A stretch of DNA of 63,019 bases. Origin: Dimorphilus gyrociliatus (taxonomy: Eukaryota > Animalia > Annelida). The stretch spans positions 1 to 63,019 of the forward strand of contig CAJFCJ010000063.1 in NCBI GenBank assembly GCA_904063045.1. Direction: 5' to 3'. The notes below the pieces were generated by a model. The model had not been told where the DNA came from. It saw only the letters and a list, made by a program, of their open reading frames with translations, and searched no databases. Below, in pieces: positions 1-63,019 of this stretch. Within the stretch, counting starts at the first letter, position 1. Every line of letters starts with the position of its first letter. Made by a program: the position numbers and the translations under genes.

Positions 1-1669
1 TAATTGTTTTTCATTTAAAGGAGCATTATGCTGATTAGTATCTTTATAAATTTCACTCAGAATGTTACATAAGCCTTGAGGGTTAATCTTTTTCATTAAT
101 CCTATTTTATGTAAGAATTGTTGATGTTCAAATAAGTATTCAGGTCTCTTATAGAAATATCCAGGAATATCGTATAATATACTTTGATCTTCGTGCAAAC
201 TCTGTATTTTGACCATATCAACTAATTTACTATAATCATCGTTGAAAATTGGTACTTGTAGAATATTTATAACATTTTCTATTGTTCCTTAGTCTTAGCT
301 AAATATTTTAAAATATATTTGTATATTTCAATGCTTGTCTTTACTTTATTACAATTGTTTTCTATTTCTATTTCTTTCCTTAAAATTTCATTTAAACTTT
401 GCAGGTTTGATTGAAAATCTGCAATAGAAACTTTATGTTTAACACGAAATTTTTCAAGAATTGAAAAATTAGTTAAAGGAAGTATGGTGATTTGGGGAAG
501 CATATGAAAAGCTATCCAAAACAATGCATATTTCTCCTCATGACAATTTAAATATGAATTTTTGATTGGAATTAAACATTCCGCTGATTTGCTCAAGTCT
601 TTATATTCATTTTTAACTTCACAAGGATAAATAAAGGGATAATTAATAATTTTTTCCAACTGATCATCAGTCCATTCAGATAAATCATTGTCAAAAAGAT
701 ATTGAAGTATCTGCACATCATATCCTTCTTTTGGATGTTTTGCAGCTATTTGACAGAATTTCAAGCAAATTTCAGCTGTGATAATCTCATTCATTCCTAA
801 AGCAATCAAAAGATTCTCTATATCAAAATAAGAATCACAATAAATATAAAACTTTGGTTGTGGTTTTTGTAATATAAAGTTTTTATAAATTGGAATTCTT
901 TTAAAATCAAACATCTTTTCAAAATTACTAAAATTCATACTAAACGTATCCGATGGTTTTCTATATTCTCCATCTAAACATTGAACAAATTCAATGGATT
1001 CTAGAGTGTTTAGTGTCATACTTATGTTTTTCTTCTTCAGTTCCGGTTCCAGACAGTCTGATAATTTTTCTAGGTATTGAACTTGCTGTTCTGTTGTAAA
1101 ATTCTTGAAATGTTTTAAAATATATTTTTCAAAGAAGTAGACTTGTGAAACAAGCTTGGCTTCATCTTGAAGTAAAAATTTTCCAATATAAGAATCCTGT
1201 ATATTTTATAGTCTAGAATTTCAATATTATCATTAGATTTCCACAAATTTATCATTTTAAAGTCAGAACTCAAACTATTGTCCAAGAAATAATAATCTGA
1301 TTATTTAAAGATATAAATTGTTATCAATTGTTTTAAAAATTGGTAAATGAAGTAGCTTTTTATTACAATTCTCTTCTTCAAGTTTTAAAAGCCCAACAAA
1401 TATATTATTAAATGTTTTTTTTCCAACTTTTCATAATTTAGTTTTGGTAAAATATTTCCATCATATAATGTTAAACACAATATAAAATCAGAAGTTTATG
1501 ATAACTGGAAAAAAATGAAATTTGAAAATTTTGTAAAAGTTTCACTAAAATCTCATTGTTGATTGGTTGAAAAATATTTAAATTTTAATTATTTCATAAT
1601 TTTCAACACAAATTGCATCTACCATACTTTATGCCAATAATGTAACTTTGTCTGCCATTCACAAGGTAG
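1..1669 (-). pseudogene. SACS: Sacsin-like giant exon, distal part, with many single-base frameshifts
   Basis: ORF 279..1019 (LYIYCDS..LLIALG..YLFDN..LPFIYP-like sacsin pattern) is flanked by coding-like frames that need single-base corrections; it lies directly beyond the GTAG TSD of element A. Confidence 0.6.
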
Positions 1670-4600
1670 TGTACAACTTTGGTTATATTTTACATGCTTG
1701 AACTCTATTATTTTATGCAACATATACATGTACATCTTAAAACCTACGCAAGAAAATGCTATAACATTGCCAAACATAAGTCTGATTAGTCAGCTTGAAG
1801 GTTCATCTTTAATTACCAATAAAGGTTTGGCCAAGTTATAATTTAATTAACTGCCTAGGGTGTGGCCAAGTTATATTCAATTAACCTTCCTAAATGTTGA
1901 ACCTTGTAACATCCTGTACTAAAGATAAATATGAACTACACATTTCGGCAACTGTAAAGTGATGATTGGATGTCAGAGACAAACCTCAAAGTATATAAAT
2001 CCTCATTATTCTCATTTGGCATGCAGCTTCCATCTGGACCCAAGGACCTGGAAAATCATCTGGAAACAACCTCCACTGGAACCATCCATCTACTCCTCAA
2101 CATTGGAAGACAGTTTGGTAATTTGGCAACCTGCTATTACAAACTATCTACTCTGCTATTGAACTCTCATATTGTTACTTGCTTAAGTATTATTATTGCG
2201 AATAAACCATTTTAATTTAAACATTTGTTTAAAGGTTCGAGTAGAACCAGTATTGTTATAACTTGCAAACGCATAGATTTTGCCAGCAAGAGCAGTACAA
2301 ATTTGGCGCAGTCGACAGGATATTCTTTTGGTTTATTCAAAAGTTTTGAGAAAGTAAATATGGCAGAAGAAGGAAATGGAAACGCCACTGGGGCAGTTAC
2401 AGACTCTAACCCTTCAACCCCAGCAACTCCAACAATTACAATTCAGCCAGCAGGAATGTCAGAAAGGCAACAAAGACTAATTGAAGACTATGATAGATTG
2501 GTGAGTGAAATGAAAAGAAATCGAATCACAATTCCAACAGATCATGGAGATGGAACACATCACCCAGCACAGAACCCAAATGTTGATATCACAACAGTAA
2601 TTCAAGCATTAAGGGCTGCTTGGGACCGCCCTCAAAGAACTATTCTCAAGTTGTATGATGGAAGCAAGGAGTGTTCAAAATTCAAAGAAGACTTTAATCA
2701 GGCATGTTATGCTTATGGTTGGATAGGAGAAGATGTTGTGAAAGCAAATCTTTTAGATTATTTAACTGGTCCTGCAAAGGATTTGGTGTTGGCTCTGGAT
2801 GGAGAGCCTACTGTGGAGGAAATATGGAAAGCCCTCCATGACGAATTTGATCTAGATCCTTTGGAGTATCAGGAGAAATTGCTTAACTTAAAGCAAATGA
2901 ATGGCGAAAGTGTGGTTCAGTTTGTTAATAGAGCAAAGAAATTGATAAAGAGGTTTTCTCCACCTAGACCAATGGAACCACAATTGCTTGCAACTATGAA
3001 AGAAATAAAACTGATGGAAGTTTTACAAAGAGGATTACAACAGGATATTCTACATTTAGTGTACACCTTACATCCTAAATGTCAAACATTGGCAGAACTA
3101 TATGAGGCTGCTAAGCAAGCAGAAACTTCATTAAAACTAACTCAAAGAAAACCGATCACAATGGTGTCAAAATTGGAAACTCAACAAAGAAAAGAGACCA
3201 AAAAGACCCAGGTAATCAGAAAAGATGCTTCTACAGAAACCCCAAATTTCTGGAATAGAAAGCATGTACCTGACAACAAAAATGCTACTAAAGAAAAGTT
3301 TTCAAGCCAAAAAGTCCAAAAGTATGCACCAACTACAACAAATAGGTATTATAAGAAAAATCAACCAGCAAAGACAATACTGAAAGAGGAACCTAAGCTA
3401 CAAAAATTAGAAACATTAGACAATGAAAGCATGTCAGAAAACGACGAAGTTCAAGATATTCTCTGTTTTTCAGATAGTGACGAATCCACTTGTCAGCTGT
3501 TACAAAGCAAACAATCTGAGCGAAATGCTTCAACATTTATTGGACAATTTGAAACTAATACAGGTTTTAAGTTTGATGCCTTGATAGACTCTGGTAGTGA
3601 CAGATCTTTCATTTCAAAAAAGGTATTAAGACAAGTTCAAGGAAAAGCATCCTTCCCAGAACAAACTGTGAAAAATGCTAGAGATGCTTCAGGAAATAGC
3701 ATCGAGATATGTGGAGAAATCATTCTCAGACTTTATTTTAATGAAAAGATTATTAAACAACGCTTTCTGATCAACAAAATCATTACACAACAATGTATTA
3801 TTGGGTGTGACTTTCTACAACAAAATGGAGCTACCCTTGACTTTGGCAAGAGACAGATTATACTCCAGCCAGGTACAGAAAAGAATTACCCTGTTGGAAC
3901 ACAACACTTATCTTTCAAAGGGTTTTACCCAGTTCCTCTTATTATGAAAAAGAATGAGAGTCAAATACATACCCTTCAGACAACAATTGAACAAGAAAAT
4001 CCCGAGATGAAGAACAAAGTTACCCAAATTCTGGCAAAATATAAAGAAACTATTGCAGAAGACAGATTTGATATTGGCAATCCAGAGGTACCACCCTTGG
4101 AAATAACTCTTGAACCAGGTTCAACACCATATAGACAAAGGCCATATAGAATGCCTCCTCAAAAACAAGAAGAATGTAAGCAACAGATAGCTGAATTGGT
4201 AAAAAGCAAAGTTATTCAACCAAGCAAGAGCAATTGGGCTTCACCAATTGTTTTCGTAAGAAAGAAGGAAGGTAGTCTACGAATGTGTGTAGATTATAGA
4301 AAACTAAACAAAATGACAGTTAAAAACAAGTATCCACTGCCAAATCAAGATGATCTTTTTGACCATTTGGGAGGAGGAAATAAATTCTTTTCTACAATGG
4401 ATTTGACAAGTGCATACCACCACATTAACATCAAGAAAGAAGATAGGTCTAAAACAGCATTTATTACACCTTTTGGCTTGTTTGAATTTATTAAGATGCC
4501 TTTTGGATTAACCAATGCCCCTCCTCATTTTAGTTATGTAATGAATTCATTTGTGCTAAAGGATGTAAAGCATTTGTGCCTAAACTACCTTGATGACATA

Positions 4601-7600
4601 ATAATATTTACCAAGTCGCTGGACCAACATTGGGAAGCATTGGAGACCATTCTTCAACAGATTCAAAAGTACAATTTTAAGATTAAACTAAGTAAATGTG
4701 TGTTTTTGAAAGAACAAGTTCAATTCTTGGGACACATTGTATCAGAAAAGGGGATTGAAACAGATAAGTCCAAGACAGATAAATTATATAATTTACAGCC
4801 ACCAGTGTTTGCAAATTCACTACTAAGCTTTGTTGCATTTTGTGGCTATTACAGAAAATTTATACAAGATTTTGCAAGAGTAGCTAAACCTCTGTATATG
4901 TTAATGAAACTACATGGGAAAAAGGATAAATTGCAATGGACTGAGGAAGCCAAGCAATCATTTTTCAAGTTGAGAGATGCAGTAGTTAACCCTCCTGTAT
5001 TACAACTACCTGATTTTGCTAAAGATTTTCACTTAACAACAGATGCATCGAATGTAGCTGTAGGAGGAGTTCTTGAACAAGTTTATGTAGATGAGAATGG
5101 GAAGAAAACAATGAAACCCATTGCCTACGCTTCAAAACAATTCAACAATAATCAAATGAAATATGCAGCCTATCAAAAGGAAGCATTTGGGGTTTACTGG
5201 GTTGTAAAGAAATTTTTACATTACCTTCAAGACAAGCCATTCTTTTTATATACTGACCATCAGAGTCTAGTACAAACATTTAAGCAAAACAAATTGAATG
5301 TCAGCACAGCAAAATGGGTCATGGCTTTAATGGATTTAAAATTTACAATTAACTATGTGACAGGACGAAAAAATAGAGCAGATGCATTAACAAGATTAGA
5401 AGAATATACACCCCCAAGGAAAGTAACATTTGAAGAGCTAATTCATGGAAAGATCAAAAAGGAGAATTCTCCCTCTATTTCAGTTAAAATGGAACAGTAT
5501 GAACATACACCAGAGTTAACTTTTGTAGCTACCAGTGATAACAGTGAAGAGAAAATTGATTTGTCTTCTGTTGACTTACAGTCAGAGCAAGAAAAAGATG
5601 TGAATTTAAAATCAATTAAAGAATATTTAACATTGGATGGTCAGCTACCTATTCCTTATTTTGGAACTTTTACACCTTTCATAATGGAGATGTTTGTTCA
5701 CAAGGAAATGATCTGGATTATCCTTGAAGAAAGAAACATTCTGGTTTTACCTGACCATTTGATGCTAACTCTGCTCCCTAAATTCCATAAAAATAAAATT
5801 CACAATCACCATGGACCCAGAATGACATTACAAATAATTACAAAGACCTTTTGGCACCCAAAATTAAAGATTATGATTGAGAATTCAATAAAGGATTGCA
5901 CTTTGTGTGAACAAATGAATGGTAGGAGTAGAGTATACCCTTTGGTAGAAACCTTTCACCCTGCATCACCAATGGAGTTGGTAGCCATGGATATAATGGG
6001 ACCCTTACCCATGGTTAAGTCATACAGATTCATACTTGTGATAGTGGATCATTTCAGTAGATACACAGTTTTATATGCACTCAAACAGCAAACCAGTAAA
6101 GAAATTGCAAACCTTCTTTTCAACAGATTTTTTCCCATTTTTGGAATTCCAAAACAAATGTTGACAGATCAAGGAAGAAACTTTGTTGGTAAAGCTTTTA
6201 AAGAGTTTATGAAGGTATTAGGTATTGAGAAAATCCAAACAACAGCTTATAGAAGCCAGAGCAATGGACTAGTTGAACGAAGAAATAGAGAAGTGAGGAA
6301 GGAAATCAATAAATTAGTGGTGGAAGAAAATCAGCATAACTGGGTTGCAAACCTACCCTTGATTCAAGCATTTTTGAATCAATCACCTGTAGGAAGTACA
6401 AGACTACCACCCCAGGAACTTCTTTTTGGCACCAGCACAAGAACACTGATTGATGTAACAATGCATACTACCTCTCCTGAAACAAATGTACTATTTGTAT
6501 TCAATCACCAGCAGCAATTAGTACAGTTAAGAGCTACAGCCTTCTGTAAATCCATCATGGCAAAAGAACAATATAGGGAAAGAAAGAATAGAAATCTCAA
6601 TCTTCCAAAATATTTTGAGGTTGATGATGAAGTATTCTTAAGAAATGATGCTGCAAGAATTGCAATAACAAAAATCCCTTCTTTAAAATGGTTAGGCCCA
6701 TACCGAATAACAAAAGTCAATCATCAAAAGTGGATATATGAAATACAAATGGATGATAATACATGCAAGTTGGTACATGGTAGCAGATTAAGACTAGCCA
6801 ATGAATCTAATAAGTTGGAAACAGGGAAAGAAGCAACAACAATCTTTCACCTTGTGGAGAAGGAAATAACACACCTCCAATATCTTTCTCAGGTAGAAGG
6901 AAGAAATGACTTCCAATTCCGTTTGAAGAATCAAAAAGGCCAAGAAGTCATTGCCTGTGTGACACAGGAGCATTGAGATCCTTTATTACTGAAAAAGAAA
7001 TCAAGTTAATGGATGTTACAATTATGGATAAAGAAACAATTGGCTTACCAATTATAACTTCAGCTGATGGGAAAGCTTTAAAGCAAAAAGGAAGCGTAAA
7101 GCTGAATATCCAATTTGCTGGAGAAAGTATGGAACAAGAATTTATAGTTATGGAAAATCTAGACATAGCAATAATACTTGGTTGTGATTTCCTACAAACT
7201 GTGGGAGCAAACCTCAATTTTGAAGCTAAACAGTGTTCTCTCAAATTTGATAGAAGGAAAGGGAACCTGGCTGAAAGAATAAGGCAACCTCAACTAAACA
7301 AAGTCACTATAGCCATGATGGGACAGCATGACTCTTCATCAGAAAGTTCAGATAGTGATGACTCAGAGATGGAAGTTACTAATTCTGATACTGGTTATGA
7401 CACAAGCAATACTTTCAAAACAGACAGTAATTACAGTCTCAATGAACCTTCAAGCTCATCTGAAAGTGATGACACAGAAACAAATAATGAACTGGATCAA
7501 AATACAGATTCAGAGGCAAACATTATCTCTGATAGAGAAGATGAAATATCTAGTTCAGACGATGAGTCAATAATTATTGAAAGCGAAATTATTGATATAA

Positions 7601-10600
7601 CCCATTCGGATAATGAGTCAATAATTATTGAAGGTGAAATTATTGACATAACCCATTCAGATAATGAGTCCCTCATAGTGGTAGATTCATCCCAAGATGA
7701 GAAAGAAAATACAAGTGACACAGACAATGAGTCAGTCATATTTTTAGATGAGACTAAAATCATCTCTGAACAATTAGATTCCCAACAAGAAGTGGAACCA
7801 CAATATATAGAGTTAGAAGATGGAATAACTATCAGAGTGGAACAACAACACAAAATTTTCAACCATTCAACTATAGCCAACACAGGAAGAGCTAACATGA
7901 AACAGATGTTGTGGCTTCCACTAGTGATGACTGTAATGGTGATCTGTGGCTGCATCCACTCAATAACAGTCCCAAAACCATCCTACCAAGGTGCCCATGT
8001 TACAAGTGCAAACATTACCTTAACATTTAAACCACCGTTATACTTTTGTTCTAACCAACTACCAAGCCAGGCATTTGATCTAGCAGATGAGCCAACTTGT
8101 AATATAGAATCACAAGAAACCAAGACAATTACAGCTGATATCTATGAATTGAACTTGGAAGAAATTGAAACAAGAGCAGTAAAATGTCAAGTGTATCTAA
8201 GAACTAATTTTTACACTTACTATTTCTTTGGAGCAAAGAAGAGGAGGATTGTTAACTCAGTTATCAAAGTAACTCATGATCAATGCAGACAGATGATAAA
8301 AGACAAACGATCTTTTCAAGGAAAACCTTTAATGGTGAAAAGAAACACTTGGATCCACCAAGATCAGTTTCCTGCTGCCTACACATGGCCAACAACGACC
8401 AAGGTGCTGGAATACACCACAATTATCCAGTTTGGCAAAGCATATTGGCAACCTCCTAATATGAAAATTACAACTAATCTGGACTACCTGGAAGATTGTT
8501 TACCAGGGCAGTCCTATTGTGAAACAGAAGAGGCAATTATTGTCTTTAGGAACCTCAAGAATAATTACACACTTGGGCAACAATCACCATGGATAAAAAT
8601 TAGCAACAGAATTAGTTGTATCAAATTTGCTGGTCACTATTCTTGTCCAGGGTATTCTATTCTGGACATCCCTTATCAAGATAAGTTTATTGATGGAATT
8701 GGTGGTCCTGGAACAAAAGTACTAGTACCACTGGAGGAACAGAGTTTAATACAGGAAACAAGCAAGGAACACCTATACAATTTGCTACAATATCAGAAGA
8801 TTGGCAAAAATGAAGAAAAACGACTATTAAACTATCCCAATAAAGTTAAAGAACAAATTATACTATACAAGCGAAACAACCCCTTACCAAGTCTTAACCA
8901 ATGGTACAGAGAAACAAACACAAAGTATAAACTAATGAGAAATAAAGGCACACTCAAGGAAGTTGTGATATATCATCTACAACAACCCATTAGTCCATCT
9001 TACTGGGAGCTGGATAACTATTATATCCAAGAAATGCTGCAAGCAGTCAATTGGACAAGGGCAACAAGACAATCTGTCACGATTTCAAAATATGTATACA
9101 GTGAGAAAAGAATCAAAAAGAAGGTATTACCAACATTGGGCATATGGTATAAAGGACCACCAGCCAGAGAATTCAAGATTACCTATGAAGGAATTTATTT
9201 TACTCTACACATGAGAATGGCTAAAAAGCAGATGAAGAAGGAAGCAAAACTGAAACATAAGATAAGTAAAAACCCATACCACAAATTCCCATTGGAAATG
9301 AGAGAAGCTGCCCAAACATCTACCTTACTACATGGTATTGATTCAAATTTTAAGAATTTAAAAAAGTTTACCCAACAGCTGTCAAGTCTTCTCTGCAATC
9401 AATTTGTTCAAAGAAGCAGAATGATGGCATTACTAGCAAATTTGGATCCTCAATTGACCACAGTGTTAACAAATGAGTTGGGAATGCACAGTAGTCAGAT
9501 GGGAGAATTAGCTATAATTAAACAATGTTCACCAATAGCCTCAACAGAAGTAGTTTGTGACTTAAGCATGATAAAAAAGAATAACAAATGTTCTCAATTT
9601 TTACTTGTCACCATGAACAACCTGCTTTTCCAAGTAGAACCAGTTACTCATGTTTTACAGCAAGTCAATCCTGAAGAGATTACCTATAATGAGTGTAAGT
9701 CTAACAAGTTATTCTACAAAACAACTCACAACCCATTAAATCCTATAAGAAACCAACCAATGAAAGACAAAACGTATGTGTATTATTCAGAAAGAGGATG
9801 CAGATTTCACACTGTGTCTGCAAAATCCATGCAGTTACATATCCACAATCACCTTTCTGAACCAAAAATTGAAATTGCCAGATTAGCTGATCTACTCCAC
9901 CATGGGGTAAAGAAGGATATTGCATACCAGCACTCAAAAATTAAGCAAGTTATCAGTTCACTGGAACAGAAGCAGGCAAGGTATGATAACATGGTCACTG
10001 TTGCAGAGAAAAATGGCATTGTACCCAATTTATCTGGAATTAAAAAGTTTTTCCATAGTTGGTACTATAAACCTGGGAAAACACTTTATGTTATCATACG
10101 AAATATTTGTTTGAGTATTGTAGTGTCAATGGTATGTATCATCATTTTCAACTATATTATTGGAAGAAGAAAACAAAGAGAAGAAATTGCTACCCCAAGT
10201 GAGAGCACAGATAACTCTCCTGAAAACCCAAAACTAATGAAACAAAGTTGTAGCTTTAGTCAACATCAAACTAATGAAGAAGAACAACCACCTGTAATTC
10301 TCATTAAATCAAGATGAAGGGACTCATCTTCACAAAGAAGGGGGAAGTTGTACAACTTTGGTTATATTTTACATGCTTGAACTCTATTATTTTATGCAAC
10401 ATATACATGTACATCTTAAAACCTACGCAAGAAAATGCTATAACATTGGCCAAACATAAGTCTGATTAGTCAGCTTGAAGGTTCATCTTTAATTACCAAT
10501 AAAGGTTTGGCCAAGTTATAATTTAATTAACTTGCCTAGGGTGTGGCCAAGTTATAATTCAATTAACCTTCCTAAATGTTGAACCTTGTAACATCCTGTT

Positions 10601-13600
10601 ACTAAAGATAAATATGAACTACACATTTCGGCAACTGTAAAGTGATGATTGGATGTCAGAGACAAACCTCAAAGTATATAAATCCTCATTATTCTCATTT
10701 GGCATGCAGCTTCCATCTGGACCCAAGGACCTGGGAAAATCATCTGGAAACAACCTCCACTGGAACCTTCCATCTACTCCTCAACATTGGAAGACAGTTT
10801 GGTAATTTGGCAACCTGCTATTACAAACTATCTACTCTGCTATTGAACTCTCATATTGTTACTTGCTTAAGTATTATTATTGCGAATAAACCATTTTAAT
10901 TTAAACATTTGTTTAAAGGTTCGAGTAGAACCAGTATTGTTATAACTTGCAAACGCATAGATTTTGCCAGCAAGAGCAGTACAGTAGGAGTGAATAATTT
11001 GAAAATTTATGTAAAATATCCTTTAATACATTAGTTAATCCTTCTGAATCTTCATGATAAATATATCTGTAGCTGTTCACCCATTTCCAGAAATTGGTAA
11101 TATAATCTTCGTATTTTTTATGATATTCTAAAATCTGTGTTGATTTTTTAAGCTCTTCCAAAATATTAAACTCTATATGTTCAGCCAACAACTCTACAGT
11201 ATCTTCTTCTACTATTCCTGTCTCTATAAGTTTAGAAACCAACCCAGTATTAAGGATATTCTTGTTTACAACGTTCCGTTTCATATTTTGAAACAGGAGA
11301 GGGTATTCTGTTGCTATTATCAAATCATCAGAATCAAAAACATTTAATACATTCTCTTCATTTAAAAACAGAGGCAATCCCTGTGGATCATTTTCCATCT
11401 CAAAGTCAAACTTTTCAGGAATAAATTCAATAAATTTTAGGAACCGTTCTAAATTCCTAAATGGTGTCTTGTTGATATGACGAGGAACTTTGCCAATGCA
11501 ATGATATTTAGATAATAAAAATTTGACAGTTTCCATTGGATTTACATCATAAATATTCATATCACCTTTTTTAAATATTTGTTTTAACTGTGAAGGTACT
11601 TGTGTTACTTTCATACCAATATCTTTTAATATATCAACAATATCATTTGAATATAGGCTTTTAAAATATAAAAGATATTTATCATTATGTTCGTTGTAAG
11701 ACAACCATTCAATTGATGAATTTGAAGATTTAAAAGCAAATATTTTACTCTGTCTTAAATTATTCATTAGGCCTTTGCATAAACCATTTAATAAAGGATT
11801 TTTCTCTCTTAATAATGGGAAAAAGTTATAAAAATCATAGAAAGTCAACTCTCTCTTCACAACTAACATTTGTAGTTGTTCAATAATTCTAGCATAACAA
11901 TAGCCTATTAGTTCAGTGAAAATGTACAAATTCCATTTCTCTTCAATTGCAATATCTTCTGTGTTATCTGAATCAAAATTTTGTCGAATACCTCTTCGAT
12001 TTTCGTGATCTAAATAAAAACGTCCATTTATATGAATAGGCATATAACTTTCAATTGGTAAAGGTAGATGACAGAATATCTTTTTCTTTATTTCAATTCC
12101 TTTTTCCAATTTGATTGGAAGAGCAACACCAGCTTCAGGATTATACTTTTTATCATTAAAATCATTTGGTAAATTATCCTTTTCTCTAAATCCATATGAA
12201 CGATAAATTAACCATTTTTGATCTTCTTCTAAATCATTTATATTGAGATAATAACATAAAGAAATTGGGTTGTAATGATGCTTATTATACATTTCTTGAG
12301 TGAAACTAGTTTGCTGGTAATTCTCACTAAACATTTCCTTTGAAGTTGATATACAAGATAATATCTTGTATGAATTATGAGTTTTCTTTTTAAATTCAAT
12401 CTTTTGAATACTATTCAAGAAAAAGAAACATTCTTTTGCGGTTTTACAAAAGTGCTCTTTTAACATTTCTTCTGCTTTGTCAAAGAGCAATGGTTTATCA
12501 GATAGTTTTGACTTTGTAGCCATACTACTATCTCTTAGTGGAAACCTGAATAAGACTCCATTTTTTAGATCAAATCCTTTGGGTATTGTCTGTAAAACAT
12601 CTGAATATAATTTCATACTTTCTAAAGGTATCATTCGGCCTGGCTTAAAAAAATTTTCAGAGTTTGGAAAGTATGAACGATGAGGATCAAATACGCAAAA
12701 AACTAGACCTTTTTTCTCATGATTAGCAACAATTATAGGTACATCAGTTAAATGATATACACAATTAAAACCAACACCAAATTCTCCAACTTTAGTCACA
12801 TCTGCTTTTTTACTTCCTTCACCTAACTTTTGAATTCCTTTGAAATCTTCATTCTGAAATTTTCCATTGTTATAAACCAGTAATGCTGGACACTTTTGTA
12901 AAGGTTTCCAAGAATCTCCAAATATTTTCTCATCTCCATATTCATTATCATCAAGAATAAATTGAATTTCAGTAGCACCAGCATCATCAGCATTCTGAAT
13001 AATCTCCTTAATAATTGTTCCATCATTTGGATAGGCTCGAAGAAGAGTTTTAATACGACAGATTAAATCCTCTGATTGACCAAATTCTTCTCCAATTCCA
13101 ATAGATTTTGCTTGAATGTACTTATCCTGATTATTTTGAATTCCTAGCCTCATAGCTAGATCAATACTAATTTTCTCATGGCAAATATTTAGGTCACTTT
13201 TATCAATCCAATCAACATTGCAAAAACATAAATCTCTATGGCTCAACCAAACATTTTTTGTATTAGGAATGAACAGATGATTGTTATTATCCTTTAGATA
13301 GAGTTGTAACATTTCATGACAATCCATTAAGTGATAAAGGATTAAAACTGTCATATTAACTTCATTATCACAATTTGAGGTACTATTCTCATCAGTTTTC
13401 TCCTTGATTTTACTTAGAATTTGAATGAAATCATCAAATGTAGGTACTCTTTTTACATGGAGAATATCTAAGAAATCAGTAGTAAAGACGTCTTCCACAC
13501 ATCTAAACATAAATGGTTCAAGCCTAGTAGTAATATTGGCCTGGTAGCATATTGAATGATCTGTTTCAAATTTATAACTGTCCATACTGTGAACAAGAAG

Positions 13601-16600
13601 TGGGAAAGCTGTTGGATTAAAGTCTCTCCAACTCAAAAAAGTAATAATCTTTTTGTATACTAGCTTTACTTGTTCAGAAAAATTATATTTTGAAGAATCT
13701 TGACATTATCCAACACTTCTTCAGTAGTTGGCTCTTTAATATTGAAAACTTTCCATATGATTGATAATGATTTCCTTAAGTTATTAACAGATGGTTTTAC
13801 AAAGGCTACCAATCGAAAATCACATTTTCTAGTTGCCTTAGGAGAATATAAATAAGTGACACCATCATCATGCCAGTCTAATATCCAATTTTCTGGTTTT
13901 ACTTTTATTGGTATGAATGAAATATTGCTTAGATTTTCAAGTTGTTCATCCAACATATTTGTCCCCGAGGCAGTCATTTCTTCAATAACTGAACATATCA
14001 AATGTCCTCTATCAATAAAGTTCTTATCTTTTCTATGCTTTTCAAGTACCTTGCACCTTTCAATAATCTGTTGTACAGTCAATTGAGAAGATATCATCCC
14101 AATGGAAGAAAGTTCATTTTTCAAACTCTCAATATCTTCTTTGTTCCATTCACAAAATCGATTCTCTTCAAAATCGAAGAGAGATGATAATTTAGAATTT
14201 TCAAAAACAACTTCTCCAGGTAATTTTAAAACGCCATTTGGTTTTGTTCTAATACACTTTGCTTGTTTCAATATATGATTTATCTTTGAATGGAAAAGTT
14301 TAAGTCCATTTCTAATGATTAAATCAAAATGTTGGCAATTAATCGAATCGCTCCTCGCAACAATATTTGAATAAAATGTTTCAGTATCAATTATTCTTTT
14401 CCTAAAAAAATCTTTCTCGCATTCTTCAATAGTATTTCGTAAATTTGAAGGTATTTTAGGAAATGGCAATTGAAAAAGATCAAATGCAATAGAATGTATA
14501 TCAATATTTTCAAATTGTTCCATTTTATAAAGTTCCTCGCTTAAGAATAGTATATTGTTTGACTCAAACCATTTCATCTGATACATAAACCAATGATTAG
14601 AAGATTTAATCATTTCTCTATAAAAATTTTTTATGAGCTTTTCAATGAATTGATCAGTAGAACTATTTAATGTTGGGAATAGACTGTACCAGTAACATTC
14701 ATCATTCCCAATGATTGTTCTCAGTGCAAAAAAGGTATCTATAAGAGCTGATGTAATTACTCTTTCAAAGAGTAAACTGTTCCATTCGTGTTCAAGTAAA
14801 TGTTTATCTCCTTTACTATCTCTAATAATGTTTCTTCGGTCATGAGATACTGCAAATGACCCATTCAAATGAAAAGGAAGATGCGAAGAAATTGGAAGTG
14901 GAAGGAAACAAAATAAAGAATTATTGCGCGAAATATTCTTTGTTAAACTCATTGCAACTCCTCCAATAGCTATATTTCCTCTTTTCTCCAATTCTTGTAA
15001 CATATTTGTAATTTTTACTTGTCCAATAAGCCAAAGATACGATTGATTGATCTCGGAGCCATCATTCAAATATTGAAAAGCTGAACCCACCTTCTTATCT
15101 ATTTTTATAATAACAACTGTCTGTGATTCATTGGGATCAAATAGGATACTTGTATGTTGTATTACTTTTATATATTCTTCCTGTTCCTTTAAACATTTTG
15201 GTATATTTTCAATTTGAAGAGATTTGGCATCAAGTGCATCGTGAAGTGTTTTTTTCACACTAATAATTTCCTTTTGGTCTCCTGAAGAATTTATATGAAA
15301 CATTTGAAATTCGCATATACATTGAGTAAATATGAGAAGATCACTGGATAATTCAAGTACAATGTTTATTAATTCTTTTATATCTTCGGAATTGTAGGAG
15401 TTTTTAGAAATTAAAGATTTAAAAGCTTGTTCGTCACTCCTCAATTGAAGCTTGTATAGCGTTCCATCAAACCTAGATTCAGATGGTACTTTACAATTAA
15501 ATATTCCTTCGAAAGGTGACAATAATCTCTTTAATGGTTTTAATTTGGATTCATTCAATTTTATTCGATAACCTCCTCTTTGTTGCTTTGAAAGGCTTCC
15601 AGAGTATTGAGCATGGGGATCAAATCTAACGTAGCTGTTACCCGATATAAATGATGGTGTTTCTGTGTAATGATATACAGAATTAAATCCAATACCAAAT
15701 TTTCCAATTGTTGACTTTTTTAACTCTTTATGACCAGAATTAATAGATTTTATTGCATCAAAATCACTTTCACTGAATAATCCATCATTGTAGACCCAAA
15801 TGGATGGACCAATGAAATATTTACTTTCGTCTTCAACCGATGAAGATCTTTCATCCAACAGAATTTTGACTGTTGTTGCTCTAGCATCATCAGCATTTTG
15901 TATAAGCTCTTTAATTGGACCAATTCCATCTTTGTATTCTGAAATCAATTGTTTCAATCTACGACATAAATTTTCAGATTGAGTCCAATCTTCAAATTCC
16001 AATAACGATTCATTAATGGTCCGAATATCCAGGATTTTTATTGTATCCTGGCTAAGTGTTAGTTGATTATGAATTATATAACTGAATCTATTCTCATCAA
16101 ATTCAATGATATAGCAATCGTCATCTTTTCCAGTAAATCGTGAAGCAGCTGCTTGGGTACACATGCTCAGTGGTTTCATAGAAAAGGTAGATGAATTTGT
16201 TCTTTCTACTGGAATCATTATATTCTTTAATTCATGAGAATTAGCATCTTGAATAGAGTTCAAAATATCTGAACATATGCTAATACCATTTTTACAGGTT
16301 GAAGGAGGGTTTACACTAATTTCCAACAGCACCTAATTTAAGGTTGTACAAAAAAAATTTTAGACACATATTAATATGTAAAAGATGTGGAAACTTACAT
16401 TTATACAATCCATGTCTTCTTTGGCTCCACATTTTGAATAGAACTCTTTAAATTCTATAAAGTTATTAGGAAGATAGAATCTATAAGGTTCTATTTGAAT
16501 ATTTCTATTATTAAGAATGATTTTTGAAGGATGAACAAACTCTTTTCCTGTCCAGGCACATTGTTGATTTTTGAATTCGGACACCCAATCTTCATACAAA

Positions 16601-19600
16601 TTGATTTGATTATAAAGCATTTTAATTATTCTTTCAGCTTTTTCCATATCTTTACCACTTACTCGATGTATTTGTGACTGAATATTCCAAAATTGGTTTT
16701 TTACAATACCCTTTGACAATGTGGAATCACATTTTAACAAATGATACAGTTTGTTAGGAATAACTGGTTGTACACCTCCAACCAACAATGACAGATTGTC
16801 ACTAAAAACGGAATGTCGATCGTATAAACATTTCTTTTTACCAAACCAATCAATCCCATTTGGATACACTTTAAGATGACTTTCAATATTGCTTATCCAC
16901 TTCAATTCTGATTGAATTGTTATATTCTTTTCAATGATGTAATTTTGAAGAATTCTACTTAAAGCAAAGTCATTATTTCTAATAACATATTCAAAAAATT
17001 TAATCAAAATTTCTTCACTTAGAGTTGACTTTAAACCAATTTTACATAGATCATTTTCAAATTTACTTAAACTGGGATGTAAAAAATATTTGGATAATGT
17101 CATTTCCTCTCTCAGTTTATAAGGAAATGATTTATCAAAGCTGTACAGTTCATCTAATAATTTACATGTAGAATTTGCTGCTGGAAATACTCTACTGTTT
17201 CTTAAAATAGTTCCTCAATAAATTAATATGATAATTTTGAAGAGTGTATTGTATAATTTGAACAATTTCCATTGTTCCATATTTGCCAGGAATGCTGGGA
17301 AGTACCTTATTGAAAAGTAGGTCATCTATGGTTGTCTCTTCAAGCCCAAAAACATATTTAAGTCTTTCAACTTGATTACATTTTTTAATTATGTTCCCTT
17401 TGTAGGGAAAGGGGATCGAATTTATAAATTGTTCTGTTATTGTAGATGAAACATGTGACCTACTAGAGCATAAGGGAAAAATTTTTAGTTCTTTCCAATG
17501 AGTTTGAACCTTTGCAGATAATCTTTCAATACTTTTAACATTTAAATGAAGATAGTTTAATAAATCCATTGCAGTTGGATATTCCATTTGATCAAATAAA
17601 TTTGATAAATGCTGACCAGTGTTTAAAAAATCACTGGAGAATAGATTTTGAAATAATTCTTCACAAACATTATTGAATATTATATGCTTGTTATTTGATT
17701 CTCTTATGGTTAAAAAAGGTGCAGATACCTTTGAAACATTTCTAACCAAAATCATACCAAATGTTTGTAAAATCTTTTTTTCGTCTTTCTTTTTTACTTG
17801 TTTGTCAAAAATTGCTGGAAGATTTTTCACTGGGAAGCTCTTATAATCTTTTCCATTTGTTGTTAGTCTTAACAGAGGCAGATGATCAAATTTTCCTGCA
17901 ATGATACTAGCATTTTCATTTAATATATAGTTGATGAATATTTTAAGCCAATCAGAATTTTGAAAGTTTTCTTTAAGAGTCACTTTCTCTACATGTGATA
18001 GAAAGGTAGACAGTTCCATTACCGTTAGTTGAAACATCTGTTTTAAGGCCATTTTTTCAATTAGTCCTTTACATTTATCTGTTAAAGAATTTCTGGCAAT
18101 AAAATCAATTCCCATGCCATTCAATATTACATTCAAGTTGTTTGATGGATAATAGATGTCACTACAATAACAACTACTGTCAAATGTCCTGAAAGATATC
18201 TTACATTCTGGATGTTCTATGGGAATAAGTTCCATATTTGAGACATCTAAATTTGATTCTAACAGATATTCAAGAATTCCAAGCTTTGTTTCAGTTGAAA
18301 TAATAGTTTTCCAAGATTTCTTTTCCTGTAAGTAAAGAATTACATTTCTTATTTCAACTTCATGTTCGAAACAATCTGTAAAAAAAGTTTGCAATATCTG
18401 TAGAGTTTCTCTTTTAAGAACAACAAAATTTATATTTGACACTTTCAGAATTTCAATTTTGAATTTAGCGTAGTGGCCATCAACAATAAATTTAGTATCT
18501 TTTGGTTGTGTTTTTTTCAATGATCCCGATACGAATTCACAATCAAGCAGCACAGAGCTTATTTCATTTGAACATATTGACCAGAAAGGGTCATTCAAAG
18601 ATTTCGGTGGAAAGAATTTAACAATTTCATCGACTGATTTAAATTTTGATAAAGAAATAAATAATTGATTGTAAACATTTGGTAATAGATTTTTAAGTAT
18701 TAAAATATTCCACTGGGAATCATCATCATTCATTGTCTTTGAGAATTGTAGACCAGATCTACTATCGTTTAAAGCGAAATAACCATGAATATGAATAGGA
18801 AATTTTACATTTATACTAAATGGAAGAAAGGTGAATAATGATCCTTTATCTAAAAGTGAATTATCAAGAGGAGCAGCTAAACCCATACAAGGCTGATAGT
18901 GAAGTTTTTCTGATAGTGTTTTAATTTCACAATTATCAAAATTTTGTTGAATTACAACTAGATATTTCTCAATTTTCATTTTTTCTCCATTTCGAATGAT
19001 GAAACATGGATCATAGCATATTTGAAATGATTTGGAATTTTCCAGGCCTTCTCTATAAATTGATCTTTGCTCTTCAATATTTTCAGATAACTCAATTTCT
19101 ATACTACTAAGTAGTTCTGATCCAGAATCTGAAAGTTGATACAGCTTGATGGATTGAAGATGTTTAAGAAACAATAAATTATTGGATCCATCTTTGATAA
19201 ACTGATCAAATAAATCATAAACATCTGAATCACAAAGAACTTGATTGCATACTTCAGATGGTTGATTTCTTAATGGTAAACGAAACATTGTAAAAGGATA
19301 ATTTTGATCATATTTAATATCATAATCAGCTACTAATTTGGTAGCTTCCTCCAACTCCCTCCTCTTTTCAGGACATTTGGAAAGCATTTCTTGAAGATTA
19401 TAATGATGAATTTCATTGTCAAAATGCTGGCATAAAGGATCAAGATATACAACATCTTCTCCGCTTATAATTTGTATACAGTCTGCAGATTATATATATC
19501 AATACTTTATATAAAGAGAGATTAAAAATGAGTCAAACCTGTTAAATGAAAAAGTGATTTCATTCCTAAACCAAATCTACCAACTTTATAAGCTTTTTTA

Positions 19601-20046
19601 TCCTTATTACTAATACCAATTGATTGTATGCCTTTCCAATCTTCTTCAGTAACACAAGCATCATTAAAAGAAACAATGGAATGAAGTTGTTGAAGTGAAG
19701 CTTGTCCATCAGTTTCGTAGTTTGATTTTTGTTCAAATGTTCTACAATCAAAAATAAAGCTAACATTTTTAGCTCCAGCATCTTCAGCATTCTGAATCAT
19801 TTCCTGAAATTAATAGAATACTATTTTAAGTTAAAAACGAGAGACAAAATTTATTGAAATTTACCTTTAAAATACCGCCATCATATGGATATTTTTTAAA
19901 AATTTTATGAATTTCATCAAGAATTGTTGGCCTAAGAAATTTCTTTCCAAACTTTGTTGAATCTAAATAAAATATTAATCTTTAATTACCAGTTAATGTA
20001 ACAGAACCATTGAGAAAATAAAAAAAGGAAACAAACTTTTAGCCAT
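1..20046 (-). CDS. SACS: Sacsin-like gene (three HSP90-like sacsin repeat regions), multi-exon, interrupted by LTR element A and by several frameshifts; continues past the left window edge
   Basis: Three HATPase-like blocks: EMIQNAEDAGA..VGRFGLGMKS (~19800), ELIQNADDARA..IGKFGIGFNS (~15900), EIIQNADDAGA..VGEFGVGFNC (~13000), each followed by FxFLPLP...HINGxF motifs. Inferred exons: 20046-20037, 19962-19865, 19803-19539, 19482-16399, 16332-10984, then 1669-1, joined by GT-AG introns of 74, 61, 56 and 66 bp that keep frame. Confidence 0.85.
1670..2299 (+). repeat. Element A 5' LTR (630 bp)
   Basis: Direct repeat of 10349-10983; TATATAAA at 1992-1999; AATAAA at 2201-2206; internal GGCCAAGTTATA(A)TT repeats. 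Confidence 0.97.
2304..2321 (+). promoter_or_regulatory. Primer-binding site, tRNA-Ser type
   Basis: TGGCGCAGTCGACAGGAT begins 5 nt after the LTR; its reverse complement ATCCTGTCGACTGCGCCA resembles the 3' end of invertebrate tRNA-Ser (..ATCCTACCGACTGCGCCA, recalled, not searched). Confidence 0.8.
2360..6976 (+). CDS. Element A Gag-Pol (Gag without CCHC knuckle, protease DSG, RT, RNase H, integrase with GPY motif)
   Basis: LIDSGSDRSFIS..IIGCDFL; YLDD; LTTDASN..YTDHQ..ADALTR; H-H-C-C zinc motif, DIMGP, TDQG, GLVERRN, KWLGPY. First ATG at 2360; the frame is already open from 2225. Confidence 0.95.
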   Translation: MAEEGNGNATGAVTDSNPSTPATPTITIQPAGMSERQQRLIEDYDRLVSEMKRNRITIPTDHGDGTHHPAQNPNVDITTVIQALRAAWDRPQRTILKLYDGSKECSKFKEDFNQACYAYGWIGEDVVKANLLDYLTGPAKDLVLALDGEPTVEEIWKALHDEFDLDPLEYQEKLLNLKQMNGESVVQFVNRAKKLIKRFSPPRPMEPQLLATMKEIKLMEVLQRGLQQDILHLVYTLHPKCQTLAELYEAAKQAETSLKLTQRKPITMVSKLETQQRKETKKTQVIRKDASTETPNFWNRKHVPDNKNATKEKFSSQKVQKYAPTTTNRYYKKNQPAKTILKEEPKLQKLETLDNESMSENDEVQDILCFSDSDESTCQLLQSKQSERNASTFIGQFETNTGFKFDALIDSGSDRSFISKKVLRQVQGKASFPEQTVKNARDASGNSIEICGEIILRLYFNEKIIKQRFLINKIITQQCIIGCDFLQQNGATLDFGKRQIILQPGTEKNYPVGTQHLSFKGFYPVPLIMKKNESQIHTLQTTIEQENPEMKNKVTQILAKYKETIAEDRFDIGNPEVPPLEITLEPGSTPYRQRPYRMPPQKQEECKQQIAELVKSKVIQPSKSNWASPIVFVRKKEGSLRMCVDYRKLNKMTVKNKYPLPNQDDLFDHLGGGNKFFSTMDLTSAYHHINIKKEDRSKTAFITPFGLFEFIKMPFGLTNAPPHFSYVMNSFVLKDVKHLCLNYLDDIIIFTKSLDQHWEALETILQQIQKYNFKIKLSKCVFLKEQVQFLGHIVSEKGIETDKSKTDKLYNLQPPVFANSLLSFVAFCGYYRKFIQDFARVAKPLYMLMKLHGKKDKLQWTEEAKQSFFKLRDAVVNPPVLQLPDFAKDFHLTTDASNVAVGGVLEQVYVDENGKKTMKPIAYASKQFNNNQMKYAAYQKEAFGVYWVVKKFLHYLQDKPFFLYTDHQSLVQTFKQNKLNVSTAKWVMALMDLKFTINYVTGRKNRADALTRLEEYTPPRKVTFEELIHGKIKKENSPSISVKMEQYEHTPELTFVATSDNSEEKIDLSSVDLQSEQEKDVNLKSIKEYLTLDGQLPIPYFGTFTPFIMEMFVHKEMIWIILEERNILVLPDHLMLTLLPKFHKNKIHNHHGPRMTLQIITKTFWHPKLKIMIENSIKDCTLCEQMNGRSRVYPLVETFHPASPMELVAMDIMGPLPMVKSYRFILVIVDHFSRYTVLYALKQQTSKEIANLLFNRFFPIFGIPKQMLTDQGRNFVGKAFKEFMKVLGIEKIQTTAYRSQSNGLVERRNREVRKEINKLVVEENQHNWVANLPLIQAFLNQSPVGSTRLPPQELLFGTSTRTLIDVTMHTTSPETNVLFVFNHQQQLVQLRATAFCKSIMAKEQYRERKNRNLNLPKYFEVDDEVFLRNDAARIAITKIPSLKWLGPYRITKVNHQKWIYEIQMDDNTCKLVHGSRLRLANESNKLETGKEATTIFHLVEKEITHLQYLSQVEGRNDFQFRLKNQKGQEVIACVTQEH
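6955..7896 (+). CDS. Element A second aspartic protease (DTG) plus acidic Ser-rich spacer
   Basis: The -1 frame from 6955 reads LCDTGALRSFITE...AIILGCDFL, then a D/E/S-rich tract; contiguous with env in ORF 6973..10317. Confidence 0.85.
7897..10317 (+). CDS. env: Element A envelope glycoprotein
   Basis: Hydrophobic signal-like MLWLPLVMTVMVICGCIHS, Cys-rich ectodomain with N-glycosylation sequons, C-terminal TM (IIRNICLSIVVSMVCIIIFNYII) and tail; homologous to element B env; lies just before the PPT. Confidence 0.88.
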   Translation: MKQMLWLPLVMTVMVICGCIHSITVPKPSYQGAHVTSANITLTFKPPLYFCSNQLPSQAFDLADEPTCNIESQETKTITADIYELNLEEIETRAVKCQVYLRTNFYTYYFFGAKKRRIVNSVIKVTHDQCRQMIKDKRSFQGKPLMVKRNTWIHQDQFPAAYTWPTTTKVLEYTTIIQFGKAYWQPPNMKITTNLDYLEDCLPGQSYCETEEAIIVFRNLKNNYTLGQQSPWIKISNRISCIKFAGHYSCPGYSILDIPYQDKFIDGIGGPGTKVLVPLEEQSLIQETSKEHLYNLLQYQKIGKNEEKRLLNYPNKVKEQIILYKRNNPLPSLNQWYRETNTKYKLMRNKGTLKEVVIYHLQQPISPSYWELDNYYIQEMLQAVNWTRATRQSVTISKYVYSEKRIKKKVLPTLGIWYKGPPAREFKITYEGIYFTLHMRMAKKQMKKEAKLKHKISKNPYHKFPLEMREAAQTSTLLHGIDSNFKNLKKFTQQLSSLLCNQFVQRSRMMALLANLDPQLTTVLTNELGMHSSQMGELAIIKQCSPIASTEVVCDLSMIKKNNKCSQFLLVTMNNLLFQVEPVTHVLQQVNPEEITYNECKSNKLFYKTTHNPLNPIRNQPMKDKTYVYYSERGCRFHTVSAKSMQLHIHNHLSEPKIEIARLADLLHHGVKKDIAYQHSKIKQVISSLEQKQARYDNMVTVAEKNGIVPNLSGIKKFFHSWYYKPGKTLYVIIRNICLSIVVSMVCIIIFNYIIGRRKQREEIATPSESTDNSPENPKLMKQSCSFSQHQTNEEEQPPVILIKSR
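10334..10347 (+). promoter_or_regulatory. Element A polypurine tract
   Basis: AAAGAAGGGGGAAG ending 1 nt before the 3' LTR. Confidence 0.9.
10349..10983 (+). repeat. Element A 3' LTR (635 bp)
   Basis: Matches 1670-2299 except for five 1-bp indels and one substitution found by eye. Confidence 0.97.
10984..16332 (-). CDS. SACS: Sacsin-like giant exon, proximal part (repeats 2 and 3), with one frameshift near 13680; cut by element A
   Basis: ORFs 13666..16332 and 10940..13636 join if one T is added to a T5 run (..NIIFSEQVKLVYKKIITFLSWRD..); the last 14 codons of ORF 10940 are LTR sequence. Confidence 0.8.
16399..19482 (-). CDS. SACS: Sacsin-like exon 4 (rest of repeat 1), with one frameshift near 17200
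   Basis: ORFs 17192..19387 and 16360..17103 join via the alternative frame LRNSRVFPAANSTCKLLDELYSFDKSFPYKLREEMTLS; donor GTAAGT at 16398. Confidence 0.8.
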
Positions 20047-20331
20047 TTTGTTTTTCTCTTTTCTCCTAAAATTTTTAAAAAAACAAATAATTATGATATC
20101 ATTAATTTAGAATAAAACTAAATTTTGAGTAGTTTTACTAACCTTCTTTTAATATGGAAGTACACCTTTGATTGCTGTCAAAGTACTAAATGCTCATACC
20201 ATAACCTTTTTATCTGTTTTTGAGAAAAAATAGGCCAATTCATTTTTTGAAAATTGTAAATTGGCCTATTTTTTTAATAAAAGATAATTCTGTAGATTGC
20301 ATATTTATAAGTAAATACAATGTTTTTCTAT

Positions 20332-20455
20332 TGTAAATTTGTCAGCACTAATCTACAATAGATAGGTATATTGACAGACTAATAGTACTCATAGCACTGA
20401 TTGAAGTAAGCACGCTTGACCTACTTTTGTATAGGGTCATGCTTACACAATGTGA
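20332..20455 (+). repeat. Diverged fragment of an element-B-family LTR (U3 start)
   Basis: GTCAGC..TCTACAATAGA..CATAGCACTGAT..TAAGCA..TGACCTA..ATAGGG..TACACA aligns by eye to the reverse complement of 45790-45916. Confidence 0.65.
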
Positions 20456-21833
20456 GGCCACACATAATTTATTAGTATTATTTATTTATATTTTCTTTTC
20501 GAAATTCTCTATCCATTCTTCTTTTCATAGGCAAAAAGACACCTTAAATATATAAATCAGCATTTGCATCAACCAAGGTCACCTCTAAACAGTAATAAAC
20601 TATGTGACAAAATATTATATAAAATCAAATTTTCATTCAACATTTTTTAATATGATTATTAATTTTTTTTTCTGATTGTTTTGCAAATTTACTTATAGAT
20701 TAAAGAAGATGTTCAAAAATATTCAAGTATTGCCTATTCACAAATAAATTGTGTTGGTGATTGGCAAATATACGTCACTTGCTAAAAGATTATAAGTAGA
20801 AAAAATAAAGTATTTTGTTCAAATTTTCTATTCTTTTATCAATAGAATTCAAAAAAGAATTAAATTATCTCAACCAGTTTCTATTAACAAAAGATACAAA
20901 AAAACATCTAAATGAATTCTACTTGCAAAGATTTTTCTTGCATCAGTTCTTTGTTCCATTGTTTATACCACTGTGGCAACATCTGTTTTGTTCAGAGAAT
21001 TTGTGTGAACTAAAAGCCTTTCTATAATTCAAAGCATCTAATTCCACTAAATAAGGTCTTTCTTAGGTTTGGGTTATTAATTCCATCAAAAAGTAGTTTT
21101 TTTCTAATGTTTCACTATTCTAATTCCTTTAAAATAAGATCTATTTAAAGTCTTTATATTATAATTCCAAAGTGCACAAAGGGAGCATATATTCATAAAT
21201 TTTCCAAGATTTTGCTAAATCAAACTCATCTTCAAAGGTGATATTATCAAAAATTGATTCAATGGGATACAATCAAGGCAAATTTTGCAAATACAAAATT
21301 AGTTATTGATAAAAAATATTTGTATCCAATAGGAGAAGAAGACTGAATAATCTCATAACTGAATGAGAGTTAGTTAGTCTTTCCTGTGCTGTTAATTTTA
21401 TGGCAAAAATTGAACAGATGATTGGTATTTTAACACCGATTGAACTAAATAATCTAATAGAAATAGTATACAAAAATGAATTGAAAATTTCTAATATTTC
21501 ACATAAACCTATATCTGAATATCAATCTACACATGACTAACAGTTCTCTAACTCTATAACATATTTCTAGAATTTGGATGACCTTTCATTCCAGACTAAG
21601 ACAATAACTGAAAATTAATTTAGTCTTTTTTTGTTTCAAAAACATCTATCACGCTTTACAAACATCCTCTGTAATAGATGGATAGAGGTGTCATCTGGTG
21701 TCTATTTTATTTTTATATTACCTAGAGCATGATTTATTATTCAAATCAAGCATTCATTGATGAGAGATCGTGCGTCATCACTAAAATATGAAATTGAATT
21801 TTAGAGCAATTGTCAAGATTTACTATTAATATT

Positions 21834-22055
21834 TTGGGGCCTAGTTGAAAATGGCCATAACTGAAATTTTTGAAAGTTTGATTTCAGGATGGGAAATGGT
21901 TAGGAGGAGTAAGATAACTATTGATATGTACTTGGCAGAGTCCCATCTAAGGGTTAGGGTTATTATAATATTGAACTAGATACTAAGATCTAAGTTCTCA
22001 TGCAAGTTGAATAACTTCCGCCAAAATTTCATGAGATTCCATGATGGTATAGAAT
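21834..22055 (+). repeat. Partial copy of a TTAGGG-containing MITE-like repeat
   Basis: 21850-21960 resembles 25170-25280; 21950-22055 resembles 24090-24190. Confidence 0.7.
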
Positions 22056-22135
22056 GCAAGAGTAAGAACAATCTGTACAAGTAAGACTATCTGCAACTGA
22101 TTGATGAAATTGTGTTGTTGGTTACTAAGCATAGT

Positions 22136-22184
22136 TGACCTACCACGGTTTCGTCTTCTCCTTTGCAAAGACTCATCAGGGTCA
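22136..22184 (-). ncRNA. Minimal type I hammerhead ribozyme (Penelope/retrozyme-like)
   Basis: Minus strand: TGACC-CTGATGA-GTCTT(TGCAAAGGAG)AAGAC-GAAA-CC(GT)GG-TA-GGTCA. This gives the full conserved core, a 5-bp stem I, a 5-bp stem II and a very short stem III. Confidence 0.8.
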
Positions 22185-22840
22185 TTTCTGAGGACAGCTG
22201 TTACTGCTACTTGTTATCAATGTAAGAGTGGTTAAATTGTATATTGAAATTTTAGTATGCTCACCACTTGCAAAAATATGAATAGAAGGTTGATGTAAGA
22301 ACCAGAATACATAAACCATCACTGTTTTAACATTATTTTATCATCTAAAAAGATAATATGAATCCAAAAAAATGAGACTTCCACCTTTTTTTCTGTGTAA
22401 ATCACTGTATTCTTTTTTCAAAATACTTGACATACTTCTTTTCAAAAAGCAGTTTCTCAGAGTCATTAAACCCTTTGACAGTCATATATAATAAAACTCC
22501 TGTCTTTCCATACACAAAGTTTTGATTAATCATTTTAAATATATACAAGAAATGATTGTCTGATTTTACTAAATTCTTTTTTTGATTTCAATTTGAACTA
22601 AATCATTTAAGAACATTCATTAAATTTGTATTAAAGCCTATTGTTTGCTAAAAAAAGAACCACACAATTTTAAAAACAAGTCTTTGATCACTTAAACATA
22701 TAAATATATATTGTGTGTTTGAAGAGGAAAATTCCAAAAAGAAGAAATGGAGAGCAGACTAATTTTTTTTTTCATTGTTTCTTCTTATCTTTTTTGTTTG
22801 TTTGTATAAAACAATTACATTTTTGTAATTTCTCTTCAGC

Positions 22841-23709
22841 AGGAATATGATATTGCTGATAAAGCAACATTAGATAGACCTGAACAAATTTTTCCTTCAA
22901 GAACTCATGGCTCTGTTTATGCAACTAAAGTTGGCTCCACAAAATCAGTATTGATGGGAGTAACTTGCCAAACACCTGACTCTTTTGCGATAAGTCTTGA
23001 TGTTCCATTTTTTTCTCCAAATAGTGATCCCTGGACTTCTGCATCAGGTGATCCACACTTTAAACAAATTGTTCTAGATAATATAAGTCTAAAGACTGAG
23101 TCTGTATGCTATGATGTTACTGGCTCACCTGGAGATTATTTACATATTGCTGGCTTTAGTTCAAATGGAATTCAAGTTTATGGTCAGCTTAAGGATGATT
23201 ATTACATTCATAGGATTTATATAAAATCTGATTGTGGTAAAATATCTGCTTTAACTAACTTTATTATTATTGACAATGGACAACAAATAAACTGGAATAT
23301 GCAAGAGATCACCTTTAAATCTAAATGTTTTGAATATTTAATTACTGGAAATACTATATTGATAACATCCTTTCTACAACCTGGAAAAACAATTAAAATA
23401 CAGAAATCTATACATTCTCTATCAGAAATTCACTTGGATGCAAGATTTAAACTGTCACCTAAAGACTATAAAGAAATGAATGGACTTATTGGTAATATTG
23501 GGAAAAAGAAATATAAATTTCACTCTAAAGTTCAATCAGATGGTAACATGGGATCAAAGTTCATTTCAATTGACATTGATAACAAGTTAATGAAGGGAGA
23601 AAAAGTTGAAAGAAACAAAGAAGAATGTTGGCTGATTAATGTGGATAACGTTTTAAAACCTTTTAAAATATCAAAATATGTTTTTGTAAACACATCCATA
23701 ATTTTGTGA
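22841..23709 (+). CDS. Terminal exon encoding a VWD/inter-alpha-trypsin inhibitor heavy chain C-terminal-like domain
   Basis: SGDPHF motif followed by CYDVTG..VYGQL..GLIG; acceptor TTCTCTTCAG near 22840; upstream exons not resolved. Confidence 0.5.
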
Positions 23710-24089
23710 ATCTACTTTTCCCAATCTCTCAACCTTTGTCTCTAATGTTTAATATTCCTAACTAATACTTTAGACTGGTATACTTGTTTTAATTATCTTT
23801 TCAACCCATCTTTTGTCTAAAAATTTTCAACTACAAATAATCTTCTTTAATTGCATATTTTTTTTAAAAGAGAAATTATACAGGGCAGAGCATTTGAAAA
23901 ATAATAAAATTCTTCTGAGAACTTTAAAAGTTTGATATCAATAACAAGGTTTAATCAATAATGTATTATTTTATCATAAAAACAGCTTGCCATAAAATTT
24001 TCAGGGTTAGGTTAGGTTATGGTTTATGTTTGGTTGGGTGGGTTTGAGGCCACACACAAAACACTTCCAGGTTAGTTTCTGATTATTGT

Positions 24090-24190
24090 CAGGGTTAGGG
24101 TTATTAGAATGTTAAACTAGATACTGAGATCTAAGTTCTGATGAAAATTGAATAACTTCCACCGAAGTTTCAAGAGATTCCATAATGGTA
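24090..24190 (+). repeat. TTAGGG-containing repeat fragment
   Basis: GGGTTAGGGTTATT..AACTAGATACT..GATCTAAGTTCT..TTGAATAACTTCC..GAGATTCCAT..TGGTAT is shared with 21950-22055. Confidence 0.7.
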
Positions 24191-24683
24191 TGGATTAGGA
24201 CTTGGGGTTAGGGATTAGCACAATCAGAAGAGCCTGGCAATCCCAAAATTTCACACACACTTGTAACCAAGATTTGGCTAAGGGTTTGTGTAGCTATTGA
24301 GGAGTTGCTATCTTGAGCAGAAGTTCCCCAGCCTAAGCTGTTACTGTATCTCCAACAAAAACACAATCACAAATTCTCAACAAGGGCAAAGAGAACCTGT
24401 GCTGCAATAAATAACAATGTCACCAATTAAAATCACTCACAATATTTTGGGACTAATTGTCCCTTTATCAAGTGAGACTGAAAGGCCACAGTCTAATCGC
24501 CACCAGAGTGATTAGGGTTAGGGTTAGGGTTTGCAAAAGGTTTTTTTTGACTAAATCAAAAAAGAGAAACAGGATTCTCACACTTCAAGAGTCCCAATTG
24601 AATTTGGGAAGCAGTCAAAGAAAAAATACACCAAAATCGACATTTAAAACAATTTCCCAGAGAAAAATTGTTTCAAAAAATTT

Positions 24684-24880
24684 TGTACTTTGTTGTATTG
24701 TAATAGCAGGAATGTCTGCTTCTTTTGAACAGTATTTGTCCTTTCCAATCATTTATCAACTTACCAAAGTACTCACACCACATAGAGCCTTTCAAGTTCG
24801 TCCACAAATAGTCTTAACAAATGTAATTTAGGTAGAAATAATTCAACGAAACACCAGTATTTCGGCCAAAGAATATATAT
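24684..24880 (-). repeat. Diverged element-B-family LTR fragment (R/U5 end)
   Basis: Starts TGTACTTTGTTGTATTGTAAT like 44982 and aligns to 44982-45180 (CCTTTCCAATCATTTA, AAGTTCGTCCACAAATAGTC, ACACCAGTATTTCG). Confidence 0.85.
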
Positions 24881-25150
24881 TCTATCAGTAGTCAGTCTGT
24901 ATTGGTGTATTGTCATTCCTAGTTGTTTTTTGGCATAACAAGGAAAGAGAAAGAGAAAGATTCAAATTAATCTGTAACTGAAAATATATTCTAAGACATG
25001 TTAATTTTTTGAAATATATTTAATCAATCAGATAAATTACATTCAAAATGAATACATTTCTTGTTAATTCTTGAGATATAAATTTTTCAGGAATCAATCT
25101 ACATTGTATTATCTAAATGAATTCTATAAAATACTACTATGAATTAAGGA

Positions 25151-25376
25151 AAAATTTGGGACTGGTCGAAAACAGCCATAAATGAAATATTTGAAAGTTA
25201 GATTTCAGCCTGGGAAATGGTTAGGAGGAATAAGATAACTGTTGATATGTTCTTAGGAGGGTCCCATCTAAGGGTTAGCGGTATTCAAAAAGGGTTAGGC
25301 AAAAACAAGGGCTGGGTTAGGGTTAGGGTAAATACCATAGATTTATGGTCGTTTTCTACCACATCCCAAAAATTTT
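25151..25376. mobile_element. MITE-like element with ~35-bp imperfect TIRs and internal TTAGGG repeats
   Basis: Left AAAATTTGGGACTGGTCGAAAACAGCCATAAAT versus the reverse complement of the right end AAAATTTTTGGGATGTGGTAGAAAACGACCATAAAT; no coding capacity. Confidence 0.65.
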
Positions 25377-25999
25377 CATAAAAGTAAATATATTCATAAT
25401 TTAGAGCTTAACATAATAAACTATTGAAATTGAACATTTGAACTTAAACATACACTTAAATTTGTTAATTTTTTAAACCAATAGATATATTATAATGTAG
25501 ATTTATAAATCAGTTTTTGAAATATGCAACTGTATTATATTCATTATGTTTAAGCAGTTTAAAATTTTTAAAAATGACATTTATATTTTGCCTTTTTAAC
25601 TCGAATCAACTTAAGGATCATTTTGTGATTATTTGGATTAATATGTGTCATCTGACTCAATCCAATTATCATAGAGTACACATTGTAATGCTTGTAAACA
25701 CGCATTAACTATAGTCTTAACAACTGCAAAAACACAAAACCATTAACAAAATAATCCTACTCTTCTTCTCCTCAAGTAATGTTTTTACATGTAGCATTTT
25801 TTATCTTCAACCCTATTTCCTGACACTTACAATGCTTATGTTAATTTTAGCAGTTTTAACAGGCTGACAACAGGAAATTGATTGGGAAATTGGACAAGTA
25901 ATTTATCTAAAACAGCCTAAATTATATTGAATTGTTATAAACTGTTTGACAACGGATAATATAAAAGAAAATAGTGTATTTTCTATTCATCATTACAAA

Positions 26000-27441
26000 A
26001 TGAAAGTCATCTTTTTTCTAACATTTTCTCTATCATTGCTTGTTTTAAAGGTAAATTCAAATAGTACAAAATTAGCAATATTTTCACCTGTAAATAATGA
26101 AACATGTTCTAAATTGGCCTATAAAATTTTAAATTTTATTTTCAATGAATTACCTTTTGCTATGGACAAACAAACTTATGAAATGACAATTGCGTCTATT
26201 TCATTTATTATTGATTTTGACTTGTTAAAAGACCATGAGGAATTATCTGAAGCTGTTTGTACAATTCTTAACGCCAAGACGTTGTTTGAGATGTGTCAGG
26301 GAATTAGAAAATATTTCATTGGTAGTAAATCCGTCATTGAATTGTCTTTCATGTTTGAGAGGCAACATGCCGCTTTCGAACAATATCTAGCCACTAACTA
26401 TTATTTAAAACATGTTAGAGAGCTGAAAGATTTCTTCAAATATTTTAGTGAATATTTCGTTGGAAAAAACCCTTTTAATATGGCGGGAAGTGATGAGGAA
26501 ATTGATAAACTTGTAAGTGGAATGTCTCCAATAGAAGATGACGAGGATGTCGTTAACGTAGCTAGTGGAGGGAAGCCTTTGAGGGAAGAAGATGAGAAAA
26601 TTGCTAGACTAGTCAATGCAATGTCTTCAAAACATGGCTCTGATTGGTTGTATAATCTACACGAATCTCATATATTTTCTTATCTTTTTCAAACAAACAA
26701 TCAATTGGAAGATAATGAACGAATTAGATATATTGCTAGAGCAATAATAGGTAATGTGTAGTAACTTATTTATTCATTTATTTATTCTTCGTTCGTTTGT
26801 TCTTTCTAGAAAAATGTCCTAAAAATTTGTCAATATCTCGTCAAAGTCTGGAAAACTTCATTATTGCAGCATATAGTGTGCTAGAAAATCGAGCAGATAT
26901 AAACAAAGTAGTGGAAGCTTACGAACATGGCTTCGAAATAGCTGAGTACTTCAGTAAAGCTGACATCTTTAACAGACCAAAATGTAATAATGTTGGAACT
27001 GTCGAAAAAATAATTACATTCCTAACTGAGCATAAAAATGAGGTATTGAAACTACTACCGGAAATAAAAGAATTGCGAGTAGAATTAGAAAGGCCTACTA
27101 GTGGTTTAAAATTGGTTGTTTGCAATATAATCAATTCCAAAGACTTAACAGAATTCAACAATAGAATAGCAATGTATACTTTTACGCCTAAATTGACTAT
27201 TGAAAAATATGAAAGCCTAGTAGCGTCTCTTCTTCTCCTTCCTTCAGAGTTCTATTACAAATCAATAGAGATTGGCAAAGATTTCTTATTGAAAAATGGT
27301 CTCTTTAACAATTCACCTTCAAATCTGATCAAGATTGGTCAACAGCTGACGGATATTTATAACGATTTGGAAAATATAGGCCTAGTCAACCTGATAAAGC
27401 AACTTCAGAAAACGTGTAATAGCACAAAATATAAAATATAA
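26000..27441 (+). CDS. Secreted protein of unknown function, two exons
   Basis: Signal peptide MKVIFFLTFSLSLLVLKVNS; in-frame 59-bp GT-AG intron 26751-26809 joins ORFs 25946 and 26797. Confidence 0.65.
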
Positions 27442-27689
27442 AAACCTATTGCATTGAGGCTAATGTAGTTTTGTTTATTTAAAACCAAATTCGAATAGTT
27501 TTATTTTGCTTTTTAAATATTAATTTTTTTACCAGAAACTTGAGCTCTAGATGCTTTGTTGTACATTCATTGTATTTCTGTTGGGTATATTCAATTGGAT
27601 GACCACCTGTCTTTGTATGATGTATTAGCATAGTTTCTCCTATTTAAAAGAGAGAACCAATTAAGGTCATCATTAATTAAGGGTTTTAG

Positions 27690-27850
27690 CAATGATAAAT
27701 TCACAATATTCACTACTGGAAGTCAAAAAGGCAAAGAATTACTTTTATCTAATGGTCACTCCATAATTTGGAGATGTGGAATTAAAAGTAAGAAAAATGA
27801 AATGTCCTGCAAGTGTCATTCAAAGAAATGACGATTTCTCTTTGAGGTCT
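27690..27850 (+). mobile_element. FLYWCH zinc-finger fragment of a MULE transposase
   Basis: TGSQKGKELLLSNGHS..IIWRCGIKSKK..KCPASVIQRNDDF (frameshifted), similar to the FLYWCH at 30830-31010. Confidence 0.55.
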
Positions 27851-28469
27851 AAACATCATACGTTCACCTTTCAACATATATGCAATGTTGGAGTCAGTAA
27901 TAAGAAATGGTGTGATCCTAATTTTCAATTCTGTTAGCTCTATCATAATAATCATTTCCATCTATGTCATAGTCTTCTTCTTCTTCTTCTTCTTTTTCTC
28001 CCATTTAATTGTTTCTTCCTGTTGCCTGCACTCCTTCCATTTTCAAATGATCGTTATCATTGAAGAGAAGACAAAACTCTTTCAAATTTGTTAAATACTC
28101 CAACTGTTCTGTCTCTCTGAATCTTTAAATATAAATACGATATTGACAGAGTTAGAAAGTTGAGAAAGGCCTAACATCTTAGCCTGAAAAAGTTAACTAA
28201 TACAGTACGGGAAAATATTGAGTTTTAATTTTAAATAGGCCTATTGACCATTCGGTCATATTTTAAAGATTTTGGCAGAGTGGTTACACCTACATATATG
28301 ATAATAAGTAAATATTATAAAGGATAAAAAGTTTTAAACATGTGAATTTTTTGACGGCGAAAATTTGCTTATGGTCCAGTTTATTTCATAATCTATTAAG
28401 TAATTTTAACACAGTTCCTATGACGTCAAAATTGTTCAAATTGGTATTTTTATTGTTTATTATGTTTCA

Positions 28470-28760
28470 GCATTTTTTCTTGCTGCTAAGATGTCCTCTT
28501 GTTGATGGTTGTCTCCTCTTTGAGATTCAAGACACTCTACAGCTGATTCTTGTTCCAATGAATTATAGTGCTTCTTGAAGAGTAAGTAACAAAATTGGAA
28601 TATATCTTATCATTAGTTGTTTATTGTCATCATTAACTGCTAGATGATTGATTGCTACAAGACTGTCTCTGAGTGGATACTTGTTAATATTAAGATGAAC
28701 TTTAGACTTTAAACAACAATCCAAACTATTGTCAACAAATGTACTTTTTTCACAATTTGA
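28470..28760 (-). pseudogene. ARM-repeat-like coding relic
   Basis: RDSLVAINHLAVNDDNKQLMIRYIPILLLTLQ..EQESAVECL across a frameshift; the LAVNDxNK..EQxxAxxxL pattern is recalled from invertebrate ARM-TIR proteins. Confidence 0.35.
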
Positions 28761-29430
28761 GAAAAACTATGTTTGGCAGTTAATGACAGCTAAACAAAGA
28801 GAAAGTTAGACATTTGTTGAGATTATGATAAAAGATCACCATAAAAAATGTCCCAGCCATCTCAGAAAGGAGTATAACATAAAAATAATTAGATATAAAA
28901 TATTATATTAAAATTATAAAATGAAAGAAATACTGCTATCCAACGAATAATGAATATTAATGTCACACCAAATAGCATAGATGCTGATTTAAATTGAATT
29001 TTGGCATCAGAGATTTTCTTTAGAGATTGATTGCACAGTATTCGATTGGCAGCAATGGTGGAAAGGATACGTCCTGGTTGGGTTTTAGATATGAAAGTAA
29101 TAGTTTTGTTAGTGCTGCTCAGAGTATAAGACAGAGTTCTTCAGGTTTTTTACCTCTAAATACCATATTTATAAATAGAGGTTTCGCTTTTTCAGAAGAT
29201 AAAAAGATTTTTAGACCTACAGAAGCTAGTCTATATTATATTAATTTTGGAAGTGGATTTCAGGAAGGTAACACTGAGCACAATATCATAATATAAAGTT
29301 AAAGAAAGGAGATATTTGCAAAATAAAGTATATAGGTTGTCTAGTACATAGCATTATGTCAAGTTCATTCACTATATTTGCTTTTCCACAATTGATGTGA
29401 TTGTAAATTGATAAATCTATTATTTCTTAT

Positions 29431-29485
29431 TGTACTTTCCTGCTGGGGTTGTAGGTAAGTAACTGGTCCAAATAGAACCGAACCA
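29431..29485 (-). repeat. Short LTR-end relic related to elements A/B
   Basis: TGTAC terminus plus a 17-nt exact match CTGGTCCAAATAGAACC to the element B LTR. Confidence 0.45.
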
Positions 29486-29989
29486 GGAGTTAGCCACTTA
29501 GAAGAGAGATGTAGAATTGAGGGAGGATGAATATAGACCAAAAAGTAAGAATAATATTACTGCACCATGTCATTATTTCTGAATGTTACAGATGTGTCTT
29601 TTCAATGTTTTTTTGTTCATTTACCAATTCGATTGTGGCTCCATCTGTTATAATAATATATTATACAGCCTTGGACAAAAATATCAAGATATTTATTCAA
29701 TTTTCTCTAATTTCTACAAAGAACTTGAGGTAGACTTGAATATCCAAAGATCTTCACTCCAGTATATCTGTGAGAACAAAAGAGAAGGAAAACCTGATAG
29801 GAGAGAAGACAATCCAAAGTGAAATAAAGAGAGTTTATATAAAAACCTATTGGGTGTAGATTGATCATGTTCCATCCAGTAGTTGATCTGTATTTATCTC
29901 TCTATTTTCCAATCAAATATTCTTTATTAAAAAGGATAACAAAAAAAGTATTAAAGAAAAGTCTGTTTTCTCCCAGACCCATGATTGAA

Positions 29990-30205
29990 TACCTTGGGAA
30001 AACCTTAAAGTATTTAAACACTCACTGTTCTGGCCCAAGTGGTGGCATCTCAATTTAATTATTGAAAAAAGATCACGTGGAAACAACCACAGATAAAGTA
30101 ACCCTTCTACACTCTTCTGTTGAATTCTAATTTGGTTATTAGGCAACCTTCTATTATGAATTATCTACTGTGGTTTGATACCATTTCTTGCTTAAGTATT
30201 TTATT
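29990..30205 (+). repeat. Diverged element-A-family LTR fragment
   Basis: AAACCTTAAAGTATTTAAA, TGGAAACAACC, TTTGGT.ATT.GGCAACCT.CTATTA, CTTGCTTAAGTATT are colinear with 1981-2192. Confidence 0.7.
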
Positions 30206-30436
30206 TAAAAAAAAGCCATATAGATTAAACACTTTGTTCAAAGTAAAGGTAGTACTTTCAAGAACATAAATTATTCAAAGAAAACTGGTATAAATTGAAT
30301 ATAGTTGTTATTTATTACTCTAAGATTGATATTTAGTATTAAAATAAATATCATTAAAAAGATTATTAAGAAGACTACAACATGGCCTGTACAATTTGTA
30401 ACAAAGAAGTTGTCATGTAATGCCATGATGATAGGA

Positions 30437-31915
30437 GGTGCAGTGACATTTCGGCCCAGGACATTTTGGGTAACAACTTTAAAAGTTGCATCAATGAACC
30501 AAATTTTACAACATTCCAGTAATTCTATTTGATGATTGTGCCAAATATAATACAACGATTTTTCTTTTCTTTTATCTCTCTCAATAAGAAATCAATTTCA
30601 TCCAGATTTATTTCAAAATCTAAATGTCTTGGATGCTTTGGTCTTTTACTCTCTTTATATCTAGAAGCTTTTCTTCTTAATGATTCTAGTTCTGGCAAGT
30701 CTTCAATACTATCTTTAAATTTAAGGATAATATCTTCTGCTATTCTTTTACCAGTTTTTCCATTGACACCAGTTGCCATTTCTTTTAAGTCCATTCTTGA
30801 TTGAAGAACACTTTCTATGTTTTTATGCAATTTATGAAGATGGTTTTCATTTTTTACAATGAACTTTGATCCCTTTTGTAATATGTATGCAGGACAAGGA
30901 GCTTTGGCATATCTCTGAGTACATCTCCAGGTGATTGAACTTTCAGTTTTTCTTTTTACATAATATGAACAGTTTTTGTGTAGAAGTAAGTCTTTATATT
31001 TTGTACTTCCACCTACAACTATTTTGAAATCATCTCTTTCTGTTTCCATGATGTTATACTGCTTATCCATCTCAAATGAAGTTTCATCACTTATATCAAC
31101 TCTCTTTGCCATGTCTTGTCCATCTTCAGGAAAGTTCAACTCTTTTTCATTGTTTGGTGATTCAGGTGAATTGAAGTTAAAGGAAAGTCTTAACTGTTAA
31201 AATTTATGGTGAAATAATAATATCTTTGAACAAATGAAATTACCTGATTTGTATTCGTTTCATTTGTATTATTCATTGATGATTCTAAATTAACAACAGT
31301 TTCATCATATTCTGGATGAATTTTACTCTGATGATAATTATCTATTTTCTTTAATTTAATAAATAATTTTTGTTTGATGACATCATGACAATCAGGACAA
31401 TAATCTGCATCTTAATATATAGGTGATATAGCATTATACCTGAGAAAGTTAGAGAGTTTACTTACATTTTGAACACTTTGCATGATAAAAATGTCTGCAC
31501 AACTTGCATCTGAATTTTCTTTGTGTCCAATGAAATCTTAATCCACACTTCCAACAGTTTTTCAAATTCATGTTGTAATTTCTATTGAAGCTTCTATGAT
31601 AAATGAAGAAAAGAAATATGCTTTCTACTTTTTCTCAAAACAGGAAAAGCAAATTGTAAAACAATGTAAAATATACTTCAGAAATAAGGAAAACTGGTAT
31701 CCATTATTCTGAAAATATTTTGAATTTTATAATAATTATTTTACATATCTGGAATTACTATATTATATTACTTATTATATTTTTTATTAATTTTAAAATT
31801 GATTTGCTTTTTCTTATTAATTGTATTTAATTCATAATTAACTCAAAAAGTTATAAAATGGGCCAAAATGTCCTGGGCCGAAATGTCCAAATGTGGGCCA
31901 AAATGTCACTGCACC
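30437..31915 (-). mobile_element. Internally deleted MULE (PHD-like exon, FLYWCH, start of the MULE DDE domain)
   Basis: TIRs GGTGCAGTGACATTT(C/T)GGCCCA with GGACATTT sub-repeats; ORF 30525..31139 has TWRCTQRYAKAPCPA..HLH; the frameshifted continuation IWFIDATFKVV stops at the left TIR; no clear TSD. Confidence 0.8.
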
Positions 31916-32289
31916 ATAAGTTGCATAAAAAATAGAGTTCAAGCATGTAAAATATAATGAAAGTTGTACACTAGTATTTGGAGGGTTACCTTCCAATTGC
32001 CATGGGGATGTCATGGAAAACATTTGCAAAATTTTGCTTTTACCCTAATCCTAATCTAGACCTAGGGTTTGTCTAACCATTTTCAATAGCCATAACTCTC
32101 AGATAGTATTCTCTTAACTAAATCAAAGCAATTGCTTAATTACTTTTCCTAACCTAATCCCAATGCAAAATCTCACCCCAAAAATACACCAAACTGGCGT
32201 TTTTAACAGCCCCTGTAAAACTATATCTAGATATTTACTAATTTATCAAATTCAAGTAAGAGGGACAAAATGGAATTACTCCTGAAAGA

Positions 32290-32600
32290 TCTTTTGCATT
32301 CATGAAAGGCCTAGTTACTTGTAAAAATTAGTGTCACCAATTTTTGTGAATGTAGGATAAGTTTGTAATGTTATATCTTCTGGTTCAGCTGTTGGAGCAG
32401 AAGGTAATTCCTTTTTATCAATTGTTTAGATAACTTGGTGAATTGAACTTTTGTCCAGTTTTTTCTTCCAAAAAAAATAAATAAAATTTCCATTTCCAAT
32501 CACAAATGTTATTAGCAAAAGTAAAGATTTCTTGTCAATGATAATTATGATTGTGTTATTGACAAAGCAGCATCATCGCTTAAATCGTTTGCAAAGTAAA
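32290..32600 (-). pseudogene. env: Decayed 3' end of an element-B-like env
   Basis: Colinear with 45945-46270; encodes LPSAPTAEPE versus LPSAPTAESE in element B. Confidence 0.75.
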
Positions 32601-32710
32601 TGAGCTCCAAAAAAATCCTTTGAAAAGGACCTGAGCTGGAAGAAGCCCTAAAGACTAATTTAATTTTTGAATCCATCATTTAGCTAAGCAGATCAGTAAA
32701 TCACAAATAA

Positions 32711-33002
32711 TTTATGGGATTGTAATATAAATGAAGAACAATGTAGAATGATTGGAAATCTGTTACAAAGTTGTTCAAAAATAGAAGAAATATCTTTGTC
32801 AAAAAATATAAATATGGGAAATGGAATAATTAACATCTGTGATGGACTTGAAAAATTTTCAAATACTTTGATGAAGCTTTACTTATGGGATTGTAATATA
32901 AATGAAGAACAAATGAAAAAGATTATATATCTGCTGGAAAATTGCTCACAGACATACAATACCCTAGTTTTTAAGACACAAAGAAAAACTTTACAATGTT
33001 AA
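32711..33002 (+). pseudogene. Ribonuclease-inhibitor-type LRR fragment (NLR-like)
   Basis: LWDCNINEEQ repeated with a 171-nt (57-aa) period; IEEISLSKNINMGNGIINICDGL. Confidence 0.6.
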
Positions 33003-33859
33003 CATTTCAGTAAACAAGAAAAATACCTTTTTTTTGAAAAATGTAAACCCTTTGGTATGGTTTTATGGTTTTATGATCACTTTCTATATGATTTATATAT
33101 TGATTTGCAACTGTGAAAGCATTGAGTAAGTTATTACTATAAGTATTATTTTCATGTCTTTTTTCAACAGTTGACCAAGAAATCTCTAATTGGATACACC
33201 ACACTGTTTTGTATTCAAATTACACGATTAATTGAAGGCAGAAAACTTTCAACATTTCAAAAAATTTGTTTTCATTCGTATTATTTGGATATTTGCCAAA
33301 AAAGATTTTTTCAATTTTTACACATTTTTCTAATATGTTTCCAAAATTAGTTTTGTAAAATTTTTTATTCAAAAAGGTGATTCTAATCTGTTCCTATTCC
33401 CTTTTCTAAATAGATATTCCTAGTGGAATCCATTATATATTGTCTATTGACTTTACCCTAACCCTTAGTGTGGACCCACCTAATTACAAATCAATTGCTT
33501 AAATGTTTTTCCAAACCCATTCCCAACCCAAAATCTCTCCCCAAAATCTTGAAATAGTATTATAAATATTTGTTTCGAAGTTTTCTGCTGCTTTTCAAAT
33601 AATAAATTAAACATTTCAAATCTGCATTCTGATTCAAGATTGTGAAAGATCCATTCTATCAACTAATATCTATTCATAGCTATGTGAAAAAGAATGGTGC
33701 AATGAAACATGTTCCCCTGGCTTTCATTTTTATATCATCAAAGCAAAAAAAATATTATAAAAAGGCATTTAAGGTATACATTTTCATAGTTCATTAACAA
33801 TTTTTCTGATACTCAATTCACACTTCAGAGCATCAGAAACTTGACCCCAATATCACAGC

Positions 33860-34255
33860 TTGAAGAGTCAGCTAGAAGAAAAGAGAATATTTTCAGACTT
33901 GCTGGAATATTATGAAAATACTTGGATTTTGAATTCTACTTGGAAACCATTGAATTGGTCAATATTTGGATTATCAATAAGGACTAATAATTGTATGGAA
34001 GGATGGCACAATAGAATGAATAATAAAGTACAATCAAAAGGATCATTCTATTTGTTGATTGATGAATTGAAAAGAGAGGCTAATTTGGTTTGTATTTATC
34101 AAAAACTTCTCTCTGAGAAGAAGATTATCAAATATCAGAGAAAAAAATATGGTGATATAGAGAAGAAAATATTTGAAATCTGGGATGATTATAGGCTTGG
34201 AAGGATATTAGCTGATGAATTATTAATCCAGACTTCTTATATTTATACACCATAG
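33860..34255 (+). mobile_element. MULE transposase C-terminal fragment
   Basis: LEYYENTWI..WSIFG..RTNNCMEGWHNRMN..FYLLIDELKREA, homologous to 49406..49891. Confidence 0.8.
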
Positions 34256-34751
34256 TTGCTATTATCTACTCTTTTCTTTAGTTAACTTATAGTATAATAC
34301 CTCTTCAATACATACATTATCATATTTTTTTCATTTCTATATGAATCAACAATAACAGTTTTACTTGGTCACAGCAAGAGATTCACCAACAATGGGTACG
34401 ATTTCACCCGGGTACAGCTTCATCTGTCACCTTATTAGTCTACTATGCAATGCAGAAGTAAGATTGATAAATCACCAATACCATGTTCAGTTATTTGTGT
34501 AGTTGCTTATGAATATCTAAATACTTAAATAAAAAATGGCTGATTATATTTTAAAAGAGATTTTTTTGAATTTTTAAAAATAATGTTTTTTAAATATAGA
34601 AAATTTTGAAGAATAAAAATAAAAGGTTAATTGAGTAGTGTATTGAATAAATTAGAAGTTTTTTATTATGTATGTTCATACAACAAAAGAGAGAGAGAGA
34701 GAGATTAATTCCAATCCAAATGATGAAAAGGAAGATAAAGATAAAGGGATA

Positions 34752-36295
34752 ATGAAACAATTGTTAAAATTAAACTTATTTTTTCATCTATTCAATATTT
34801 TACAATCAAGACGAGATAGTAAACTTTTTTTTAAGGGACTTTATAGATGTAGAATACTTTTAATCATGTTTCTTTTTTTTTGTCTTTAGTGTGTTTCACA
34901 GAAGAGATTAAAGGTTATAAAATGACGTCTGATAATTTACATCAACTTCATACAACATTGGAAGATTGTAAATTGAAATGTATACAAAATTCAAATTGCA
35001 AGTAAGAAAAGAACAAAAACAAACATTTTTCTTTTAATTAGTCCTATAGTTTTACCTTTTCATAGATCAATTGAACACAGAAATGATCAATTATGTAATT
35101 TGAATAGTGTTGACAAGTACTCAAAACCATCAGGTTTTGTACCAGAATCATCAATGTTATACATTGGAAGGAAAAATGGAGTTTGCGGTAAGTGAAAAAA
35201 ATATATGATAAGAGATTAGAAGTGATAATAATTTTCTTCTTATCTATTCGTTAATCCAATATAGATCCGGTTGTTAATCCTGGGCAATGTTTAAAAATTA
35301 CCGATAAATTATGAGGTTCTTCGCTAACAACACAATTCAACTGCGAAGGTTTTGGCTGCTGTTTCAAAAATGGTAAATGCTATTACGACAATACATTTCT
35401 ACCAGGTTTCATTAAGATTGCTCGTTCTGCCAATATAACTTCAGCGATATTTGTATCCAGTTCAATTTCGTTGAAAGACTGTTCGAGGAAATGTTTAGAA
35501 ATTGAACAATGCAGTTGTTTTAGCTATGATTTCAGTGAAACTGTATGCGTTTTATCATCTGATCACTTAAAACCGAAATTATTGGATAATCTTGCGGATA
35601 AAGTTGTCTATCATCGACTAGCATTGAGATTACAAACTTGTTTTACTGTTAAATGCGGACCTGGAGATGAACATTCCGTCAACAGTATAAGACAATGTAA
35701 AGATTTATGCGACAATGAAGCAAATTGCGATATGATTATGTATTCACCGAATAATAGAGAGAAAATATGCTCTACTTTCACATCTACAGCGTCAAATTGC
35801 AATTACAATTCGGATACGGCTCGTGCAGTTGTTTTGTATCAGTCGTGTACAAATGGACCAATTTTTATCGATGAAAAAAGTTCAAATAGCCAAAGAATAA
35901 AGGACATTACTGATAATGGTGACACTACTCAAACGTGTACAGATATTCGAATAGATAGGATATTTTATCTGAGAATTCCTTGGCCAAATGTTGATACTAA
36001 TTTGAAAAATTTCGAAATTATAATTCGTGGGCAAAATTTACAAAAATGTATTAACATTAGAGACGGTTTAACAACTTCCGGAATATTGGCCTATATTCCA
36101 GCTGTCATTGAAATAGAACCAAATTTTCGTGGAGAATATTTAACTTGTACGCTGATTGGCGGAGATGATAATGAATTTTGTAAATATTCTTGTAATTGCG
36201 GAGACGACTATTGCCAAGCAGTTTACATTAAAGGCTTTGGTAAAACAGAAGAAAATATGAAAATATGTTCTTACAATGTAACAAATATAATTTAA
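34752..36295 (+). CDS. Secreted PAN/apple plus trefoil multi-domain gene with an in-frame TGA
   Basis: Signal-like first exon; short introns; PAN motifs (LEDCKLKCIQNSNC; LKDCSRKCLEIEQCSCFSY); trefoil-like KL*GSSLTTQFNCEGFGCCFKNGKCYY with TGA at 35312-35314 where Cys is expected. Confidence 0.6.
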
Positions 36296-36706
36296 TCACT
36301 AAAATTTGAATTATAAATACACTTAACGTAATAAATACACTATTTTTTTTATAAAAAATATGGTTATTAATGTGGTTTTAATGGTAAAAAAATAAAATTA
36401 TTGTATAGGCTTATATCAATCTTTTTTATCATCACTTTGCACTGATAGAATTCTCCAATAGTGACGTCATTAATTGATAAATGACTCATTGTCAATATGG
36501 ACACTATAAAACTATAAAACAATAAAAGGAAGTATTTTTCTATTCTTGTCATGGTTATAATTGTGTCAATAAGTGTGTTTTAAGGTGGTTTTAATGTTAA
36601 AACATATCAAAAAAATTCTATCCACATTGATTTTTGAACTTGACAAAAAGAAACTAGAAATATTTTTCATCCATTCAGCAAATTTATTCAAAATTTTCAA
36701 TTAAAT

Positions 36707-37893
36707 ATGTTCAAGAGGATAACATTTTCAACAATTATTATAGCATTTTTAATATATCTTTGGAGTTTACCAACAAAATATGATAGTACCGCATGGGAGG
36801 ATTCATTTCAAATTTTTAAATTTGAAAATAGTAAAAATCATAGGCAATGTAATGAAGATTTTCAACAAGATTTAATAGGTTCAATGGAGAAAAATTTTCA
36901 ACCTTATCAATTTTGTAATATGTTAAAAAGTCATCTTTTATGCGCAATTGGATGCGAAGAATGTTTAATTAATTACGAATACAAAGCCAAATTTATTAAA
37001 GGAGTGTGCTCTCATAGTTGGAAACTTTTTCTTTTTTTTTTTTGAGATAGGCCTATAAAAAATTTTTTTTTCCAGATTGCCAAAATGAGTTGAGCGTCTG
37101 CTATTCGTTCAGCTGGGAAAATGAATGTGAACTTTGGTCATGCGTTCAGGAGAGTTTACTTCAATGCTACTCATTAATATCTCCAATATACACTTCCTTT
37201 CAACCTCTACGGGAGAAATGTCACTCGTGGAATAATGGATTAATTTCAAATAATGATTTTGATAGATTATTGATAGAGCTCAGATCAAAAATGTTCAACT
37301 ATAATGGAATAATGCCAAGAGTTATAACCAATTATAAAACTATAATTTCCGAATTTAGAAAAATCAATTTAGATTCTTTCGAATCGACAATCAAAACGAT
37401 ATTTGTCGATGTTAAACATATAATTGATTTACTCGGATATATGAACGTCAAACTTGTACTACAAACTCTAATTTCAATCTATCCAAAAGGATATTGGAAA
37501 AATCAATTTGCTTTTTATTATAATTCAACAAGCAGCTCTAATTCTCAGGAAAATCCATTTTCTAAAATTCAATTAGATTTAATTCCTGAAAGGATTTATA
37601 AAAATCATTTTAAACATTGCATCAATAAAATATCTTCTAGCCAAATGGCAAATATCATTCAAACTGGATTGAAACAATTTGAATATTCAATTCTTCAATC
37701 ATTTTCTAAGAATAAATACAATTATGCTTTACAAAATCATGCATTGTCAGGAAAGTCAATGCCAGCTGTTTTAGATGAATTTCAAAACTTTCCAAGGAAT
37801 TTTGATCTACTAATGGATTGTGGGATTGTAATTGAAAAGTTTATGACAAAGCGTATGCTGGAAAAAATTAAAAATTTTAAAAATACTGAATAG
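36707..37893 (+). CDS. Hypothetical two-exon protein with an N-terminal hydrophobic anchor
   Basis: ORFs 36707..37045 and 37090..37893, with a polypyrimidine acceptor TTTTTTTTCCAG near 37075; donor not fixed. Confidence 0.45.
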
Positions 37894-37959
37894 TTGCAAA
37901 TTCATTTCTGTTGATAAAAGAGATAAATATATAAACTAGACTGTTGATCAACTGCAAAG

Positions 37960-38170
37960 TGTTAATTAGGTATTAGAGGGCAAGCCTCAAAAGTATTTAA
38001 ACCATAATTGTATCTCATCTTATCATCTGAGAAGATTGTCTGAAAACAACTTTAGCCTTCTACTCTTCAGAATTGGATGTTAAATTTTGGCATAATTTGA
38101 CAACCTTCTACTACAAACTATCTACTCTTCCTTTCAACTTTTATATTGCTGATTTCAATTAAATATTTGT
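37960..38170 (+). repeat. Diverged element-A-family LTR fragment
   Basis: CCTCAAAAGTATTTAAA, CTGAAAACAAC, TCTACTCTTCA..ATTGGA, ATAATTTGACAACC, TACAAACTATCTACTCT are colinear with 1985-2190. Confidence 0.75.
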
Positions 38171-38349
38171 GCAAAAAAGTCATTTTTGTTGTAACTGTGC
38201 AAAAATATAAATTGATCAAGTAGAAGTAGTAAATTATTTATCCTTATCATTAGGGCCAGAAAGTGTTATTCTACACAATGTGTTTCATAGGAAAAAGATA
38301 TAAAATTCTATAAATTAACAAAACATTTTGACACACCTTGTCTAAATGA

Positions 38350-38450
38350 AAGTAAGTCAACACTGCTTATCTCTATTAGTGCAATCGGCAGTGCAATACT
38401 AGTTCAATACTGCTAATCAATAATGGAACAAAGCTGACAAATGCATGGTG
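38350..38450 (-). repeat. Diverged element-B-family LTR fragment (U3 start)
   Basis: ACTGCTTATCT.TAT.AGTGC..CAATACT.GTTCAATACT..AGCTGAC.AATG matches 45815-45910. Confidence 0.7.
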
Positions 38451-38802
38451 AACTATTTATAAATGTTTAGGGTTTTACCCTAGTAAAACAATATTTCCAT
38501 GGCCATTTTCCAAACACAACCAATGTTGTGGCTATTTTTGTATTTTTCAAAAAACAATATTTATATAAAAACAGTAAAATATTCTACTCCAAAAACAGGA
38601 GGATTTTTCTTTGTTTCTCTAAAAGTATTTCAATAATTCCACCATTGTTAATTCCTATGAAATAAAAAGTCTTTGTAATGTAGATTTATATCTATAGTCT
38701 AAACATCTAAGTGCACATTTTCTCTTGTTATCTTCTCTTCCAAAAAAGACTTTTATTTATCTATCAACATTTTAGTTGTATTATATTAGAAAATGAGAAA
38801 AA

Positions 38803-39109
38803 TTATGTCTTACTTATGAATACGTATTTAACCAAAATTACAATTACAATTGCAGCTATAGCGAGTCCTCCAATAACACCGCCTAATATCTTTCTTTGTT
38901 TCTTTTCCAGTTTAAATGTCTTTTTCTTTTGTTGATTATTATTATGATGATCTAAAACTGGAACTGGAGGTGCATCGAGATTAGCAACGGGTATAGGAAC
39001 ATTGCAAGATGGAGGAGGAGGCGCAGTAGGAGGAAGAGGAATAGTAGTAAAATTTGTAGATTTACACGCTTCACTATACGAAGGAAGGTGGCTGTTCTTG
39101 ATTGTTCAT
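38803..39109 (-). pseudogene. Small Pro-rich PPSY-motif single-pass membrane protein with one frameshift
   Basis: Removing one T near 39085 gives MNNQEQPPPSYSEACK..PLPPTAPPPP..KILGGVIGGLAIAAIVIVILVKY. Confidence 0.4.
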
Positions 39110-40538
39110 GACACAAAATCTTTGTTCGCTTCTTCCAATAGAGGTTTTGTAGACAATATGTCTTTCAAGATTTGATTTATTTTAGATATAACAAATATAA
39201 TACAAGAATCAAACATGGAAATTCTGAATAATAAATATTTCCGATAAAAATTTTATAATGTCATTTCTAGTATTTAGTTTCGTATAAAATAATATAAAGT
39301 TATCTTACCAGGCCTAAATTTTTACAATGATTTACCACTCACATTTAGATAAAATAAAATACTGGTGTTGGATTCTAGTTTCATGATGTTTCATTAGTCA
39401 TTTTGCAATAAATTCTGTTACAAACTGTCTTTACTGTTATCAGTTATCTTATGACTATTTAACAATAAATTTCAAAGCTGGATTTTGGATTGAAAAGAGG
39501 AAGACAGAAGCTGATTTCTACTAAGGAGGGGGATGGGGGTTGGGATCTCTTCTATGGGTTAGGAGTAATGGAAAAGGTTAGTCAAGTCTGAACTTTTGGA
39601 GCAACAGAAATTTTTCTAACTTGATCGTTAGAAAAAAAATATCAGCTAGACCATCACAAATCTTCAATAATCTATCTCTCATTTCTTCATTTAAACTTCC
39701 TGTTTCTCCATACCATCCTCTTTTTGGAGTCGAGATAAAACATTCACAAATGAGAAATTCTGTTGGCCCAGAACAGAGCTGACACTAGTCTTGAATAAAA
39801 TACATTTCAATCAATATAACAACAACAGTGACATCTGTATTTGAACTTCACAATAAAGAATAAGGTAAAGAGTAGATAAAAAATATTAAAACTACTTTTA
39901 AATATCATTCATTTATCAGAAAAAGGAGCGTTAATTAAACTTTTCAAATTGCAATTAGATGAATAATACAGAAGAGAAAAATCCAAAAATGTCTGACGTT
40001 ACCTAACCTTAACAGTGTGGTTGAAACTATTTTTTAAACTTTTGTTCTTAACCTTCATGATGATAATGTATTGCCTTAATGATTTTTAATGAGATTTGAA
40101 GTGGATTAATCAAGATACAGACGAGAACTATTGATCAACGACGTTTTTTTTTCTTGTAAAAAAAAGTAGACATGGCCAATGACCCTTAGGTGGTGTATGA
40201 GAAAGTGCCTCTTAAAAGACGTATCGTTAGGATACACTCATAAAAGTCTCTCTTCTTTATCAAACAAAATTCAATATGGAACTGTTGAAAATGCATAGAA
40301 AAAAAGTAGGCCTACATTTCTTACAATTTCGTACAAAATGAATATAATTGTATTGTGTATACGTGATACACTAGTCAATTTTATAGACACTCTCACAGTC
40401 AGAAACTCCAGGCTTTGGGGTAGAAACGTACTCGGATTGCATTTGGTGTGAAGTATCCATAATAGGCATCCAGATACATTGGTGTACTCGATAGTTATAC
40501 ATATATAGTTTTTTACGTTTGCAATTTAAACAGCCAAA

Positions 40539-41490
40539 ATGGCGCCAAACTGTCCAAATTTATTTGACTCGGAATACCACATTCCAATAAGATGAGAGTC
40601 CAGAATAAAGAAGAAACAACTATTTAAATGAAAGAATGACTAACCAGAACAATGCAATAAAATTAGAGATGAACACACAGATAGAATTCGTCATTCATTC
40701 ATTTGCTGAAGGAACAGCCTTAGAACGAATCTTAGATAGAACTACACCACCTTATCAACCCAATAACATTTTGGATATTGACCGAATTCAAGACACTCTA
40801 AAGGTCATCTTCTTGTCTATAGCAAGAGCTATCACATCTATTGAAAAAGGATTCTATATTTCCCAACAAAACTACGAAAAAAATCAACATTCAAATGTCA
40901 ATATACAGAATCTGACAACGAGTTTCCTACTTGGAATGAAAACAGTAAAATTCAGACTCAATGAATAATCCTTCAAACACAAATTCAAAATGCTAATTTC
41001 CTTACAATCATCCATGTTTGGCATAATATTCATCATATATTTAATGCCAATCTTGGAAGGGAAAGGTACACTAGTTCAACTACTCAACCTATTCGCTTGG
41101 GCAATCGCAGGTCATACGAACCAAAGCCGGATAAGTTTTATGAATAATAATTTGGGGCGAAACATTGTAGCATCGCTAATTCATTTCATGTTAAGGCCAA
41201 AATGAATGTAAGGGACAGAAAAAAAGGAATAACACTCTTCACTGATGGGTTAGGATAAAGATGTGAAATAGGATATGTAATATTCAGAATTTTATATAAT
41301 TTTGATAATGATATCAAATTAGGTCAAATATATTTTCCATTCGCTAATGAGGGAGAAAAAAAGTATAATAGCTTTAGACACCAGATCAGAATAGAACAAT
41401 TCCTAACTTGGAAAAATAGACTTGAATTCAATGTTACTGTGGACAAATGTTTTAGCATTACGTGTATATGACATTCAGTTCTCTTTTACA
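40539..41490 (+). pseudogene. Decayed intronless coding tract of unknown origin
   Basis: Successive coding-like frames (40636..40968, 40990..41205, then ECKGQKKGITLFTDGLG*RCEIGYVIFRIL..) broken by stops and shifts; no family recognised. Confidence 0.25.
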
Positions 41491-42598
41491 GACATGTGAA
41501 GGAGAGCAAGAAAATTCTTTGTATAAATCTTTTGAATTGTCCAGATAGAATTCTCTTCAAACTACGTAAAAGACTTGAATATTTTTAAGGCAGATGTCTC
41601 TAAACTCAAACACGTCAGGTATTGATGTTTGTGTTCAAAAATTGGTTTTGAGTAGAAGTGAGAGAGTGAAACTGTATCTGGATTAAAGCACTTGAAAGGT
41701 TAAATTGTACTCATTTTTCATTTTGTACATTTATCTATTCGATTGATGATGATAGAATGATTTTATGATAATAATGAATATTAATGTACGAGTCACATGA
41801 CTAGATGTGTTTCGAAAAAAAAATAAAAGTGTAAAGAATTTATCAACTGACCTGTTTAGAAATTGAATAGAAAATACTTTGGTCTTAGTTTAAAACTGGA
41901 ACAGTGTCTTTTAAAAAAGTTATTTGACTATTATGAAAGAATTTAATATGTGAAGACATGACGTCATAAAGAAGCTAACCTTTTATATATAAATTCTTTA
42001 GATTGGCCCTGGTTATTATAATTAAGCAATATTGAACTAGTATTGAGTAGTATATTCTTGTAAGCCTAAAGCGCAATAATCCTTATTTCCGCAATTGTTT
42101 GAAAATAGTTACAGCTTAAAAATACTAGTTGTAATGAATAGCAGGTTAATTTTTCATAATCCTAGAAAAGGCCTACTGTAGCCCAAAAACTCTTCTCAAT
42201 CGAAGCGATCATTTATGTCTCCTATGTTAATAAAGAATTAGACCAATCTTTAAAATAAAAGTCTGACGTAGCCTTTTGGACACGGATGCTAATGACAGGC
42301 ATCCTTCAGTTTACAGACATTTACACTTACAATTATTTTGATTCAAATGACACTCATATGAGTAGACTATGTCCATAAACGAGAACTGTACTCAGTTCAC
42401 ATATACACCAAATGATGAACCATTTATTCAAACTAGTATTAAATTCAAGTCTGTTTTTCTGCGAAATGAGAAGTTCTATTTAACTGTAACACTTACAATT
42501 TTTCTTTTTGAAAAGTGAATAGAAAAGGGTAATGGCCTAAGTAAAAAATATTAGTATATAAGTAGAAAATTTTTAGATACAACATCAATCTTACAATC

Positions 42599-43762
42599 AT
42601 GCATTGCAAGCGCTACGAAGGAAAGATAATTGCTAAAAACTACAATACTTTTCGACCACGTTATCCAGAATCTTTAAGTGAAGCTATCCTTCAATTTCTG
42701 GATCAAAAAGTTTGTTCAATTTTTTTTCTTAGATTTACAAGTTTAATAACTTTTTTTTTTAAAACAGCTTCCGAAAAGTTTTAGTAGGAAATTGGCTTTA
42801 GATGTTGGATGCGGTTCTGGACAAAGTACAGAATGTATTGCTCCATTCTTTGAAAATGTTATCGGTGTTGATATCAGTAAAGATCAGATATCAGAAGGAA
42901 GAAAAAACAACCAATTTGAAAATGTTGAATATTTGTAAGTAGTGGAGAGGAAAATCATTTTCTCTTGTTTAATAATTAAATATGTTATATCTTTCAGAGT
43001 TGGAAGTTTTGACAGACTTCCGGCCAAAGACAATTCCGTATCGTTAGTTATCTGTGGAACGGCTGCTCATTGGTTTAATCCTATTGATGAATTTTATAAA
43101 GAAGCGAAAAGGGTTCTTATTCCAGGTGGTTGTATCGCAATTTTTGGCTATTCAAACTCTTTTATTTCTGGATTACCGACATCCTTAAACAATACGTTGA
43201 ATGTTTTTTTTCAAACTGTAAGATATTCATCAACACAATCGAAATAGAATCTAAAAAACATAAATCTCGAATCATTTTTTTAGATTTTTAGTAAAATTAC
43301 AACTGAAATTCCGAAAGGAATGGAAAATTTGTTAAACGAATATCAAGATTTCGATATTCCATTCGAAGATGTCATCAGGTAAATTACGGCAACATTTTTT
43401 CTGTCTCTTATAAGCCTACCATCTGTTTTTTAATTTTCAACAGGAGCAACACATTGTCAATGTCAAAGAAGTCAACGTTTAACAGCTATGTTGGTTTTTA
43501 TAAATCTGTATCTCTGTATAGATCGTACAAAGAAAAGAATAACAAAGATCCATTTGAAGAAAATACAAAAGAGTAAGTTCCAAATTCGAAATTGTTTTTA
43601 TATATAAAAAAAAAACTTGATGACATTTTCAACAGAATGAAAGAAGTACGAAATAATAAACTGTTCAATCCGGAACAGGAATTTAACGTAAATTGGCCTA
43701 TTTGTCTTATATGCGGAAGAAAAGGGAAAAATGAAAATTCTTTTGGTTTAAATAGAAATTAA
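42599..43762 (+). CDS. Class I SAM-dependent methyltransferase (Methyltransf_11-like), multi-exon
   Basis: YNTFRPRYP; LALDVGCGSGQST; VIGVDIS..QI; TAAHWF..FYKEAKRVLIPGGCIAIFGY; short GT-AG introns; stop TAA 43760-43762. Confidence 0.85.
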
Positions 43763-44030
43763 AGAGAAAAGAGACAGAACCTAATGTACAATTTCTTTGT
43801 GCTTTATAAGATTAAATACTAATTTGGCCTATATAGTTAATTCATTACATAAAGCAGTTTGTAAGTGTTTTTTTTTTCACAAATGTATAAATTAATTAAG
43901 CAGAAAGTAGATCATCAACTGTTGAATAATTATTGATAAAAATTGAAAAATGTACAGACAAATGTAAATTCATACAGTATGAAAAGAAAAGAGATACTCT
44001 TCAGTTTGCAGCATTAATTATTGATTTGGA

Positions 44031-44981
44031 TTATCCAAATCTATTCTGTATTGTGTTTGTATTTCCAAAGTTTTTTTTGGCGGTAATCCTTTTAAAAAGA
44101 TTAGTGTAAAATTTCTTGATTTTTAATCTAATAGATGATTTCGTATAACCATGAAGAAGGGCATTTATTGTTGAATTTGAAACAATAATTACTGTAAATA
44201 CTTCTGTAATAATTTGAAATTCGTATCTGGAGAAGATTTTTCTCTCTTCCACTGCATTGTACTTAGTAATTGTTAATGTAGCTGGTAAAGCCCATAATAA
44301 ACAATTGATTATTAATAAGCATGCTAAAATTCGGATGCTACTCCCTTCAGATTTTATATTATTAGCGTTCGATACATCAGAAATTGCTTTTCTCTGTTTT
44401 CTTATCGCTCTTAATATAGGAATATACAATAAGAAACTGGTAAAAGCATTAGGTAAAACAGTAGAGAATGACCAAAAAAACATGTACGTAAAAGGAAAAA
44501 CATTGTGAGTTTCACATTGAAAAGTTATATTATGCTGCAAAATATATTCATATCTATTCCAGCCAATTGCAGTTGGAAGTAGACAAATGGTAAAATTGAT
44601 TAACCATATGCAAGAAAGCAATATAAAAGCTTTCTTAATTGTCCAAATTTTGTAAAATGATAAAGGTTTTACAACAGCCAAAAACTTTTCAAATGTAATT
44701 AGAGTTAATGTAAATGATGATACTGCAACTATCATAAAAATAATTTCATATGCTAAAAGACATTTATAATAGCTTAGGTCTTTACTATGAAATAGAATAA
44801 AAATGAATATACTTATTGAATATAAAATATCTGTAAAGGTTAGTGCTGTAACACCAAAATTATGTAATTTCCATAAATCTTTATTAATAATATGAATAAT
44901 GATTAAATTAAAATTTAAAATTAAACCTGCAAATTGGTTGCAGCTTGATATAACTGTTAAATAAATGTTGTCGAACACCAT
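44031..44981 (-). CDS. Rhodopsin-family GPCR, probably N-terminally truncated, abutting the element B 3' LTR
   Basis: Seven hydrophobic segments; LTFTD (TM2), ITFEKFLAVVKPL (DRY position), IGWN, Cys in ECL2, NSTINALLHG (NPxxY position). Confidence 0.85.
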   Translation of the reverse strand: MVFDNIYLTVISSCNQFAGLILNFNLIIIHIINKDLWKLHNFGVTALTFTDILYSISIFIFILFHSKDLSYYKCLLAYEIIFMIVAVSSFTLTLITFEKFLAVVKPLSFYKIWTIKKAFILLSCIWLINFTICLLPTAIGWNRYEYILQHNITFQCETHNVFPFTYMFFWSFSTVLPNAFTSFLLYIPILRAIRKQRKAISDVSNANNIKSEGSSIRILACLLIINCLLWALPATLTITKYNAVEERKIFSRYEFQIITEVFTVIIVSNSTINALLHGYTKSSIRLKIKKFYTNLFKRITAKKNFGNTNTIQNRFG

Positions 44982-45916
44982 TGTACTTTGTTGTATTGTA
45001 ATTGTAGGAATTTCTGGTTCGTCACAACTGTAATCGTCCTTTCCAATCATTTACCAACTTGCCAAAGTACTGGTCCAAATAGAACCTTTAAAGTTCGTCC
45101 ACAAATAGTCTAACAAAGGCAATTTCGGTAGAAATTGATTAACAAAACACCAGTATTTCGTCCAAAGAATATGTATTGAGTAAAATGAGCTTCTAGTTCT
45201 AAACAAGCTAGTTTAAACAACTAGCTGACGGTTAGAAAACTGAACTATCAACTGTTAATTTCGTAGGGTTTATATACTCTTTTAAGGGTTGATAGTTCAC
45301 AAATTTCAATGTTCACAAAAACAAAAGTAACATTTGAAGACAAAGAAAAGTTCTAAATATGGTCATGTTTTTATTGTTTTCCTCTTCTAAATAATAGTTG
45401 AATTTCGAAGGTTGGAGAGTTGCATAAGATGTAACAATTTTAGTAGGACAAGTCCAACAATCAAGAAAACATGTAGATTGTATATTTGACCATTTTTATA
45501 TTCTACCTTAATAATGATATTCAATTGATTGAGTTAGTAAATTTAGCATCAGCATATAAGGAGGAAGTATATCTGATTAATGCATGTTAAAAAGAACAGT
45601 ATTGTGTATACAATACTGTTGAATAGTGAATATAATCTAACCTTAGAATTTAAGCATAATTGATAATTAATTGAACTAGTTTTAGTTCGAAATCATAAAT
45701 TTATGGATTAATAAATTGTAATATTAATGCTAGGTTGCAAATAGCAAATATTCTTTATATAATTCAATAGGTTTTATTACTGCATAATGTGTATGCACTG
45801 CCCTATGCGAAACTAGGTCACTACTGCTTATCTTTATCAGTGCTATCTGCATAGTACAATACTGGTTCAATACTACTTCTCTATTGTAGAATATAGCTGA
45901 CGAATGTATGTGTACA
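44982..45916 (-). repeat. Element B 3' LTR (935 bp)
   Basis: Matches 55472-56406 with two substitutions found by eye; TATATAAA on the minus strand near 45270-45277. Confidence 0.97.
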
Positions 45917-45920
45917 AACA

Positions 45921-45932
45921 TCCCACTCCTTT
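45921..45932 (-). promoter_or_regulatory. Element B polypurine tract
   Basis: AAAGGAGTGGGA on the minus strand, overlapping the env stop, 4 nt before the 3' LTR. Confidence 0.75.
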
Positions 45933-48360
45933 AAGACCTTGCTTCCACGAAAGGTCTAGGACTTGTGACAATTATGTTATCACCACTTTTTCTGAACATA
46001 GGATAATTTTGCAGTTCTATTTCTTCTGATTCAGCTGTTGGAGCTGAAGGTAATCTTTTTGTTTTTGTCAGTAGTTTAGACAGTCTGGTAAATTGAACTC
46101 TTTTCAGTTTTTTCTTCCAAATAAAGTAGATGAAGAATCCAATTCCAATCAAGAGTATAATTGGCAGAAGTGTGTCTATTAGTATTTTGAAAGGTTTTCT
46201 TATCCATGAAGAAAATAGATGTTGTGTTGGTGACAAGGCTGCATCAATTCCTAAATCATTTGCAAAGTTAATATGCTCTCTATGCTTAGTCAAAGTATCC
46301 TGTATGTATTCCAAAACTTGTTGTATCTGATAATGTTTCTTGCCCACATCTTCTTTTATACCTAGTTGTAATAATTCTGTGAGTCTGACAACTTCTAGTT
46401 TTGGTTCTTCAATTTGACTGTTGATTTTCATTCTGATTGATTGTGCTGCTGCTGTTTGGAACCTGCATCCTTTCCTTGTATAATAGATAAATGTCTTCTT
46501 GCCAGAATGTATGGCATATTGATTTTGTTCTGCATCCAAAGGATTTTTCTTGATCTTGAAGAGATGCTGAGTTTGGTCACATGTACCATATCTTATGTCT
46601 TCTTTTGTGATGTGGTAAGCATGATGAAGTATTGGATCAATTGAGAATAGGAGATCTTTATATTTGATCAGAAATTCTTTTGAACATAATCCATTTTTTG
46701 TTATAATTGTTGTGTCACAAACTACTTGAACAGTTTTTAATTCTGTACATGTATTGAGGGTTGTTAGATCTCCTAACCATGTACTATGGGTTCCATGTTT
46801 AGATCCAAGTATTGTTTGTAGTTGAGGTGATAGTGGTGTAAGTAGGGCTATCATCTTGTTTCTCATGATAAATTCTTTGCATAAAAGTTGTGAAACTTGT
46901 TTAAAAACTGTTTGTAAATTTTGAAAATTTTTGTCAATATTGTTTAGTAGTGCAGCTGTTCTTATAGCATCTTTTATATTTATTTGGTGGGATTCTGGAA
47001 TCTCTATGTTTTCTAATTGTTTCCTCTTCCATTTGTGATTTATTGGTTTTCTTTGTAAAAGTGTATATTTGCCATTTTCTGTATGAATTTGAAATTGTGT
47101 ATCTTTTGGGCTTTGATACCAAATGTTCATGTTTGGGAGTGGGTTGAAAGTAACTGGTTTTTTGTCCAATTCAAAATCTTGTGATCTTACTGGTCTGGCA
47201 GGTTTTAGCTTTGTTGTTTTCAGCATTTTTAGTATGTATTTGTTGTGAATATCCCAGATGTCTGGAGAAATAATTTCTTTGACAAACCAAGTCCTCACTA
47301 ATGGTGTTGCATGATTTTTTATCAGCATATGGTAGGTTTTGTCACCATCTCTATACCAATCATTATATGTTAAAATATCTTGTATTTCTGTGACATTGGC
47401 CTTTCTTAGTGATGATTTCTTTCCAATATATTTCTCCAATCTATTAACTTCTTTATTTGAAATGATCTTGTATTTTGTATCCTCTATTATTTTATTGTCA
47501 GCATAATTAGAATTTGTAAGATCAGTTCTAAGTAAGTCATATTCTTTCTGGGGTACCAATACTCTGGTACCAGGACCACCATATCCTTTGATATATCTGT
47601 CTTGGTAAGGTAAATCCATTATTGCATAGTTGGGGCAGGAAAAATATCCTCCAAGTTTTACACATTCCACATTATGGGAAACTATTTTCCATGGTGAAAC
47701 ATGGCCTAGAAGACTTTGGCCTTTTTCTGGATTAAATATAATGATTGAATCCAAAGTTCTACAAAATTTTTGTTTAATAGAACAGTCTTCTAAATATTCC
47801 AAATTTGTGGTTATTTTATCTTGACTTGGATTCCAATAAGCCTTGCCAATTTGAAGGATTGTTGTAAATTCTTCCACCACTGTGGTTCTTGGCCATTTGT
47901 AATTTGGTCCTTTGTTTTCATTATACATAAGAAGTTTGCCTTTTTCAATTAGGTTTTGTCCATTTAAGGTTTTGTGTGTGTATAGCATTGTTCTGCATTG
48001 TTTTTCACTTAAGGCAAGTGTTTGTTTTTCAATTCTGTGTTTCTTTGCTCCAAAAAAGTAATGAGTGTAGAAATTGATTCTTCTTTTCACTAAACACTTG
48101 ACAGCTTGAATTGCCAAATTGTCAGCTTTAATTTCATAGATGTTAGCTACAATTTTGATCATTTGTTTAGTTTCAAAGGTACATACTGGTTCATCTGCTA
48201 AATCAAATGATTGGTGTACTTGTTGTCCTTGACAAAACTGTACTGATGGTAGCATTCTTACAGTTATGTTTGCTTTTGTTATGGATACATTTGCTTGGAC
48301 CAAGTTTAAACAGCATATTGCTAACAGTGTATAAATTATTGATCCTCTGATAGGAAGCAT
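45931..48360 (-). CDS. env: Element B envelope glycoprotein
   Basis: Signal-like MLPIRGSIIYTLLAICCLNLVQA; shares ANIT..FC..Q.FDLADEP.C, YFFGAKK, TNLEYLEDC, PYQD..I.G.GGPGT.VLVP with element A env; TM LLPIILLIGIGFFIYFIW. Confidence 0.9.
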   Translation of the reverse strand: MLPIRGSIIYTLLAICCLNLVQANVSITKANITVRMLPSVQFCQGQQVHQSFDLADEPVCTFETKQMIKIVANIYEIKADNLAIQAVKCLVKRRINFYTHYFFGAKKHRIEKQTLALSEKQCRTMLYTHKTLNGQNLIEKGKLLMYNENKGPNYKWPRTTVVEEFTTILQIGKAYWNPSQDKITTNLEYLEDCSIKQKFCRTLDSIIIFNPEKGQSLLGHVSPWKIVSHNVECVKLGGYFSCPNYAIMDLPYQDRYIKGYGGPGTRVLVPQKEYDLLRTDLTNSNYADNKIIEDTKYKIISNKEVNRLEKYIGKKSSLRKANVTEIQDILTYNDWYRDGDKTYHMLIKNHATPLVRTWFVKEIISPDIWDIHNKYILKMLKTTKLKPARPVRSQDFELDKKPVTFNPLPNMNIWYQSPKDTQFQIHTENGKYTLLQRKPINHKWKRKQLENIEIPESHQINIKDAIRTAALLNNIDKNFQNLQTVFKQVSQLLCKEFIMRNKMIALLTPLSPQLQTILGSKHGTHSTWLGDLTTLNTCTELKTVQVVCDTTIITKNGLCSKEFLIKYKDLLFSIDPILHHAYHITKEDIRYGTCDQTQHLFKIKKNPLDAEQNQYAIHSGKKTFIYYTRKGCRFQTAAAQSIRMKINSQIEEPKLEVVRLTELLQLGIKEDVGKKHYQIQQVLEYIQDTLTKHREHINFANDLGIDAALSPTQHLFSSWIRKPFKILIDTLLPIILLIGIGFFIYFIWKKKLKRVQFTRLSKLLTKTKRLPSAPTAESEEIELQNYPMFRKSGDNIIVTSPRPFVEARS

Positions 48361-48383
48361 TCCACCATTTGTTTGGTGTTTCC

Positions 48384-50199
48384 GAATTATGGAGAAAACG
48401 TCCACTGGAGAAAACGTCCACTGATTGGAGAAAACGTCCACTGGTCGGAGAAAACGTCCACTGGAGAAAACGTCCACTATGTGAAGAATATATTAAAAAA
48501 TACTTTTTCAAATTTAAATTTTTATTATTGATTTTGAGATATATCCAATACATTCCCATAATGCAATCACTTTTGGTAGCCATTTTGAAATCCAGACAGG
48601 AAACAGTTCTGGGATCTTCTATGTTTTTCATGGAAAGTGAATATTGTGCATATTTCATCTACAATTTTTCAGAATTTTTTGCAGTTTGAAATATATTTCA
48701 CTATTGAAAACCATCAGACAAAACACAAACTTTAGAATTGATATCAGTAAGTTATAGAATATTGTGTTGAAATGATTTATTTATAAATTAGCTTTATTTT
48801 TATAGCAGCCATTTTGTTTATCATTATTGTTAATTGTTTAATTTTTAAATTTACACAGTTGGTTATTGATAGAGATTCCAAATTGAACATGGCACCAATT
48901 TGTTACATTTGTGAAGAGAGAATATATGGAAGACAAAATCAAGAGAAATGTCAGCTTTGCTGTCATTTATTTAAAATACATAAAAAATGTTTGGATTATA
49001 AAGGTTTGTTTAAGTTTTTTGTCACTATCCTTCCTTACAAATATGTTTTTATATTTTTTCACAGATCAATGGCTTTTGCTTTTATGGGATCTAAGAGAAA
49101 GACAGCCTACAAGAAATTATTTAAGGTACAATAATTTTGCATTTTAAATTGAATAATCTAATTTGTTAAATTAACAGGCAATACAAGATTTAACAAATGG
49201 GCATAGCCCCAAAAAAGTTGTTGTAGACTTTGAAAAAGCTATTTGGAAAGCACTATCATTCACTTATCCTGAAGCAAACATTAAAGGGTGTGTTTTTCAC
49301 TGGACACAGGCAATATACAGAAAGATTCAAGTAATACTTTAATTTAGTATTTGAGGTCTAGATTTGAACTGACATATTTATTTCCAGGAATTAGGATTAT
49401 GTAAGATGTACAAGGAGAAAAAAGCTGAATATAGAATCATGAAGAAATTAATGGCATTACCATTCCTGCCCTCTGATCTGATAGAACCAACATTTAAGAC
49501 TATTAAAGAAATAAGTCCTATTGAAATGAAGTCTCTATTGGAGTACATTGAGACACAATGGATAAATGGATTTTATAAACCAGAGGTATGGTCTGTTTAT
49601 GGTGAGGCTATAAGGACAAAAAATGATCTTGAAGGATGGCATCACAGGCTTAACAAGAATCTTTGCTCTAACACTGCATTCTATTTGCTTTTAGATGAAC
49701 TGAAAAGAGAAGCTGATCTGATAAAGCTATATAAAAAATTACTGAGTGAAAAGAAAATTTGTAGACAGCAAAGAAAAGCATATCAGAATATTCAGAGCAA
49801 AATATTCAGCTTATGGGAACAATTTGAAATTGCCTCAATTACCTCCCTGGACTTACTTGATAAACCTTCTGACATTTATTCACCAGTTTAAAATACCTTT
49901 ATTCTTTAATGTTGTTACACTGTTGTCAATCATTCTTGTTATAATGCTTGTTTTTACTTAATCAATATATTAATATTTAAATATTTGTAATTCTTATTAT
50001 TCATTTTTTCCTGTCAAATTGCTCTAAAAACTCCATCTATCAAATATCTTATATCTTACTTTGAAGTTTTATAGTGGACGTTTTCTCCAGTGGACGTTTT
50101 CTCCAAGCAGTGGACGTTTTCTCCAAACAGTGGACGTTTTCTCCAGTGGACGTTTTCTCCAGTGGACGTTTTCTCCAGTGGACGTTTTCTCCTGTACCC
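48384..50199 (+). mobile_element. Internally deleted MULE with tandem-repeat TIRs, inserted at the pol/env junction of element B
   Basis: Perfect 9-bp TSD GGTGTTTCC (48375-48383, 50200-50208); 5 left and 7 right copies of the 16-mer AGTGGACGTTTTCTCC in inverted orientation; PHD-like exon (CYICEE..CQLC..HKKC) and MULE C-terminus (VVDFEKA, GCVFHW, ALPFLP, DLEGWHHRLN). Confidence 0.93.
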
Positions 50200-53100
50200 G
50201 GTGTTTCCTTACTGTCACTGTGTTAACTGTTATAGGTTGTTTGTTAGCTAGTCTTAGTCTACTAGCATGATAGAATTTTCTTTTATCTGCCAATATTTGT
50301 AATTCATACAAACATTTTGTAGTATCTGTAGCAGTTACAAGATATGGTCCACTCCATTTGCTTGTATTTATTCTGTTCATTCCTTGACCAATGTTTTCAT
50401 TTCTTATGTGTACCCAATCACCAATTTTGTAAGTTGGAGGTTTTCTTGTAATAGCTTTATTAACTCTATCTCTATATTCCTTCTTTTTTAGAACAGATTT
50501 GCAAAGTGCTGTTGCTCTAATTTCTTCAAGTTCATGTTTTCTATCAAATAAGAATTTTGTTGTTGGTTCTAATCTTGGAACTTCCATTAACAGGTCTAAA
50601 ACATTTCTATTCTTCAATCCAAATAATATTTCATGTGGGGTTTTGCCAGTGCTTCCAACTGGAATTTGATTTAAACATGTCTGAATTAATGGTAACTGTC
50701 TTGTCCAATCTGTTAATTGTTCCATAACTACATGTTTATGTAGTGCTCTACGAATTTCCAAATTCTTTCTTTCTACCATTCCATTACTTTGGCTATGGAA
50801 TGCTGTTGTTTTAATTTTTCGTATTCCCATTGATGTCACCATTTCTGTAAAGATTTCCCCAAGAAAATTCCTTCCTTGATCTGTGAGAATTTCTTCTGGG
50901 ATACCAAATATTGGGAAATAGTTGAAAAACAAATGTTTAGAAATTTCCTCAGCTGTTTGAGTTTTTAGAGGGAATATGTTGGTAAATCTGGACATGTGGT
51001 CTATAATGACAAGTATATACTTGTAAGAATCATGTCCAGTCAGAGGTCCCATTATGTCCATAGCTATTCTTTGCATTGGTAAAGTTGGGTGAGGTGTTTC
51101 AACCAACAGATGTTTGTTGCCTGGTGCTCTTAATTGCTCACAAAATTCACAACTCTTTATGTGATCTTTAATTGTTTTCTTTAGCTTTGGGTGCCAGAAA
51201 GCTTGCTCCAAAGTGTGAATTGTTATGTCTACACCATAGTGCTCAAATAGTTGATGTTGATGAATTTGTCCAAGTAAGTTGGTTAGAGTTGATAGTGGAA
51301 TTACAAGTAGTGGTTGACAGCCATTTAGATACCATACAAGGTCTTCTTTTACAAACATAGATTCAATAAAGTTTCCATATTCATTCAAAGACCCATTATC
51401 AATGTTTTCTCCTTCCAATTTGTCTACAACTTTCATTAGTGGAGTATCTAATACTTGTTCTCTATAGAAGTTTATTTCAACTGGTGTGATTTTTAGTTTC
51501 ATAATCTGGGCTTGGATTTCAGTTATGTCTTCATCATAATCATTGTCTAGATTGTCATCTAAACAATCATCTAATTCTTCTAAGTCCTCTGTATCAATAT
51601 AAAAGCATTTAAGCATATCCTTTCTTTCTGCTAATTGGGGAACTGTATTGCCATTTTGTTTTTCTTCATTTAATCTTTCCTTAAGTAAATTACGAAAATC
51701 AATTACTTCATCAGTTTCACCAATTCTTGATATCCAGTCTGCTCTATTAGTTCTTCCTGGTATGTATATTATTTCAAAATCCATATCCATAAGTGCCATC
51801 ACCCATTTAACAGTACTTGTATTCAGTTTGTTTTGTACAAATGTTTGTACCAAATTTTGGTGATCAGTGTAGAGAAAAAATTTCTTATACTGTAGATAAT
51901 GGGAGAATTTTTGTACTGCCCAATATACTGCAAAAGCCTCTTTTTGATAAGCTGCATATCTTAGTTGTGTATTGATTAGGAGCTTGGAAGCAAAAGAAAT
52001 TGGTTTTCTTATTTTCTTTCCATCTTCTTCCCATTCTTGTTCTAGAACTGCACCAACTGCATAATTAGAAGCATCTGTTGTTAAATAGAATGATTTAGTA
52101 AAGTCTGGCAGTTGAAGGATTGGGGGCTCTGTCATTGCATTCCTTAGTGTTTCATAAGCTTCCTCTGCTTTTTTTGTCCATTTCAGTTTTTCTGTCTTTT
52201 GGTGTACTTTTAATAATTCTCTCAAAGGTTTTGTGATTTTTGCAAAATCTTTAACAAATCTTCTATAATAACCACAAAATGCCACAAAACTCAACAGAGT
52301 ATTTGCAAACATAGGTAATTTGGCATCTTTTATTTTTTGAATCTTTTCAGGATCAGTTTCAATACCATTCTGTGTAATTCTATGACCAAGGAATTGAACT
52401 GATTCTTGTAAGAATGCACATTTGCTCAGTTTAATTCTGAAGTCTTTTTCCTTGATTCTTTCCATAAGTTTCTGTAGAGCTACAAAGTGTTCTTCCAATG
52501 TTTTGGTAAAAACTATAATATCATCCATATAATTAATGCAGAAGTTTTCCAATCCATTAATAACAAAATTTGCCATGATATAGCTGAAGTGTGAAGGTGC
52601 ATTTGCCAAACCAAATGGCATGCGGTTGAATTCAAATAAACCAAATGGTGTAATAAAAGCAGTTTTCTCCTTATCTTCTTCTTTAATTGGAATATGATGA
52701 AATGCACTTGTTAAATCCAATATAGAAAAATATTTGTGGCCTCCTCCAAGCTTATCAAATAAATCTTCCTGATGTGGGATTGGATAACAATTCTTTTTTG
52801 ATTGCTTGTTAAGTTTTCTGTAATCCACACACATTCTTAATGTTCCTTCTTTCTTTTTCACAAAAACAATGGGTGAAGCCCATTGGCTTTTGCTTGCTCT
52901 AATTAGACCATTTTCCAATAATCCATTTAATTGATCCCTGCATTCCTGCTGTTTGTTGGGTGGCAATCTGTATGGTCTTTGTTTGAAAGGCTTTATATCT
53001 TCCAATAATTCAATTGCCATTGGTGGAACATCTGGTGAACCAATGTCATTCTGATTTGTAGCAATAATATCTTCATAATTCTTTATCATTTCTTTTAATT

Positions 53101-54337
53101 CTTCTCTGTTCTTGTCAAGATTATTTTTGGACACATGTAAATAATTGTCAATTTCTAGTGTATTTGAATTAATATTGTGTACATTTTGATTAGACAAATG
53201 TTCAAATTCAATACTTTCCAACTGTAATTCTTCTATTTCAGGAGTAACTGGATTTTTCTTTTGTTCTTTTTGCACTTTGATAGTTATTCCATCTTCTAAT
53301 TCTATGTATTGTGGTTTCATTTCCATTTCCATAGCCAAGTCTTCAGTTTCTTCTTCAGAGGAATTTATGAGAATAACTGAGTCATTGTCAGACTTAGGTA
53401 TATTTCCAGTCTCTTCATCAGATGAGTCTATAACCATTATGGAATCATTGTCAGACTCAATTGTGTTACTGGTCTCTTCTTCAGATGAGTCTATAACAAT
53501 CATTGAATCATTATCAGGCTCAGTTATGTTATCAAGCTCTTCCTCAGATGAGTCTATAACAATCATTGAACCATGATCAGAATCAGTTGAATCACTAATT
53601 TCATCTTCAGATGAGCTTGTACCATTGATTATATCCAAATCTGAGTCTGGGCTGTGATCTGATTCAATACTTGTTTCTGTATCATAATTTTCAGAAGTAC
53701 TGGAACTTTCATCTGTGCCATAATTGCTATTTGAATCAAAACCATTGAATCCCTCATAAACTATGCTTGAACCATGAGTGTTGCTTGTATCATAGCCAGT
53801 ATCTGGATCAGTAACTTCCATTTCTGAGTCCACACTATCTGAAACTTCAGATGGAGTATCAAAAACTTCAGATGGAGTGTCAGAATCTTCAAAATACTGT
53901 CCCATCATTCCAACAGTTACTTTTTTTACACTGCCTTGTTTTCCAAATTTTGTTTGGTGATTTTCGTTATATTGCAAAAACTTTCTAACTGGTTGTCCTT
54001 TTCTGATAAAGAATGGAAGAGAAACTTGTTTTGTTGCAAAATCAATAAGAGCTCCAGCATTTTCTAAGAAATCACAACCAAGTATTATAGCCATATCTAG
54101 TTTTTCCATAATAAAGAATTCTTGTTCCATAATTCTTCCATTAAATTGAATATTCAGTTTTGTTTTTCCTTTTGTCTTTAAAGCATTTCCCTCTGCTGAA
54201 GTGATGATTGGTAAGCCAGTAGTTTCTTTCTTGATGAATTTAGAATCCATTAACCTGATTTCTTTTTCTGTAATAAATGACAAAAGTGCTCCTGAATCAC
54301 ATAAAGCAATAACCTCTCTTCCATTATGATTTTTCAT
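50200..54337 (-). CDS. pol: Element B Pol (PR, acidic spacer, RT, RNase H, integrase)
   Basis: LCDSGAL..AIILGCDFL; D/E/S-rich tract; YMDD; LTTDASN; DIMGP, TDQG, GMVERKN; KWSGPY. The last codons of the listed ORF are MULE TIR sequence. Confidence 0.93.
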
Positions 54338-55468
54338 TCAAAATTGGAAATCTTTTCTGCCTTTTACCAAAGAAGTACACTTAAAATGTGCGATTTTCTC
54401 TTCTTTGAGATTAAATATTGCCATTCTTCCTTTAGAAATTTCAGTTTCATTAGGTTCATCAGGTCCAACATGTATTAGTCTGTTAAAGCTGCCTTTTTCA
54501 TTATTTCCTGCATTTCCATTTCTTTGTTGTTGAAATCTATTTTGAGAAAAAGGTTTAAATGTATGTTCATTTTGATTTGAGTTACTCTGATTGTTGTCAA
54601 ATCTCCTTTTGTACTGTTTGAATTCATTTTCGCTTTCTTTTCTTGCATTATCAAAAAATATTTCTGCTCTTTTTGCCAATTTAATATACTGATTAACTGA
54701 GTTAATCTTTCCATCTTTTTCCACATGATTAACAATTTTTCCTTTAAGACCATTCCTGAATACAGTTAACAGTTGAAGTTCTCTAACTCTTTCAGTAACA
54801 CAAGCCATTTCAGTAGTATTGAATGGTAGGAATTTTTCCACAAGTTCTTTACTTCTTCTAACAAAACTTTGGACAGTTTCATCATTGAACTGTCTCAATC
54901 TATCAATTTCTTTTTTGTAAGCCATAGGATCTGGATTAAATTCTTCATCCAATGCATCCCAAATTTCATTTTCATTTGCCATGGAGGGTAAACTTTCAAT
55001 AACATCTCTGGCTCTTCCAGTAGTGTATTTTCTCAGCATTCGAACTCTTTTCTCTTCTGTATCCCAAAGGTTTAATTCACAAGCTGTTTGAAAGTTCCTC
55101 TTAAAGGCCCAAGTATCTTTGCTACCAGAATAGGGTCTCAGCAAAGTAGTATTAGGTTTCTCATTAGCATCAATTAGAAGACTTGCAATTGTCTTTTCCA
55201 AAGCATTATCTTGAATGCCATCATAACTGAATTTTGGTTGAGTAGGATCAGGATTAACCATACCTTCAGGAATTGTAGCTGCCCCAGTCATCAAATGGTA
55301 CTTTAAAAAGCTATTACCATCAACTTTGGCTCCACTACTTTTAATTCTCAACATTAATTCATTAATTTTTGAAAGATACTCATCTACTTCCTTGGCTCTG
55401 GCTTTGTCATTCTCATAAACCAAAATAACATTCATTGAAGTAGCATTGTGGGCTGTCGACTGCGCCAT
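54338..55468 (-). CDS. gag: Element B Gag (no CCHC knuckle), separated from pol only by an in-frame TGA
   Basis: PYSGSKDTWAFKRNF..W..LRKYTTGRARDVI..L+EEF.P..L.Q..DETVQSFV, a Gag capsid-like pattern also seen in element A. Confidence 0.88.
   Translation of the reverse strand: MAQSTAHNATSMNVILVYENDKARAKEVDEYLSKINELMLRIKSSGAKVDGNSFLKYHLMTGAATIPEGMVNPDPTQPKFSYDGIQDNALEKTIASLLIDANEKPNTTLLRPYSGSKDTWAFKRNFQTACELNLWDTEEKRVRMLRKYTTGRARDVIESLPSMANENEIWDALDEEFNPDPMAYKKEIDRLRQFNDETVQSFVRRSKELVEKFLPFNTTEMACVTERVRELQLLTVFRNGLKGKIVNHVEKDGKINSVNQYIKLAKRAEIFFDNARKESENEFKQYKRRFDNNQSNSNQNEHTFKPFSQNRFQQQRNGNAGNNEKGSFNRLIHVGPDEPNETEISKGRMAIFNLKEEKIAHFKCTSLVKGRKDFQF
55453..55467 (-). promoter_or_regulatory. Element B primer-binding site (tRNA-Ser type)
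   Basis: TGGCGCAGTCGACAG, identical over 15 nt to the element A PBS, starting 5 nt inside the 5' LTR. Confidence 0.85.
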
Positions 55469-55471
55469 ATT

Positions 55472-56406
55472 TGTACTTTGTTGTATTGTAATTGTAGGAA
55501 TTTCTGGTTCGTCACAACTGTAATCGTCCTTTCCAATCATTTACCAACTTGCCAAAGTACTGGTCCAAATAGAACCTTTAAAGTTTGTCCACAAATAGTC
55601 TAACAAAGGCAATTTCGGTAGAAATTGATTAACAAAACACCAGTATTTCGTCCAAAGAATATGTATTGAGTAAAATGAGCTTCTAGTTCTAAACAAGCTA
55701 GTTTAAACAACTAGCTGACGGTTAGAAAACTGAACTATCAACTGTTAATTTCGTAGGGTTTATATACTCTTTTAAGGGTTGATAGTTCACAAATTTCAAT
55801 GTTCACAAAAACAAAAGTAACATTTGAAGACAAAGAAAAGTTCTAAATATGGTCATGTTTTTATTGTTTTCCTCTTCTAAATAATAGTTGAATTTCGAAG
55901 GTTGGAGAGTTGCATAAGATGTAACAATTTTAGTAGGACAAGTCCAACAATCAAGAAAACATGTAGATTGTATATTTGACCGTTTTTATATTCTACCTTA
56001 ATAATGATATTCAATTGATTGAGTTAGTAAATTTAGCATCAGCATATAAGGAGGAAGTATATCTGATTAATGCATGTTAAAAAGAACAGTATTGTGTATA
56101 CAATACTGTTGAATAGTGAATATAATCTAACCTTAGAATTTAAGCATAATTGATAATTAATTGAACTAGTTTTAGTTCGAAATCATAAATTTATGGATTA
56201 ATAAATTGTAATATTAATGCTAGGTTGCAAATAGCAAATATTCTTTATATAATTCAATAGGTTTTATTACTGCATAATGTGTATGCACTGCCCTATGCGA
56301 AACTAGGTCACTACTGCTTATCTTTATCAGTGCTATCTGCATAGTACAATACTGGTTCAATACTACTTCTCTATTGTAGAATATAGCTGACGAATGTATG
56401 TGTACA
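55472..56406 (-). repeat. Element B 5' LTR (935 bp)
   Basis: Direct repeat of 44982-45916, followed by the PBS on the minus strand. Confidence 0.97.
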
Positions 56407-58870
56407 GTTATCAATTAATTTTAGAGGAGAATTATCTTTATCCCAAGAGGAATTTAAATTTGAAATTGCTTCAATAAGTGGAATTTCTGATAATTGATAA
56501 TTTTGATGTTCTTTCAATAACTCACCATAAATATACAGTTCATACATTTCCAAAATATCTGAACTAGTTTTTTGTATATACAAGAAACGACCAACATTTG
56601 GGGGAAAACAATTCCATATTAGTGTACTACCAATTCGTGATGTTAAACTGTCAAGGTCATTTGATAAGCAAGATGAATTATGTACTGTTCCAGAATTAAC
56701 GAAATTGATTCTTTTAACCAAAATGTTAAATATCAAATTTGTATATCTGAAAACTATATTTAAAAAAAAATTATTAGAAAAACTGTAAATATTTGAAATT
56801 CCTACAAAGTACAACTGCAAGAAAAATATGTATTTTACATACCATTATTTGAATGTCTCATTTTTAATCCAATGTGAAATATTCTATACAGGTTAAGAAG
56901 GTCTACATAAAACCATTTAAATATTTCAACTTTAGTAATACTGCAATGGCCTCTGCTAGATCCATCAGTAGCAAATGCTGCATAAAATGGATATTCAGGA
57001 TGATTAGTGTTTGGATAGTTGGAAGATTGCCAACAAGGTTTCCCTCTTGCAATATTTATAAATTCTAATATATAAAATAAAATAGTTAGATTTTGCTATA
57101 ATTTTTGAATTGTTTACTAAAAATATTTCATTACCAGGTTTGTCAATGTAAAGGCCTACAATTTCAATTCTTTTCAATTTCATTACAGTTTGAGTACTAC
57201 TGTTGGCTTTTAGCAGAACAAATTGTCCTATAACAGGCCTATTGCATACAATTGAAGTAGTTGCATTATTTAATTCTTGAAGAATTTGTGAACATTTTTC
57301 ATTGGCTGTTAAAGTTTTATTCAGTAAGAAATGTTTATTGAGTATAAACACTTCTAATTGTTTTGTAAAGATTTTAATGACAAATATTTCATATATTAGA
57401 AATTTTCCATGCAAATCAATTGAGAAATAATGATCTCTGTTTTGTCTAGAAATATAATATTTTGAAAGATGTGCCTCTTCTAGTGGATACTCTCCATAAC
57501 TTTTGGCATCTTTTACAGACAGAACAAATACATCGGCATGCAACGCTAAATTATCTATTTATTGATTGGTGTTAATATTGTTAAAAATTCAAAAATGACT
57601 AAATATAAATTGTTCTTACTTGTATAAATTTCAATTTCACATATTACCACTTCCGGTTCTGTATCTATAAATGAAATGTTGACATATTGACCGGGTATCA
57701 TCGAATTTTGACACGTAAATCTATTTATCTCTTTTGTTGTATTTAAAAAGATATTTGTAATGCAAGAATTGTTTGTAAAGAGAATATTTTTGAATTTTTG
57801 AACAGATATTTCAAGAATTCCAATTTCTAATCTCCTATTTGGTAAATAGATATCTATATCTCTTATAGTATAGTCTGTAATTAGGTCAATAAATAGCCAA
57901 ATTGAAAGAGAATTAATATCTATAGCATTCATTTTGAATAGTTTTGAACAACCGCCTAGCTGTTCATTTGAATTTTTAATACCATCTACTATATGATTTA
58001 TATGATAGATCTCTTCTGGATTTGAAATTTCGCTATTATGTTTTATTTCTTTCCTATAAGCAATATTGTATTTTCCACTAGATTGAATGCCGTGACAATA
58101 ATTATTTCGCAAGATTTCTTTAGAAGAATTTGAAATATTTAAAATTTCAAAATTTTTATTTACATTTCCATATTCTTCAATATCATTTTTTATTTCATCA
58201 GTTGAACTGACACCATTTAAATATTTCTCATACCATTTATTAAAATTTTTATCATACCAAAATCTTCCGGAAGAACAGTTTGAATATTTTCTCCAAAGAA
58301 TGGTTAGACAGTGCTCAACAGTCATCTCTTTAAACGAATCGTTATGACACAATTCATTTTCGAATAAATCTACAAAAAGAATATATGATATTTGTTTGAA
58401 TGTTCTCTTGTTTTTTTTAGAACAAAACATTATCTTACCTACAGGAATCATTGTTAAAAGTTCGTCAAAATAATTTCCCTTATATATTTGATAATTGCAT
58501 TTTGTTTTCATATGGCATCTAGACTGTTTGGTGGGAAATTGTAGTCCTATTGTCAAACTACCACAGCCCACTGTGTTTTGACACAGTTTGAAACAATCTG
58601 AAATTTGTGTTGAAAGAGGTTTACTGTCATCCATATCTTCATATTGTATATCATCTCCAAAACAATCAAATGTTGTAGATACATAATCAACACCTAGTGA
58701 AATTGAAGAAAAATGATAAAAGAGAGCTGTTTTTTATAAATATCTCTTACCTAAACTACAAATCTCTTTGTAATAAGAATAATCGCATTGACAAACTCCA
58801 TTAATACATTTTCCATTTGGATATAAACAATCTTTGTCGAATTTACAACAAACTGTTAATTTAAAATGCT
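56407..58870 (-). CDS. Multi-exon EGF/PAN/fucolectin(F5-8C)-like gene, truncated at the element B LTR
   Basis: EGF-like CLYPNGKCINGVCQC; PAN-like ISDCFKLCQNTVGC; F-type lectin-like NIAYRK..IVDG..WLFIDL..GQYVNI..ICEIEIY repeated; the last repeat stops at SPLKLIDN against the LTR. Confidence 0.55.
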
Positions 58871-59177
58871 AAAATATTATAATTAGAATAGTTTCAATAC
58901 TTTTTTTTACCTGTAAAATTTGAATGAAATGTTAGAATTGTTGTGAAAAAAAGATAGAAACTTTTGCTATTCATTTAATTTTTGAACAGTGTCTTCAACA
59001 TTACAGATTGCCAAATGCAATGTTTTATGAAATGTTCAACAATGAATAATTCAAAAAAGGTGTTAACTTTTCAAATAATTTCTGTCTTTTGTTTAGATCA
59101 ATTCATACTTCAATAATGAAATATGCTCTACATTGCCTTTTAATATATTCATATCCATTATTTTTTATTCAACCAGG

Positions 59178-60848
59178 TATAAAGTGGACGACAGGTATGT
59201 TGGAACACCTCAAATTTTTATAGGCCAAATATTAAAAATCTTTTTTGTGATGAAAGAGATTATTTTTTTTATTTTTTTAGTGTTTAATAATAGGTTCAAC
59301 TTGCAATTTTATATAAATTTCTGTAAAACAAACAGCAGTTGGGTACATTTTTACATATTTTTTTTTTATAGAAATTACCATAGTTTTCTGATTTTTTTTT
59401 CTTATTTGGCAGTGGGACATGTTTATTGGAACAATGTTCAATAGTTAAATTTTTGGTCTACTTTTGTATGTGCCCACCCTCTCTTTCTATACATTTGCTT
59501 ATTCTACTGCCCATTCCCCCATATAAGCCTGGCAACAAGAGTGGATTTCTGTTGATAACCTCATAGGAGCATTTCATAATCTTTTCCCACAGTTCATCCT
59601 CTGTCTCGAACTGTGGACTATCATAGACCATTGTCTTGGTCAGATGCCACATGTTCTCTATTGGACTTAGATCAGGGCTCCTTGCTGGCCAATCTATGGG
59701 CTTGATATTATTGCTTTTAAAGGCCCTTTTTGTTTTTCTTGCAGTGTGACAGCCAGCATTGTCTTGCTGGAAGATGTACTGCCTGCCCATTTTTGCCTCA
59801 ATTTCTTCTATGACAGGCAGAACATCTTCTACAATGAAGGAGCTATAGTTTTCAGCATTCAGCTTGCTCCTTATCCTCCAGACTTCAAATATGCCATCAG
59901 AGATTATCAACCCCCACACCAATACTCCACCTCTCCCCATATTTTTTGTGACCCTGAAGTCCTTTTCGCTGTTACTGGTCCAAGTCCTAAAATTGTTAGG
60001 TCCACTTAGCGAAAACCTAGCCTCATCAGTAAAAATAACCCTAGACCAGTCTAGATTTTCGCTAATAACTTTGAGGCAGTATGCTTTTCTGTGTTTACAG
60101 TCTTTGGAGGTGAGATCAGTTCTTTGTCTGACTCTTTTATATTTGAAATTTTGTCTTTTCAGCTCCCTCTGTATTGTTCTTATGCTTACATCTACTTCTA
60201 ATTCTTTTCATATCTTTGCTGCTGTCACTCTTTGCTTGTTATCTTTAAATTTCTTTAAAATTCTTTTCATCCTCACAATCTCTCTGTCGGAAAGCTTCTT
60301 TGGACCTCCCCTATTTTCTTGTTCTGGCTTCTTATACTTTAGTATGTACCTAATTGATGATGGTGCCATTCCTAAAACTCTTGCTGTTGCCCTTAATTTG
60401 CCTATTTCACTATATTTCTTGATTACCAAATCCCTTATATCTTGACTCCAAACCATAATTAATAAAATACAATATAAATTATGTGCAGTAATTTTTAATA
60501 TTCAATAACTAATTAACTTAACTTAAAACAGGAAAAAAGTTGAAAAATTTTTTGTTTGAGAAATCTATTTTAATATCAAACCAGATGTCAACTCAATGTT
60601 CCAATAAACATATTGAGCTGCCAAATAAAGAAAAAACTTATGAAAATTATTAAAAATTTTTGCTAATAATCTTCACAAAATATTATCATTTTCTTAAATT
60701 TTTTTCAATATTATGTCAATTTAACTCTTTTTCAATATAAATTCAGACAAAAAATACTAATTTGCAGAGGACAAACAATTTTAACATTAATTAAAAATTG
60801 GCCTATCAAAATTTATGGTGTCCATATATACATGTTGTCCACTTTATA
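59178..60848 (-). mobile_element. Tc1 (DD34E) transposon with long IR/DR-type inverted repeats
   Basis: Inverted ends TA-TAAAGTGGAC(G/A)ACA; inner inverted blocks TTATTTGGCAG..ATGTTTATTGGAACA (~59400 and ~60600); TA flanks. Confidence 0.88.
59458..60456 (-). pseudogene. Tc1 transposase with a single in-frame TGA (60208-60210)
   Basis: HTH N-terminus, RGGPKKL linker, VIFTDE, FQQDNAGCH, WPARSPDLSPIE with 34 residues between D and E; reading through the TGA keeps frame with ORF 59458..59940. Confidence 0.9.
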
Positions 60849-61341
60849 TTCAAATAGACAATTGATGATTCAAAATCTTATACAACTCATAAGTATGTAT
60901 TTAAAATTGTAGAGGGCGCTCGCAGTCTATTCATCAAAAGTGAGAATTGAGATTATAAAAACAAAAATGGCTAAATACCATTTCAATTATACATTTTTTG
61001 AATTAGAAGTTAAAAAATTCAACAAAATAGAGACAGCTGATACTCTACTAAAAGTGTTTTTTATGAAATAATCTACAATGGCATCCATCATTGAAACAGC
61101 TACATTTGAGGATTCAACACAATATTTTAACCTACTTCAGTTGGATGTAAAATTGTAATTACAATAGAGAACATGTGGACAATTTTTTCGAATTTGAATT
61201 GTTCTGAGATCTGTCTTGTTCATGTTTCTGCTTCTCTCTATTAAAATATTCTCTTTCTTTTTCATGTCTTTCTTTTTCCAACTCAAATCACCGTCTTTCA
61301 GCTTCAATTCTCTTCCTTTCTTCTTCGATTTCTTTTAATTC

Positions 61342-63019
61342 TCATTCTTTATGTCTCTTTTCATTAGACAACTCTTTCTCTGTTCTATCATTATCTTCTT
61401 GTGGAAGAATACACTGGTTTTTAACTGCCTTATTTAAATTTTTACTTTCACTTTCAATACTATCATTTTCGAAATTTATGACATTCCTATCTGATAGAAC
61501 TTTTACATCATCATTCAGGTTAGAATCGAATGGAATACTTTCGGAATCCTGCTTAGAAGCTAGCAAATATTTGCAACCAGGCACATTCATATCAATTTTC
61601 GAAATTAATTGATTAAATTCATCGCCTTCCCATAGTTTATTATCTTTCCTCCTGTGAAAACCTATGTATAACAGTTGTGCAAATACCATTGACATTGGTC
61701 CCTCTGGAGGCCATTTCATATCATCTAATAATAATGGTATAATTGGTTTATTTAATGCTCCCGATAATGAAACTTCTCTTCGACAATTAGCACTTAAAGC
61801 ATGTTTTGGTGTGACACAGGAAATAACAACTCTACAACCTCTGATTCCTTTATCAATTTTATCAAATAGTGAATCTCCACCACCCATTTGCATTATGTCC
61901 AGCCAACAATGATATCCCAATCCACTCAACTTCTTGTATAGGCATCTGATTTGAGGTTGTTTATCCCATTGATAAGAGATGAAAACATTGGGACTTCTCA
62001 CTTCTTCGTCCTCACTTTTAGCATTCAATGTTTTGGATTCTACAGCCTTTTGCTCTCTCTTTGGTATTATTATTTCTTCTTCAGGTGGATTCATCCATCC
62101 TGCATATGGAGAATCTTTAGCTGTCAATTTCATATCAGGAACAACATAGTATCGAATTTGCATCAGTAGTTCTTGAAATTTAGGAGGCATCCAAAACACT
62201 TTATCACCTTTTTGCATGCCTCCATTTTTGAAGAATTGAATGTATAGATATTCAGACATAATTGGACCCATCAGACCAGCAGGCGGCCATTGTAGTTTTT
62301 CCATAAGTAAAGGAATCATTGGTTTACCAAGATTAGTTGTTAAATTTACTTCTCTGCAACAATTTGCTGATTTTGAGTATTTCTCACTTACACAGCTAAT
62401 GATTACTTTAGCTGATCTTACGCCATCATTAATTTTTGAATATAGTTTATCACCTCCACCCATTTGACCAATGTCCATCCAGCCTTTAAAGCCGGCCATC
62501 TCTAGGTGTTTCTTTAACATTTTAACTTCTTGTTGATGTCCCTATTGATAGCTGAGAAATATTTCAGGTTTTTTGAATTCTTCTTCTTCATCTTTAACAA
62601 CATTTTTTACAGAAGCTAAAGCGTTTTCTACAATTTCTGCTGCATTGAGTCTGTTCATTTCTTTTAAATTATTTAAAATGGCAAAAGTAGCTTCTCTTGT
62701 TTTGTGTGTAGCGAACCATTCGTCCAACATCGATAGACAAGGATCTGGTTGAGTAGCCCAATGTCGAATATCATCATTAGAATAGTTCAATTTCATAGAG
62801 AGAAGTCTCCAATCATTATCAGATTGATCATTCATTAATTCTGAAACATGACGAGACCATGCTGGAGCGTGTGATAGAGTCATATGATTTAATAGTTCAA
62901 CTCTTTCGTCAAGTCCTTTGATTGTATATTCAATTTGATCAATGCGTTTCTTTGTTTCCTTTACATCTTGTTTTACATCAGCAACATCTTTCTTTGTTTC
63001 TTTATCATCGGTATCGAGG
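61342..63019 (-). CDS. Coiled-coil, Death domain, tandem TIR (TIR_2-like) protein C-terminus with an in-frame TAG; extends past the right edge
   Basis: DWRLLSMKLNY..MLDEW (Death); two FxSYQ(W)..WxDIxQMGGGDxL..IxxGxR..SxNCxREV..KPxIPLL..WPP repeats; TAG at 62542-62544 aligns with Trp of the second TIR. Confidence 0.85.

Follow-up and report, generated by a model that had tools for sequence, protein, structure and literature searches.

A single protease encoded upstream of the reverse transcriptase (RT) is usual in the Metaviridae, though not defining. Insect errantiviruses such as gypsy and ZAM carry an F-type env with a furin site, expressed by splicing as a separate ORF. In Atlas virus and related belpaoviruses of nematodes, a single Gag-Pol-Env polyprotein of 2,828 residues runs without stops; Atlas virus is a BEL/Pao element with a class II phlebovirus-like env, and the accessible part of its description mentions no second protease (PMC9094657). 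Cargo placed after the integrase (IN) and exchanged between lineages is described, in the accessible parts of the respective papers, for two sets of invertebrate Ty3/Gypsy elements, Tor of Oikopleura (PMC4402516) and the extra-ORF LTR elements found in bdelloid rotifers (PMC5408684), where it forms separate ORFs (spliced or with an internal promoter) encoding env, a GDSL esterase or a DEDDy exonuclease, and no retropepsin. For Dimorphilus gyrociliatus itself, the accessible text of PMC7854359 describes Dingle (Dinophilidae Gypsy-like) as the most abundant Ty3/Gypsy-like family, with a gB-like env, and that of Chary and Hayashi (eLife 2026, PMC13524379, Supplementary file 1) catalogues Annelida_Polychaeta_Dgyr_errantivirus_1 as GAG-POL-ENV with an HSV/gB-type env (ENV_HSV) and seven copies >98% alike, singling it out for a chromodomain after the integrase, a call based on HHpred and AlphaFold. 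Within the open literature, as far as it was accessible, searches for LTR elements with an additional or duplicated protease and for the context of the element gave no description of the layout reported here; PMC11836539, considered as a candidate precedent, was irrelevant in its accessible part.

We analysed a 63,019-nt contig of D. gyrociliatus (CAJFCJ010000063.1), referred to as the window. It contains a recent Ty3/Gypsy element (E1) with two retropepsin domains, PR1 before RT and PR2 after the integrase, in the order Gag-PR1-RT-RH-IN-PR2-spacer-Env, the spacer being acidic and the Env gB-like, together with a sister element (E2):

1670..2299, + strand: 5' LTR (TG..CA), 4-bp target duplication GTAG just upstream (LTR-LTR alignment)
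2304..2315, + strand: primer-binding site (PBS) TGGCGCAGTCGA, common to E1 and E2 (same PBS in the PMC13524379 Supplementary file 1 row)
2360..3565, + strand: gag, PNMA-like (weak; Pfam PNMA E 0.0013; 29% aa identity to E2 gag)
3566..3880, + strand: PR1, retropepsin in canonical position (LIDSGS..IIGCDFL; RVP_2; 73.0 bits with the profile built on 45 outside proteases)
4256..5332, + strand: reverse transcriptase and RNase H (RVT_1 E 3.4e-33; RT_RNaseH E 9.7e-29)
5750..6793, + strand: integrase with H2C2 finger, core and GPY/F tail (Integrase_p58_C weak, E 0.056; no chromodomain match)
6800..6955, + strand: PR2 N-terminal part, frame A (45% aa across 40 residues with the segment directly before the E2 protease motif)
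6842, + strand: Ile-Phe-His-Leu motif near the start of the PR2 N-terminal part (motif scan)
6953..6957, + strand: frame break of the window copy or assembly (missing from short-read contigs)
6955..7266, + strand: PR2 core (CDTGA, flap SADG, ILGCDFL), frame B (RVP_2; structure model; 68% aa to E2 protease)
7306..7854, + strand: acidic Ser/Asp/Glu spacer, homologous to the E2 PR-RT spacer (54% aa)
7855..7896, + strand: short leader after the module, beginning Ile-Phe-Asn and containing the candidate acceptor 7868-7876 (motif scan)
7897..10317, + strand: Env of E1 (signal-like segment, gB-like ectodomain, TM helix, tail)
10334..10347, + strand: polypurine tract (sequence inspection)
10349..10983, + strand: 3' LTR, then GTAG (LTR-LTR alignment)
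44981..55770, - strand: E2, gag - PR (PR2 type) - acidic spacer - RT - RH - IN - env (donor-type family of the module)

The Ty3/Gypsy hallmarks of E1 (two TG..CA LTRs, target duplication, PBS and polypurine tract) are all present, the pol order is PR-RT-RH-IN with a Gypsy-type RT, and the best relatives are Gypsy-type polyproteins (28-41% identity). The LTRs are 99.06% identical over 635 columns, differing by one substitution and five single-base gaps, and the gaps of the 5' LTR against the 3' LTR sit in short runs. With its YLDD RT, its Gypsy relatives and no zinc knuckle found in Gag by Pfam, E1 lacks the RT type and gag knuckles of BEL/Pao elements and resembles Atlas and Cer13 only in being one frame. 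An env in one frame with gag and pol thus also occurs outside BEL/Pao, where the initial annotation had mainly placed it. Unlike the insect errantiviruses, E1 has a gB-like Env in the same frame, lacking a furin site (R-x-K/R-R). The E1 family is Dgyr_errantivirus_1, whose LTR and PBS coordinates and PBS sequence are identical to those of E1, and E1 is likely a Dingle element. The accessible text of PMC13524379, in which "protease" occurs once, in a generic legend, mentions no second protease, nor do the text or readable supplements of PMC7854359, although Extended Data Fig. 3d of the latter may show one.

In the window, ORF A runs stop to stop from 2216 to 6976 (ATG 2360) and ends ..GRNDFQFRLKNQKGQEVIACVTQEH before its stop, and ORF B (6910-10317), in the -1 frame relative to it, reads LCDTGALRSFITE..AIILGCDFL from 6955. 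The last homologous codon of ORF A and the first of ORF B overlap at 6953-6957, where the initial annotation had put the switch. Long contigs across this break came from five runs, X1, X2, X3, X4 (study P1) and X5 (study P2); X1 and X2 carry a flag as possible sources, and X6 has no contig spanning 6953-6957. The frame is unbroken in all five, and the window's form occurs in no listed contig. One uniform 5,579-nt contig of X1 spans RT to env, and none of the joints listed for the contigs takes IN directly to env. Because the break is limited to the window, the family reads as one frame of ∼2,650 codons, continuous from Gag to Env, as had been proposed; the 7,955 nt from ATG 2360 to the last sense base of E1 (10314) agree with this length. 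The break itself is either an assembly slip, in line with the single-base gaps of the 5' LTR in short runs, or a private lesion of the window copy. Collapsed contigs could mask a private lesion of one copy. Programmed -1 frameshifting at the break is extremely improbable, as is an assembly chimera behind the entire layout: two overlapping frames are visible in the window, but in contigs from both studies the frame is continuous and IN, PR2, spacer and env lie in one piece. An in-phase X-XXY-YYZ heptamer is absent from the overlap (by eye) and Rfam yields nothing relevant, and with the unbroken contigs this led us to reject programmed frameshifting.

The second protease reported by the initial annotation between integrase and env is borne out. 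PR2 has the D-[ST]-G motif, flap and hydrophobic-G-x-D-F-L motif of clan AA retropepsins and a predicted retropepsin fold (pLDDT 76.7; structural matches to Ddi1/retropepsin). Pfam RVP_2 matches both PR2 (E 3.6e-6, 27.3 bits, above the cut-off of 20.3; E 2.3e-7 for the core in frame B) and PR1 (E 0.002, 18.3 bits, below it), which are only 30% identical to each other. Against the profile of outside proteases PR2 scores 61.0 bits, compared with 63.9 and, for PR1, 73.0, and it retains 14 of 15 columns conserved in those proteases, the 15th having fallen outside the analysed slice. Over 77 columns, unique changes number 7 in PR2, 10 in the E2 protease and 9 in P0006, with 10 columns all different. 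By these comparisons PR2 is not accelerated and keeps every catalytic motif, and it is apparently a complete, non-degenerate second protease. The pairwise dN/dS and the rate test nevertheless span the period in which the donor enzyme was the sole, essential one, and cannot therefore reveal selection after capture.

This departure from the usual single-protease layout is unusual for Metaviridae: none of 120 related polyproteins has a protease after the integrase. Nor did the search for the IN-PR-env order reveal a second lineage among these relatives or in metagenome and viral contigs, the searched alignments having no relatives in metagenome contigs and none in viral contigs with P0023. By word search, no protein of PR2-spacer-Env length was found among 4,882 candidates, and just one of 211 was a longer protein containing PR2, a chimeric gene model. 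Gene models of D. gyrociliatus provide the proteins closest to PR2 and the spacer, and among env and protease relatives the nearest are P0001 (62%), P0002 (44%), P0003 (34%) and P0006 (60%).

The new finding here, from the alignments, is that PR2 and the spacer form one module, whose homologue in E2 is the ordinary protease and spacer located before RT. The two proteases share 68% of residues with unsaturated synonymous sites (pS 0.43 [0.30-0.56], dS 0.64, dN 0.23), whereas gag, RT, RH, IN and env of E1 and E2 are near saturation (pS 0.62-0.81), and the module was therefore likely gained by recombination from the sister family. In a protease tree PR2, the E2 protease and P0006 group at 99/99, with PR1 outside at 94/85. 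Expressed relative to RT distances from a quick RT tree, the PR1-E2 protease distance is 2.5-fold, within the 0.8-4.6 of eight outside pairs, and the PR2-E2 protease distance is 0.15-fold, values that suit vertical descent for PR1, as orthologue of the E2 protease, and import for PR2. The spacer core is 30% D+E, 20% S and 3% K+R, and blastn aligns the spacer to E2 at 7334-7413 (83.8%) and 7789-7853 (86.2%); gapped DNA alignment gave no finer module borders, an unrelated stretch also reaching 72% identity.

E2 is interrupted twice, by a stop in the N-terminal part of its protease and, where IN meets env, by an insertion of 1,825 bp, but its family appears to join integrase directly to the env signal segment and to lack a second protease there, as does P0055, another Gypsy polyprotein with an env-like tail. 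Acidic stretches follow the integrase in some other Gypsy polyproteins. Contig pieces over PR2 other than those of E1 continue like E2 (records listed: 6 of 6 in X2, 8 of 11 in X1 and 8 of 58 in X3), and none listed at 80% likeness represents a closer donor. One contig of X5 comes from a copy ∼9% (RT) to 13% (spacer) diverged, in which PR2 itself falls in an internal deletion (joint 4309-7327). It still connects RT of the E1 type with the spacer and continues towards the start of env, so that the spacer, at any rate, was not gained at the last moment.

Env starts at Met 7897 with a signal-like hydrophobic segment (about 7897-7962), followed by a gB-like (class III) ectodomain with four N-glycosylation sequons, a transmembrane helix (about 10081-10170) and a tail. 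Its model is of modest quality (pLDDT 56.1, pTM 0.32), and the best Foldseek matches, herpesvirus gB (E 1.5e-9) and gB/rhabdo-/chu-like G (E 5e-13), have low TM-scores; with that reserve, the signal segment, ectodomain and anchor after pol are those of an errantivirus env in the broad sense of PMC13524379. The candidate acceptor CAACTATAG pointed out by the initial annotation lies at 7868-7876. No sense-strand GT..AG joint into 7876 occurs among the joints listed, although contigs cannot show absence. It is very unlikely that Env comes from a dedicated shorter RNA, whether through splicing near 7876 or through an internal promoter, with PR2 and spacer a mere C-terminal extension of Pol. The Met before the signal segment has A at -3 in E1 and G at -3 in E2, and the Tor elements offer a precedent (PMC4402516, accessible part), but a separate env RNA would not call for the uninterrupted frame that the contigs show between ATG 2360 and the env stop, and it leaves the intactness of PR2 unexplained. 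Such an RNA is compatible with the explanation we prefer and does not exclude it.

We consider it about evenly probable (∼0.5) that PR2 and spacer are an active self-excising cassette, acquired from the sister family by recombination, which frees integrase from the env leader. The internal signal segment would thread Env co-translationally into the ER, and Env would be freed by the signal peptidase of the host, leaving Gag-Pol-PR2-spacer tethered to the membrane. Where tethered chains cluster, PR2 could dimerise and cut its own N-terminal border at the Ile-Phe motif brought from the donor, and also in or after the spacer, where a second Ile-Phe motif would mark the other border, and integrase would thereby be released. 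The original Gag and Pol sites would stay with PR1, and a shorter RNA that begins at Met 7897 might be an additional source of Env. Since PR2 would have to excise itself to leave a free integrase, it would likely be kept active. The Ile-Phe-(His/Asn) motifs at the two borders are two of three in the frame, which hints at cleavage. In flavivirus polyproteins, internal signal sequences act co-translationally without prior cleavage, and the likelier job of PR2 would thus be to free integrase or Gag-Pol and not to unmask the signal. More tentatively, the two aspartic proteases may share the labor, PR1 maturing Gag-Pol while PR2 and spacer uncouple cytosolic enzymes from membrane-threaded Env. Against the self-excising cassette, the fusion of IN to env with one protease in the E2 family and P0055 means that PR1 might suffice, the internal deletion that takes PR2 out of the diverged X5 copy speaks the same way, and with no second lineage the order may be one local recombinant.

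The same observations bear on the main rival, a rather less probable reading in which a recent template switch put the sister's protease-spacer block in frame at the IN-env junction as a tolerated passenger, only the open frame being selected while the family spread and PR1, or nothing, did the cutting. The module is plainly foreign and younger, is missing from this junction in the E2 family and in the 120 relatives, and the likeness of LTRs (99%) and copies (>98%) leaves little time for decay, but the lack of a closer donor among the pieces listed, the spacer already in place in the diverged copy and the unaccelerated PR2 argue against it. The initial annotation had proposed that PR2 is a dedicated enzyme releasing Env so that its internal signal peptide can act. 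Alphavirus capsid autoprotease and flavivirus capsid release likewise involve a polyprotein in which a viral protease precedes an internal signal sequence, but these enzymes are serine proteases of RNA viruses, the alphavirus one cutting in cis as a monomer where a retropepsin must dimerise, and the parallel is an analogy only. As stated, this role is unsupported, for the module probably came from the sister's gag-RT position and one-protease IN-env fusions appear to exist. Its wider version, in which PR2 cuts a spacer-Env precursor where or when PR1 is inactive and uncouples Env output from particle maturation, is unlikely. PR2 adjoins env with its motifs intact, the second Ile-Phe motif lies 14 residues before the env Met and is absent from the matching place in E2, and the acidic stretches of other Gypsy polyproteins mean the spacer could be native there; the strongest form would have PR2 and spacer old in the E1 lineage and taken from it by the sister. 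The distance ratios instead fit PR2 as the import, the E2 family and P0055 appear to fuse env without a second protease, and the good-context Met in both elements would allow env without PR2.

For the processing of single-frame Gag-Pol-Env, in which cytosolic enzymes are joined to a membrane-threaded envelope, D. gyrociliatus offers a natural test pair in two sister families whose env genes are related but of which only one has an additional protease between IN and env. As the extra enzyme is traceable to the other family, processing and protease-block exchange become directly comparable. Were the two-protease division true, it would be a processing strategy undescribed for retroviruses or LTR retrotransposons; were PR2 only a passenger, this would be a clear example of a successful family having captured a module in frame, and its interest would be modest. 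The published "outlier chromodomain" of E1 deserves re-examination, as Pfam at E values up to 1 gives only the GPY/F tail in this region. The tail called a chromodomain is in part the N-terminal piece of PR2.

A 60-nt skip inside PR2 in X5 (6989-7048) was considered as an in-frame deletion and rejected, since its ends on the minus strand (GTAAG..TTTTCAG) are like those of antisense splicing; were X5 DNA, the skip would be a real deletion, counting against PR2. Two other skips, of 59 and 66 nt, resemble it at their ends.

E1 is a complete LTR element (LTR identity 99.06%, TG..CA ends) with the following features.

1670-10983, + strand: the Ty3/Gypsy element E1
Flanking E1: target duplication GTAG
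2304-2315: PBS
7897: start Met of Env, where a signal-like segment begins
10334-10347: polypurine tract

By Pfam domain scan, one of its two long frames, which overlap at 6910-6976, holds gag, a protease (PR1), RT, RNase H and integrase, and the other a second retropepsin (PR2), an acidic spacer and env. The last ∼50 codons of the first frame, past the GPY/F tail, share 45% identity over 40 residues with the stretch preceding the catalytic motif in the protease of the sister element E2 (44981-55770, - strand). PR2 is therefore a whole domain cut by the frame break at 6953-6957, as the initial annotation had proposed. PR2 carries the CDTGA, flap and ILGCDFL motifs, its predicted model has a retropepsin fold (pLDDT 76.7) with structural matches to Ddi1 and the EIAV protease, and its profile matches are ASPRV1, Ddi1 and Ty3. 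On a profile of 45 outside proteases it scores 61.0 bits, compared with 73.0 for PR1 and 63.9 for the E2 protease.

The break was compared with contigs from six short-read runs (X1-X6), X1 and X2 being possibly the source of the window. In all five runs with a long spanning contig (X1, 5,579 nt; X2, 4,387; X3, 2,754; X4, 3,230; X5, 3,128), which belong to two studies, the frame is unbroken; X6 has no spanning contig. The broken form is absent among the contigs listed, which collapse copies and lose rare variants. Compared with the 3′ LTR, the 5′ LTR also has five gaps of one base each in short runs, as is typical where a long-read consensus slips. Given the unbroken contigs and these slip-like gaps, the E1 family reads as one frame of ∼2,650 codons, in agreement with the initial annotation, and the break reflects either a slip in the assembly or a lesion of a single copy. 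A programmed frameshift was rejected, as the spanning contigs are unbroken in 5 of 5 runs.

E2 has the ordinary gene order: a single protease with an acidic spacer behind it, both ahead of RT, and these two are homologous to PR2 and the E1 spacer. In E1 coordinates the common block starts at about 6800-6842 and ends at 7854. Within it, PR2 is 68% identical in amino acids to the E2 protease (pS 0.43, dS 0.64, dN 0.23), the spacers are 54% identical (dS 0.88, dN 0.33), and a short N-terminal PR2 piece is 54% identical over 26 codons (pS 0.85, with a wide interval); pS across gag, RT, RH, IN and env is 0.62-0.81. PR1 shares 37% identity with the E2 protease and 30% with PR2. A tree of 44 protease sequences, including 40 of the 45 outside proteases, places PR2, the E2 protease and the database protein P0006 in one clade at 99/99, with PR1 outside (94/85). 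The distance of 2.6 between PR1 and the E2 protease is 2.5 times the E1-E2 RT distance (1.05 in a quick RT tree), a ratio within the 0.8-4.6 spanned by the eight outside pairs that neighbor each other in both trees, whereas the PR2-E2 protease distance is 0.16, a ratio far under that range. From these ratios we infer that PR1 shares descent with the E1 RT and that the PR2-spacer module was probably imported from an E2-like family. The comparison is unrooted, and the E2-like family may instead have taken the module from the E1 lineage. The E2 spacer between protease and RT is itself unusual (∼250 residues, acidic, with 21-residue repeats). The two LTRs of E2 are near-identical, its PBS is that of E1, and ∼650 nt separate its env stop from the LTR; the element is inserted in a GPCR-like ORF (44031-45050).

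Over 77 columns, 7 changes are confined to PR2, 10 to E2 and 9 to P0006, with 10 columns all different, and PR2 shows no acceleration relative to the other two, which speaks for selection in its present place. Three further observations point the same way. Total dN stays under half the dS value, and PR2 therefore cannot have been drifting over the whole of its branch. A diverged X5 copy (9% in RT, 13% in spacer) has E1-type RT joined to spacer that continues towards the env start, and X6 holds a similar joint. Other contig pieces over PR2, among the records listed, continue E2-like and none resembles a closer donor. Against such selection, all of this rate evidence also covers the period as sole protease of the donor, the diverged X5 copy has PR2 inside a deletion, and the E1 family is young. 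A 60-nt skip within PR2 in X5 has minus-strand ends perfect for an intron, as do two others, and is read as antisense splicing; if X5 is DNA, it is a deletion counting against PR2. The three skips, in high-depth X5 contigs (6989-7048, 9671-9729 and 10602-10667; 59-66 nt, minus-strand GT..AG ends and pyrimidine tract), are likely spliced antisense RNA across E1, either host read-through or a silencing precursor.

The initial annotation proposed that the second protease may be dedicated to env. The retropepsin itself stands, but a need for it in env fusion is not supported. In E2 the pol and env frames are in the same phase across the 9-bp duplicated target of a 1,825-bp insertion and ∼20 residues separate the integrase tail from the env Met, so that this family likely fuses env to pol with one protease. 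P0055, a database Gypsy polyprotein of 2,339 residues, also has one protease and an env-like tail by sequence features, with no Pfam env match in that tail; the accessible part of PMC9094657 gives Atlas as a BEL/Pao case of env fusion. Env fusion is therefore possible without a second protease, and dedication of PR2 to env processing is doubtful. Being in frame behind integrase, PR2 must plausibly excise itself. The N-terminal border that it brings carries Ile-Phe-His-Leu at 6842, where E2 reads Ile-Phe-Asn-Leu, and Ile-Phe-Asn recurs at 7855, after the PR2-spacer block; in a motif scan, the sole other such motif in the E1 frame lies within the transmembrane helix. We would guess that both are candidate cleavage sites. 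Because fusion can do without a second protease and PR2 brings its own border motif, we favor, at a probability of roughly 0.5, a self-excising cassette: PR2 would have arrived in frame behind integrase with its own N-terminal border, and its excision would free integrase from the signal-anchored leader. That the module is a passenger is somewhat unlikely, though less so than dedication to env; that Env comes chiefly from an RNA of its own is improbable.

E1 Env has four sequons and a C-terminal transmembrane helix, with no furin site in its sequence. Its model is modest (pLDDT 56.1, pTM 0.32); the top Foldseek matches are herpesvirus gB and class III fusogens of the rhabdo-/chu-like type.

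E1 agrees with Dgyr_errantivirus_1 of PMC13524379 (Supplementary file 1) in the coordinates of its LTRs and PBS and in the sequence of the PBS; the entry lists an HSV/gB env, 7 copies and a chromodomain; "protease" appears once in the main text as available. The published "outlier chromodomain" (6640-6976), a region with no chromodomain by Pfam, may correspond to the SH3-like GPY/F tail or to the N-terminal PR2 piece. The accessible text of PMC7854359 names a Dingle family with gB-like env, and its Extended Data Fig. 3d, a domain diagram, may bear on novelty. The integrase-protease-env order flagged by the initial annotation did prove unusual: a protease hit follows an integrase hit in 0 of the best 120 of 270 related polyproteins, the closest at 41% to E1, and literature searches on LTR elements found no description of a second-protease layout. 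The second protease is thus a real, unusual and apparently unremarked feature of a catalogued element; from sequence comparison its layout is traced to probable recombination between the sister families, and its role is predicted. In P0041 (Pfam PF24664) and P0050, env lies between gag and protease in a single frame, and integrase precedes RT in five database polyproteins (P0090, P0101, P0102, P0108 and P0120).

E1 lies antisense within a sacsin-like gene cluster (279-1205, 10940-13705 and 13666-16332, - strand), of which the 10940-13705 ORF, a match to SACS in Pfam (E 2.7e-66), reaches the E1 3′ LTR. The 1,825-bp DNA transposon at the E2 IN/env junction (48375-50208, 9-bp target duplication) has 91-nt inverted ends composed of repeats of 16/20 nt; its transposase fragment (49373-49891) gives no Pfam match and carries what we take to be a Mutator-like motif; similar fragments occur at 30525-31196 and 33845-34255. 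LTR remnants related to E1 (73-93%; 30131-30243, 31916-31973, 38056-38148) and E2 (81-85%; 24665-24881) indicate older insertion rounds. Another transposase fragment (59458-60207, - strand), presumably Tc1/mariner-like, lies between inverted arms at 59380-59436 and 60594-60650.

Follow-up and report, generated by a model that had tools for sequence, protein, structure and literature searches.

Element A, a gypsy LTR element in the 63,019-nucleotide stretch of Dimorphilus gyrociliatus DNA analysed here (the window), carries an acidic spacer that belongs to a protease plus spacer cassette, which was missed by the first-pass annotation and was likely captured from a sister element of the type of element B in the same window. 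SUMO binding by the array of repeat units in this spacer is plausible, and we lean slightly towards it because the core is aliphatic or Phe in all six 21-aa units and the SIMa class is fitted by four of the six. The signal beyond chance is the comparison with element B together with the codon pattern of the cores; the array of element A alone is not clearly above chance.

Structure and classification of element A

Element A is bounded by a 5' LTR (1670..2299, +; TG...CA) and a 3' LTR (10349..10983, +), which are 99% identical with one mismatch and five gap letters, and the 4-bp target duplication GTAG is present on both flanks. A primer-binding-site-like sequence (2304..2321, +), which starts in the same way as that of element B, and a polypurine tract (10336..10348, +) complete the set of features expected of a Ty3/gypsy element; no tRNA genes were detected by ARAGORN within the window. 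ORF1 (2216..6976, +) was assigned by Pfam and BLASTP to Gag, protease 1 (DSG), RT, RNase H, and integrase, so ordered that the Pfam succession PR-RT-RH-IN is kept with an extra second protease after the integrase, and its terminal stretch is homologous to the end of the element B gag. ORF1 and ORF2 overlap at 6910..6976 (+), with a frame break of this copy near 6955. Other copies, which were viewed through contigs of sequencing runs only, do not have this break (4/4 runs from two studies), and element B and P0033 align across 6910-6976, which rules out a programmed frameshift; the family may have one long frame.

The env gene (7897..10317, +) was recognized from hydropathy, Foldseek, and its 36% identity to the B env, and hydropathy also marks a signal-peptide-like stretch (7906-7971, +) and a transmembrane helix (10081-10167, +). 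All of the Foldseek matches listed for env, the ectodomain of which is gB-like, were herpes gB (E 1e-10 to 8e-8), at a low TM of 0.12-0.18 (approximately 0.16 for the top matches) with a model of pLDDT 57. The A env had no matches in a PDB sequence search, and none of the 240 and 595 pattern matches in viral and metagenome contigs, respectively, were confirmed as env relatives. The nearest labelled proteins to element A are D. gyrociliatus gene models, P0024 and P0027 include segments that match A and B almost exactly, and the three named among ten relatives are all from this dinophilid host. As described in the available portions of the genome paper (10.1101/2020.05.07.078311 / PMC7854359), Dingle (Dinophilidae Gypsy-like) elements share with element A the Ty3/gypsy pol order, a gB-like env after the integrase, and LTRs with a target duplication, and this young element with a herpes-gB-like env is best filed as Dingle (Dimorphilus).

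The protease 2 and spacer cassette

The cassette (6795..7853, +; left edge uncertain, 6730-6795) comprises the gag end, protease 2, and the acidic spacer, and aligns at the nucleotide level to 54545-53259 of element B. Protease 2 (6949..7245, +) is a retropepsin with an intact DTG (RVP_2, E 3.6e-6, above the cut-off) that is 68% identical to the B protease and 29% to protease 1 of element A; in the protease tree, it clusters with the B protease, P0007, and P0033 (support 99/99) and protease 1 falls outside. These identities and the tree rule out an internal duplication of protease 1 as its source. The pS between A and B is 0.41-0.60 in protease 2 and the spacer, against 0.75-0.85 (saturation) in gag/RT/RH/IN. 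In element B, the block occupies the protease-RT interval, likely its ancestral position; element A has no acidic spacer in its own protease-RT linker and carries the block after the integrase and before env. Since the block matches the protease-RT region of B and postdates the split of pol, it was likely captured from a B-type sister element, possibly by template switching between co-packaged subfamilies. The spacer-env junction was found in contigs of runs X1, X4, and X5. Two proteases of unrelated lineages in one gypsy element, with the second between the integrase and a gB-like env, were not found in the literature search or in the available portions of the Dingle paper.

The release of the spacer by a protease, as proposed in the first-pass annotation, is plausible from the motif K[VI]T[VI][AG]MM, which is present after the protease of A, B, and P0007; in element A, it reads KVTIAMMGQ at the spacer N-terminus (7300..7326, +) and is a likely cleavage site. 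This sequence presumably resembles retroviral protease sites, and a cut at KVTIAM/MGQ would free the spacer.

In X5 contigs, four of the five differences listed for the A spacer alter a residue, among them an I-to-T substitution in the first SIII, and three of the 11 listed and classed differences do so in pol. A third subfamily has approximately 177 fewer bases across the repeats, and taken together with the spacer-free protease-RT linker of A, this suggests that the array may be dispensable. Next to none of the words of A were found in run X6; most of its differences, however, are C>T and G>A changes of the kind that base conversion of a library produces, and X6 is thus not evidence of the absence of A. 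No RNA data set was listed as a holder of the sequence. Searches for spacer relatives gave none at E<=0.001 among 4540 candidate proteins of 624-1987 aa and one (P0007) among 7990 scored proteins of 164-611 aa, and protein, viral, and metagenome contig searches did not find a spacer-bearing relative outside the labelled host D. gyrociliatus. A PDB sequence search with the repeats returned four matches at chance level, and ESM Atlas gave no usable match.

Repeat units and SIM classes

The acidic Ser/Thr-rich spacer (172 aa; 7315..7830, +) has 30% D/E, 27% S/T, four K/R, and 23 S/T-x-x-D/E sites, in agreement with the D/E/S-rich tract described previously, and is likely disordered from its composition; a structure model of protease 2 with the spacer had a pLDDT of 36 throughout, protease included, and is hence uninformative on disorder. 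Neither the A nor the B spacer contains Cys. The 51-bp tandem repeat noted in the first-pass annotation is real (7554-7670; 2.3 copies, 89% matches), whereas its second copy, reported as an exact repeat, reads SIIIEGEIIDITHSDNE. Units A1 (7558..7608, +) and A2 (7609..7659, +), of 17 aa each, contain SIIIE and IIDIT, a near-miss of SIMb; unit A3 (7660..7722, +) is a 21-aa unit of the B type with LIVVDSS at 7672-7692, the sole published-class SIMa match in A; and unit A4 (7723..7785, +) has VIFLDET at 7735-7755, a SIMa near-miss. The stretches SLIVVDSSQDE, SVIFLDET, and YIELED are located in the spacer as had been stated, and the (V/I) consensus with which they were proposed as SIMs holds for three of the seven named stretches (IIDI twice and VIFL) and fails for SIIIE (twice), LIVV, and YIEL.

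Element B has a homologous 209-aa acidic spacer between its protease and RT (53282..53908, -), with four 21-aa units in a 63-bp repeat (53327..53578, -) that read MIVIDSS, MIVIDSS, and IMVIDSS, all SIMa, and VILINSS, a near-miss. Scoring was performed against the published SIMa, SIMb, and SIMr classes, with composition-preserving shuffles giving the chance level. The A spacer has one published-class match (LIVVDSS, in one of four units), and at least one match occurs in 30% of shuffles (P=0.30); the B spacer has four (P=0.0003), three of which are copies of one unit. There are five such matches in the 381 aa of both spacers against two in the 10,518 aa of 19 other window frames. SIMa is reached by A3, B1, B2, and B3 (4/8 units, or 4/6 of the 21-aa units) and not by A1, A2, A4, or B4, with two of the six 21-aa units (A4 and B4) failing by one flanking residue. 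The SIMb pattern of the PIAS/RNF4 type ([PILVM][ILVM]DLT) is not matched since IIDIT has I for L and is absent from B; allowing I for L gives three matches in A (P=0.004), a post hoc relaxation in which two of the matches are one duplicated unit.

Constraint on the core

The conserved 21-aa unit is D-[NH]-[DEG]-S-hhhh-D-S-S-[DEQ]-[DE]-E. Conservation of the cores across the family, which the first-pass annotation had named as decisive, is found for S-hhhh-D-S-S-E, kept in the four units of B and in gene model P0027 with only hydrophobic-to-hydrophobic changes, and not for IIDIT, which occurs only in the two 17-aa units of A (the B counterparts are LDNIT/TSNTI/TGNIP). Residue swaps within the core are frequent, yet its hydrophobic character is retained throughout. 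Across the six 21-aa units (A3, A4, and B1-B4), the minimum changes at codon positions 1/2/3 are 6/0/7 in the four core codons and 14/11/10 in the linker (Fisher P=0.023; position 1 versus 2 alone, P=0.066), for a core window that was picked after inspection and for units that are few, related, and in part duplicates. Pairwise differences at the three positions are 0.48/0.00/0.55 in the core, 0.59/0.49/0.49 in the linker, and 0.25/0.11/0.51 in the flanks. In neutral simulations, all cores remained hydrophobic in 0.1-8% of runs with six independent tips and in 3-28% with three, and the observed third-position divergence is at or past the low-probability end. Within the limits of few and related units, these data indicate selection on the core for its hydrophobic class.

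The absence of second-position changes in 24 core codons, with linker codons changing freely, argues against the spacer being an acidic linker under a loose compositional constraint, amplified by slippage, that hitch-hiked into A with a captured protease or the env junction and lacks any specific binding function. We regard this explanation as unlikely, while acknowledging that unit number and length vary, that the dN/dS of A versus B is 0.57 in units 3-4 and the tail, that residue-altering differences occur in X5, and that 2-14% of shuffles bring a single unit into a SIM class by chance; against it also stand a dN/dS of 0.18 in the N half and the terminal piece PQYIELEDGITI (7798..7833, +), in which 12/12 residues are identical in A, B, and P0027.

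Selection for hydrophobicity does not name the partner. The cores may be beta-strand motifs selected for another partner, such as RT/integrase, another host protein, or the adjacent protease, for which they would serve as pseudo-substrate or in the timing of processing, with a convergent likeness to SIMs. In A and B alike, the spacer is accompanied by its protease, and PQYIELEDGITI, the best conserved piece, is outside every SIM class and contains a Y-x-x-L (LIR-like) pattern. However, I and V together make up 17 of the 24 core residues, and retropepsins disfavour beta-branched P1 residues; the cores also have no LIR-type aromatic residue except F in A4, and their flanks match SIMa. An I/V-rich core is expected of a strand pairing with SUMO beta2 according to the available parts of published work. 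Overall, we consider another partner to be rather improbable.

Possible roles of the spacer

We tentatively propose, from sequence comparison, that the spacer repeats are a multivalent SIMa-type array that is freed from the polyprotein and acts as a docking element via host SUMO. CK2 may phosphorylate the unit serines, likely enhancing the SIMs, and the freed spacer would likely be packaged with the element; the array may then bind host SUMO and allow the incoming element to dock at nuclear sites rich in SUMO, acting in cis in the early post-entry phase, similar to the SIMs of HIV integrase and not as a ubiquitin ligase. The A and B copies are both in or at genes, which counts against docking when set against the gene-free islands described for Dingle elements in the available portions of the genome paper (10.1101/2020.05.07.078311 / PMC7854359).

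The first-pass annotation suggested an anti-silencing or nuclear-targeting factor. For anti-silencing, we found no direct support: Pfam and composition show no RING, DNA-binding domain, or NLS in the A spacer. The released spacer could nevertheless be a trans decoy of SUMO that prevents silencing complexes from forming on the element in a SIM-dependent manner. In the published work available in part, SUMO-SIM contacts belong to fly piRNA-guided silencing, an expressed Sov fragment with flanking SIMs disturbs silencing, and VZV ORF61 requires three SIMs to disrupt PML bodies; moreover, ERVs are silenced by SUMO2/TRIM28, and A re-acquired the cassette despite its own protease. On the other hand, the same sources describe RING domains in the viral SIM-array antagonists ICP0 and ORF61 and hardly any effect on silencing of the Sov SIM deletion alone; the main text of the genome paper does not mention piwi, piRNA, or SUMO, and the spacer lacks the domains listed above. 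A decoy thus appears quite improbable. We are equally doubtful of a free-standing Dingle poly-SUMO reader that is swapped between subfamilies with a dedicated protease, delivered by virions, and blunts SUMO-dependent silencing, as the counter-defence of an animal LTR element against the SUMO step in heterochromatin assembly. The docking array that we prefer would not be a SUMO-targeted ubiquitin ligase of the RNF4 or ICP0 type, which is ruled out by the lack of a RING; no RING family was among the Pfam matches of five element frames at E<=0.1.

Silencing of both the piRNA and the TRIM28 type passes through SUMO, a step that large DNA viruses target by means of SIM arrays. Should the peptides prove to bind SUMO, they would offer a small, cheaply testable example of host SUMO being read by a retroelement. 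The likely mobility of the protease and spacer cassette illustrates how gypsy subfamilies may come to share accessory modules.

Comparison with known systems

In the available portions of the Dingle paper (PMC7854359), neither an acidic spacer nor SIMs nor a second protease are mentioned; its domain drawing (Extended Data Fig. 3d) may show them. No dedicated SIM array in an LTR retrotransposon came up in a literature search. The J spacer of Ty3, between PR and RT, is in a position equal to that of the B spacer; to our knowledge, no SIM array is known in it. The VANC proteins of VANDAL transposons represent transposon-encoded anti-silencing, as the decoy would, but, unlike the A/B spacer, they are described in the sources available in part as proteins that bind DNA sequence-specifically and belong to DNA transposons of plants.

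The A/B array resembles the phospho-regulated SIMa of the PML type and the tandem SIMs of RNF4 in that its aliphatic cores precede D/S/E, its serines are in a CK2 context, and its motifs recur at intervals of 17-21 aa; according to the published account available in part, the binding of chains by RNF4 depends on motif spacing, and SIM affinities lie within 1-100 micromolar. In contrast to RNF4, the A/B array has no RING, and IIDIT of A departs from SIMb (xxDLT). HSV-1 ICP0, VZV ORF61, and KSHV K-Rta are virus-encoded and engage host SUMO through multiple SIM-like sequences, as predicted for A/B; in the available descriptions, each is a regulatory protein in its own right, with a RING in ICP0 and ORF61, whereas the tandem repeat array of A/B is part of a gypsy polyprotein. 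As in A/B, the SIMs of HIV-1 integrase are in a pol product, and they are needed for nuclear localization and integration according to the available part of a review; they are inside a folded enzyme, whereas the A/B motifs make up a repeat module of their own, likely disordered, that was likely moved between subfamilies.

Results

Element A and the Dingle family

The LTRs of element A (1670-2299 and 10349-10983, +) are one mismatch and five gap letters apart with GTAG on both flanks, and this insertion is therefore young. ORF1 has the Pfam domain order Gag-protease-RT-RNase H-integrase, and ORF2, by Pfam and hydropathy, opens with a second retropepsin (protease 2) and carries at its other end an ectodomain between a signal-peptide-like stretch and a transmembrane helix. 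A model of this env (pLDDT 57) matched herpes gB alone among the structure search rows listed. Elements A and B are placed in Dingle by its description in the accessible parts of the genome paper (PMC7854359 and its preprint), where it is the dominant gypsy family with a gB-like env. The relatives carrying a species label (3 of the 10 looked up) are all from Dimorphilus gyrociliatus; distant env relatives (P0005, P0006, P0008, P0009, P0023, P0030, and P0031) show that the gB-like env family extends past these two elements.

ORF1 and ORF2 overlap at 6910-6976. The frame break near 6955 is absent at full depth from the contigs of all four runs aligned (two studies), which merge copies and lose rare variants, and the best-matching of which may come from the window's own sample; moreover, the end of ORF1 aligns with that of B's gag. 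The family therefore probably encodes Gag-PR1-RT-RH-IN-PR2-spacer-Env as a single frame, with the break probably being either an assembly error or a change confined to this copy.

Element A lies antisense within a sacsin-like gene (flanks 279-1205 and 10940-19489, -; Pfam SACS in three of four flanking frames scanned), an exon of which is likely interrupted because the host frame extends up to the 3' LTR. Two stretches missing from X5 contigs, 6989-7048 and 10602-10667 (60 and 66 nt), have GT...AG ends when read on the minus strand and probably reflect splicing of an antisense transcript from the A family.

A protease and spacer shared with element B

The same protease and spacer sit between gag and RT in element B (minus strand), and A 6724-7853 aligns with B 54545-53259 at the nucleotide level. 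For A against B, pS lies at 0.75-0.85 in gag, RT, RNase H, and integrase, where synonymous sites have reached saturation; protease 2 (0.41) and the spacer (0.43-0.60) remain unsaturated. A 28-codon piece of the gag end is at 0.83 and env at 0.66. Protease 2 is 68% identical to the protease of B versus 29% to protease 1 of A, and clusters with B, P0007, and P0033 (support 99/99) in an 18-row tree, including 13 rows of other protease matches, in which most other forks are unresolved. The protease-RT linker is 97 aa in A versus 352 aa in B. The lower pS, tree grouping, and short linker suggest that A likely captured a B-type protease and spacer once its pol had diverged from that of B. Another subfamily may have been the donor, so the A-B comparison does not demonstrate selection after capture. 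Neither the listings from searches of open papers and preprints nor the available Dingle passages showed a second protease between the integrase and env of a gypsy element; the domain figure of the Dingle paper may include it.

Element B (44982-56406, -) has LTRs that are 99.8% identical, with no common 4-bp duplication on its flanks (CCAT versus GTTA), and lies directly against the start codon (ATG) of a frame for a rhodopsin-family GPCR (44034-44984). Its gag-protease stop is absent from X1 and X5 contigs. A 1.8-kb insertion between its integrase and env (48390-50192), with arrays of 16-bp units inverted at both ends, is likely a non-autonomous DNA transposon. Remnants of env ends and LTRs related to A and B lie at 32278-32607, 24682-24881, 30131-30243, 38056-38148, and 31916-31973, and a frame with two TIR_2 domains at 61342-62541 (-).

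Repeat units of the spacer

The A spacer (7315-7830, 172 aa) is 30% D/E and 27% S/T with four K/R residues, and a Pfam scan and its composition revealed no RING, basic cluster, or Cys. The 51-bp tandem repeat reported in the first-pass annotation was recovered by Tandem Repeats Finder (7554-7670, 2.3 copies, 89% matches) and all of the motifs named are present in the translation; however, the second copy is not the same sequence, but reads SIIIEGEIIDITHSDNE. Element B carries a 63-bp repeat on the opposite strand (53349-53615, 4.2 copies). In register, the units of A are two of 17 aa and two of 21 aa and those of B four of 21 aa, with the common motif D-[NH]-[DEG]-S-hhhh-D-S-S-[DEQ]-[DE]-E, and P0027 has a further copy (VILVNSSEEE).

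Under the SIM classes in the available part of PMC3395311, A has one match, LIVVDSS, a count reached by 30% of shuffles, and SIMa fits four of the six 21-aa units. Three of the seven hydrophobic stretches originally named as SIM cores fit the consensus proposed with them and four do not; cores of the S-hhhh-D-S-S type are kept in A, B, and P0027, whereas the PIAS-like IIDIT emphasized in the first-pass annotation, one residue short of SIMb, is confined to A1 and A2. The array of A itself is weaker than initially described. The strictest conservation in the spacer, PQYIELEDGITI (12 of 12 residues), fits no SIM class, and it is possible, though unlikely, that the cores serve a partner other than SUMO. 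An acidic patch at the end of A's own Gag (3386-3480, LDNESMSENDEVQDILCFSDSDES) includes a SIMa near-miss.

Across the six 21-aa units, changes at codon positions 1/2/3 number 6/0/7 in the core and 14/11/10 in the linker (Fisher P=0.023; P=0.066 for position 1 against 2 alone). Core residues vary among L, V, M, I, and F within a constant hydrophobic class, the pattern expected of a strand-forming motif, and neutral simulations kept all cores hydrophobic in 0.1-8% of runs with six tips and in 3-28% with three. Evidence for selection on a hydrophobic core is moderate because the core codons were delimited once the units had been inspected, and these units share a common origin. Several results count against the SUMO reading preferred below. 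In X5 contigs, four of the five differences listed within the A spacer are amino acid replacements, one of them at an isoleucine of the first SIII, and the repeats of a third subfamily span far less sequence (92 letters versus 269 in B, plus a separate 54-base skip; X1 record 1 and X4 record 9 aligned to 53329-53599). Protein searches and env-pattern searches of viral and metagenome contigs found no spacer relatives beyond D. gyrociliatus. A loosely constrained linker is an alternative that we consider unlikely.

Discussion

The reading that we tentatively prefer, at somewhat less than an even chance as a whole, is that a released and packaged spacer module binds host SUMO and docks the incoming complex in the nucleus; SUMO as the partner, taken alone, has slightly better than an even chance. 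The spacer would likely be a disordered module, probably released at KVTIAM/MGQ, a motif kept in A, B, and P0007, and likely packaged together with Gag-Pol. Its SIMa-type cores may then bind host SUMO, with binding raised by the avidity of multiple units and by serine phosphorylation, and the spacer may dock the complex, on entry, at nuclear sites rich in SUMO. The location of both copies in or at genes was counted against this reading, as was the lack of a RING, basic cluster, and Cys in the spacer. Separately, SUMO-type sequences were noted at L001:391-696 (-) and L008:400-663 (-) and in L006: a SUMO-like frame (Pfam Rad60-SLD) on a 912-kb viral contig, and SUMO of eukaryote type, likely contamination, on two contigs classified as bacterial.

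The anti-silencing role initially suggested, in which the spacer would act in trans, draws on analogies with piRNA silencing in flies (10.1101/2021.07.27.453956; also 10.1101/533091) and herpesviral SIM arrays (PMC3161977, PMC3174244, PMC3749962), as far as the accessible parts of these sources go, and we regard it as very unlikely. The family has already been described, and SIM arrays are familiar from viruses; a module of SIM-like repeats within the polyprotein of a gypsy element was absent from the listings of searches over open papers and preprints and from the available Dingle passages.

The J spacer of Ty3 holds the same position as the spacer of B, between protease and RT, and is not known to contain a SIM array; retropepsins disfavour beta-branched residues at P1. 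In the portions of the literature available, avidity of tandem SIMs is described for RNF4 (PMC3901395) and phospho-regulation for the SIM of PML (PMC8430037), and the putative nuclear docking step is modelled on the SIMs of HIV integrase (PMC10144533).

Follow-up and report, generated by a model that had tools for sequence, protein, structure and literature searches.

In the annelid Dimorphilus gyrociliatus, a Ty3/gypsy LTR element (element A) carries a second retropepsin, PR2, and an acidic spacer between its integrase and its env gene. The same protease-spacer block is found in the pol of a second element, B, of the window (the whole 63,019-nt stretch of contig CAJFCJ010000063.1 analyzed here). 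Judged from the sequences, it is on balance probable that the block alone moved from a B-like pol into A; the env of A is likely its own and probably did not come along with the block. A transfer from B to A would be likelier than one from A to B. Element A is Annelida_Polychaeta_Dgyr_errantivirus_1 (PMC13524379) of the Dingle family, in which we place it because of its host, its layout and its supplement row (PMC7854359, PMC13524379). The supplement of PMC13524379 gives the same LTR and primer-site coordinates, an HSV/gB-type env and 7 copies at over 98% identity. Our searches of openly accessible article text found no prior description of this architecture, in which a Ty3/gypsy element present in several copies and inserted recently has two proteases and, probably, a single gag-to-env frame; a match to the term "two proteases" (PMC11836539) concerns clotting factors.

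Element A spans positions 1670-10983 on the plus strand and has the marks of Ty3/gypsy elements (Metaviridae): gag, then PR-RT-RH-IN, LTRs with TG...CA ends, a primer-binding site, a polypurine tract and a target duplication. The 5' LTR (1670..2299, TGTACA...AGTACA) is identical to the 3' LTR (10349-10983) at 629/630 aligned bases, with 5 single-base gaps, and the 4-bp target duplication GTAG stands at both edges. The 15-nt primer-binding site (2304..2318) is identical in B and presumably tRNA-Ser-like. Gag (2360..3568; 32% identity to the B gag core) is followed by the element's own retropepsin PR1 (3569..3871, D-S-G), which has the usual position upstream of the reverse transcriptase (RT) and a typical gap of 89 aa to it. 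RT and RNase H (RH) occupy 4013..5401. The integrase (IN; 5750..6805) ends at RLRLAN, where the resemblance to B's integrase ceases. PR2 (6797..7260, including about 45 upstream residues) has the motifs D-T-G and ILGCDFL. It matches the RVP_2 profile with 27.3 bits (cut-off 20.3), with the D-T/S-G, flap and G-x-D-F-L motifs all found, and the chances that it is an active enzyme in A may be put at about even. The acidic, Ser/Thr-rich spacer (7261..7855) contains a conserved DTGYDT (7387-7404), tandem units and the conserved end motif PQYIELEDGITI. Env (7897..10317) reads in frame with PR2 and the spacer and has its own Met, a hydrophobic leader, a class III (gB/rhabdovirus-G-like) fusogen and a C-terminal membrane anchor. 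The polypurine tract (10334-10348) and the 3' LTR make up the last feature (10334..10983).

In the window PR2 straddles a frame break near 6950-6960, the open reading frames being 2216-6976 and 6910-10317. The break is absent from the contigs of three of four runs, the fourth having no cover there, and is probably an assembly error. Contigs from runs X2 (6029-9257) and X3 (3745-9322) each span integrase-PR2-spacer-env at flat depth, and a contig from X5 spans integrase-PR2-spacer. Thus the junctions are crossed by contigs of three runs and the layout is not a misassembly; the assembly may derive from two of these runs, and the third comes from another study. Run X6, whose short contigs show mostly G-to-A differences, did not enter the analysis.

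Element B lies on the minus strand and likewise has gag, the order PR-RT-RH-IN, an LTR pair and a primer site as expected of Metaviridae. LTR comparison gave a 5' LTR of 936 nt (55471..56406), followed by the same primer-binding site as in A, and a 3' LTR (44981..45916) identical to it at 934/936 positions; no matching target duplication was found in the flanks. The counterpart of the block (53257..54463) comprises the gag tail, the protease and a spacer with four M/I/V-I-V-I-D/N-S-S-E units. In the window assembly the N-terminal part of the protease contains an in-frame TGA (54338-54340). Domain matches place the linker, RT, RNase H and integrase at 50240..53256. Between the integrase and env (45931..48360) lies an insertion of 1.8 kb (48384..50199). 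It ends in inverted repeats, is flanked by 9-bp direct repeats, and its two ORF pieces had no Pfam match.

The block shared by A and B consists of protease and spacer only (6797 to about 7855 in A, 1.06 kb). A first-pass annotation had described homology from IF(H/N)L.E through the spacer to PQYIELEDGITI. In A and B, respectively, the former does begin at 6842 and 54418 and the latter lies at 7798-7833 and 53314-53279, and beyond it B continues into linker and RT and A into the env leader, as claimed. The DNA likeness, however, begins about 45 nt before the start given there, at about 6797, exactly where the likeness of the integrases ends, and it stops at about 7855. Strong resemblance of PR2 to the B protease was likewise borne out, with 69/102 aligned residues identical; the ungapped count, taken from the LCD motif, is 67/100 and not the 70/100 reported. 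PR1 is indeed far less similar to the B protease (37/106), and PR1 and PR2 agree at 29/96 residues. The spacers are identical at 99/182 residues (54%), and since their alignment score of 405 exceeds the maximum of 111 among 300 shuffles, this resemblance is homology and not a matter of composition. A weak IFHL look-alike at both block ends in A and an 11/14 match at the 5' junction were judged to be chance in A-rich DNA.

The block is 68-76% identical between A and B, and its synonymous distance is about 1.5 (maximum likelihood, grid interval 1.0-2.0). For the other genes dS is 10 or more in RT-RH and IN (saturated), 6 or more in env and gag, and 4 or more for PR1 against the B protease. At four-fold sites 17/55 differ in the block versus 52/85 in RT-RH (p=0.0005) and 34/50 in IN (p=0.0002). 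The dN/dS of the block is about 0.19, with the catalytic motifs retained; this low value may stem from an unsampled donor and would then be uninformative about selection in A. The LTRs of A and B have their TGTACA...AGTACA ends in common, as had been noted along with the shared primer-binding site, plus one 25-nt match, and nothing more is detectable.

Of the 50 eligible pols, 24 entered the protease and RT trees: the 16 with the highest scores and 8 chosen by hand. PR2 groups with the B protease at a support of 100/100, the RTs of A and B are sisters (support 99), and a grouping of PR1 with PR2 is rejected (AU p=0.004). The evidence supports A as a mosaic whose PR2 and spacer have a recent common ancestry with the pol of B. 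PR1 scores 150 against the B protease and at most 133 against 50 outside proteases, which fits PR1 and the B protease as a vertical pair. The branch of PR2 is longer than that of the B protease (0.53 vs 0), which matches the expectation for a moved copy; the site count is 9 vs 3 (p=0.15).

A movement of the block alone could have proceeded as follows. Co-packaged A-like and B-like RNAs, with the same primer site and the same LTR ends, would have recombined, the block being copied into A. The insertion would have preserved the frame, so that gag-pol and env merged into one frame of about 2,650 codons, and A would go on replicating via PR1-RT-RH-IN. The block ends (around IF(H/N)L and PQY-IEL), which we take to resemble protease cleavage sites, would free the integrase on one side and expose the env leader on the other; in B the same ends would release protease and RT. 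The block likely persists in A because its conserved ends would act as protease sites. Translation of env could also begin at the Met of its own (position 7897). Once set free, the spacer is predicted to be disordered, and it may bind SUMO. An insertion requires two crossovers at one point, which speaks against a movement of the block alone.

Since the layout of B is itself odd, its spacer is likewise derived. What favors the direction from B to A is parsimony, together with the non-significant rate test. In the reverse direction, which we consider unlikely, the two-protease layout would be the older one: the A lineage would have gained the spacer between PR2 and env, and B would later have swapped its protease for the PR2-spacer of A. 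This would suit the distance between protease and RT in B, which is 344 residues versus 68-234 in 50 other pols, with a linker of normal length after the spacer. It would also suit the 45 residues that precede the catalytic Asp in B, which misfit a profile of outside protease N-termini (108/300 shuffles score as well), a profile that PR1 fits (4/300). Yet three events are needed instead of two, the origin of PR2 is left unexplained, the longer branch is that of PR2 and not of the B protease, and the related envs P0003, P0005 and P0013 start with their own Met and leader, without a fused spacer. A further argument for the reverse direction comes from PMC13524379, according to which the Dgyr_errantivirus_1 pol ends in an outlier chromodomain. 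The stretch so published is the start of the second protease block here, and a chromodomain in the 5' part of the block, if real, would have its natural place behind an integrase. However, the end of the A pol gave no Pfam match at E 10 and no PDB sequence match, and with a 7-sequence chromodomain profile of our own 166-169/200 shuffles scored as well. By sequence, the stretch does not qualify as a chromodomain, which is marked by a profile match and an aromatic cage (V-K-W, W-E-P); the published call is structure-based. The second protease block casts doubt on this call.

The first-pass annotation had included env in the transferred cassette: a deleted or spliced B-like RNA would have joined the spacer to env, and A would have taken protease, spacer and env in one template switch. 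On this model the env of B would since have been replaced or have evolved very fast. No deleted or spliced B-like product was seen. With one deletion and one switch this is mechanistically the simplest course, and PMC13524379 infers env recombination among elements in one host. The env comparison speaks against it. The envs are 26-46% identical across comparisons and 35% overall, less than the 54% of the low-complexity spacer, and their dS of 6 or more excludes the interval of the block. In the tree of the C-terminal half (9 sequences, as for the N-terminal half, P0011 being omitted from both) the env of A pairs with P0002 (98/99) and that of B joins P0004 and P0009 (84/86), which argues against a joint transfer; the tree of the N-terminal half leaves A, B and P0003 in no settled order. 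Three outside envs are closer to the B env than the A env is, and the LTRs of A and B are unrelated except at their ends. Some likeness persists: 37/84 four-fold sites in env differ versus 51 expected from permutation (p<0.001), so that env, unlike RT-RH and IN, is not saturated. Env and block do not differ significantly at four-fold sites (p=0.15; 0.07 with two-fold sites included), and the N-terminal half of env alone has a dS of 3 (2.5-20). This residual likeness keeps a cassette including env conceivable. Furthermore, copies of the same type differ more in their env pieces than in pol: the B-type gene model P0001 shares 89-94% of its pol residues with B and 26/45 residues in its env piece. 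This suggests env exchange, which may have hidden an A-B env link, or a gene model that joins neighboring elements. All in all, we hold a transfer that included env to be improbable.

The assignment of the A env agrees with an HSV/gB-type errantivirus in its post-pol position, leader, class III fusogen fold and hydrophobic peaks for a membrane anchor. Its model (mean pLDDT 56) matches gB with an E value of 1e-9 and TM-scores that are low, a single-sequence fold having a pLDDT of 35. In the ESM Atlas it reached 0.95 to rhabdovirus/Monjiviricetes glycoprotein clusters, a match of low recognition value, and its homologue P0005 matches Rhabdo_glycop_FD. A HMMER search with env gave 12 relatives, all fragments without context; a word search gave no match, and a locus search of viral and metagenome contigs gave no relative.

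A third, unsampled Dingle lineage could have donated the block to both elements. The block is unusual in both hosts, and its dS of about 1.5 means that B itself was not the donor. We regard this as very improbable, as it requires two captures and no third carrier was found in protein and locus searches. With B's protease-spacer as protein query the sole match among 7,970 scored candidates was P0001, a second B-type gene model that likewise runs from spacer to RT, and a locus search of viral and metagenome contigs gave no relative. No second contig at at least 88% on the block was present in X2 or X3, so a close donor is not apparent. That PR2 arose from PR1 by internal duplication, or that the layout is a misassembly, can practically be dismissed: A does contain assembly-type errors (LTR gaps, frame break), but the AU test, the mere 68-76% identity of the block to B and the contigs crossing the junctions contradict it.

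The mosaic shows that part of a pol was exchanged between lineages with saturated RT and integrase, an event of the kind that single-gene trees overlook. The spacers of both elements are built as tandem arrays of motifs resembling SUMO-binding (SIM) ones, formed in A by hydrophobic-core/acidic-tail units (IIDIT at 7588 and 7639, LIVVDSS at 7672, VIFLDE at 7735). A SIM-like pattern of hydrophobic core with acidic/Ser flank matched 3 times in B versus 0.20 in shuffles (p=0.0006) and twice in A versus 0.34 (p=0.04), and IIDIT occurs twice in A (p=0.0004); these patterns were written after inspection of the sequence, and the repeat units are tandem duplicates. For the plain hydrophobic core there is no enrichment (p=0.22, 0.36), and an ESM Atlas search with the spacer gave no usable match. 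That the spacer binds SUMO is a tentative suggestion, with odds well below even. It is more speculative still, and improbable on present sequence evidence, that the block is a self-releasing anti-silencing cassette, in which a protease with its own cut sites, a SUMO-binding array and a degron-like D-T-G-x-x-T motif would sequester SUMOylated transposon-silencing complexes or mark them for destruction, and which would have moved between two deeply split lineages and been kept at two polyprotein positions for its value. In the piRNA pathway of the fly, SUMO-dependent silencing has been demonstrated (10.1101/533091). Should SUMO binding be real, the spacer would be a candidate for a transposon-encoded countermeasure to such silencing; if not, the block is a local recombination oddity within one worm family.

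Like the Dingle family as described in the text of PMC7854359, A is a Ty3/gypsy LTR element with a gB-like env after the integrase; that text, the domain layout drawn in Extended Data Fig. 3d aside, mentions neither a second protease nor a spacer. PMC13524379 depicts errantiviruses with one protease, uses the word "protease" once in its main text and, figures and deposited sequences aside, does not mention a second one in Dgyr_errantivirus_1. The only close relatives found are P0001 and P0011, gene models named from Dimorphilus gyrociliatus, the latter a second A-type model that joins A's RT linker, env piece and LTR; the pol search otherwise gave distant elements of 43% identity or less. The first frame of A and the pol of B have the PR-RT-RH-IN order of ordinary Ty3/gypsy pols (120 database proteins). 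Two proteases occur in 3 of the 72 protease-positive ones, each with its own RT behind it (joined gene models), and a lone protease downstream of the integrase in none of the 72. The spacer differs from the SIM regions of RNF4, PIAS1, HSV-1 ICP0 and HIV-1 integrase in that it has no RING domain and no alignable homology to them. It resembles them, as they are described in PMC3901395, PMC8430037 and PMC10144533, in its hydrophobic cores, acidic or Ser/Thr flanks and repeats in a low-complexity region, and its IIDIT is similar to the VIDLT core of PIAS1.

Two Ty3/gypsy LTR elements carrying env lie in the window. Element A (1670-10983, plus strand) is ordered gag-PR1-RT-RH-IN-PR2-spacer-env, with its own retropepsin ahead of RT (PR1) and a second one between integrase and env (PR2). 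Element B (56406-44981, minus strand) is ordered gag-PR-spacer-RT-RH-IN-env. PR2 and B's protease share 69 of 102 residues, PR1 and B's protease 37 of 106, and PR1 and PR2 29 of 96. The spacers are alike far beyond composition (99/182 identical; score 405 versus at most 111 in 300 shuffles). At the DNA level the likeness of this protease-spacer block extends from ~6797 to ~7855 in A and from 54463 to ~53257 in B. Its 5' edge coincides with the end of A's similarity to B's integrase, and its 3' edge falls ~14 codons short of the env Met (7897). Both junctions are crossed by single contigs at flat depth in read runs X2 and X3, from which the assembly may derive, and one contig of X5, from another study, runs from RT through the spacer's end. 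The B-like PR2 and spacer noticed in A by the first-pass annotation are thus borne out, and A is a real mosaic within a known element. None of the contigs covering this place in the three runs carries the frame break that the window has in PR2, and we infer that a single long frame runs from gag into env.

Amino-acid identity alone cannot single out the block, since RT core (105/162) and RNase H (88/129) are as similar between A and B; synonymous sites do. In a custom codon model with grid intervals, dS between A and B is 1.5 (1.0-2.0) for the block, at least 10 for RT-RH and IN, and at least 6 for gag and env; PR1 versus B's protease gives at least 4. Four-fold sites differ at 17/55 in the block, 52/85 in RT-RH, 34/50 in IN and 37/84 in env. 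Env is intermediate: its 37 differences are fewer than the permuted expectation of 51 (p<0.001) and not significantly worse than the block's (p=0.15), and its N-terminal half alone has a dS of 3 (2.5-20). Among the 12 env relatives compared, the database protein P0002 matches A at 62% and B at 34%, and three are nearer B than A (P0003, 50/43%; P0004, 42/33%; P0009, 42/29%). In the tree of the C-terminal half, P0002 is paired with A (98/99), and P0004 and P0009 group with B (84/86); that of the N-terminal half gives no resolution. The mosaic is most likely limited to protease and spacer, with env outside the event that moved them; an older env exchange is possible. The cassette first proposed included env, a part that disagrees with the env dS and the C-half tree. 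This wider version is kept alive by P0001, a B-type gene model pairing a pol 89-94% identical to B's with an env piece matching at 26/45.

In a tree that includes 24 outside proteases, PR2 pairs with B's protease at 100/100, and a clade of PR1, PR2 and B's protease is not rejected (p=0.43). That PR2 is an internal duplicate of PR1, the outcome named beforehand as contradicting a B-type origin, is ruled out, as the PR1+PR2 grouping is rejected with the same set (p=0.004). The RTs of A and B are sisters, and none of 50 outside proteases scores as high against PR1 as B's protease does. Together with the PR2 pairing this fits a vertical pair of PR1 and B's protease, with PR2 as the moved copy. The PR2 branch is also longer than that of B's protease (site test 9 vs 3, not significant). 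However, the protease-to-RT gap is 344 residues in B and 89 in A, compared with 68-234 in 50 other pols, so the spacer is an addition in B too. We regard transfer from B to A as slightly more likely than not. B itself is judged not to be the donor because of the block dS of ~1.5; no block copy at 88% or more was found in X2 or X3 with a filter that drops records. Co-packaged RNAs of LTR elements are well known to undergo template switching. The primer site (15 nt) and LTR ends, claimed from the start to be common to A and B, are indeed shared, and nothing else in the LTRs is. They suggest template switching between A-like and B-like RNAs packaged together.

By host, layout and published listing the family is taken to be Dingle (PMC7854359), and A is Dgyr_errantivirus_1 of PMC13524379, which reports a chromodomain, called from structure prediction, at its pol end as an outlier in the clade. 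The first frame in the window runs into the 5' part of the block and is truncated there by the assembly break. Searches of this end against Pfam, PDB sequences and a small profile gave no chromodomain signal. We suspect that the published stretch is the start of PR2. A second protease is not mentioned in the available text of either paper, whose figures or deposited sequences may show it, and the literature searched held nothing relevant on two-protease or SIM-bearing gypsy elements.

A's PR1-RT-RH-IN set is complete, and its layout has 7 near-identical copies by published count (PMC13524379); hence an element carrying the block can still amplify. The D-T-G and ILGCDFL motifs are intact in PR2, which scores above the RVP_2 cut-off. 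Block dN/dS is ~0.19, a low value possibly built up while the block was still in the donor. Both block ends are conserved, the 3' end fully over 12 residues within a fast-changing spacer, and are putative protease sites by likeness. If they are cut, this would free integrase and place env's leader at a new N-terminus; translation of env from its own Met is an equal possibility. A's env is predicted to be a class III fusogen from language-model neighbours and a homologue's Pfam match, and a partly confident model finds gB and rhabdovirus G at low TM-scores.

X5 contigs skip three stretches of 59-66 nt (6989-7048, 9671-9729, 10602-10667) reading GT...AG on the minus strand, one of them inside PR2 on the main contig. 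Spliced antisense transcripts across A are likely, the data type of X5 being undocumented; introns of the host have a median length of 66 bp (PMC7854359). Lower-depth X5 contigs, ~88-90% identical, on the spacer (7629-7762) and env (7860-8614) represent a diverged A-type copy, to which both pieces may belong.

The surroundings (7TM receptor, TIR, PAN and sacsin domains) mark animal DNA, and the named close protein relatives are Dimorphilus gyrociliatus (annelid) gene models only. A lies inside a run of sacsin-like frames (279-1205 and 10940-19489, minus strand), with a 4-bp target duplication; its two LTRs show 1 mismatch and 5 single-base gaps between them. In the letter-converted run X6 the flanks of A are joined on one contig, which may represent an empty site or a paralogue. 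B's LTRs are identical at 934/936 positions. Its flanks have no matching target duplication and its 3' LTR ends exactly at the start codon (ATG) of a 7TM receptor frame without introns (44031-44980, minus strand), suggesting recombination between copies or rearrangement. An ATG precedes B's primer-binding site (55452-55468, minus strand), itself in frame with gag. An in-frame TGA in the N-terminal part of B's protease (54338-54340, minus strand), a sense codon in A, may be either damage or a read-through signal. Ahead of B's env lies a 1.8-kb insertion (48384-50199) flanked by 9-bp repeats, whose terminal inverted repeats are built of tandem repeats; it is presumably Mutator-like by these features and lacks a Pfam match. 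Fragments of LTRs of both the A-like and the B-like kind, and of a B-like env end, occur at 24682-24881, 30131-30243, 31916-31973, 32330-32521 and 38056-38148, and a Tc1/mariner element at 59178-60848 has inverted repeats and contains a DDE_3 frame.

Asp and Glu make up 26-28% of the spacer, and Ser and Thr 25%. Hydrophobic cores recur along it, with acidic, serine-rich tails behind them: B has four M/I/V-I-V-I-D/N-S-S-E-like units, and A has two copies of IIDIT together with LIVVDSS and VIFLDE. A D-T-G-Y-D-T motif, to our eye like the beta-TrCP degron, is kept in both spacers (p=0.04 and 0.11). Strict SUMO-interacting patterns, set after the sequence had been seen and matched by units that duplicate each other, occur more often than in shuffled sequences (p 0.0004-0.04); the plain core pattern shows no such excess. 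We treat candidate SUMO binding as a lead only, and an anti-silencing cassette acting through it as unlikely. In flies, silencers are recruited to transposons in a SUMO-dependent manner (10.1101/533091), and HIV-1 integrase carries SIMs (PMC10144533). Arranged in tandem, SUMO-interacting motifs bind SUMO chains with avidity (PMC3901395). The spacer units of A and B fit the description of such motifs (PMC8430037) and the VIDLT core of PIAS1.

Follow-up and report, generated by a model that had tools for sequence, protein, structure and literature searches.

Our analysis indicates that element B, a Ty3/gypsy element on the minus strand of the 63,019-nt window (the whole stretch of Dimorphilus gyrociliatus DNA that we analysed), carried a continuous Pol-Env reading frame before another transposon inserted into it. 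This continuity is well supported, and with such a frame any ribosome translating Pol on the genomic RNA would enter Env. In the reading that we favour, element B is a young, interrupted Ty3/gypsy element whose Env was probably produced at the C-terminal end of a longer polyprotein, Pol-Env or Gag-Pol-Env. A layout with a single Gag-Pol-Env frame is already known and is not new here; the part that appears to be new, from sequence comparison, is a protease-spacer module of the element B type that stands as a second protease in the integrase-Env interval of a related element, element A.

Element B is bounded by a 5' LTR at 55471-56406 (936 nt, TG...CA ends) and a 3' LTR at 44981-45916. The pair differs by 2 substitutions and 0 gaps over 936 sites (99.8% identical), so that little decay is to be expected. 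Inside the LTRs lie a primer-binding site (55456-55467, 12 nt identical to that of element A) and a polypurine tract visible in the sequence (45920-45932). The gag frame (54341-55468) is capsid-like (Pfam Retrotrans_gag, E 2.8e-5), and no zinc knuckle was seen in it. It is followed by an in-frame TGA (54338-54340), the element's single aspartic protease with a DSG motif (core 53981-54337; Pfam RVP and RVP_2 above cut-off), an acidic spacer (53258-53890, with a 63-nt tandem repeat at 53349-53615), reverse transcriptase with YMDD and RNase H (51785-52861; RVT_1, RT_RNaseH), and an integrase with zinc-binding, core and C-terminal domains (50243-51295; Integrase_H2C2, rve). The env frame (45931-48374) has 5 codons ahead of a Met at 48360. 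The paired TG...CA LTRs, primer-binding site and polypurine tract, together with the Pfam order protease-RT-RNase H-integrase in the protein P0002, place element B in the Metaviridae (Ty3/gypsy). For its RT, the best PDB sequence match is Ty3 Gag-Pol (E 9e-99; next non-Ty3 entry 2.5e-39), and the identity to the RT of element A is 62%, element A being classed as Ty3/gypsy in the accessible part of a recent survey (Chary and Hayashi, 2026; PMC13524379). Having both the MULE insertion described below and the TGA, the copy falls outside the intact elements of that survey, for which uninterrupted gag, pol and env frames are demanded. Comparison of the flanks revealed no target-site duplication at the ends of element B, whereas the flanks of element A do match. 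We read this absence as a property of the B copy, through recombination, flank loss or misassembly; a recombinant or wrongly joined origin of element B is thus conceivable, which counts against our reading.

The insertion that splits element B is a 1816-nt Mutator-like element (MULE; 48384-50199), assigned to this class by its long inverted ends, which contain arrays of 16-nt repeats and whose arms are 97% complementary, and by the identical 9-bp target-site duplications on either side (50200-50208 and 48375-48383). Its transposase is recognised by atlas features only, as a plus-strand remnant at 49373-49891 (feature score 0.95 to clusters with a Pfam MULE domain in 11-14% of their members), and a Pfam search of the insertion gave no match. 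The initial annotation had proposed that taking out the MULE and one duplication copy joins pol to env in frame, and this held in every count: the phase offset between pol and env equals the removed length modulo 3, the two segments of 4138 and 2441 nt are in frame and stop-free (1379 and 813 whole codons), and a total of 2570 codons is recovered when counting from the ATG at 55468. Because that ATG overlaps the primer-binding site and the matching place in element A has none, translation may in fact begin elsewhere. The other two frames 3' of the insertion meet stops after 12 and 56 codons. The restored integrase-to-Env linker is 19 codons long, in frame and open, for which we estimate a chance, post hoc, of ~0.07.

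The Env of element B consists of a signal-peptide-like stretch, a cysteine-bearing ectodomain, a transmembrane helix (~46111-46194) and a short tail. Its atlas score to rhabdovirus/Monjiviricetes fusion clusters was 0.94, and a Foldseek search with the Env model gave herpesvirus gB as the best PDB matches (E 3e-8), albeit at low TM-scores of 0.13-0.29. The model has a mean pLDDT of 53 and is confident only for approximately residues 70-270; the Env relative P0013 (see below) was excluded from the alignment used for folding. As modelled, the ectodomain resembles a class III (gB-like) fusogen. With a leader, a class III-like ectodomain and a C-terminal transmembrane helix, element B is an errantivirus of the HSV/gB type, in the operational sense of an env-carrying Ty3/gypsy element. 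Its Env is 37-45% identical to that of element A, and in both elements Env opens with a Met, preceded by a purine at -3, and a signal-peptide-like stretch.

If Env was indeed translated as an extension of Pol, the hydrophobic leader would act as an internal signal sequence, and host signal peptidase would release the Env ectodomain in the ER. The leader would meanwhile tether the cytosolic Gag-Pol until the element's own protease cut the short integrase-Env linker. The earlier suggestion that Env is freed by the viral protease or arises from a splice thus changes in emphasis: given the Met and signal-peptide-like stretch at the start of both Envs, signal peptidase is the likelier agent of release, and a separate env mRNA retains some probability. 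Element A would likely follow the same strategy, with an extra protease-spacer module between integrase and Env.

Element A (1670-10983, plus strand; LTRs 1670-2299 and 10349-10983, 4-bp target duplication) is distributed over two frames as assembled. Frame 1 (2216-6976) holds Gag, protease 1, RT, RNase H, integrase and the N-terminal part of protease 2, and frame 2 (6910-10317) holds the protease 2 core (DTG), an acidic spacer with a 51-nt repeat, and Env (Met at 7897). What puts the two frames out of phase is a one-base gap near 6955, within the second protease. The claim that env shares the pol frame in A as well as in B is not confirmed by the assembly, in which the Gag-Pol and env-bearing frames of element A differ, and its description as a lineage trait rests on two elements, of which B fits, and A fits only if the offset is an error. 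An assembly error is the most likely cause, since the offset concerns one base in a short run; the five indels that distinguish the LTRs of element A are all of this kind, and the adjacent host sacsin-like gene likewise changes frame twice with no intron in sight.

The module that separates integrase from Env in element A, which the initial annotation had overlooked, is a counterpart of the protease and acidic spacer of element B. The last ~35 codons of the element B gag frame are homologous to the start of protease 2, the acidic spacers of the two elements are homologous, and their integrase C-termini are similar. The module covers ~1.1 kb and is open ahead of Env; over 101 codons it shows dN 0.23 and dS 0.70 against the element B protease, and protease 2 is thus under purifying selection. 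Being open and selected, the module makes sense only if translated together with Env. Three junctions downstream of integrase (integrase-Env in B, integrase-protease 2 and spacer-Env in A) are open and in frame, with a joint chance of ~0.001 in a post hoc estimate over junctions that are not fully independent. A single-sequence fold of protease 2 (pLDDT 46) was too poor for use, and a PDB sequence search returned only weak ASPRV1 matches (E ~0.05). A candidate integrase-tail relic at the end of the B Gag, which would have oriented the movement of the module, was rejected because shuffling did equally well in 745 of 2000 cases. We also did not count a Ty3-like cleavage motif that lies in the integrase-Env linker of B and, in A as well as B, N-terminal to RT, because the pattern was picked after seeing the sequence and three further places match it. 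A bolder reading, less likely than not, is that the whole genome is one polyprotein in which the protease-spacer block is a movable module, serving as the Gag-Pol protease in element B, and in element A as a second, active protease dedicated to the release of its class III Env. If true, element A would combine two functional aspartic proteases in one LTR retroelement and would free Env in the manner of RNA-virus polyproteins. A search of a literature largely without subscription papers gave no match for a second or duplicated protease in gypsy retrotransposons.

The strongest competitor to polyprotein expression, which we regard as fairly unlikely, accepts the continuous frame and supposes that most of the working Env was translated, from the Met before the leader, on an RNA of its own that arose by splicing or from an internal promoter, with the fusion a tolerated by-product. 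The Met with its purine at -3, which A and B have both retained, is what separate initiation would predict and speaks against our reading. There are also weak candidate acceptors upstream of each Met (for example at 50262 for B and at 7747 for A, both with only 8/12 pyrimidines), and precedents in Cer1 (PMC10309623) and in the Tor elements, whose env RNA, in the accessible text of PMC4402516, is driven by the LTR or by a promoter inside the element. A strong splice acceptor was not found, however, and a separate RNA leaves unexplained both the open, selected protease module fused ahead of Env in element A and the in-frame state of all three junctions.

The initial annotation had a lone TGA separating gag from pol in element B. 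There is indeed a single TGA, but it falls within a domain, the protease, towards its N-terminus, and not between domains: it lies 13 codons ahead of the catalytic Asp, and position 12 of the RVP profile aligns with the fifth residue past it. One nonsense change has a chance of ~0.36 in element B despite the near-identical LTRs, and neither a readthrough signal at the TGA nor a stable RNA structure 3' of it (z +0.5 to +1.4) was found. The simplest reading, and probably the right one, is a nonsense lesion of this copy; otherwise the TGA would be a readthrough site setting Env at the level of Pol. The proposed polyprotein stoichiometry of Env is to be restated in this sense, as a genuine TGA would tie the amount of Env to that of Pol and not to that of Gag. 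The protease module might even carry a recoding site in both elements, with B reading through its TGA and A shifting frame at the homologous spot to give an abundant upstream product and a rarer one containing Env. We consider this improbable. In favour of recoding, there is exactly one break per element besides the MULE insertion, and 33 nt separate their positions in the shared protease hairpin (chance ~0.01), which two random lesions explain poorly and which thus counts against our reading; in addition, gag and pol of a Xenopus endogenous retrovirus are in frame across a TGA (accessible part of PMC8278194), and the survey gives the element A family as 7 copies at >98% identity in the portion available (PMC13524379). 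Against recoding, the frame overlap of element A has no slippery heptamer, so that a programmed -1 frameshift was rejected; frame 1 matches element B right up to the gap, which leaves no space for an upstream slip; the best RNA structure near the break has a z-score of -1.7, adding to the lack of stable structure 3' of the TGA; and the gap resembles other one-base shortfalls in the same contig.

A register in B that arose by coincidence, or only because the copy is chimeric or mutated, in a family normally with a separate env frame, is very improbable: the chance for B alone (~0.07), the missing target duplication at its ends and the free-standing look of distant Env relatives speak for it, but the perfect 9-bp duplication at the insertion, the 99.8% identical LTRs and the equal continuity of the element A junctions argue against it. 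A profile search found 11 Env relatives, each a fragment or a free-standing protein. Two distant ones (P0009 and P0014) are called as free-standing with their own leader, on contigs of 8.8 and 2.2 kb, which also counts against our reading. P0013, a gene model with splicing, represents another B-like copy; it confirms the order spacer-RT-integrase-env and skips the junction. Word-index protein searches, a weak method, gave 0 matches at E<=0.001 for the element B Env against proteins of 1494-4265 aa, for frame 2 of element A and for the element B protease region. Locus scans confirmed none of 14 pattern matches in viral contigs and none of 453 and 116 in metagenomes as relatives.

In errantiviruses of the Drosophila gypsy type, env is a separate frame expressed from spliced RNA, and such a separate frame is not seen in element B. 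Closer in layout is Atlas virus of hookworm, one of nine elements with a single Gag-Pol-Env frame, of a similar length (2828 residues) and uninterrupted; as described in the accessible part of PMC9094657, it belongs to the Belpaoviridae, with YVDN and a class II phlebovirus-like Env, whereas the YMDD, Ty3-like Pol and class III-like Env matches of element B set it outside that family. Cer1 of C. elegans is, like B, a Ty3/gypsy element with a single frame (2272 aa) running past integrase into an ORF in the env position, but this ORF is not a fusogen and its protein is made from a spliced mRNA (PMC10309623, accessible text). In the accessible part of the survey (PMC13524379), the Ty3/gypsy elements Saqu_1, Bcal_1, Pmet_4 and Dcar_3 are labelled GAG-POL-ENV and Llat_2 POL-ENV; by these labels alone, env is apparently fused to pol as in B, and Bcal_1 and Pmet_4 share the gB-type Env. 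Unlike element A, none is mentioned there with a protease module ahead of Env. The LTR and primer-binding-site coordinates listed for Annelida_Polychaeta_Dgyr_errantivirus_1 (HSV/gB-type Env, 7 copies) coincide with element A, and it thus has the same primer-binding site as B and the RT and Env identities to B given above (62% and 37-45%). The survey has a single row for the species, and element B is not listed.

The survey labels Dgyr_errantivirus_1 as GAG-POL with a chromodomain, where we find a post-integrase tail homologous to the start of the B protease and, by Pfam, no chromodomain. This suggests that the chromodomain reported there, an outlier, could partly correspond to the beginning of the second protease. 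The main text of the survey uses 'protease' once and 'polyprotein' and 'frameshift' never, and how the fusogen is expressed in non-insect env-bearing Ty3/gypsy elements is not discussed in its accessible part (PMC13524379). An in-frame Pol-Env with an internal leader offers a testable expression route for these elements, and could explain how a Gag without an evident matrix domain gains access to the membrane. Element A, in turn, belongs to a multicopy family and would represent a two-protease design that occurs in nature.

Element B, the minus-strand member of the two env-carrying Ty3/gypsy LTR elements in the window, is bounded by LTRs at 55471-56406 and 44981-45916 that differ at only 2 of 936 sites. 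A scan of the minus strand gave stop-to-stop frames at 55540-54338, 54337-50069 and 48492-45931, with an insertion of 1816 nt (48384-50199) between the last two, which has long inverted arms at its ends and the same 9 nt on either side. The residual frame of this insertion, a Mutator-like DNA transposon (MULE), had a feature score of 0.95 to clusters with Pfam MULE in 11-14% of their members, while a Pfam search of the same frame gave no match. Translated separately, the pol-side and env-side segments of B comprise 1379 and 813 whole codons with zero stops, and the two are out of phase by exactly the combined length of the insertion and one target copy (modulo 3). The 4138 + 2441 nt of the initial annotation are correct, and its total of 2570 codons was reproduced on recount. 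The linker from the conserved end of integrase to the Env methionine is just 19 codons long, and would therefore be open and in frame by chance in approximately 7 of 100 cases. Insertion apart, the frame of element B is open from Pol into Env, and this observation is real.

B lacks a target duplication matching at 44981 and 56406 despite its near-identical LTRs, while element A, on the plus strand, has one; B may have arisen by recombination between two insertions, may have lost a flank or may be misassembled. Immediately past its 3′ LTR end lies the ATG of a rhodopsin-family GPCR frame (44031-44980, minus strand), whose promoter the LTR could have replaced, or which it could now drive. Decayed A-like and B-like LTR relics and an env C-terminus relic, 71-93% identical, are present at 24682-24881, 31916-31973, 32278-32607, 38056-38464 and 30131-30243, so the A/B group has hit this locus repeatedly. 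A FLYWCH-domain frame (30525-31196, minus strand) and a relic of the nested transposase (33977-34173, 66% identical) suggest older MULE insertions nearby, and inverted arm pairs of 58 and 57 nt enclosing ~1.6 kb (59178-60848) possibly mark a further DNA transposon.

The Pfam domains of B follow the Ty3/gypsy order (Gag, protease, RT, RNase H, integrase), and the nearest solved sequence to its Pol is Ty3 Gag-Pol. Env had no match in a Pfam search. Its 16 cysteines are accompanied by a short hydrophobic leader and a transmembrane stretch at the C-terminal end, and its language-model features scored 0.94 against rhabdovirus and Monjiviricetes glycoprotein clusters. A structure model built from a 12-row alignment (mean pLDDT 53, confident in the N-terminal third only) had herpesvirus gB as its first PDB match (E 3e-8, low TM-scores), and matched gB or rhabdovirus-like G proteins in a viral structure library, also with low TM-scores. 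These matches agree with the gB-type Env call made for element A in the errantivirus survey PMC13524379. All 11 Env relatives from a profile search are fragments or free-standing; two distant ones are annotated as free-standing proteins, and the Pol-Env fusion may therefore be a narrow trait. Protein searches with Env, frame 2 of A and the B protease region gave no match, and three locus scans, of viral contigs and metagenomes, found no relative.

The first frame of element A (LTRs at 1670-2299 and 10349-10983) encodes Gag, protease, RT, RNase H and integrase; in the second, a further aspartic protease core is followed by an acidic spacer and Env. By analogy with viral polyproteins in general, the Env leader would act as an internal signal sequence and signal peptidase would free the ectodomain into the lumen of the ER; trimming on the cytosolic side would fall to the element's own protease. 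Retroviral-type proteases function as dimers, which makes a co-translational self-cut unlikely. All three post-integrase junctions are open and in frame, with a joint chance of ~0.001 (calculated post hoc). The main rival is that Env is made from a separate env RNA: a methionine in fair context is retained in both Envs, the in-frame 3′ protein of Cer1 arises by splicing (PMC10309623), and Tor elements employ an LTR or internal promoter (PMC4402516). The polyprotein and separate-RNA routes can coexist.

Both elements have a break within protease. A single TGA does interrupt B, but it does not separate gag from pol as initially annotated: it lies 13 codons ahead of the catalytic Asp, and since residue 5 past the stop is already at position 12 of the RVP profile, it falls inside the protease N-terminus. 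Both sides of the TGA align gap-free to an A frame that is open at the matching position, RNA folding 3′ of it is no better than that of shuffles (z +0.5 to +1.4), and the chance of at least one nonsense change since B's insertion, computed from LTR divergence, is 0.36. The simplest reading is a lesion, although the TGA may instead act as a readthrough site; a frog endogenous retrovirus has a TGA between in-frame gag and pol (PMC8278194).

In A, the frame 1 tail and frame 2 head jointly align to B's sole protease, interrupted near 6955, just ahead of the catalytic motif, by a gap of one base. As assembled, env is therefore out of frame with pol, and the proposal that both elements encode env in the pol frame fails for A. 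The gap is likely an assembly error: it is similar to all five of the indels that distinguish A's LTRs, each a one-base shortfall at a short run in the 5′ copy (1670-2299) alongside only one substitution, and to a pair of unexplained changes of frame in the adjoining host gene, and no slippery heptamer was found in A's frame overlap. Evidence against such an error is that A's internal 8 kb holds only this one break, and that a mere 33 nt separates the breaks of A and B within one domain, a proximity expected from two random lesions about once in 100. The adjoining sacsin-like gene (10940-19800, minus strand, three SACS domains) changes frame near 13685 and 17203 where an intron is not visible, and the final frame of the gene extends into A's 3′ LTR. 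Other host frames carry two TIR domains (61342-62541, minus strand) and a PAN domain (35315-36295, plus strand).

A published D. gyrociliatus errantivirus has the LTR and PBS coordinates of element A. In the supplements of PMC13524379, four elements bear the label GAG-POL-ENV and a further one POL-ENV, labels which imply that fused frames exist among Ty3/gypsy errantiviruses. The survey deems A an outlier and assigns it a chromodomain on the basis of HHpred; no chromodomain was detected in the frame 1 tail by searches of Pfam or of PDB sequences, and part of that tail is here the start of protease 2, the protease between integrase and Env.

Protease 2 is 67% identical to B's protease, as against 35% for protease 1. 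Homology of this protease module between A and B spans the acidic spacer and stops at a common motif, which is followed by RT in B and by Env in A. By simple pairwise counts in AT-rich DNA, the A-B synonymous distance of the protease core is 0.70, compared with 1.6-1.7 for Env and saturation for RT, RNase H and integrase. The lower value in the module points to a likely exchange after the two Pol genes split, and its dN/dS of ~0.33 indicates maintenance as protein. A second B-like copy, known as a spliced gene model, has the spacer immediately before RT. A putative integrase-tail relic at the end of B's Gag, which would orient the module's move, was not supported, as 745 of 2000 shuffles scored equally well. 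The acidic spacers have been expanded by different tandem units, of 63 nt in B (53349-53615) and 51 nt in A (7554-7670). Our literature search found no report of a second or duplicated protease in gypsy retrotransposons. The single-frame Gag-Pol-Env layout is a known strategy with a new member, and the unexpected part of the finding is the shuffled protease module together with the two-protease element A.

What the first reader, a model, noticed from the sequence alone, without database searches (positions are those of the whole stretch)
53280..53900. Independent expansion of a four-copy phospho-SIM-like array between PR and RT in element B
Seen: four units with a 21-aa (63-bp) period, MIVIDSSEEE, MIVIDSSEEE, IMVIDSSDEE and VILINSSEEE (about 53350-53575). 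They lie in a tract homologous to element A's spacer (EMEVT..DTGYDTSNT and PQYIELEDGITI are shared). The repeat unit differs from A's 17-aa unit, yet both amplify a hydrophobic core plus SS-acidic tail. Inference: separate amplifications converging on the same motif point to selection for multivalent SUMO binding rather than neutral slippage. A ~250-aa acidic insert between PR and RT is itself unusual for Ty3/Gypsy Pol.
Basis: partly seen in the sequence, partly recalled or inferred. Interest (0 to 1): 0.8.

Follow-up and report, generated by a model that had tools for sequence, protein, structure and literature searches.

The report
SUMO-motif-like repeat in annelid retrotransposon Pol
A young 'Dingle' retrovirus-like element of the tiny annelid Dimorphilus gyrociliatus carries, between its protease and reverse transcriptase, a conserved acidic spacer with four tandem 21-residue units that look like phospho-regulated SUMO-binding motifs; the repeat is real and its cores look selected, but SUMO binding is untested and the array is inherited, not convergent.

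Summary
On the minus strand, Pol (50069-54337) of an LTR element (44981-56406) has a 63-bp x4.2 in-frame tandem repeat. It encodes MIVIDSSEEE, MIVIDSSEEE, IMVIDSSDEE and VILINSSEEE, plus a degenerate fifth unit. The repeat lies in a 193-aa acidic, Ser/Thr-rich tract between PR and RT.

The host is Dimorphilus gyrociliatus and the elements are the published 'Dingle' Ty3/gypsy family with env.

- In element A the homologous tract is not between PR and RT. It belongs to a second, B-like 'gag-tail + PR2 + spacer' module lying after integrase and just before env.
- A also has two 21-aa units. Its last units match B's last units, so the array predates the split. Only the newest duplications (A1/A2; B1-B3) are lineage-specific.
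- Core positions change less than linkers, both between A and B and among B's own units. Synonymous change is similar. The data are few, so this favours selection only weakly.
- A metagenomic relative has a short acidic PR-RT spacer with one such motif and no array. No other relative of the spacer was found among 1.84 billion proteins.

SUMO binding rests on motif resemblance only.

The parts
53318..53569 (-). Four 21-aa (63-bp) units B1-B4. Each reads S-psi4-[DN]SS-[DE]EE, then a 7-aa variable linker, then DND.
   Evidence: TRF; translation; unit coordinates; unit identities
53570..53632 (-). Degenerate unit 0 (IINGTSSSEDEISDSTDSDHG). It aligns to A's NIISDREDE and to the only such motif (FVFKISTEEN) in relative C.
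53318..53896 (-). Acidic Ser/Thr-rich spacer of B Pol (residues 148-340). It includes the conserved EMEVT..DTGYDTSNT box.
   Evidence: dN/dS 0.22 for the part before the array
53842..53891 (-). B-specific 21-bp x2.4 mini-repeat (DTPSEVF/DTPSEVS) with no SIM-like core. It shows the tract is slippage-prone in general.
   Evidence: TRF; gap in A in alignment
53273..53317 (-). Conserved C-terminal box KPQYIELEDGITIKV that closes the spacer. Homology with A ends about 8 residues later.
   Evidence: 87% identity, dN/dS 0.22
53996..54325 (-). Protease of element B (DSG active site).
   Evidence: Pfam RVP_2/RVP
50069..54337 (-). Pol ORF of element B: PR, spacer, RT, RNase H, IN.
54338..55540 (-). Gag ORF of element B. 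It ends in an in-frame TGA directly before Pol.
44981..56406 (-). Whole element B. LTRs at 44981-45916 and 55471-56406 are 99.8% identical. The env-like ORF is at 45931-48477.
6886..7326 (+). Element A: gag-tail-like piece plus a second protease (PR2, DTG motif). It lies downstream of IN, is 67% identical to B's PR, and has a frame break at about 6953-6958 in this copy.
   Evidence: the L004 copy is unbroken at that point
7327..7794 (+). Element A acidic spacer. Units are A0 7513-7566, A1 7567-7617 and A2 7618-7668 (17 aa each), A3 7669-7731 and A4 7732-7794 (21 aa each).
7795..7839 (+). Element A copy of the C box (EPQYIELEDGITIRV). The env signal peptide follows about 25 residues later.
1670..10983 (+). 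Whole element A. LTRs at 1670-2299 and 10349-10983 are 99.1% identical, with a 4-bp target-site duplication (GTAG).

Best explanation
Shown:
- The array is an in-frame tandem duplication inside a conserved, acidic, probably disordered spacer domain.
- That spacer travels with the protease of the B clade of Dingle retroelements of Dimorphilus gyrociliatus.
- The array predates the split between element B and the B-like 'gag-tail + PR + spacer' module that element A carries between IN and env. Each lineage then duplicated one more unit.
- Within units, a 14-residue block (DN[DE]-S-psi4-[DN]SS-[DE][DE]E) changes more slowly than the 7-residue linker.

Inferred:
- Each block is a short linear motif of the phospho-regulated SUMO-interacting type: a beta-strand-forming hydrophobic core followed by CK2-type serines and acidic residues.
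- Four or five blocks spaced 21 residues apart would bind poly- or multi-SUMOylated partners with avidity, like an RNF4-type tandem-SIM module without a ligase domain.
- Carried on Gag-Pol or on a PR-spacer cleavage product, such a module could tether particles or pre-integration complexes to SUMO-rich chromatin. It could also soak up SUMO-dependent silencing factors.
For: - The repeat and its reading frame are real.
- Homology and unit-by-unit correspondence with A.
- A related metagenomic element C has PR, a 70-aa acidic spacer with one motif, then RT. This fits expansion from a single motif.
- Purifying selection on the spacer between lineages: dN/dS 0.22 before the array, 0.39 in cores, 0.78 in linkers, against 0.34 for PR.
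- Paralogous units B1-B3: core nonsynonymous changes 0-3 per 34 sites vs linker 5.5-7 per 16, with similar synonymous change.
- The truncated third B-like copy (L001) keeps the unit-4 core with a conservative I-to-V change and has a 4-aa insertion in the linker.
- Both extra full copies keep the unit number.
- The published SIM consensus is [V/I/L]-[V/I/L]-x-[V/I/L] in disordered regions, flanked by acidic residues or phospho-serines and bound as a beta strand (PMC9371903). Tandem SIMs are transferable and gain affinity (PMC3631770, PMC4083429).
- None of the 150 closest protease relatives has such an array.
Against: - There is no binding or phosphorylation evidence. The SIM consensus is short and degenerate.
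- B1 and B2 fit it only if Met is accepted at the first core position.
- A1 and A2 have lost the DSS serines, and A4 has lost the acidic tail (KII in place of EEE).
- Element C lacks the array, so the array is not essential to this kind of element.
- The selection tests rest on two lineages and three paralogous units, are not independent, and assume positional orthology within a repeat.
- One of the two A copies has an I-to-T change in a core.
- The single-sequence AlphaFold model is uninformative (pLDDT 37).
- The spacer also holds a SIM-free mini-repeat, so slippage happens there regardless.
Confidence: 0.4

Rival explanations
1. Neutral slippage in a tolerant linker. The PR-RT spacer is a dispensable acidic junction like the Ty3 J domain. 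Units were duplicated by template slippage during reverse transcription or replication. Their similarity reflects recency and composition, not a binding function.
For: - Ty3 has a junction domain between PR and RT (PMC11381356).
- Element C has a short spacer without an array.
- The spacer contains another repeat without a hydrophobic core at 53842-53891.
- A1/A2 lost four residues including the serines, and A4 is degenerate.
Against: - Spacer dN/dS is 0.22-0.39 between old lineages (dS about 0.9-1.2), similar to the protease.
- Units B1-B3 have diverged 16-22% in DNA, yet differences pile up in the linker and core changes are synonymous or conservative.
- The whole tract was retained when the module moved to a new position in element A.
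Confidence: 0.25
2. A selected motif array with a partner or role other than SUMO. Examples are a CK2-dependent acidic-cluster or other hydrophobic-acidic docking motif, a regulator or pseudo-substrate or set of processing sites for the adjacent protease, or a histone or nucleic-acid-mimicking acidic domain.
For: - The selection signals are the same as above.
- The spacer co-transfers with the protease as one module with sharp homology borders, from the gag tail to the C box.
- The most conserved parts of the spacer are the non-repeat boxes EMEVT..DTGYDTSNT and PQYIELEDGITI, which are not SIM-like.
Against: - No other curated motif fits as well.
- There is no aromatic residue for LIR or activation-domain types.
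- PxVxL and DSGxxS do not fit (read from the sequence; own knowledge of those motifs).
- There is no evidence of cleavage at the units.
Confidence: 0.3
3. The repeat acts at the nucleic-acid level, for example as internal polypurine tracts for plus-strand priming or as purine-rich splicing enhancers. The peptide would then be incidental.
For: Each unit holds a GAAGAAGAG-type purine run.
Against: - The element's polypurine tract next to the 3' LTR (AAAGGAGTGGGA) is unlike the unit.
- Conservation follows codon logic: synonymous changes are tolerated in cores and amino-acid class is kept.
- A's units differ in DNA but keep the peptide pattern.
Confidence: 0.03

Closest known systems
Phospho-regulated SIMs of PML, Daxx and PIAS1 (CK2-dependent 'phosphoSIM')
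   Same: A hydrophobic 4-residue core is followed directly by serines in S-x-x-[DE] context and an acidic run, in a disordered acidic region (consensus from PMC9371903; PMC4276917).
   Different: - Here the motifs are four or five tandem copies in a retroelement polyprotein.
- Two units start with Met.
- A's 17-aa units lack the serines.
- Neither phosphorylation nor binding has been tested.
Tandem-SIM poly-SUMO readers (RNF4, RNF111/Arkadia; engineered SUMO-traps)
   Same: Several SIMs sit close together in a disordered segment and give avidity for SUMO chains or multi-SUMOylated proteins (PMC4083429, PMC5445624, PMC3678163, PMC3631770).
   Different: There is no RING or other ligase domain (Pfam finds only PR, RT, RNase H and IN). 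The period is a regular 21 aa produced by recent duplication.
Ty3 junction (J) domain between PR and RT
   Same: It occupies the same position in Pol between protease and reverse transcriptase (PMC11381356). From my own knowledge it is acidic and dispensable for Ty3 transposition.
   Different: The Dingle spacer is about 3 times longer, is conserved between lineages, carries a motif array, and in element A sits after IN instead.
Dingle / 'ancient errantivirus' env-carrying Ty3/gypsy elements of annelids
   Same: The host is the same (P0001 is a D. gyrociliatus protein). The elements have LTRs, gag, pol and a downstream env, as described in PMC7854359 and PMC13524379.
   Different: Term searches of those two papers found no mention of the acidic spacer, the SIM-like array or a second protease.

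Membership tests
SUMO-interacting motif (SIM), phospho-regulated type | Hydrophobic core [V/I/L]-[V/I/L]-x-[V/I/L] (or psi-x-psi-psi) | tested here: met
   B3 IMVI, B4 VILI, A3 LIVV, A4 VIFL and A1/A2 IIDI fit strictly. B1/B2 MIVI fit only with Met at position 1 (consensus from PMC9371903).
SUMO-interacting motif (SIM), phospho-regulated type | Ser/Thr in CK2 context (S-x-x-D/E) and an acidic run directly after the core | tested here: inconclusive
   Met in B1-B4 and A3 (DSSEEE, DSSDEE, NSSEEE, DSSQDE). Not met in A1/A2 (serines deleted; ESE/EGE) or in A4 (DETKII).
SUMO-interacting motif (SIM), phospho-regulated type | Lies in an intrinsically disordered region | tested here: inconclusive
   Composition is 31% D+E, 30% S+T and 1% K+R. 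The AlphaFold2 single-sequence model has pLDDT below 50 throughout, including the protease, so the model says little.
SUMO-interacting motif (SIM), phospho-regulated type | Binds SUMO; binding is enhanced by CK2 phosphorylation | not testable with these tools
   No complex prediction or assay is available.
SUMO-targeted ubiquitin ligases (RNF4-type) | Tandem SIMs plus a RING/E3 domain | tested here: not met
   Tandem SIM-like motifs are present, but there is no RING. Pfam finds only RVP/RVP_2, RVT_1, RT_RNaseH, Integrase_H2C2 and rve.
Ty3-type PR-RT junction domain | Non-enzymatic segment between PR and RT of Pol | tested here: met
   B has PR at 5-107, RT at 493-654 and the spacer between. 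C has the same order. This is not met for A's copy, which lies after IN. Sequence homology to the Ty3 J domain was not tested.
Dingle (Ty3/gypsy with env) of Dimorphilus gyrociliatus | LTR pair, PBS, gag, PR-RT-RH-IN and a downstream env ORF, in the D. gyrociliatus genome | tested here: met
   LTRs; PBS and TSD; domains; env-like ORFs with signal peptide and TM; further copies on GCA_904063045.1 contigs. The gB-like fold of env is taken from PMC7854359 and was not tested here.
Chromovirus-type integration targeting | Chromodomain at the C-terminus of IN | tested here: not met
   There is no Chromo hit in either Pol at E<=0.01.

The most novel reading that the evidence does not exclude
Dingle elements encode a portable protease-linked poly-SUMO-binding module: a ligase-less tandem phospho-SIM array. 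It has been exchanged between retroelement lineages and kept in two different polyprotein contexts (PR-RT in B, IN-env in A). The element would use it to engage SUMOylated host chromatin or silencing machinery, either to direct integration into SUMO-rich closed chromatin or to blunt SUMO-dependent transposon repression.
Probability: 0.25. Interest if true: 0.75.

Novelty: new variant of a known kind. Interest (0 to 1): 0.5.

Why it matters
SUMO is central to heterochromatin formation and small-RNA-guided transposon silencing in animals (PMC10363806, 10.1101/533091). My literature searches found no retroelement polyprotein described with a tandem SIM array. If the array binds SUMO, it would be a transposon-encoded reader of the very modification hosts use to silence transposons. 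That would give a testable route to integration targeting or counter-silencing, in an animal with a very compact genome where TEs cluster in closed chromatin (PMC7854359). Separately, element A's second protease-plus-spacer module between IN and env shows modular exchange between env-carrying Ty3/gypsy lineages. If the array does not bind SUMO, the finding reduces to a conserved repeat in a junction domain of a known TE family.

Tried and rejected
- **Word-index protein searches.** PR plus spacer gave only one D. gyrociliatus chimeric gene model, because low-complexity words saturated the candidate list. PR alone gave nothing in the allowed length range.
- **Full HMM search with the A+B profile.** There were 221 hits. 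All matched the protease only, except two D. gyrociliatus gene models. No relative of the spacer turned up and there is no sign of capture from a host SIM protein.
- **DNA collection scans.** IMG/VR and JGI metagenome scans with the profile and a back-translated PQYIELEDGITI pattern found nothing.
- **PDB sequence search with the array.** Only chance matches (E 0.27 or worse).
- **AlphaFold2 single-sequence model of PR plus spacer.** pLDDT was 37 and even the protease was not folded. Weak strand calls at each core carry little weight. No fold search was run on it.
- **Internal polypurine tract idea.** Rejected, because the real PPT differs from the unit.
- **Other motifs.** HP1 PxVxL, beta-TrCP DSGxxS, LIR and acidic activation-domain readings were rejected by inspecting the sequence.
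- **Third-lineage PR fragment in L004 (9986-10324).** It is truncated right after the protease and joined to a TIR gene model, so it gives no spacer data.
- **Handling of broken frames.** Broken frames were read piece by piece, spliced gene models (P0001, P0002) were not re-joined, and no contig was taken for human.

Full report
**1. What is there**

The window is AT-rich (30.7% GC). It comes from the annelid Dimorphilus gyrociliatus. The only database protein that shares the spacer is DgyrCDS14407, and further copies lie on contigs of assembly GCA_904063045.1.

The finding sits in a minus-strand LTR element, 'B', at 44981-56406:
- Its 936-bp LTRs are 99.8% identical.
- It has gag (54338-55540) and a 1422-codon Pol (50069-54337). 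Pol contains PR (residues 5-107), RT (493-654), RNase H, the integrase zinc domain and the integrase core.
- An env-like ORF with a signal peptide and a C-terminal TM segment lies at 45931-48477.

This matches the published 'Dingle' Ty3/gypsy family with a herpesvirus-gB-like env (PMC7854359). It also matches the env-carrying 'ancient errantiviruses' of annelids (PMC13524379). Term searches of both papers found no mention of SUMO, an acidic spacer or a second protease.

**2. The observation**

Tandem Repeats Finder gives a 63-bp period, 4.2 copies, 76% matches and no indels at 53349-53615. In the Pol frame the units are:
- B1 SMIVIDSSEEELDNITEPDND
- B2 SMIVIDSSEEETSNTIESDND
- B3 SIMVIDSSDEETGNIPKSDND
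- B4 SVILINSSEEETEDLAMEMEM

A degenerate unit 0, IINGTSSSEDEISDSTDSDHG, precedes them. They lie in a 193-aa tract (residues 148-340) with 31% D+E, 30% S+T and 1% K+R. The conserved box KPQYIELEDGITIKV closes the tract.

The four motifs are copies of one duplicated unit, so their co-occurrence is not a chance question. A loose SIM pattern hits 22 times in 126,000 six-frame residues of the window, four of them in the array.

**3.

Element A (1670-10983) has LTRs 99.1% identical and a 4-bp target-site duplication, GTAG.
- Its own gag-PR1-RT-RNase H-IN lies in one ORF (2225-6976). There is no acidic tract between PR1 and RT.
- The tract homologous to B's spacer lies after integrase.
- The last ~75 residues of that ORF resemble the end of B's gag.
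- A second protease follows (PR2, with a DTG motif).
- Then come the acidic spacer with the repeat, the C box and, about 25 residues later, the env signal peptide.

Identity values show where PR2 came from:

| Comparison | Identity |
|---|---|
| PR2 (A) vs PR (B), protein | 67% |
| PR2 (A) vs PR (B), DNA | 76% |
| PR1 (A) vs PR (B), protein | 36% |
| PR1 (A) vs PR2 (A), protein | about 30% |
| RT-IN, A vs B, protein | 47% |
| RT region, A vs B, DNA | 68% |

So A carries a 'gag-tail + PR + spacer' module from a B-related lineage, placed between IN and env.

In the window copy the frame breaks inside the PR2 active-site region (about 6953-6958). In a second A copy (L004) the integrase frame runs straight into PR2 at that point, but PR2 is broken at two other places. 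I read each frame separately and did not join or mend anything.

Two A copies at different loci share this architecture, so it has transposed as a unit.

**4. Is the array convergent or inherited?**

MAFFT aligns the two arrays unit for unit, 4 + 1 in each.
- A has two 17-aa units (SIIIE[SG]EIIDITHSDNE) and two 21-aa units (SLIVVDSSQDEKENTSDTDNE and SVIFLDETKIISEQLDSQQEV).
- The 17-aa unit aligns as a 21-aa unit lacking four residues, among them the DSS.

DNA identities between units:

| Pair | Identity |
|---|---|
| A1-A2 | 92% |
| B1-B2 | 84% |
| B1-B3 | 78% |
| B2-B3 | 79% |
| A3 vs B2/B3 | 67% |
| A3 vs A1/A2 | 51-55% |
| A4 vs B4 (best match for A4) | 52% |

The 3' units are therefore orthologous and the array predates the split. 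The most recent duplications (A1/A2, and within B1-B3) are lineage-specific, or else were homogenised within each lineage.

A more distant relative, 'C', comes from two ENA metagenome assemblies (L002, L003). Its Pol is 57% identical to B. It has PR, a 70-aa acidic tract and then RT, with no array. Its single FVFKISTEEN motif aligns with unit 0.

The simplest history has three steps:
- an acidic PR-RT junction with one hydrophobic-acidic motif;
- expansion to an array in the common ancestor of B and of A's module;
- one further duplication in each lineage.

'Independent expansion' is thus true only for the last step, and 'convergence on the same motif' is not supported.

**5. Selection or slippage?**

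*Between A's module and B (Nei-Gojobori):*

| Segment | dN/dS | dN | dS |
|---|---|---|---|
| PR | 0.34 | 0.22 | 0.64 |
| Spacer before the array | 0.22 | 0.27 | 1.23 |
| Array cores (S-psi4-DSS-EEE plus DND) | 0.39 | 0.34 | 0.86 |
| 7-aa linkers | 0.78 | 0.68 | 0.88 |
| C box | 0.22 | 0.06 | 0.26 |

*Among the paralogous units B1-B3:*
- Cores carry 0-3 nonsynonymous differences per 34 sites; linkers carry 5.5-7 per 16.
- Synonymous differences are similar in the two classes.
- Fisher p values on raw differences are 0.0015, 0.052 and 0.023, but the three pairs are not independent.
- Core changes are M/I swaps and E to D.

*Other copies:*
- A truncated B-like copy (L001, about 90% identical) keeps unit 4 with an I-to-V change and has a 4-aa insertion in the linker.
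- The second B and A copies keep the same unit number. Their few differences are uninformative, apart from one I-to-T change in an A core.

The data are thin: two lineages, short segments, and assumed positional orthology within a repeat. The tract is also generally slippage-prone, since a B-specific 21-bp x2.4 repeat without a hydrophobic core lies at 53842-53891.

**6. What the motif resembles**

The published SIM definition has these features (PMC9371903):
- a core [V/I/L]-[V/I/L]-x-[V/I/L];
- location in a disordered region;
- flanking by acidic residues and/or phosphorylatable Ser/Thr;
- binding as a beta strand.

CK2-phosphorylated serines next to the core strengthen binding in PML, Daxx and PIAS1 (PMC9371903; PMC4276917).

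How the units compare:
- B3, B4, A3, A4 and the second core of A1/A2 fit strictly. B1/B2 (MIVI) fit if Met is allowed.
- B1-B4 and A3 have two serines in S-x-x-E context. A1, A2 and A4 do not.

Tandem SIMs give avidity for SUMO chains in RNF4 and Arkadia, and remain active when transplanted (PMC4083429, PMC5445624, PMC3678163, PMC3631770). There is no RING domain here, so this is at most a reader or trap, not a STUbL.

None of the 150 closest protease relatives from a 1.84-billion-protein library has such an array. They give 16 scattered single hits in 64,000 residues. The spacer itself has no detectable relatives outside D. gyrociliatus. Literature searches found no retroelement polyprotein described with a SIM array.

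**7. Mechanism**

*Shown:* a conserved, duplicated hydrophobic-acidic motif array lies in a protease-linked spacer and has been retained in two polyprotein contexts.

*Inferred, with about 0.4 confidence:* the array is a phospho-regulated multivalent SUMO-binding module on Gag-Pol or on a PR-spacer product. Plausible uses are tethering to SUMO-rich closed chromatin or interference with SUMO-dependent silencing. The first fits the report that Dingle copies cluster in closed chromatin (PMC7854359). The second fits the role of SUMO in transposon silencing (PMC10363806, 10.1101/533091).

*Rivals:*
- neutral slippage in a Ty3-J-like junction (0.25);
- a selected motif with another partner or a protease-related role (0.3);
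- a nucleic-acid-level role (0.03), which the element's real polypurine tract does not support.

**8. Limits**
- Only five spacer-bearing sequences could be reached: two B copies, one B fragment and two A copies. Relative C adds a sixth without the array.
- The host genome is not in the searchable DNA collections.
- The single-sequence AlphaFold model was uninformative.
- SUMO binding, CK2 phosphorylation, polyprotein processing and expression of A's module could not be tested.

Noticed in passing
window 6886-7920 (+); L004:700-1800: Element A has two proteases with intact catalytic motifs: PR1 with DSG in gag-pol, and PR2 with DTG after IN. In the L004 copy the integrase frame runs directly into PR2, so the ancestral arrangement may have been a single gag-to-env reading frame. 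The window copy breaks at about 6953-6958, and the L004 copy breaks at two other points in PR2.
   Followed up: partly
window 48390-50192: A stretch of about 1.6 kb between Pol and env of element B is flanked by inverted arrays of a 16-bp tandem repeat (AGTGGACGTTTTCTCC; 96.7% inverted match). The ends of the Pol and env ORFs run into these arrays. In the L004 B-like copy Pol and env are adjacent, so this looks like a foldback-type insertion.
   Followed up: partly
window 54338-54340 (-); L004:18892-18894: The window copy of B has an in-frame TGA between gag and Pol. The L004 copy, element C and A's module have a sense codon there, giving a fused gag-pol ORF.
   Followed up: partly
window 44976-44981 and 56407-56412: Element B has no matching target-site duplication, whereas element A has GTAG on both sides. 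B may stem from recombination between two copies.
   Followed up: no
window 44031-45050 (-): A rhodopsin-type GPCR ORF (Pfam 7tm_1, E 2e-18) has its first 23 codons inside the LTR of element B. The element therefore sits at or in the 5' end of this host gene.
   Followed up: no
window 10940-19387 (-) and 61342-62520 (-): Host-type genes flank the elements: three ORFs with sacsin domains (E down to 3e-66) and a TIR-domain protein (E 4e-36). The window is therefore not a gene-free TE island.
   Followed up: no
L001:10001-15256; L004:10001-11550: The annotated D. gyrociliatus proteins DgyrCDS14407 (P0001) and P0002 are chimeric gene models that join host exons to Dingle fragments. P0002 joins a PR fragment to a TIR_2 protein.
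   Followed up: partly
window 2300-2320 and 55450-55470: Elements A and B share nearly the same primer-binding site (TGGCGCAGTCGACAG) although their Pols are only 47% identical.
   Followed up: no
window 24682-24881, 32278-32607, 38348-38464: There are further degraded Dingle pieces: an LTR fragment 84% identical to B's LTR, an env/LTR-border fragment (71%) and another LTR piece (76%). A short TTAGGG x3.3 run lies at 24512-24531.
   Followed up: no
window 53460 (+ frame) and 7583 (- frame): The antisense frames of both arrays also read as hydrophobic plus Ser-acidic strings (IVLLVSSSDE, LSIIIDSSSE). This is a by-product of codon complementarity; the ORF listing (minimum 100 aa) lists no plus-strand ORF over B's array, and A's was not checked.
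   Followed up: no
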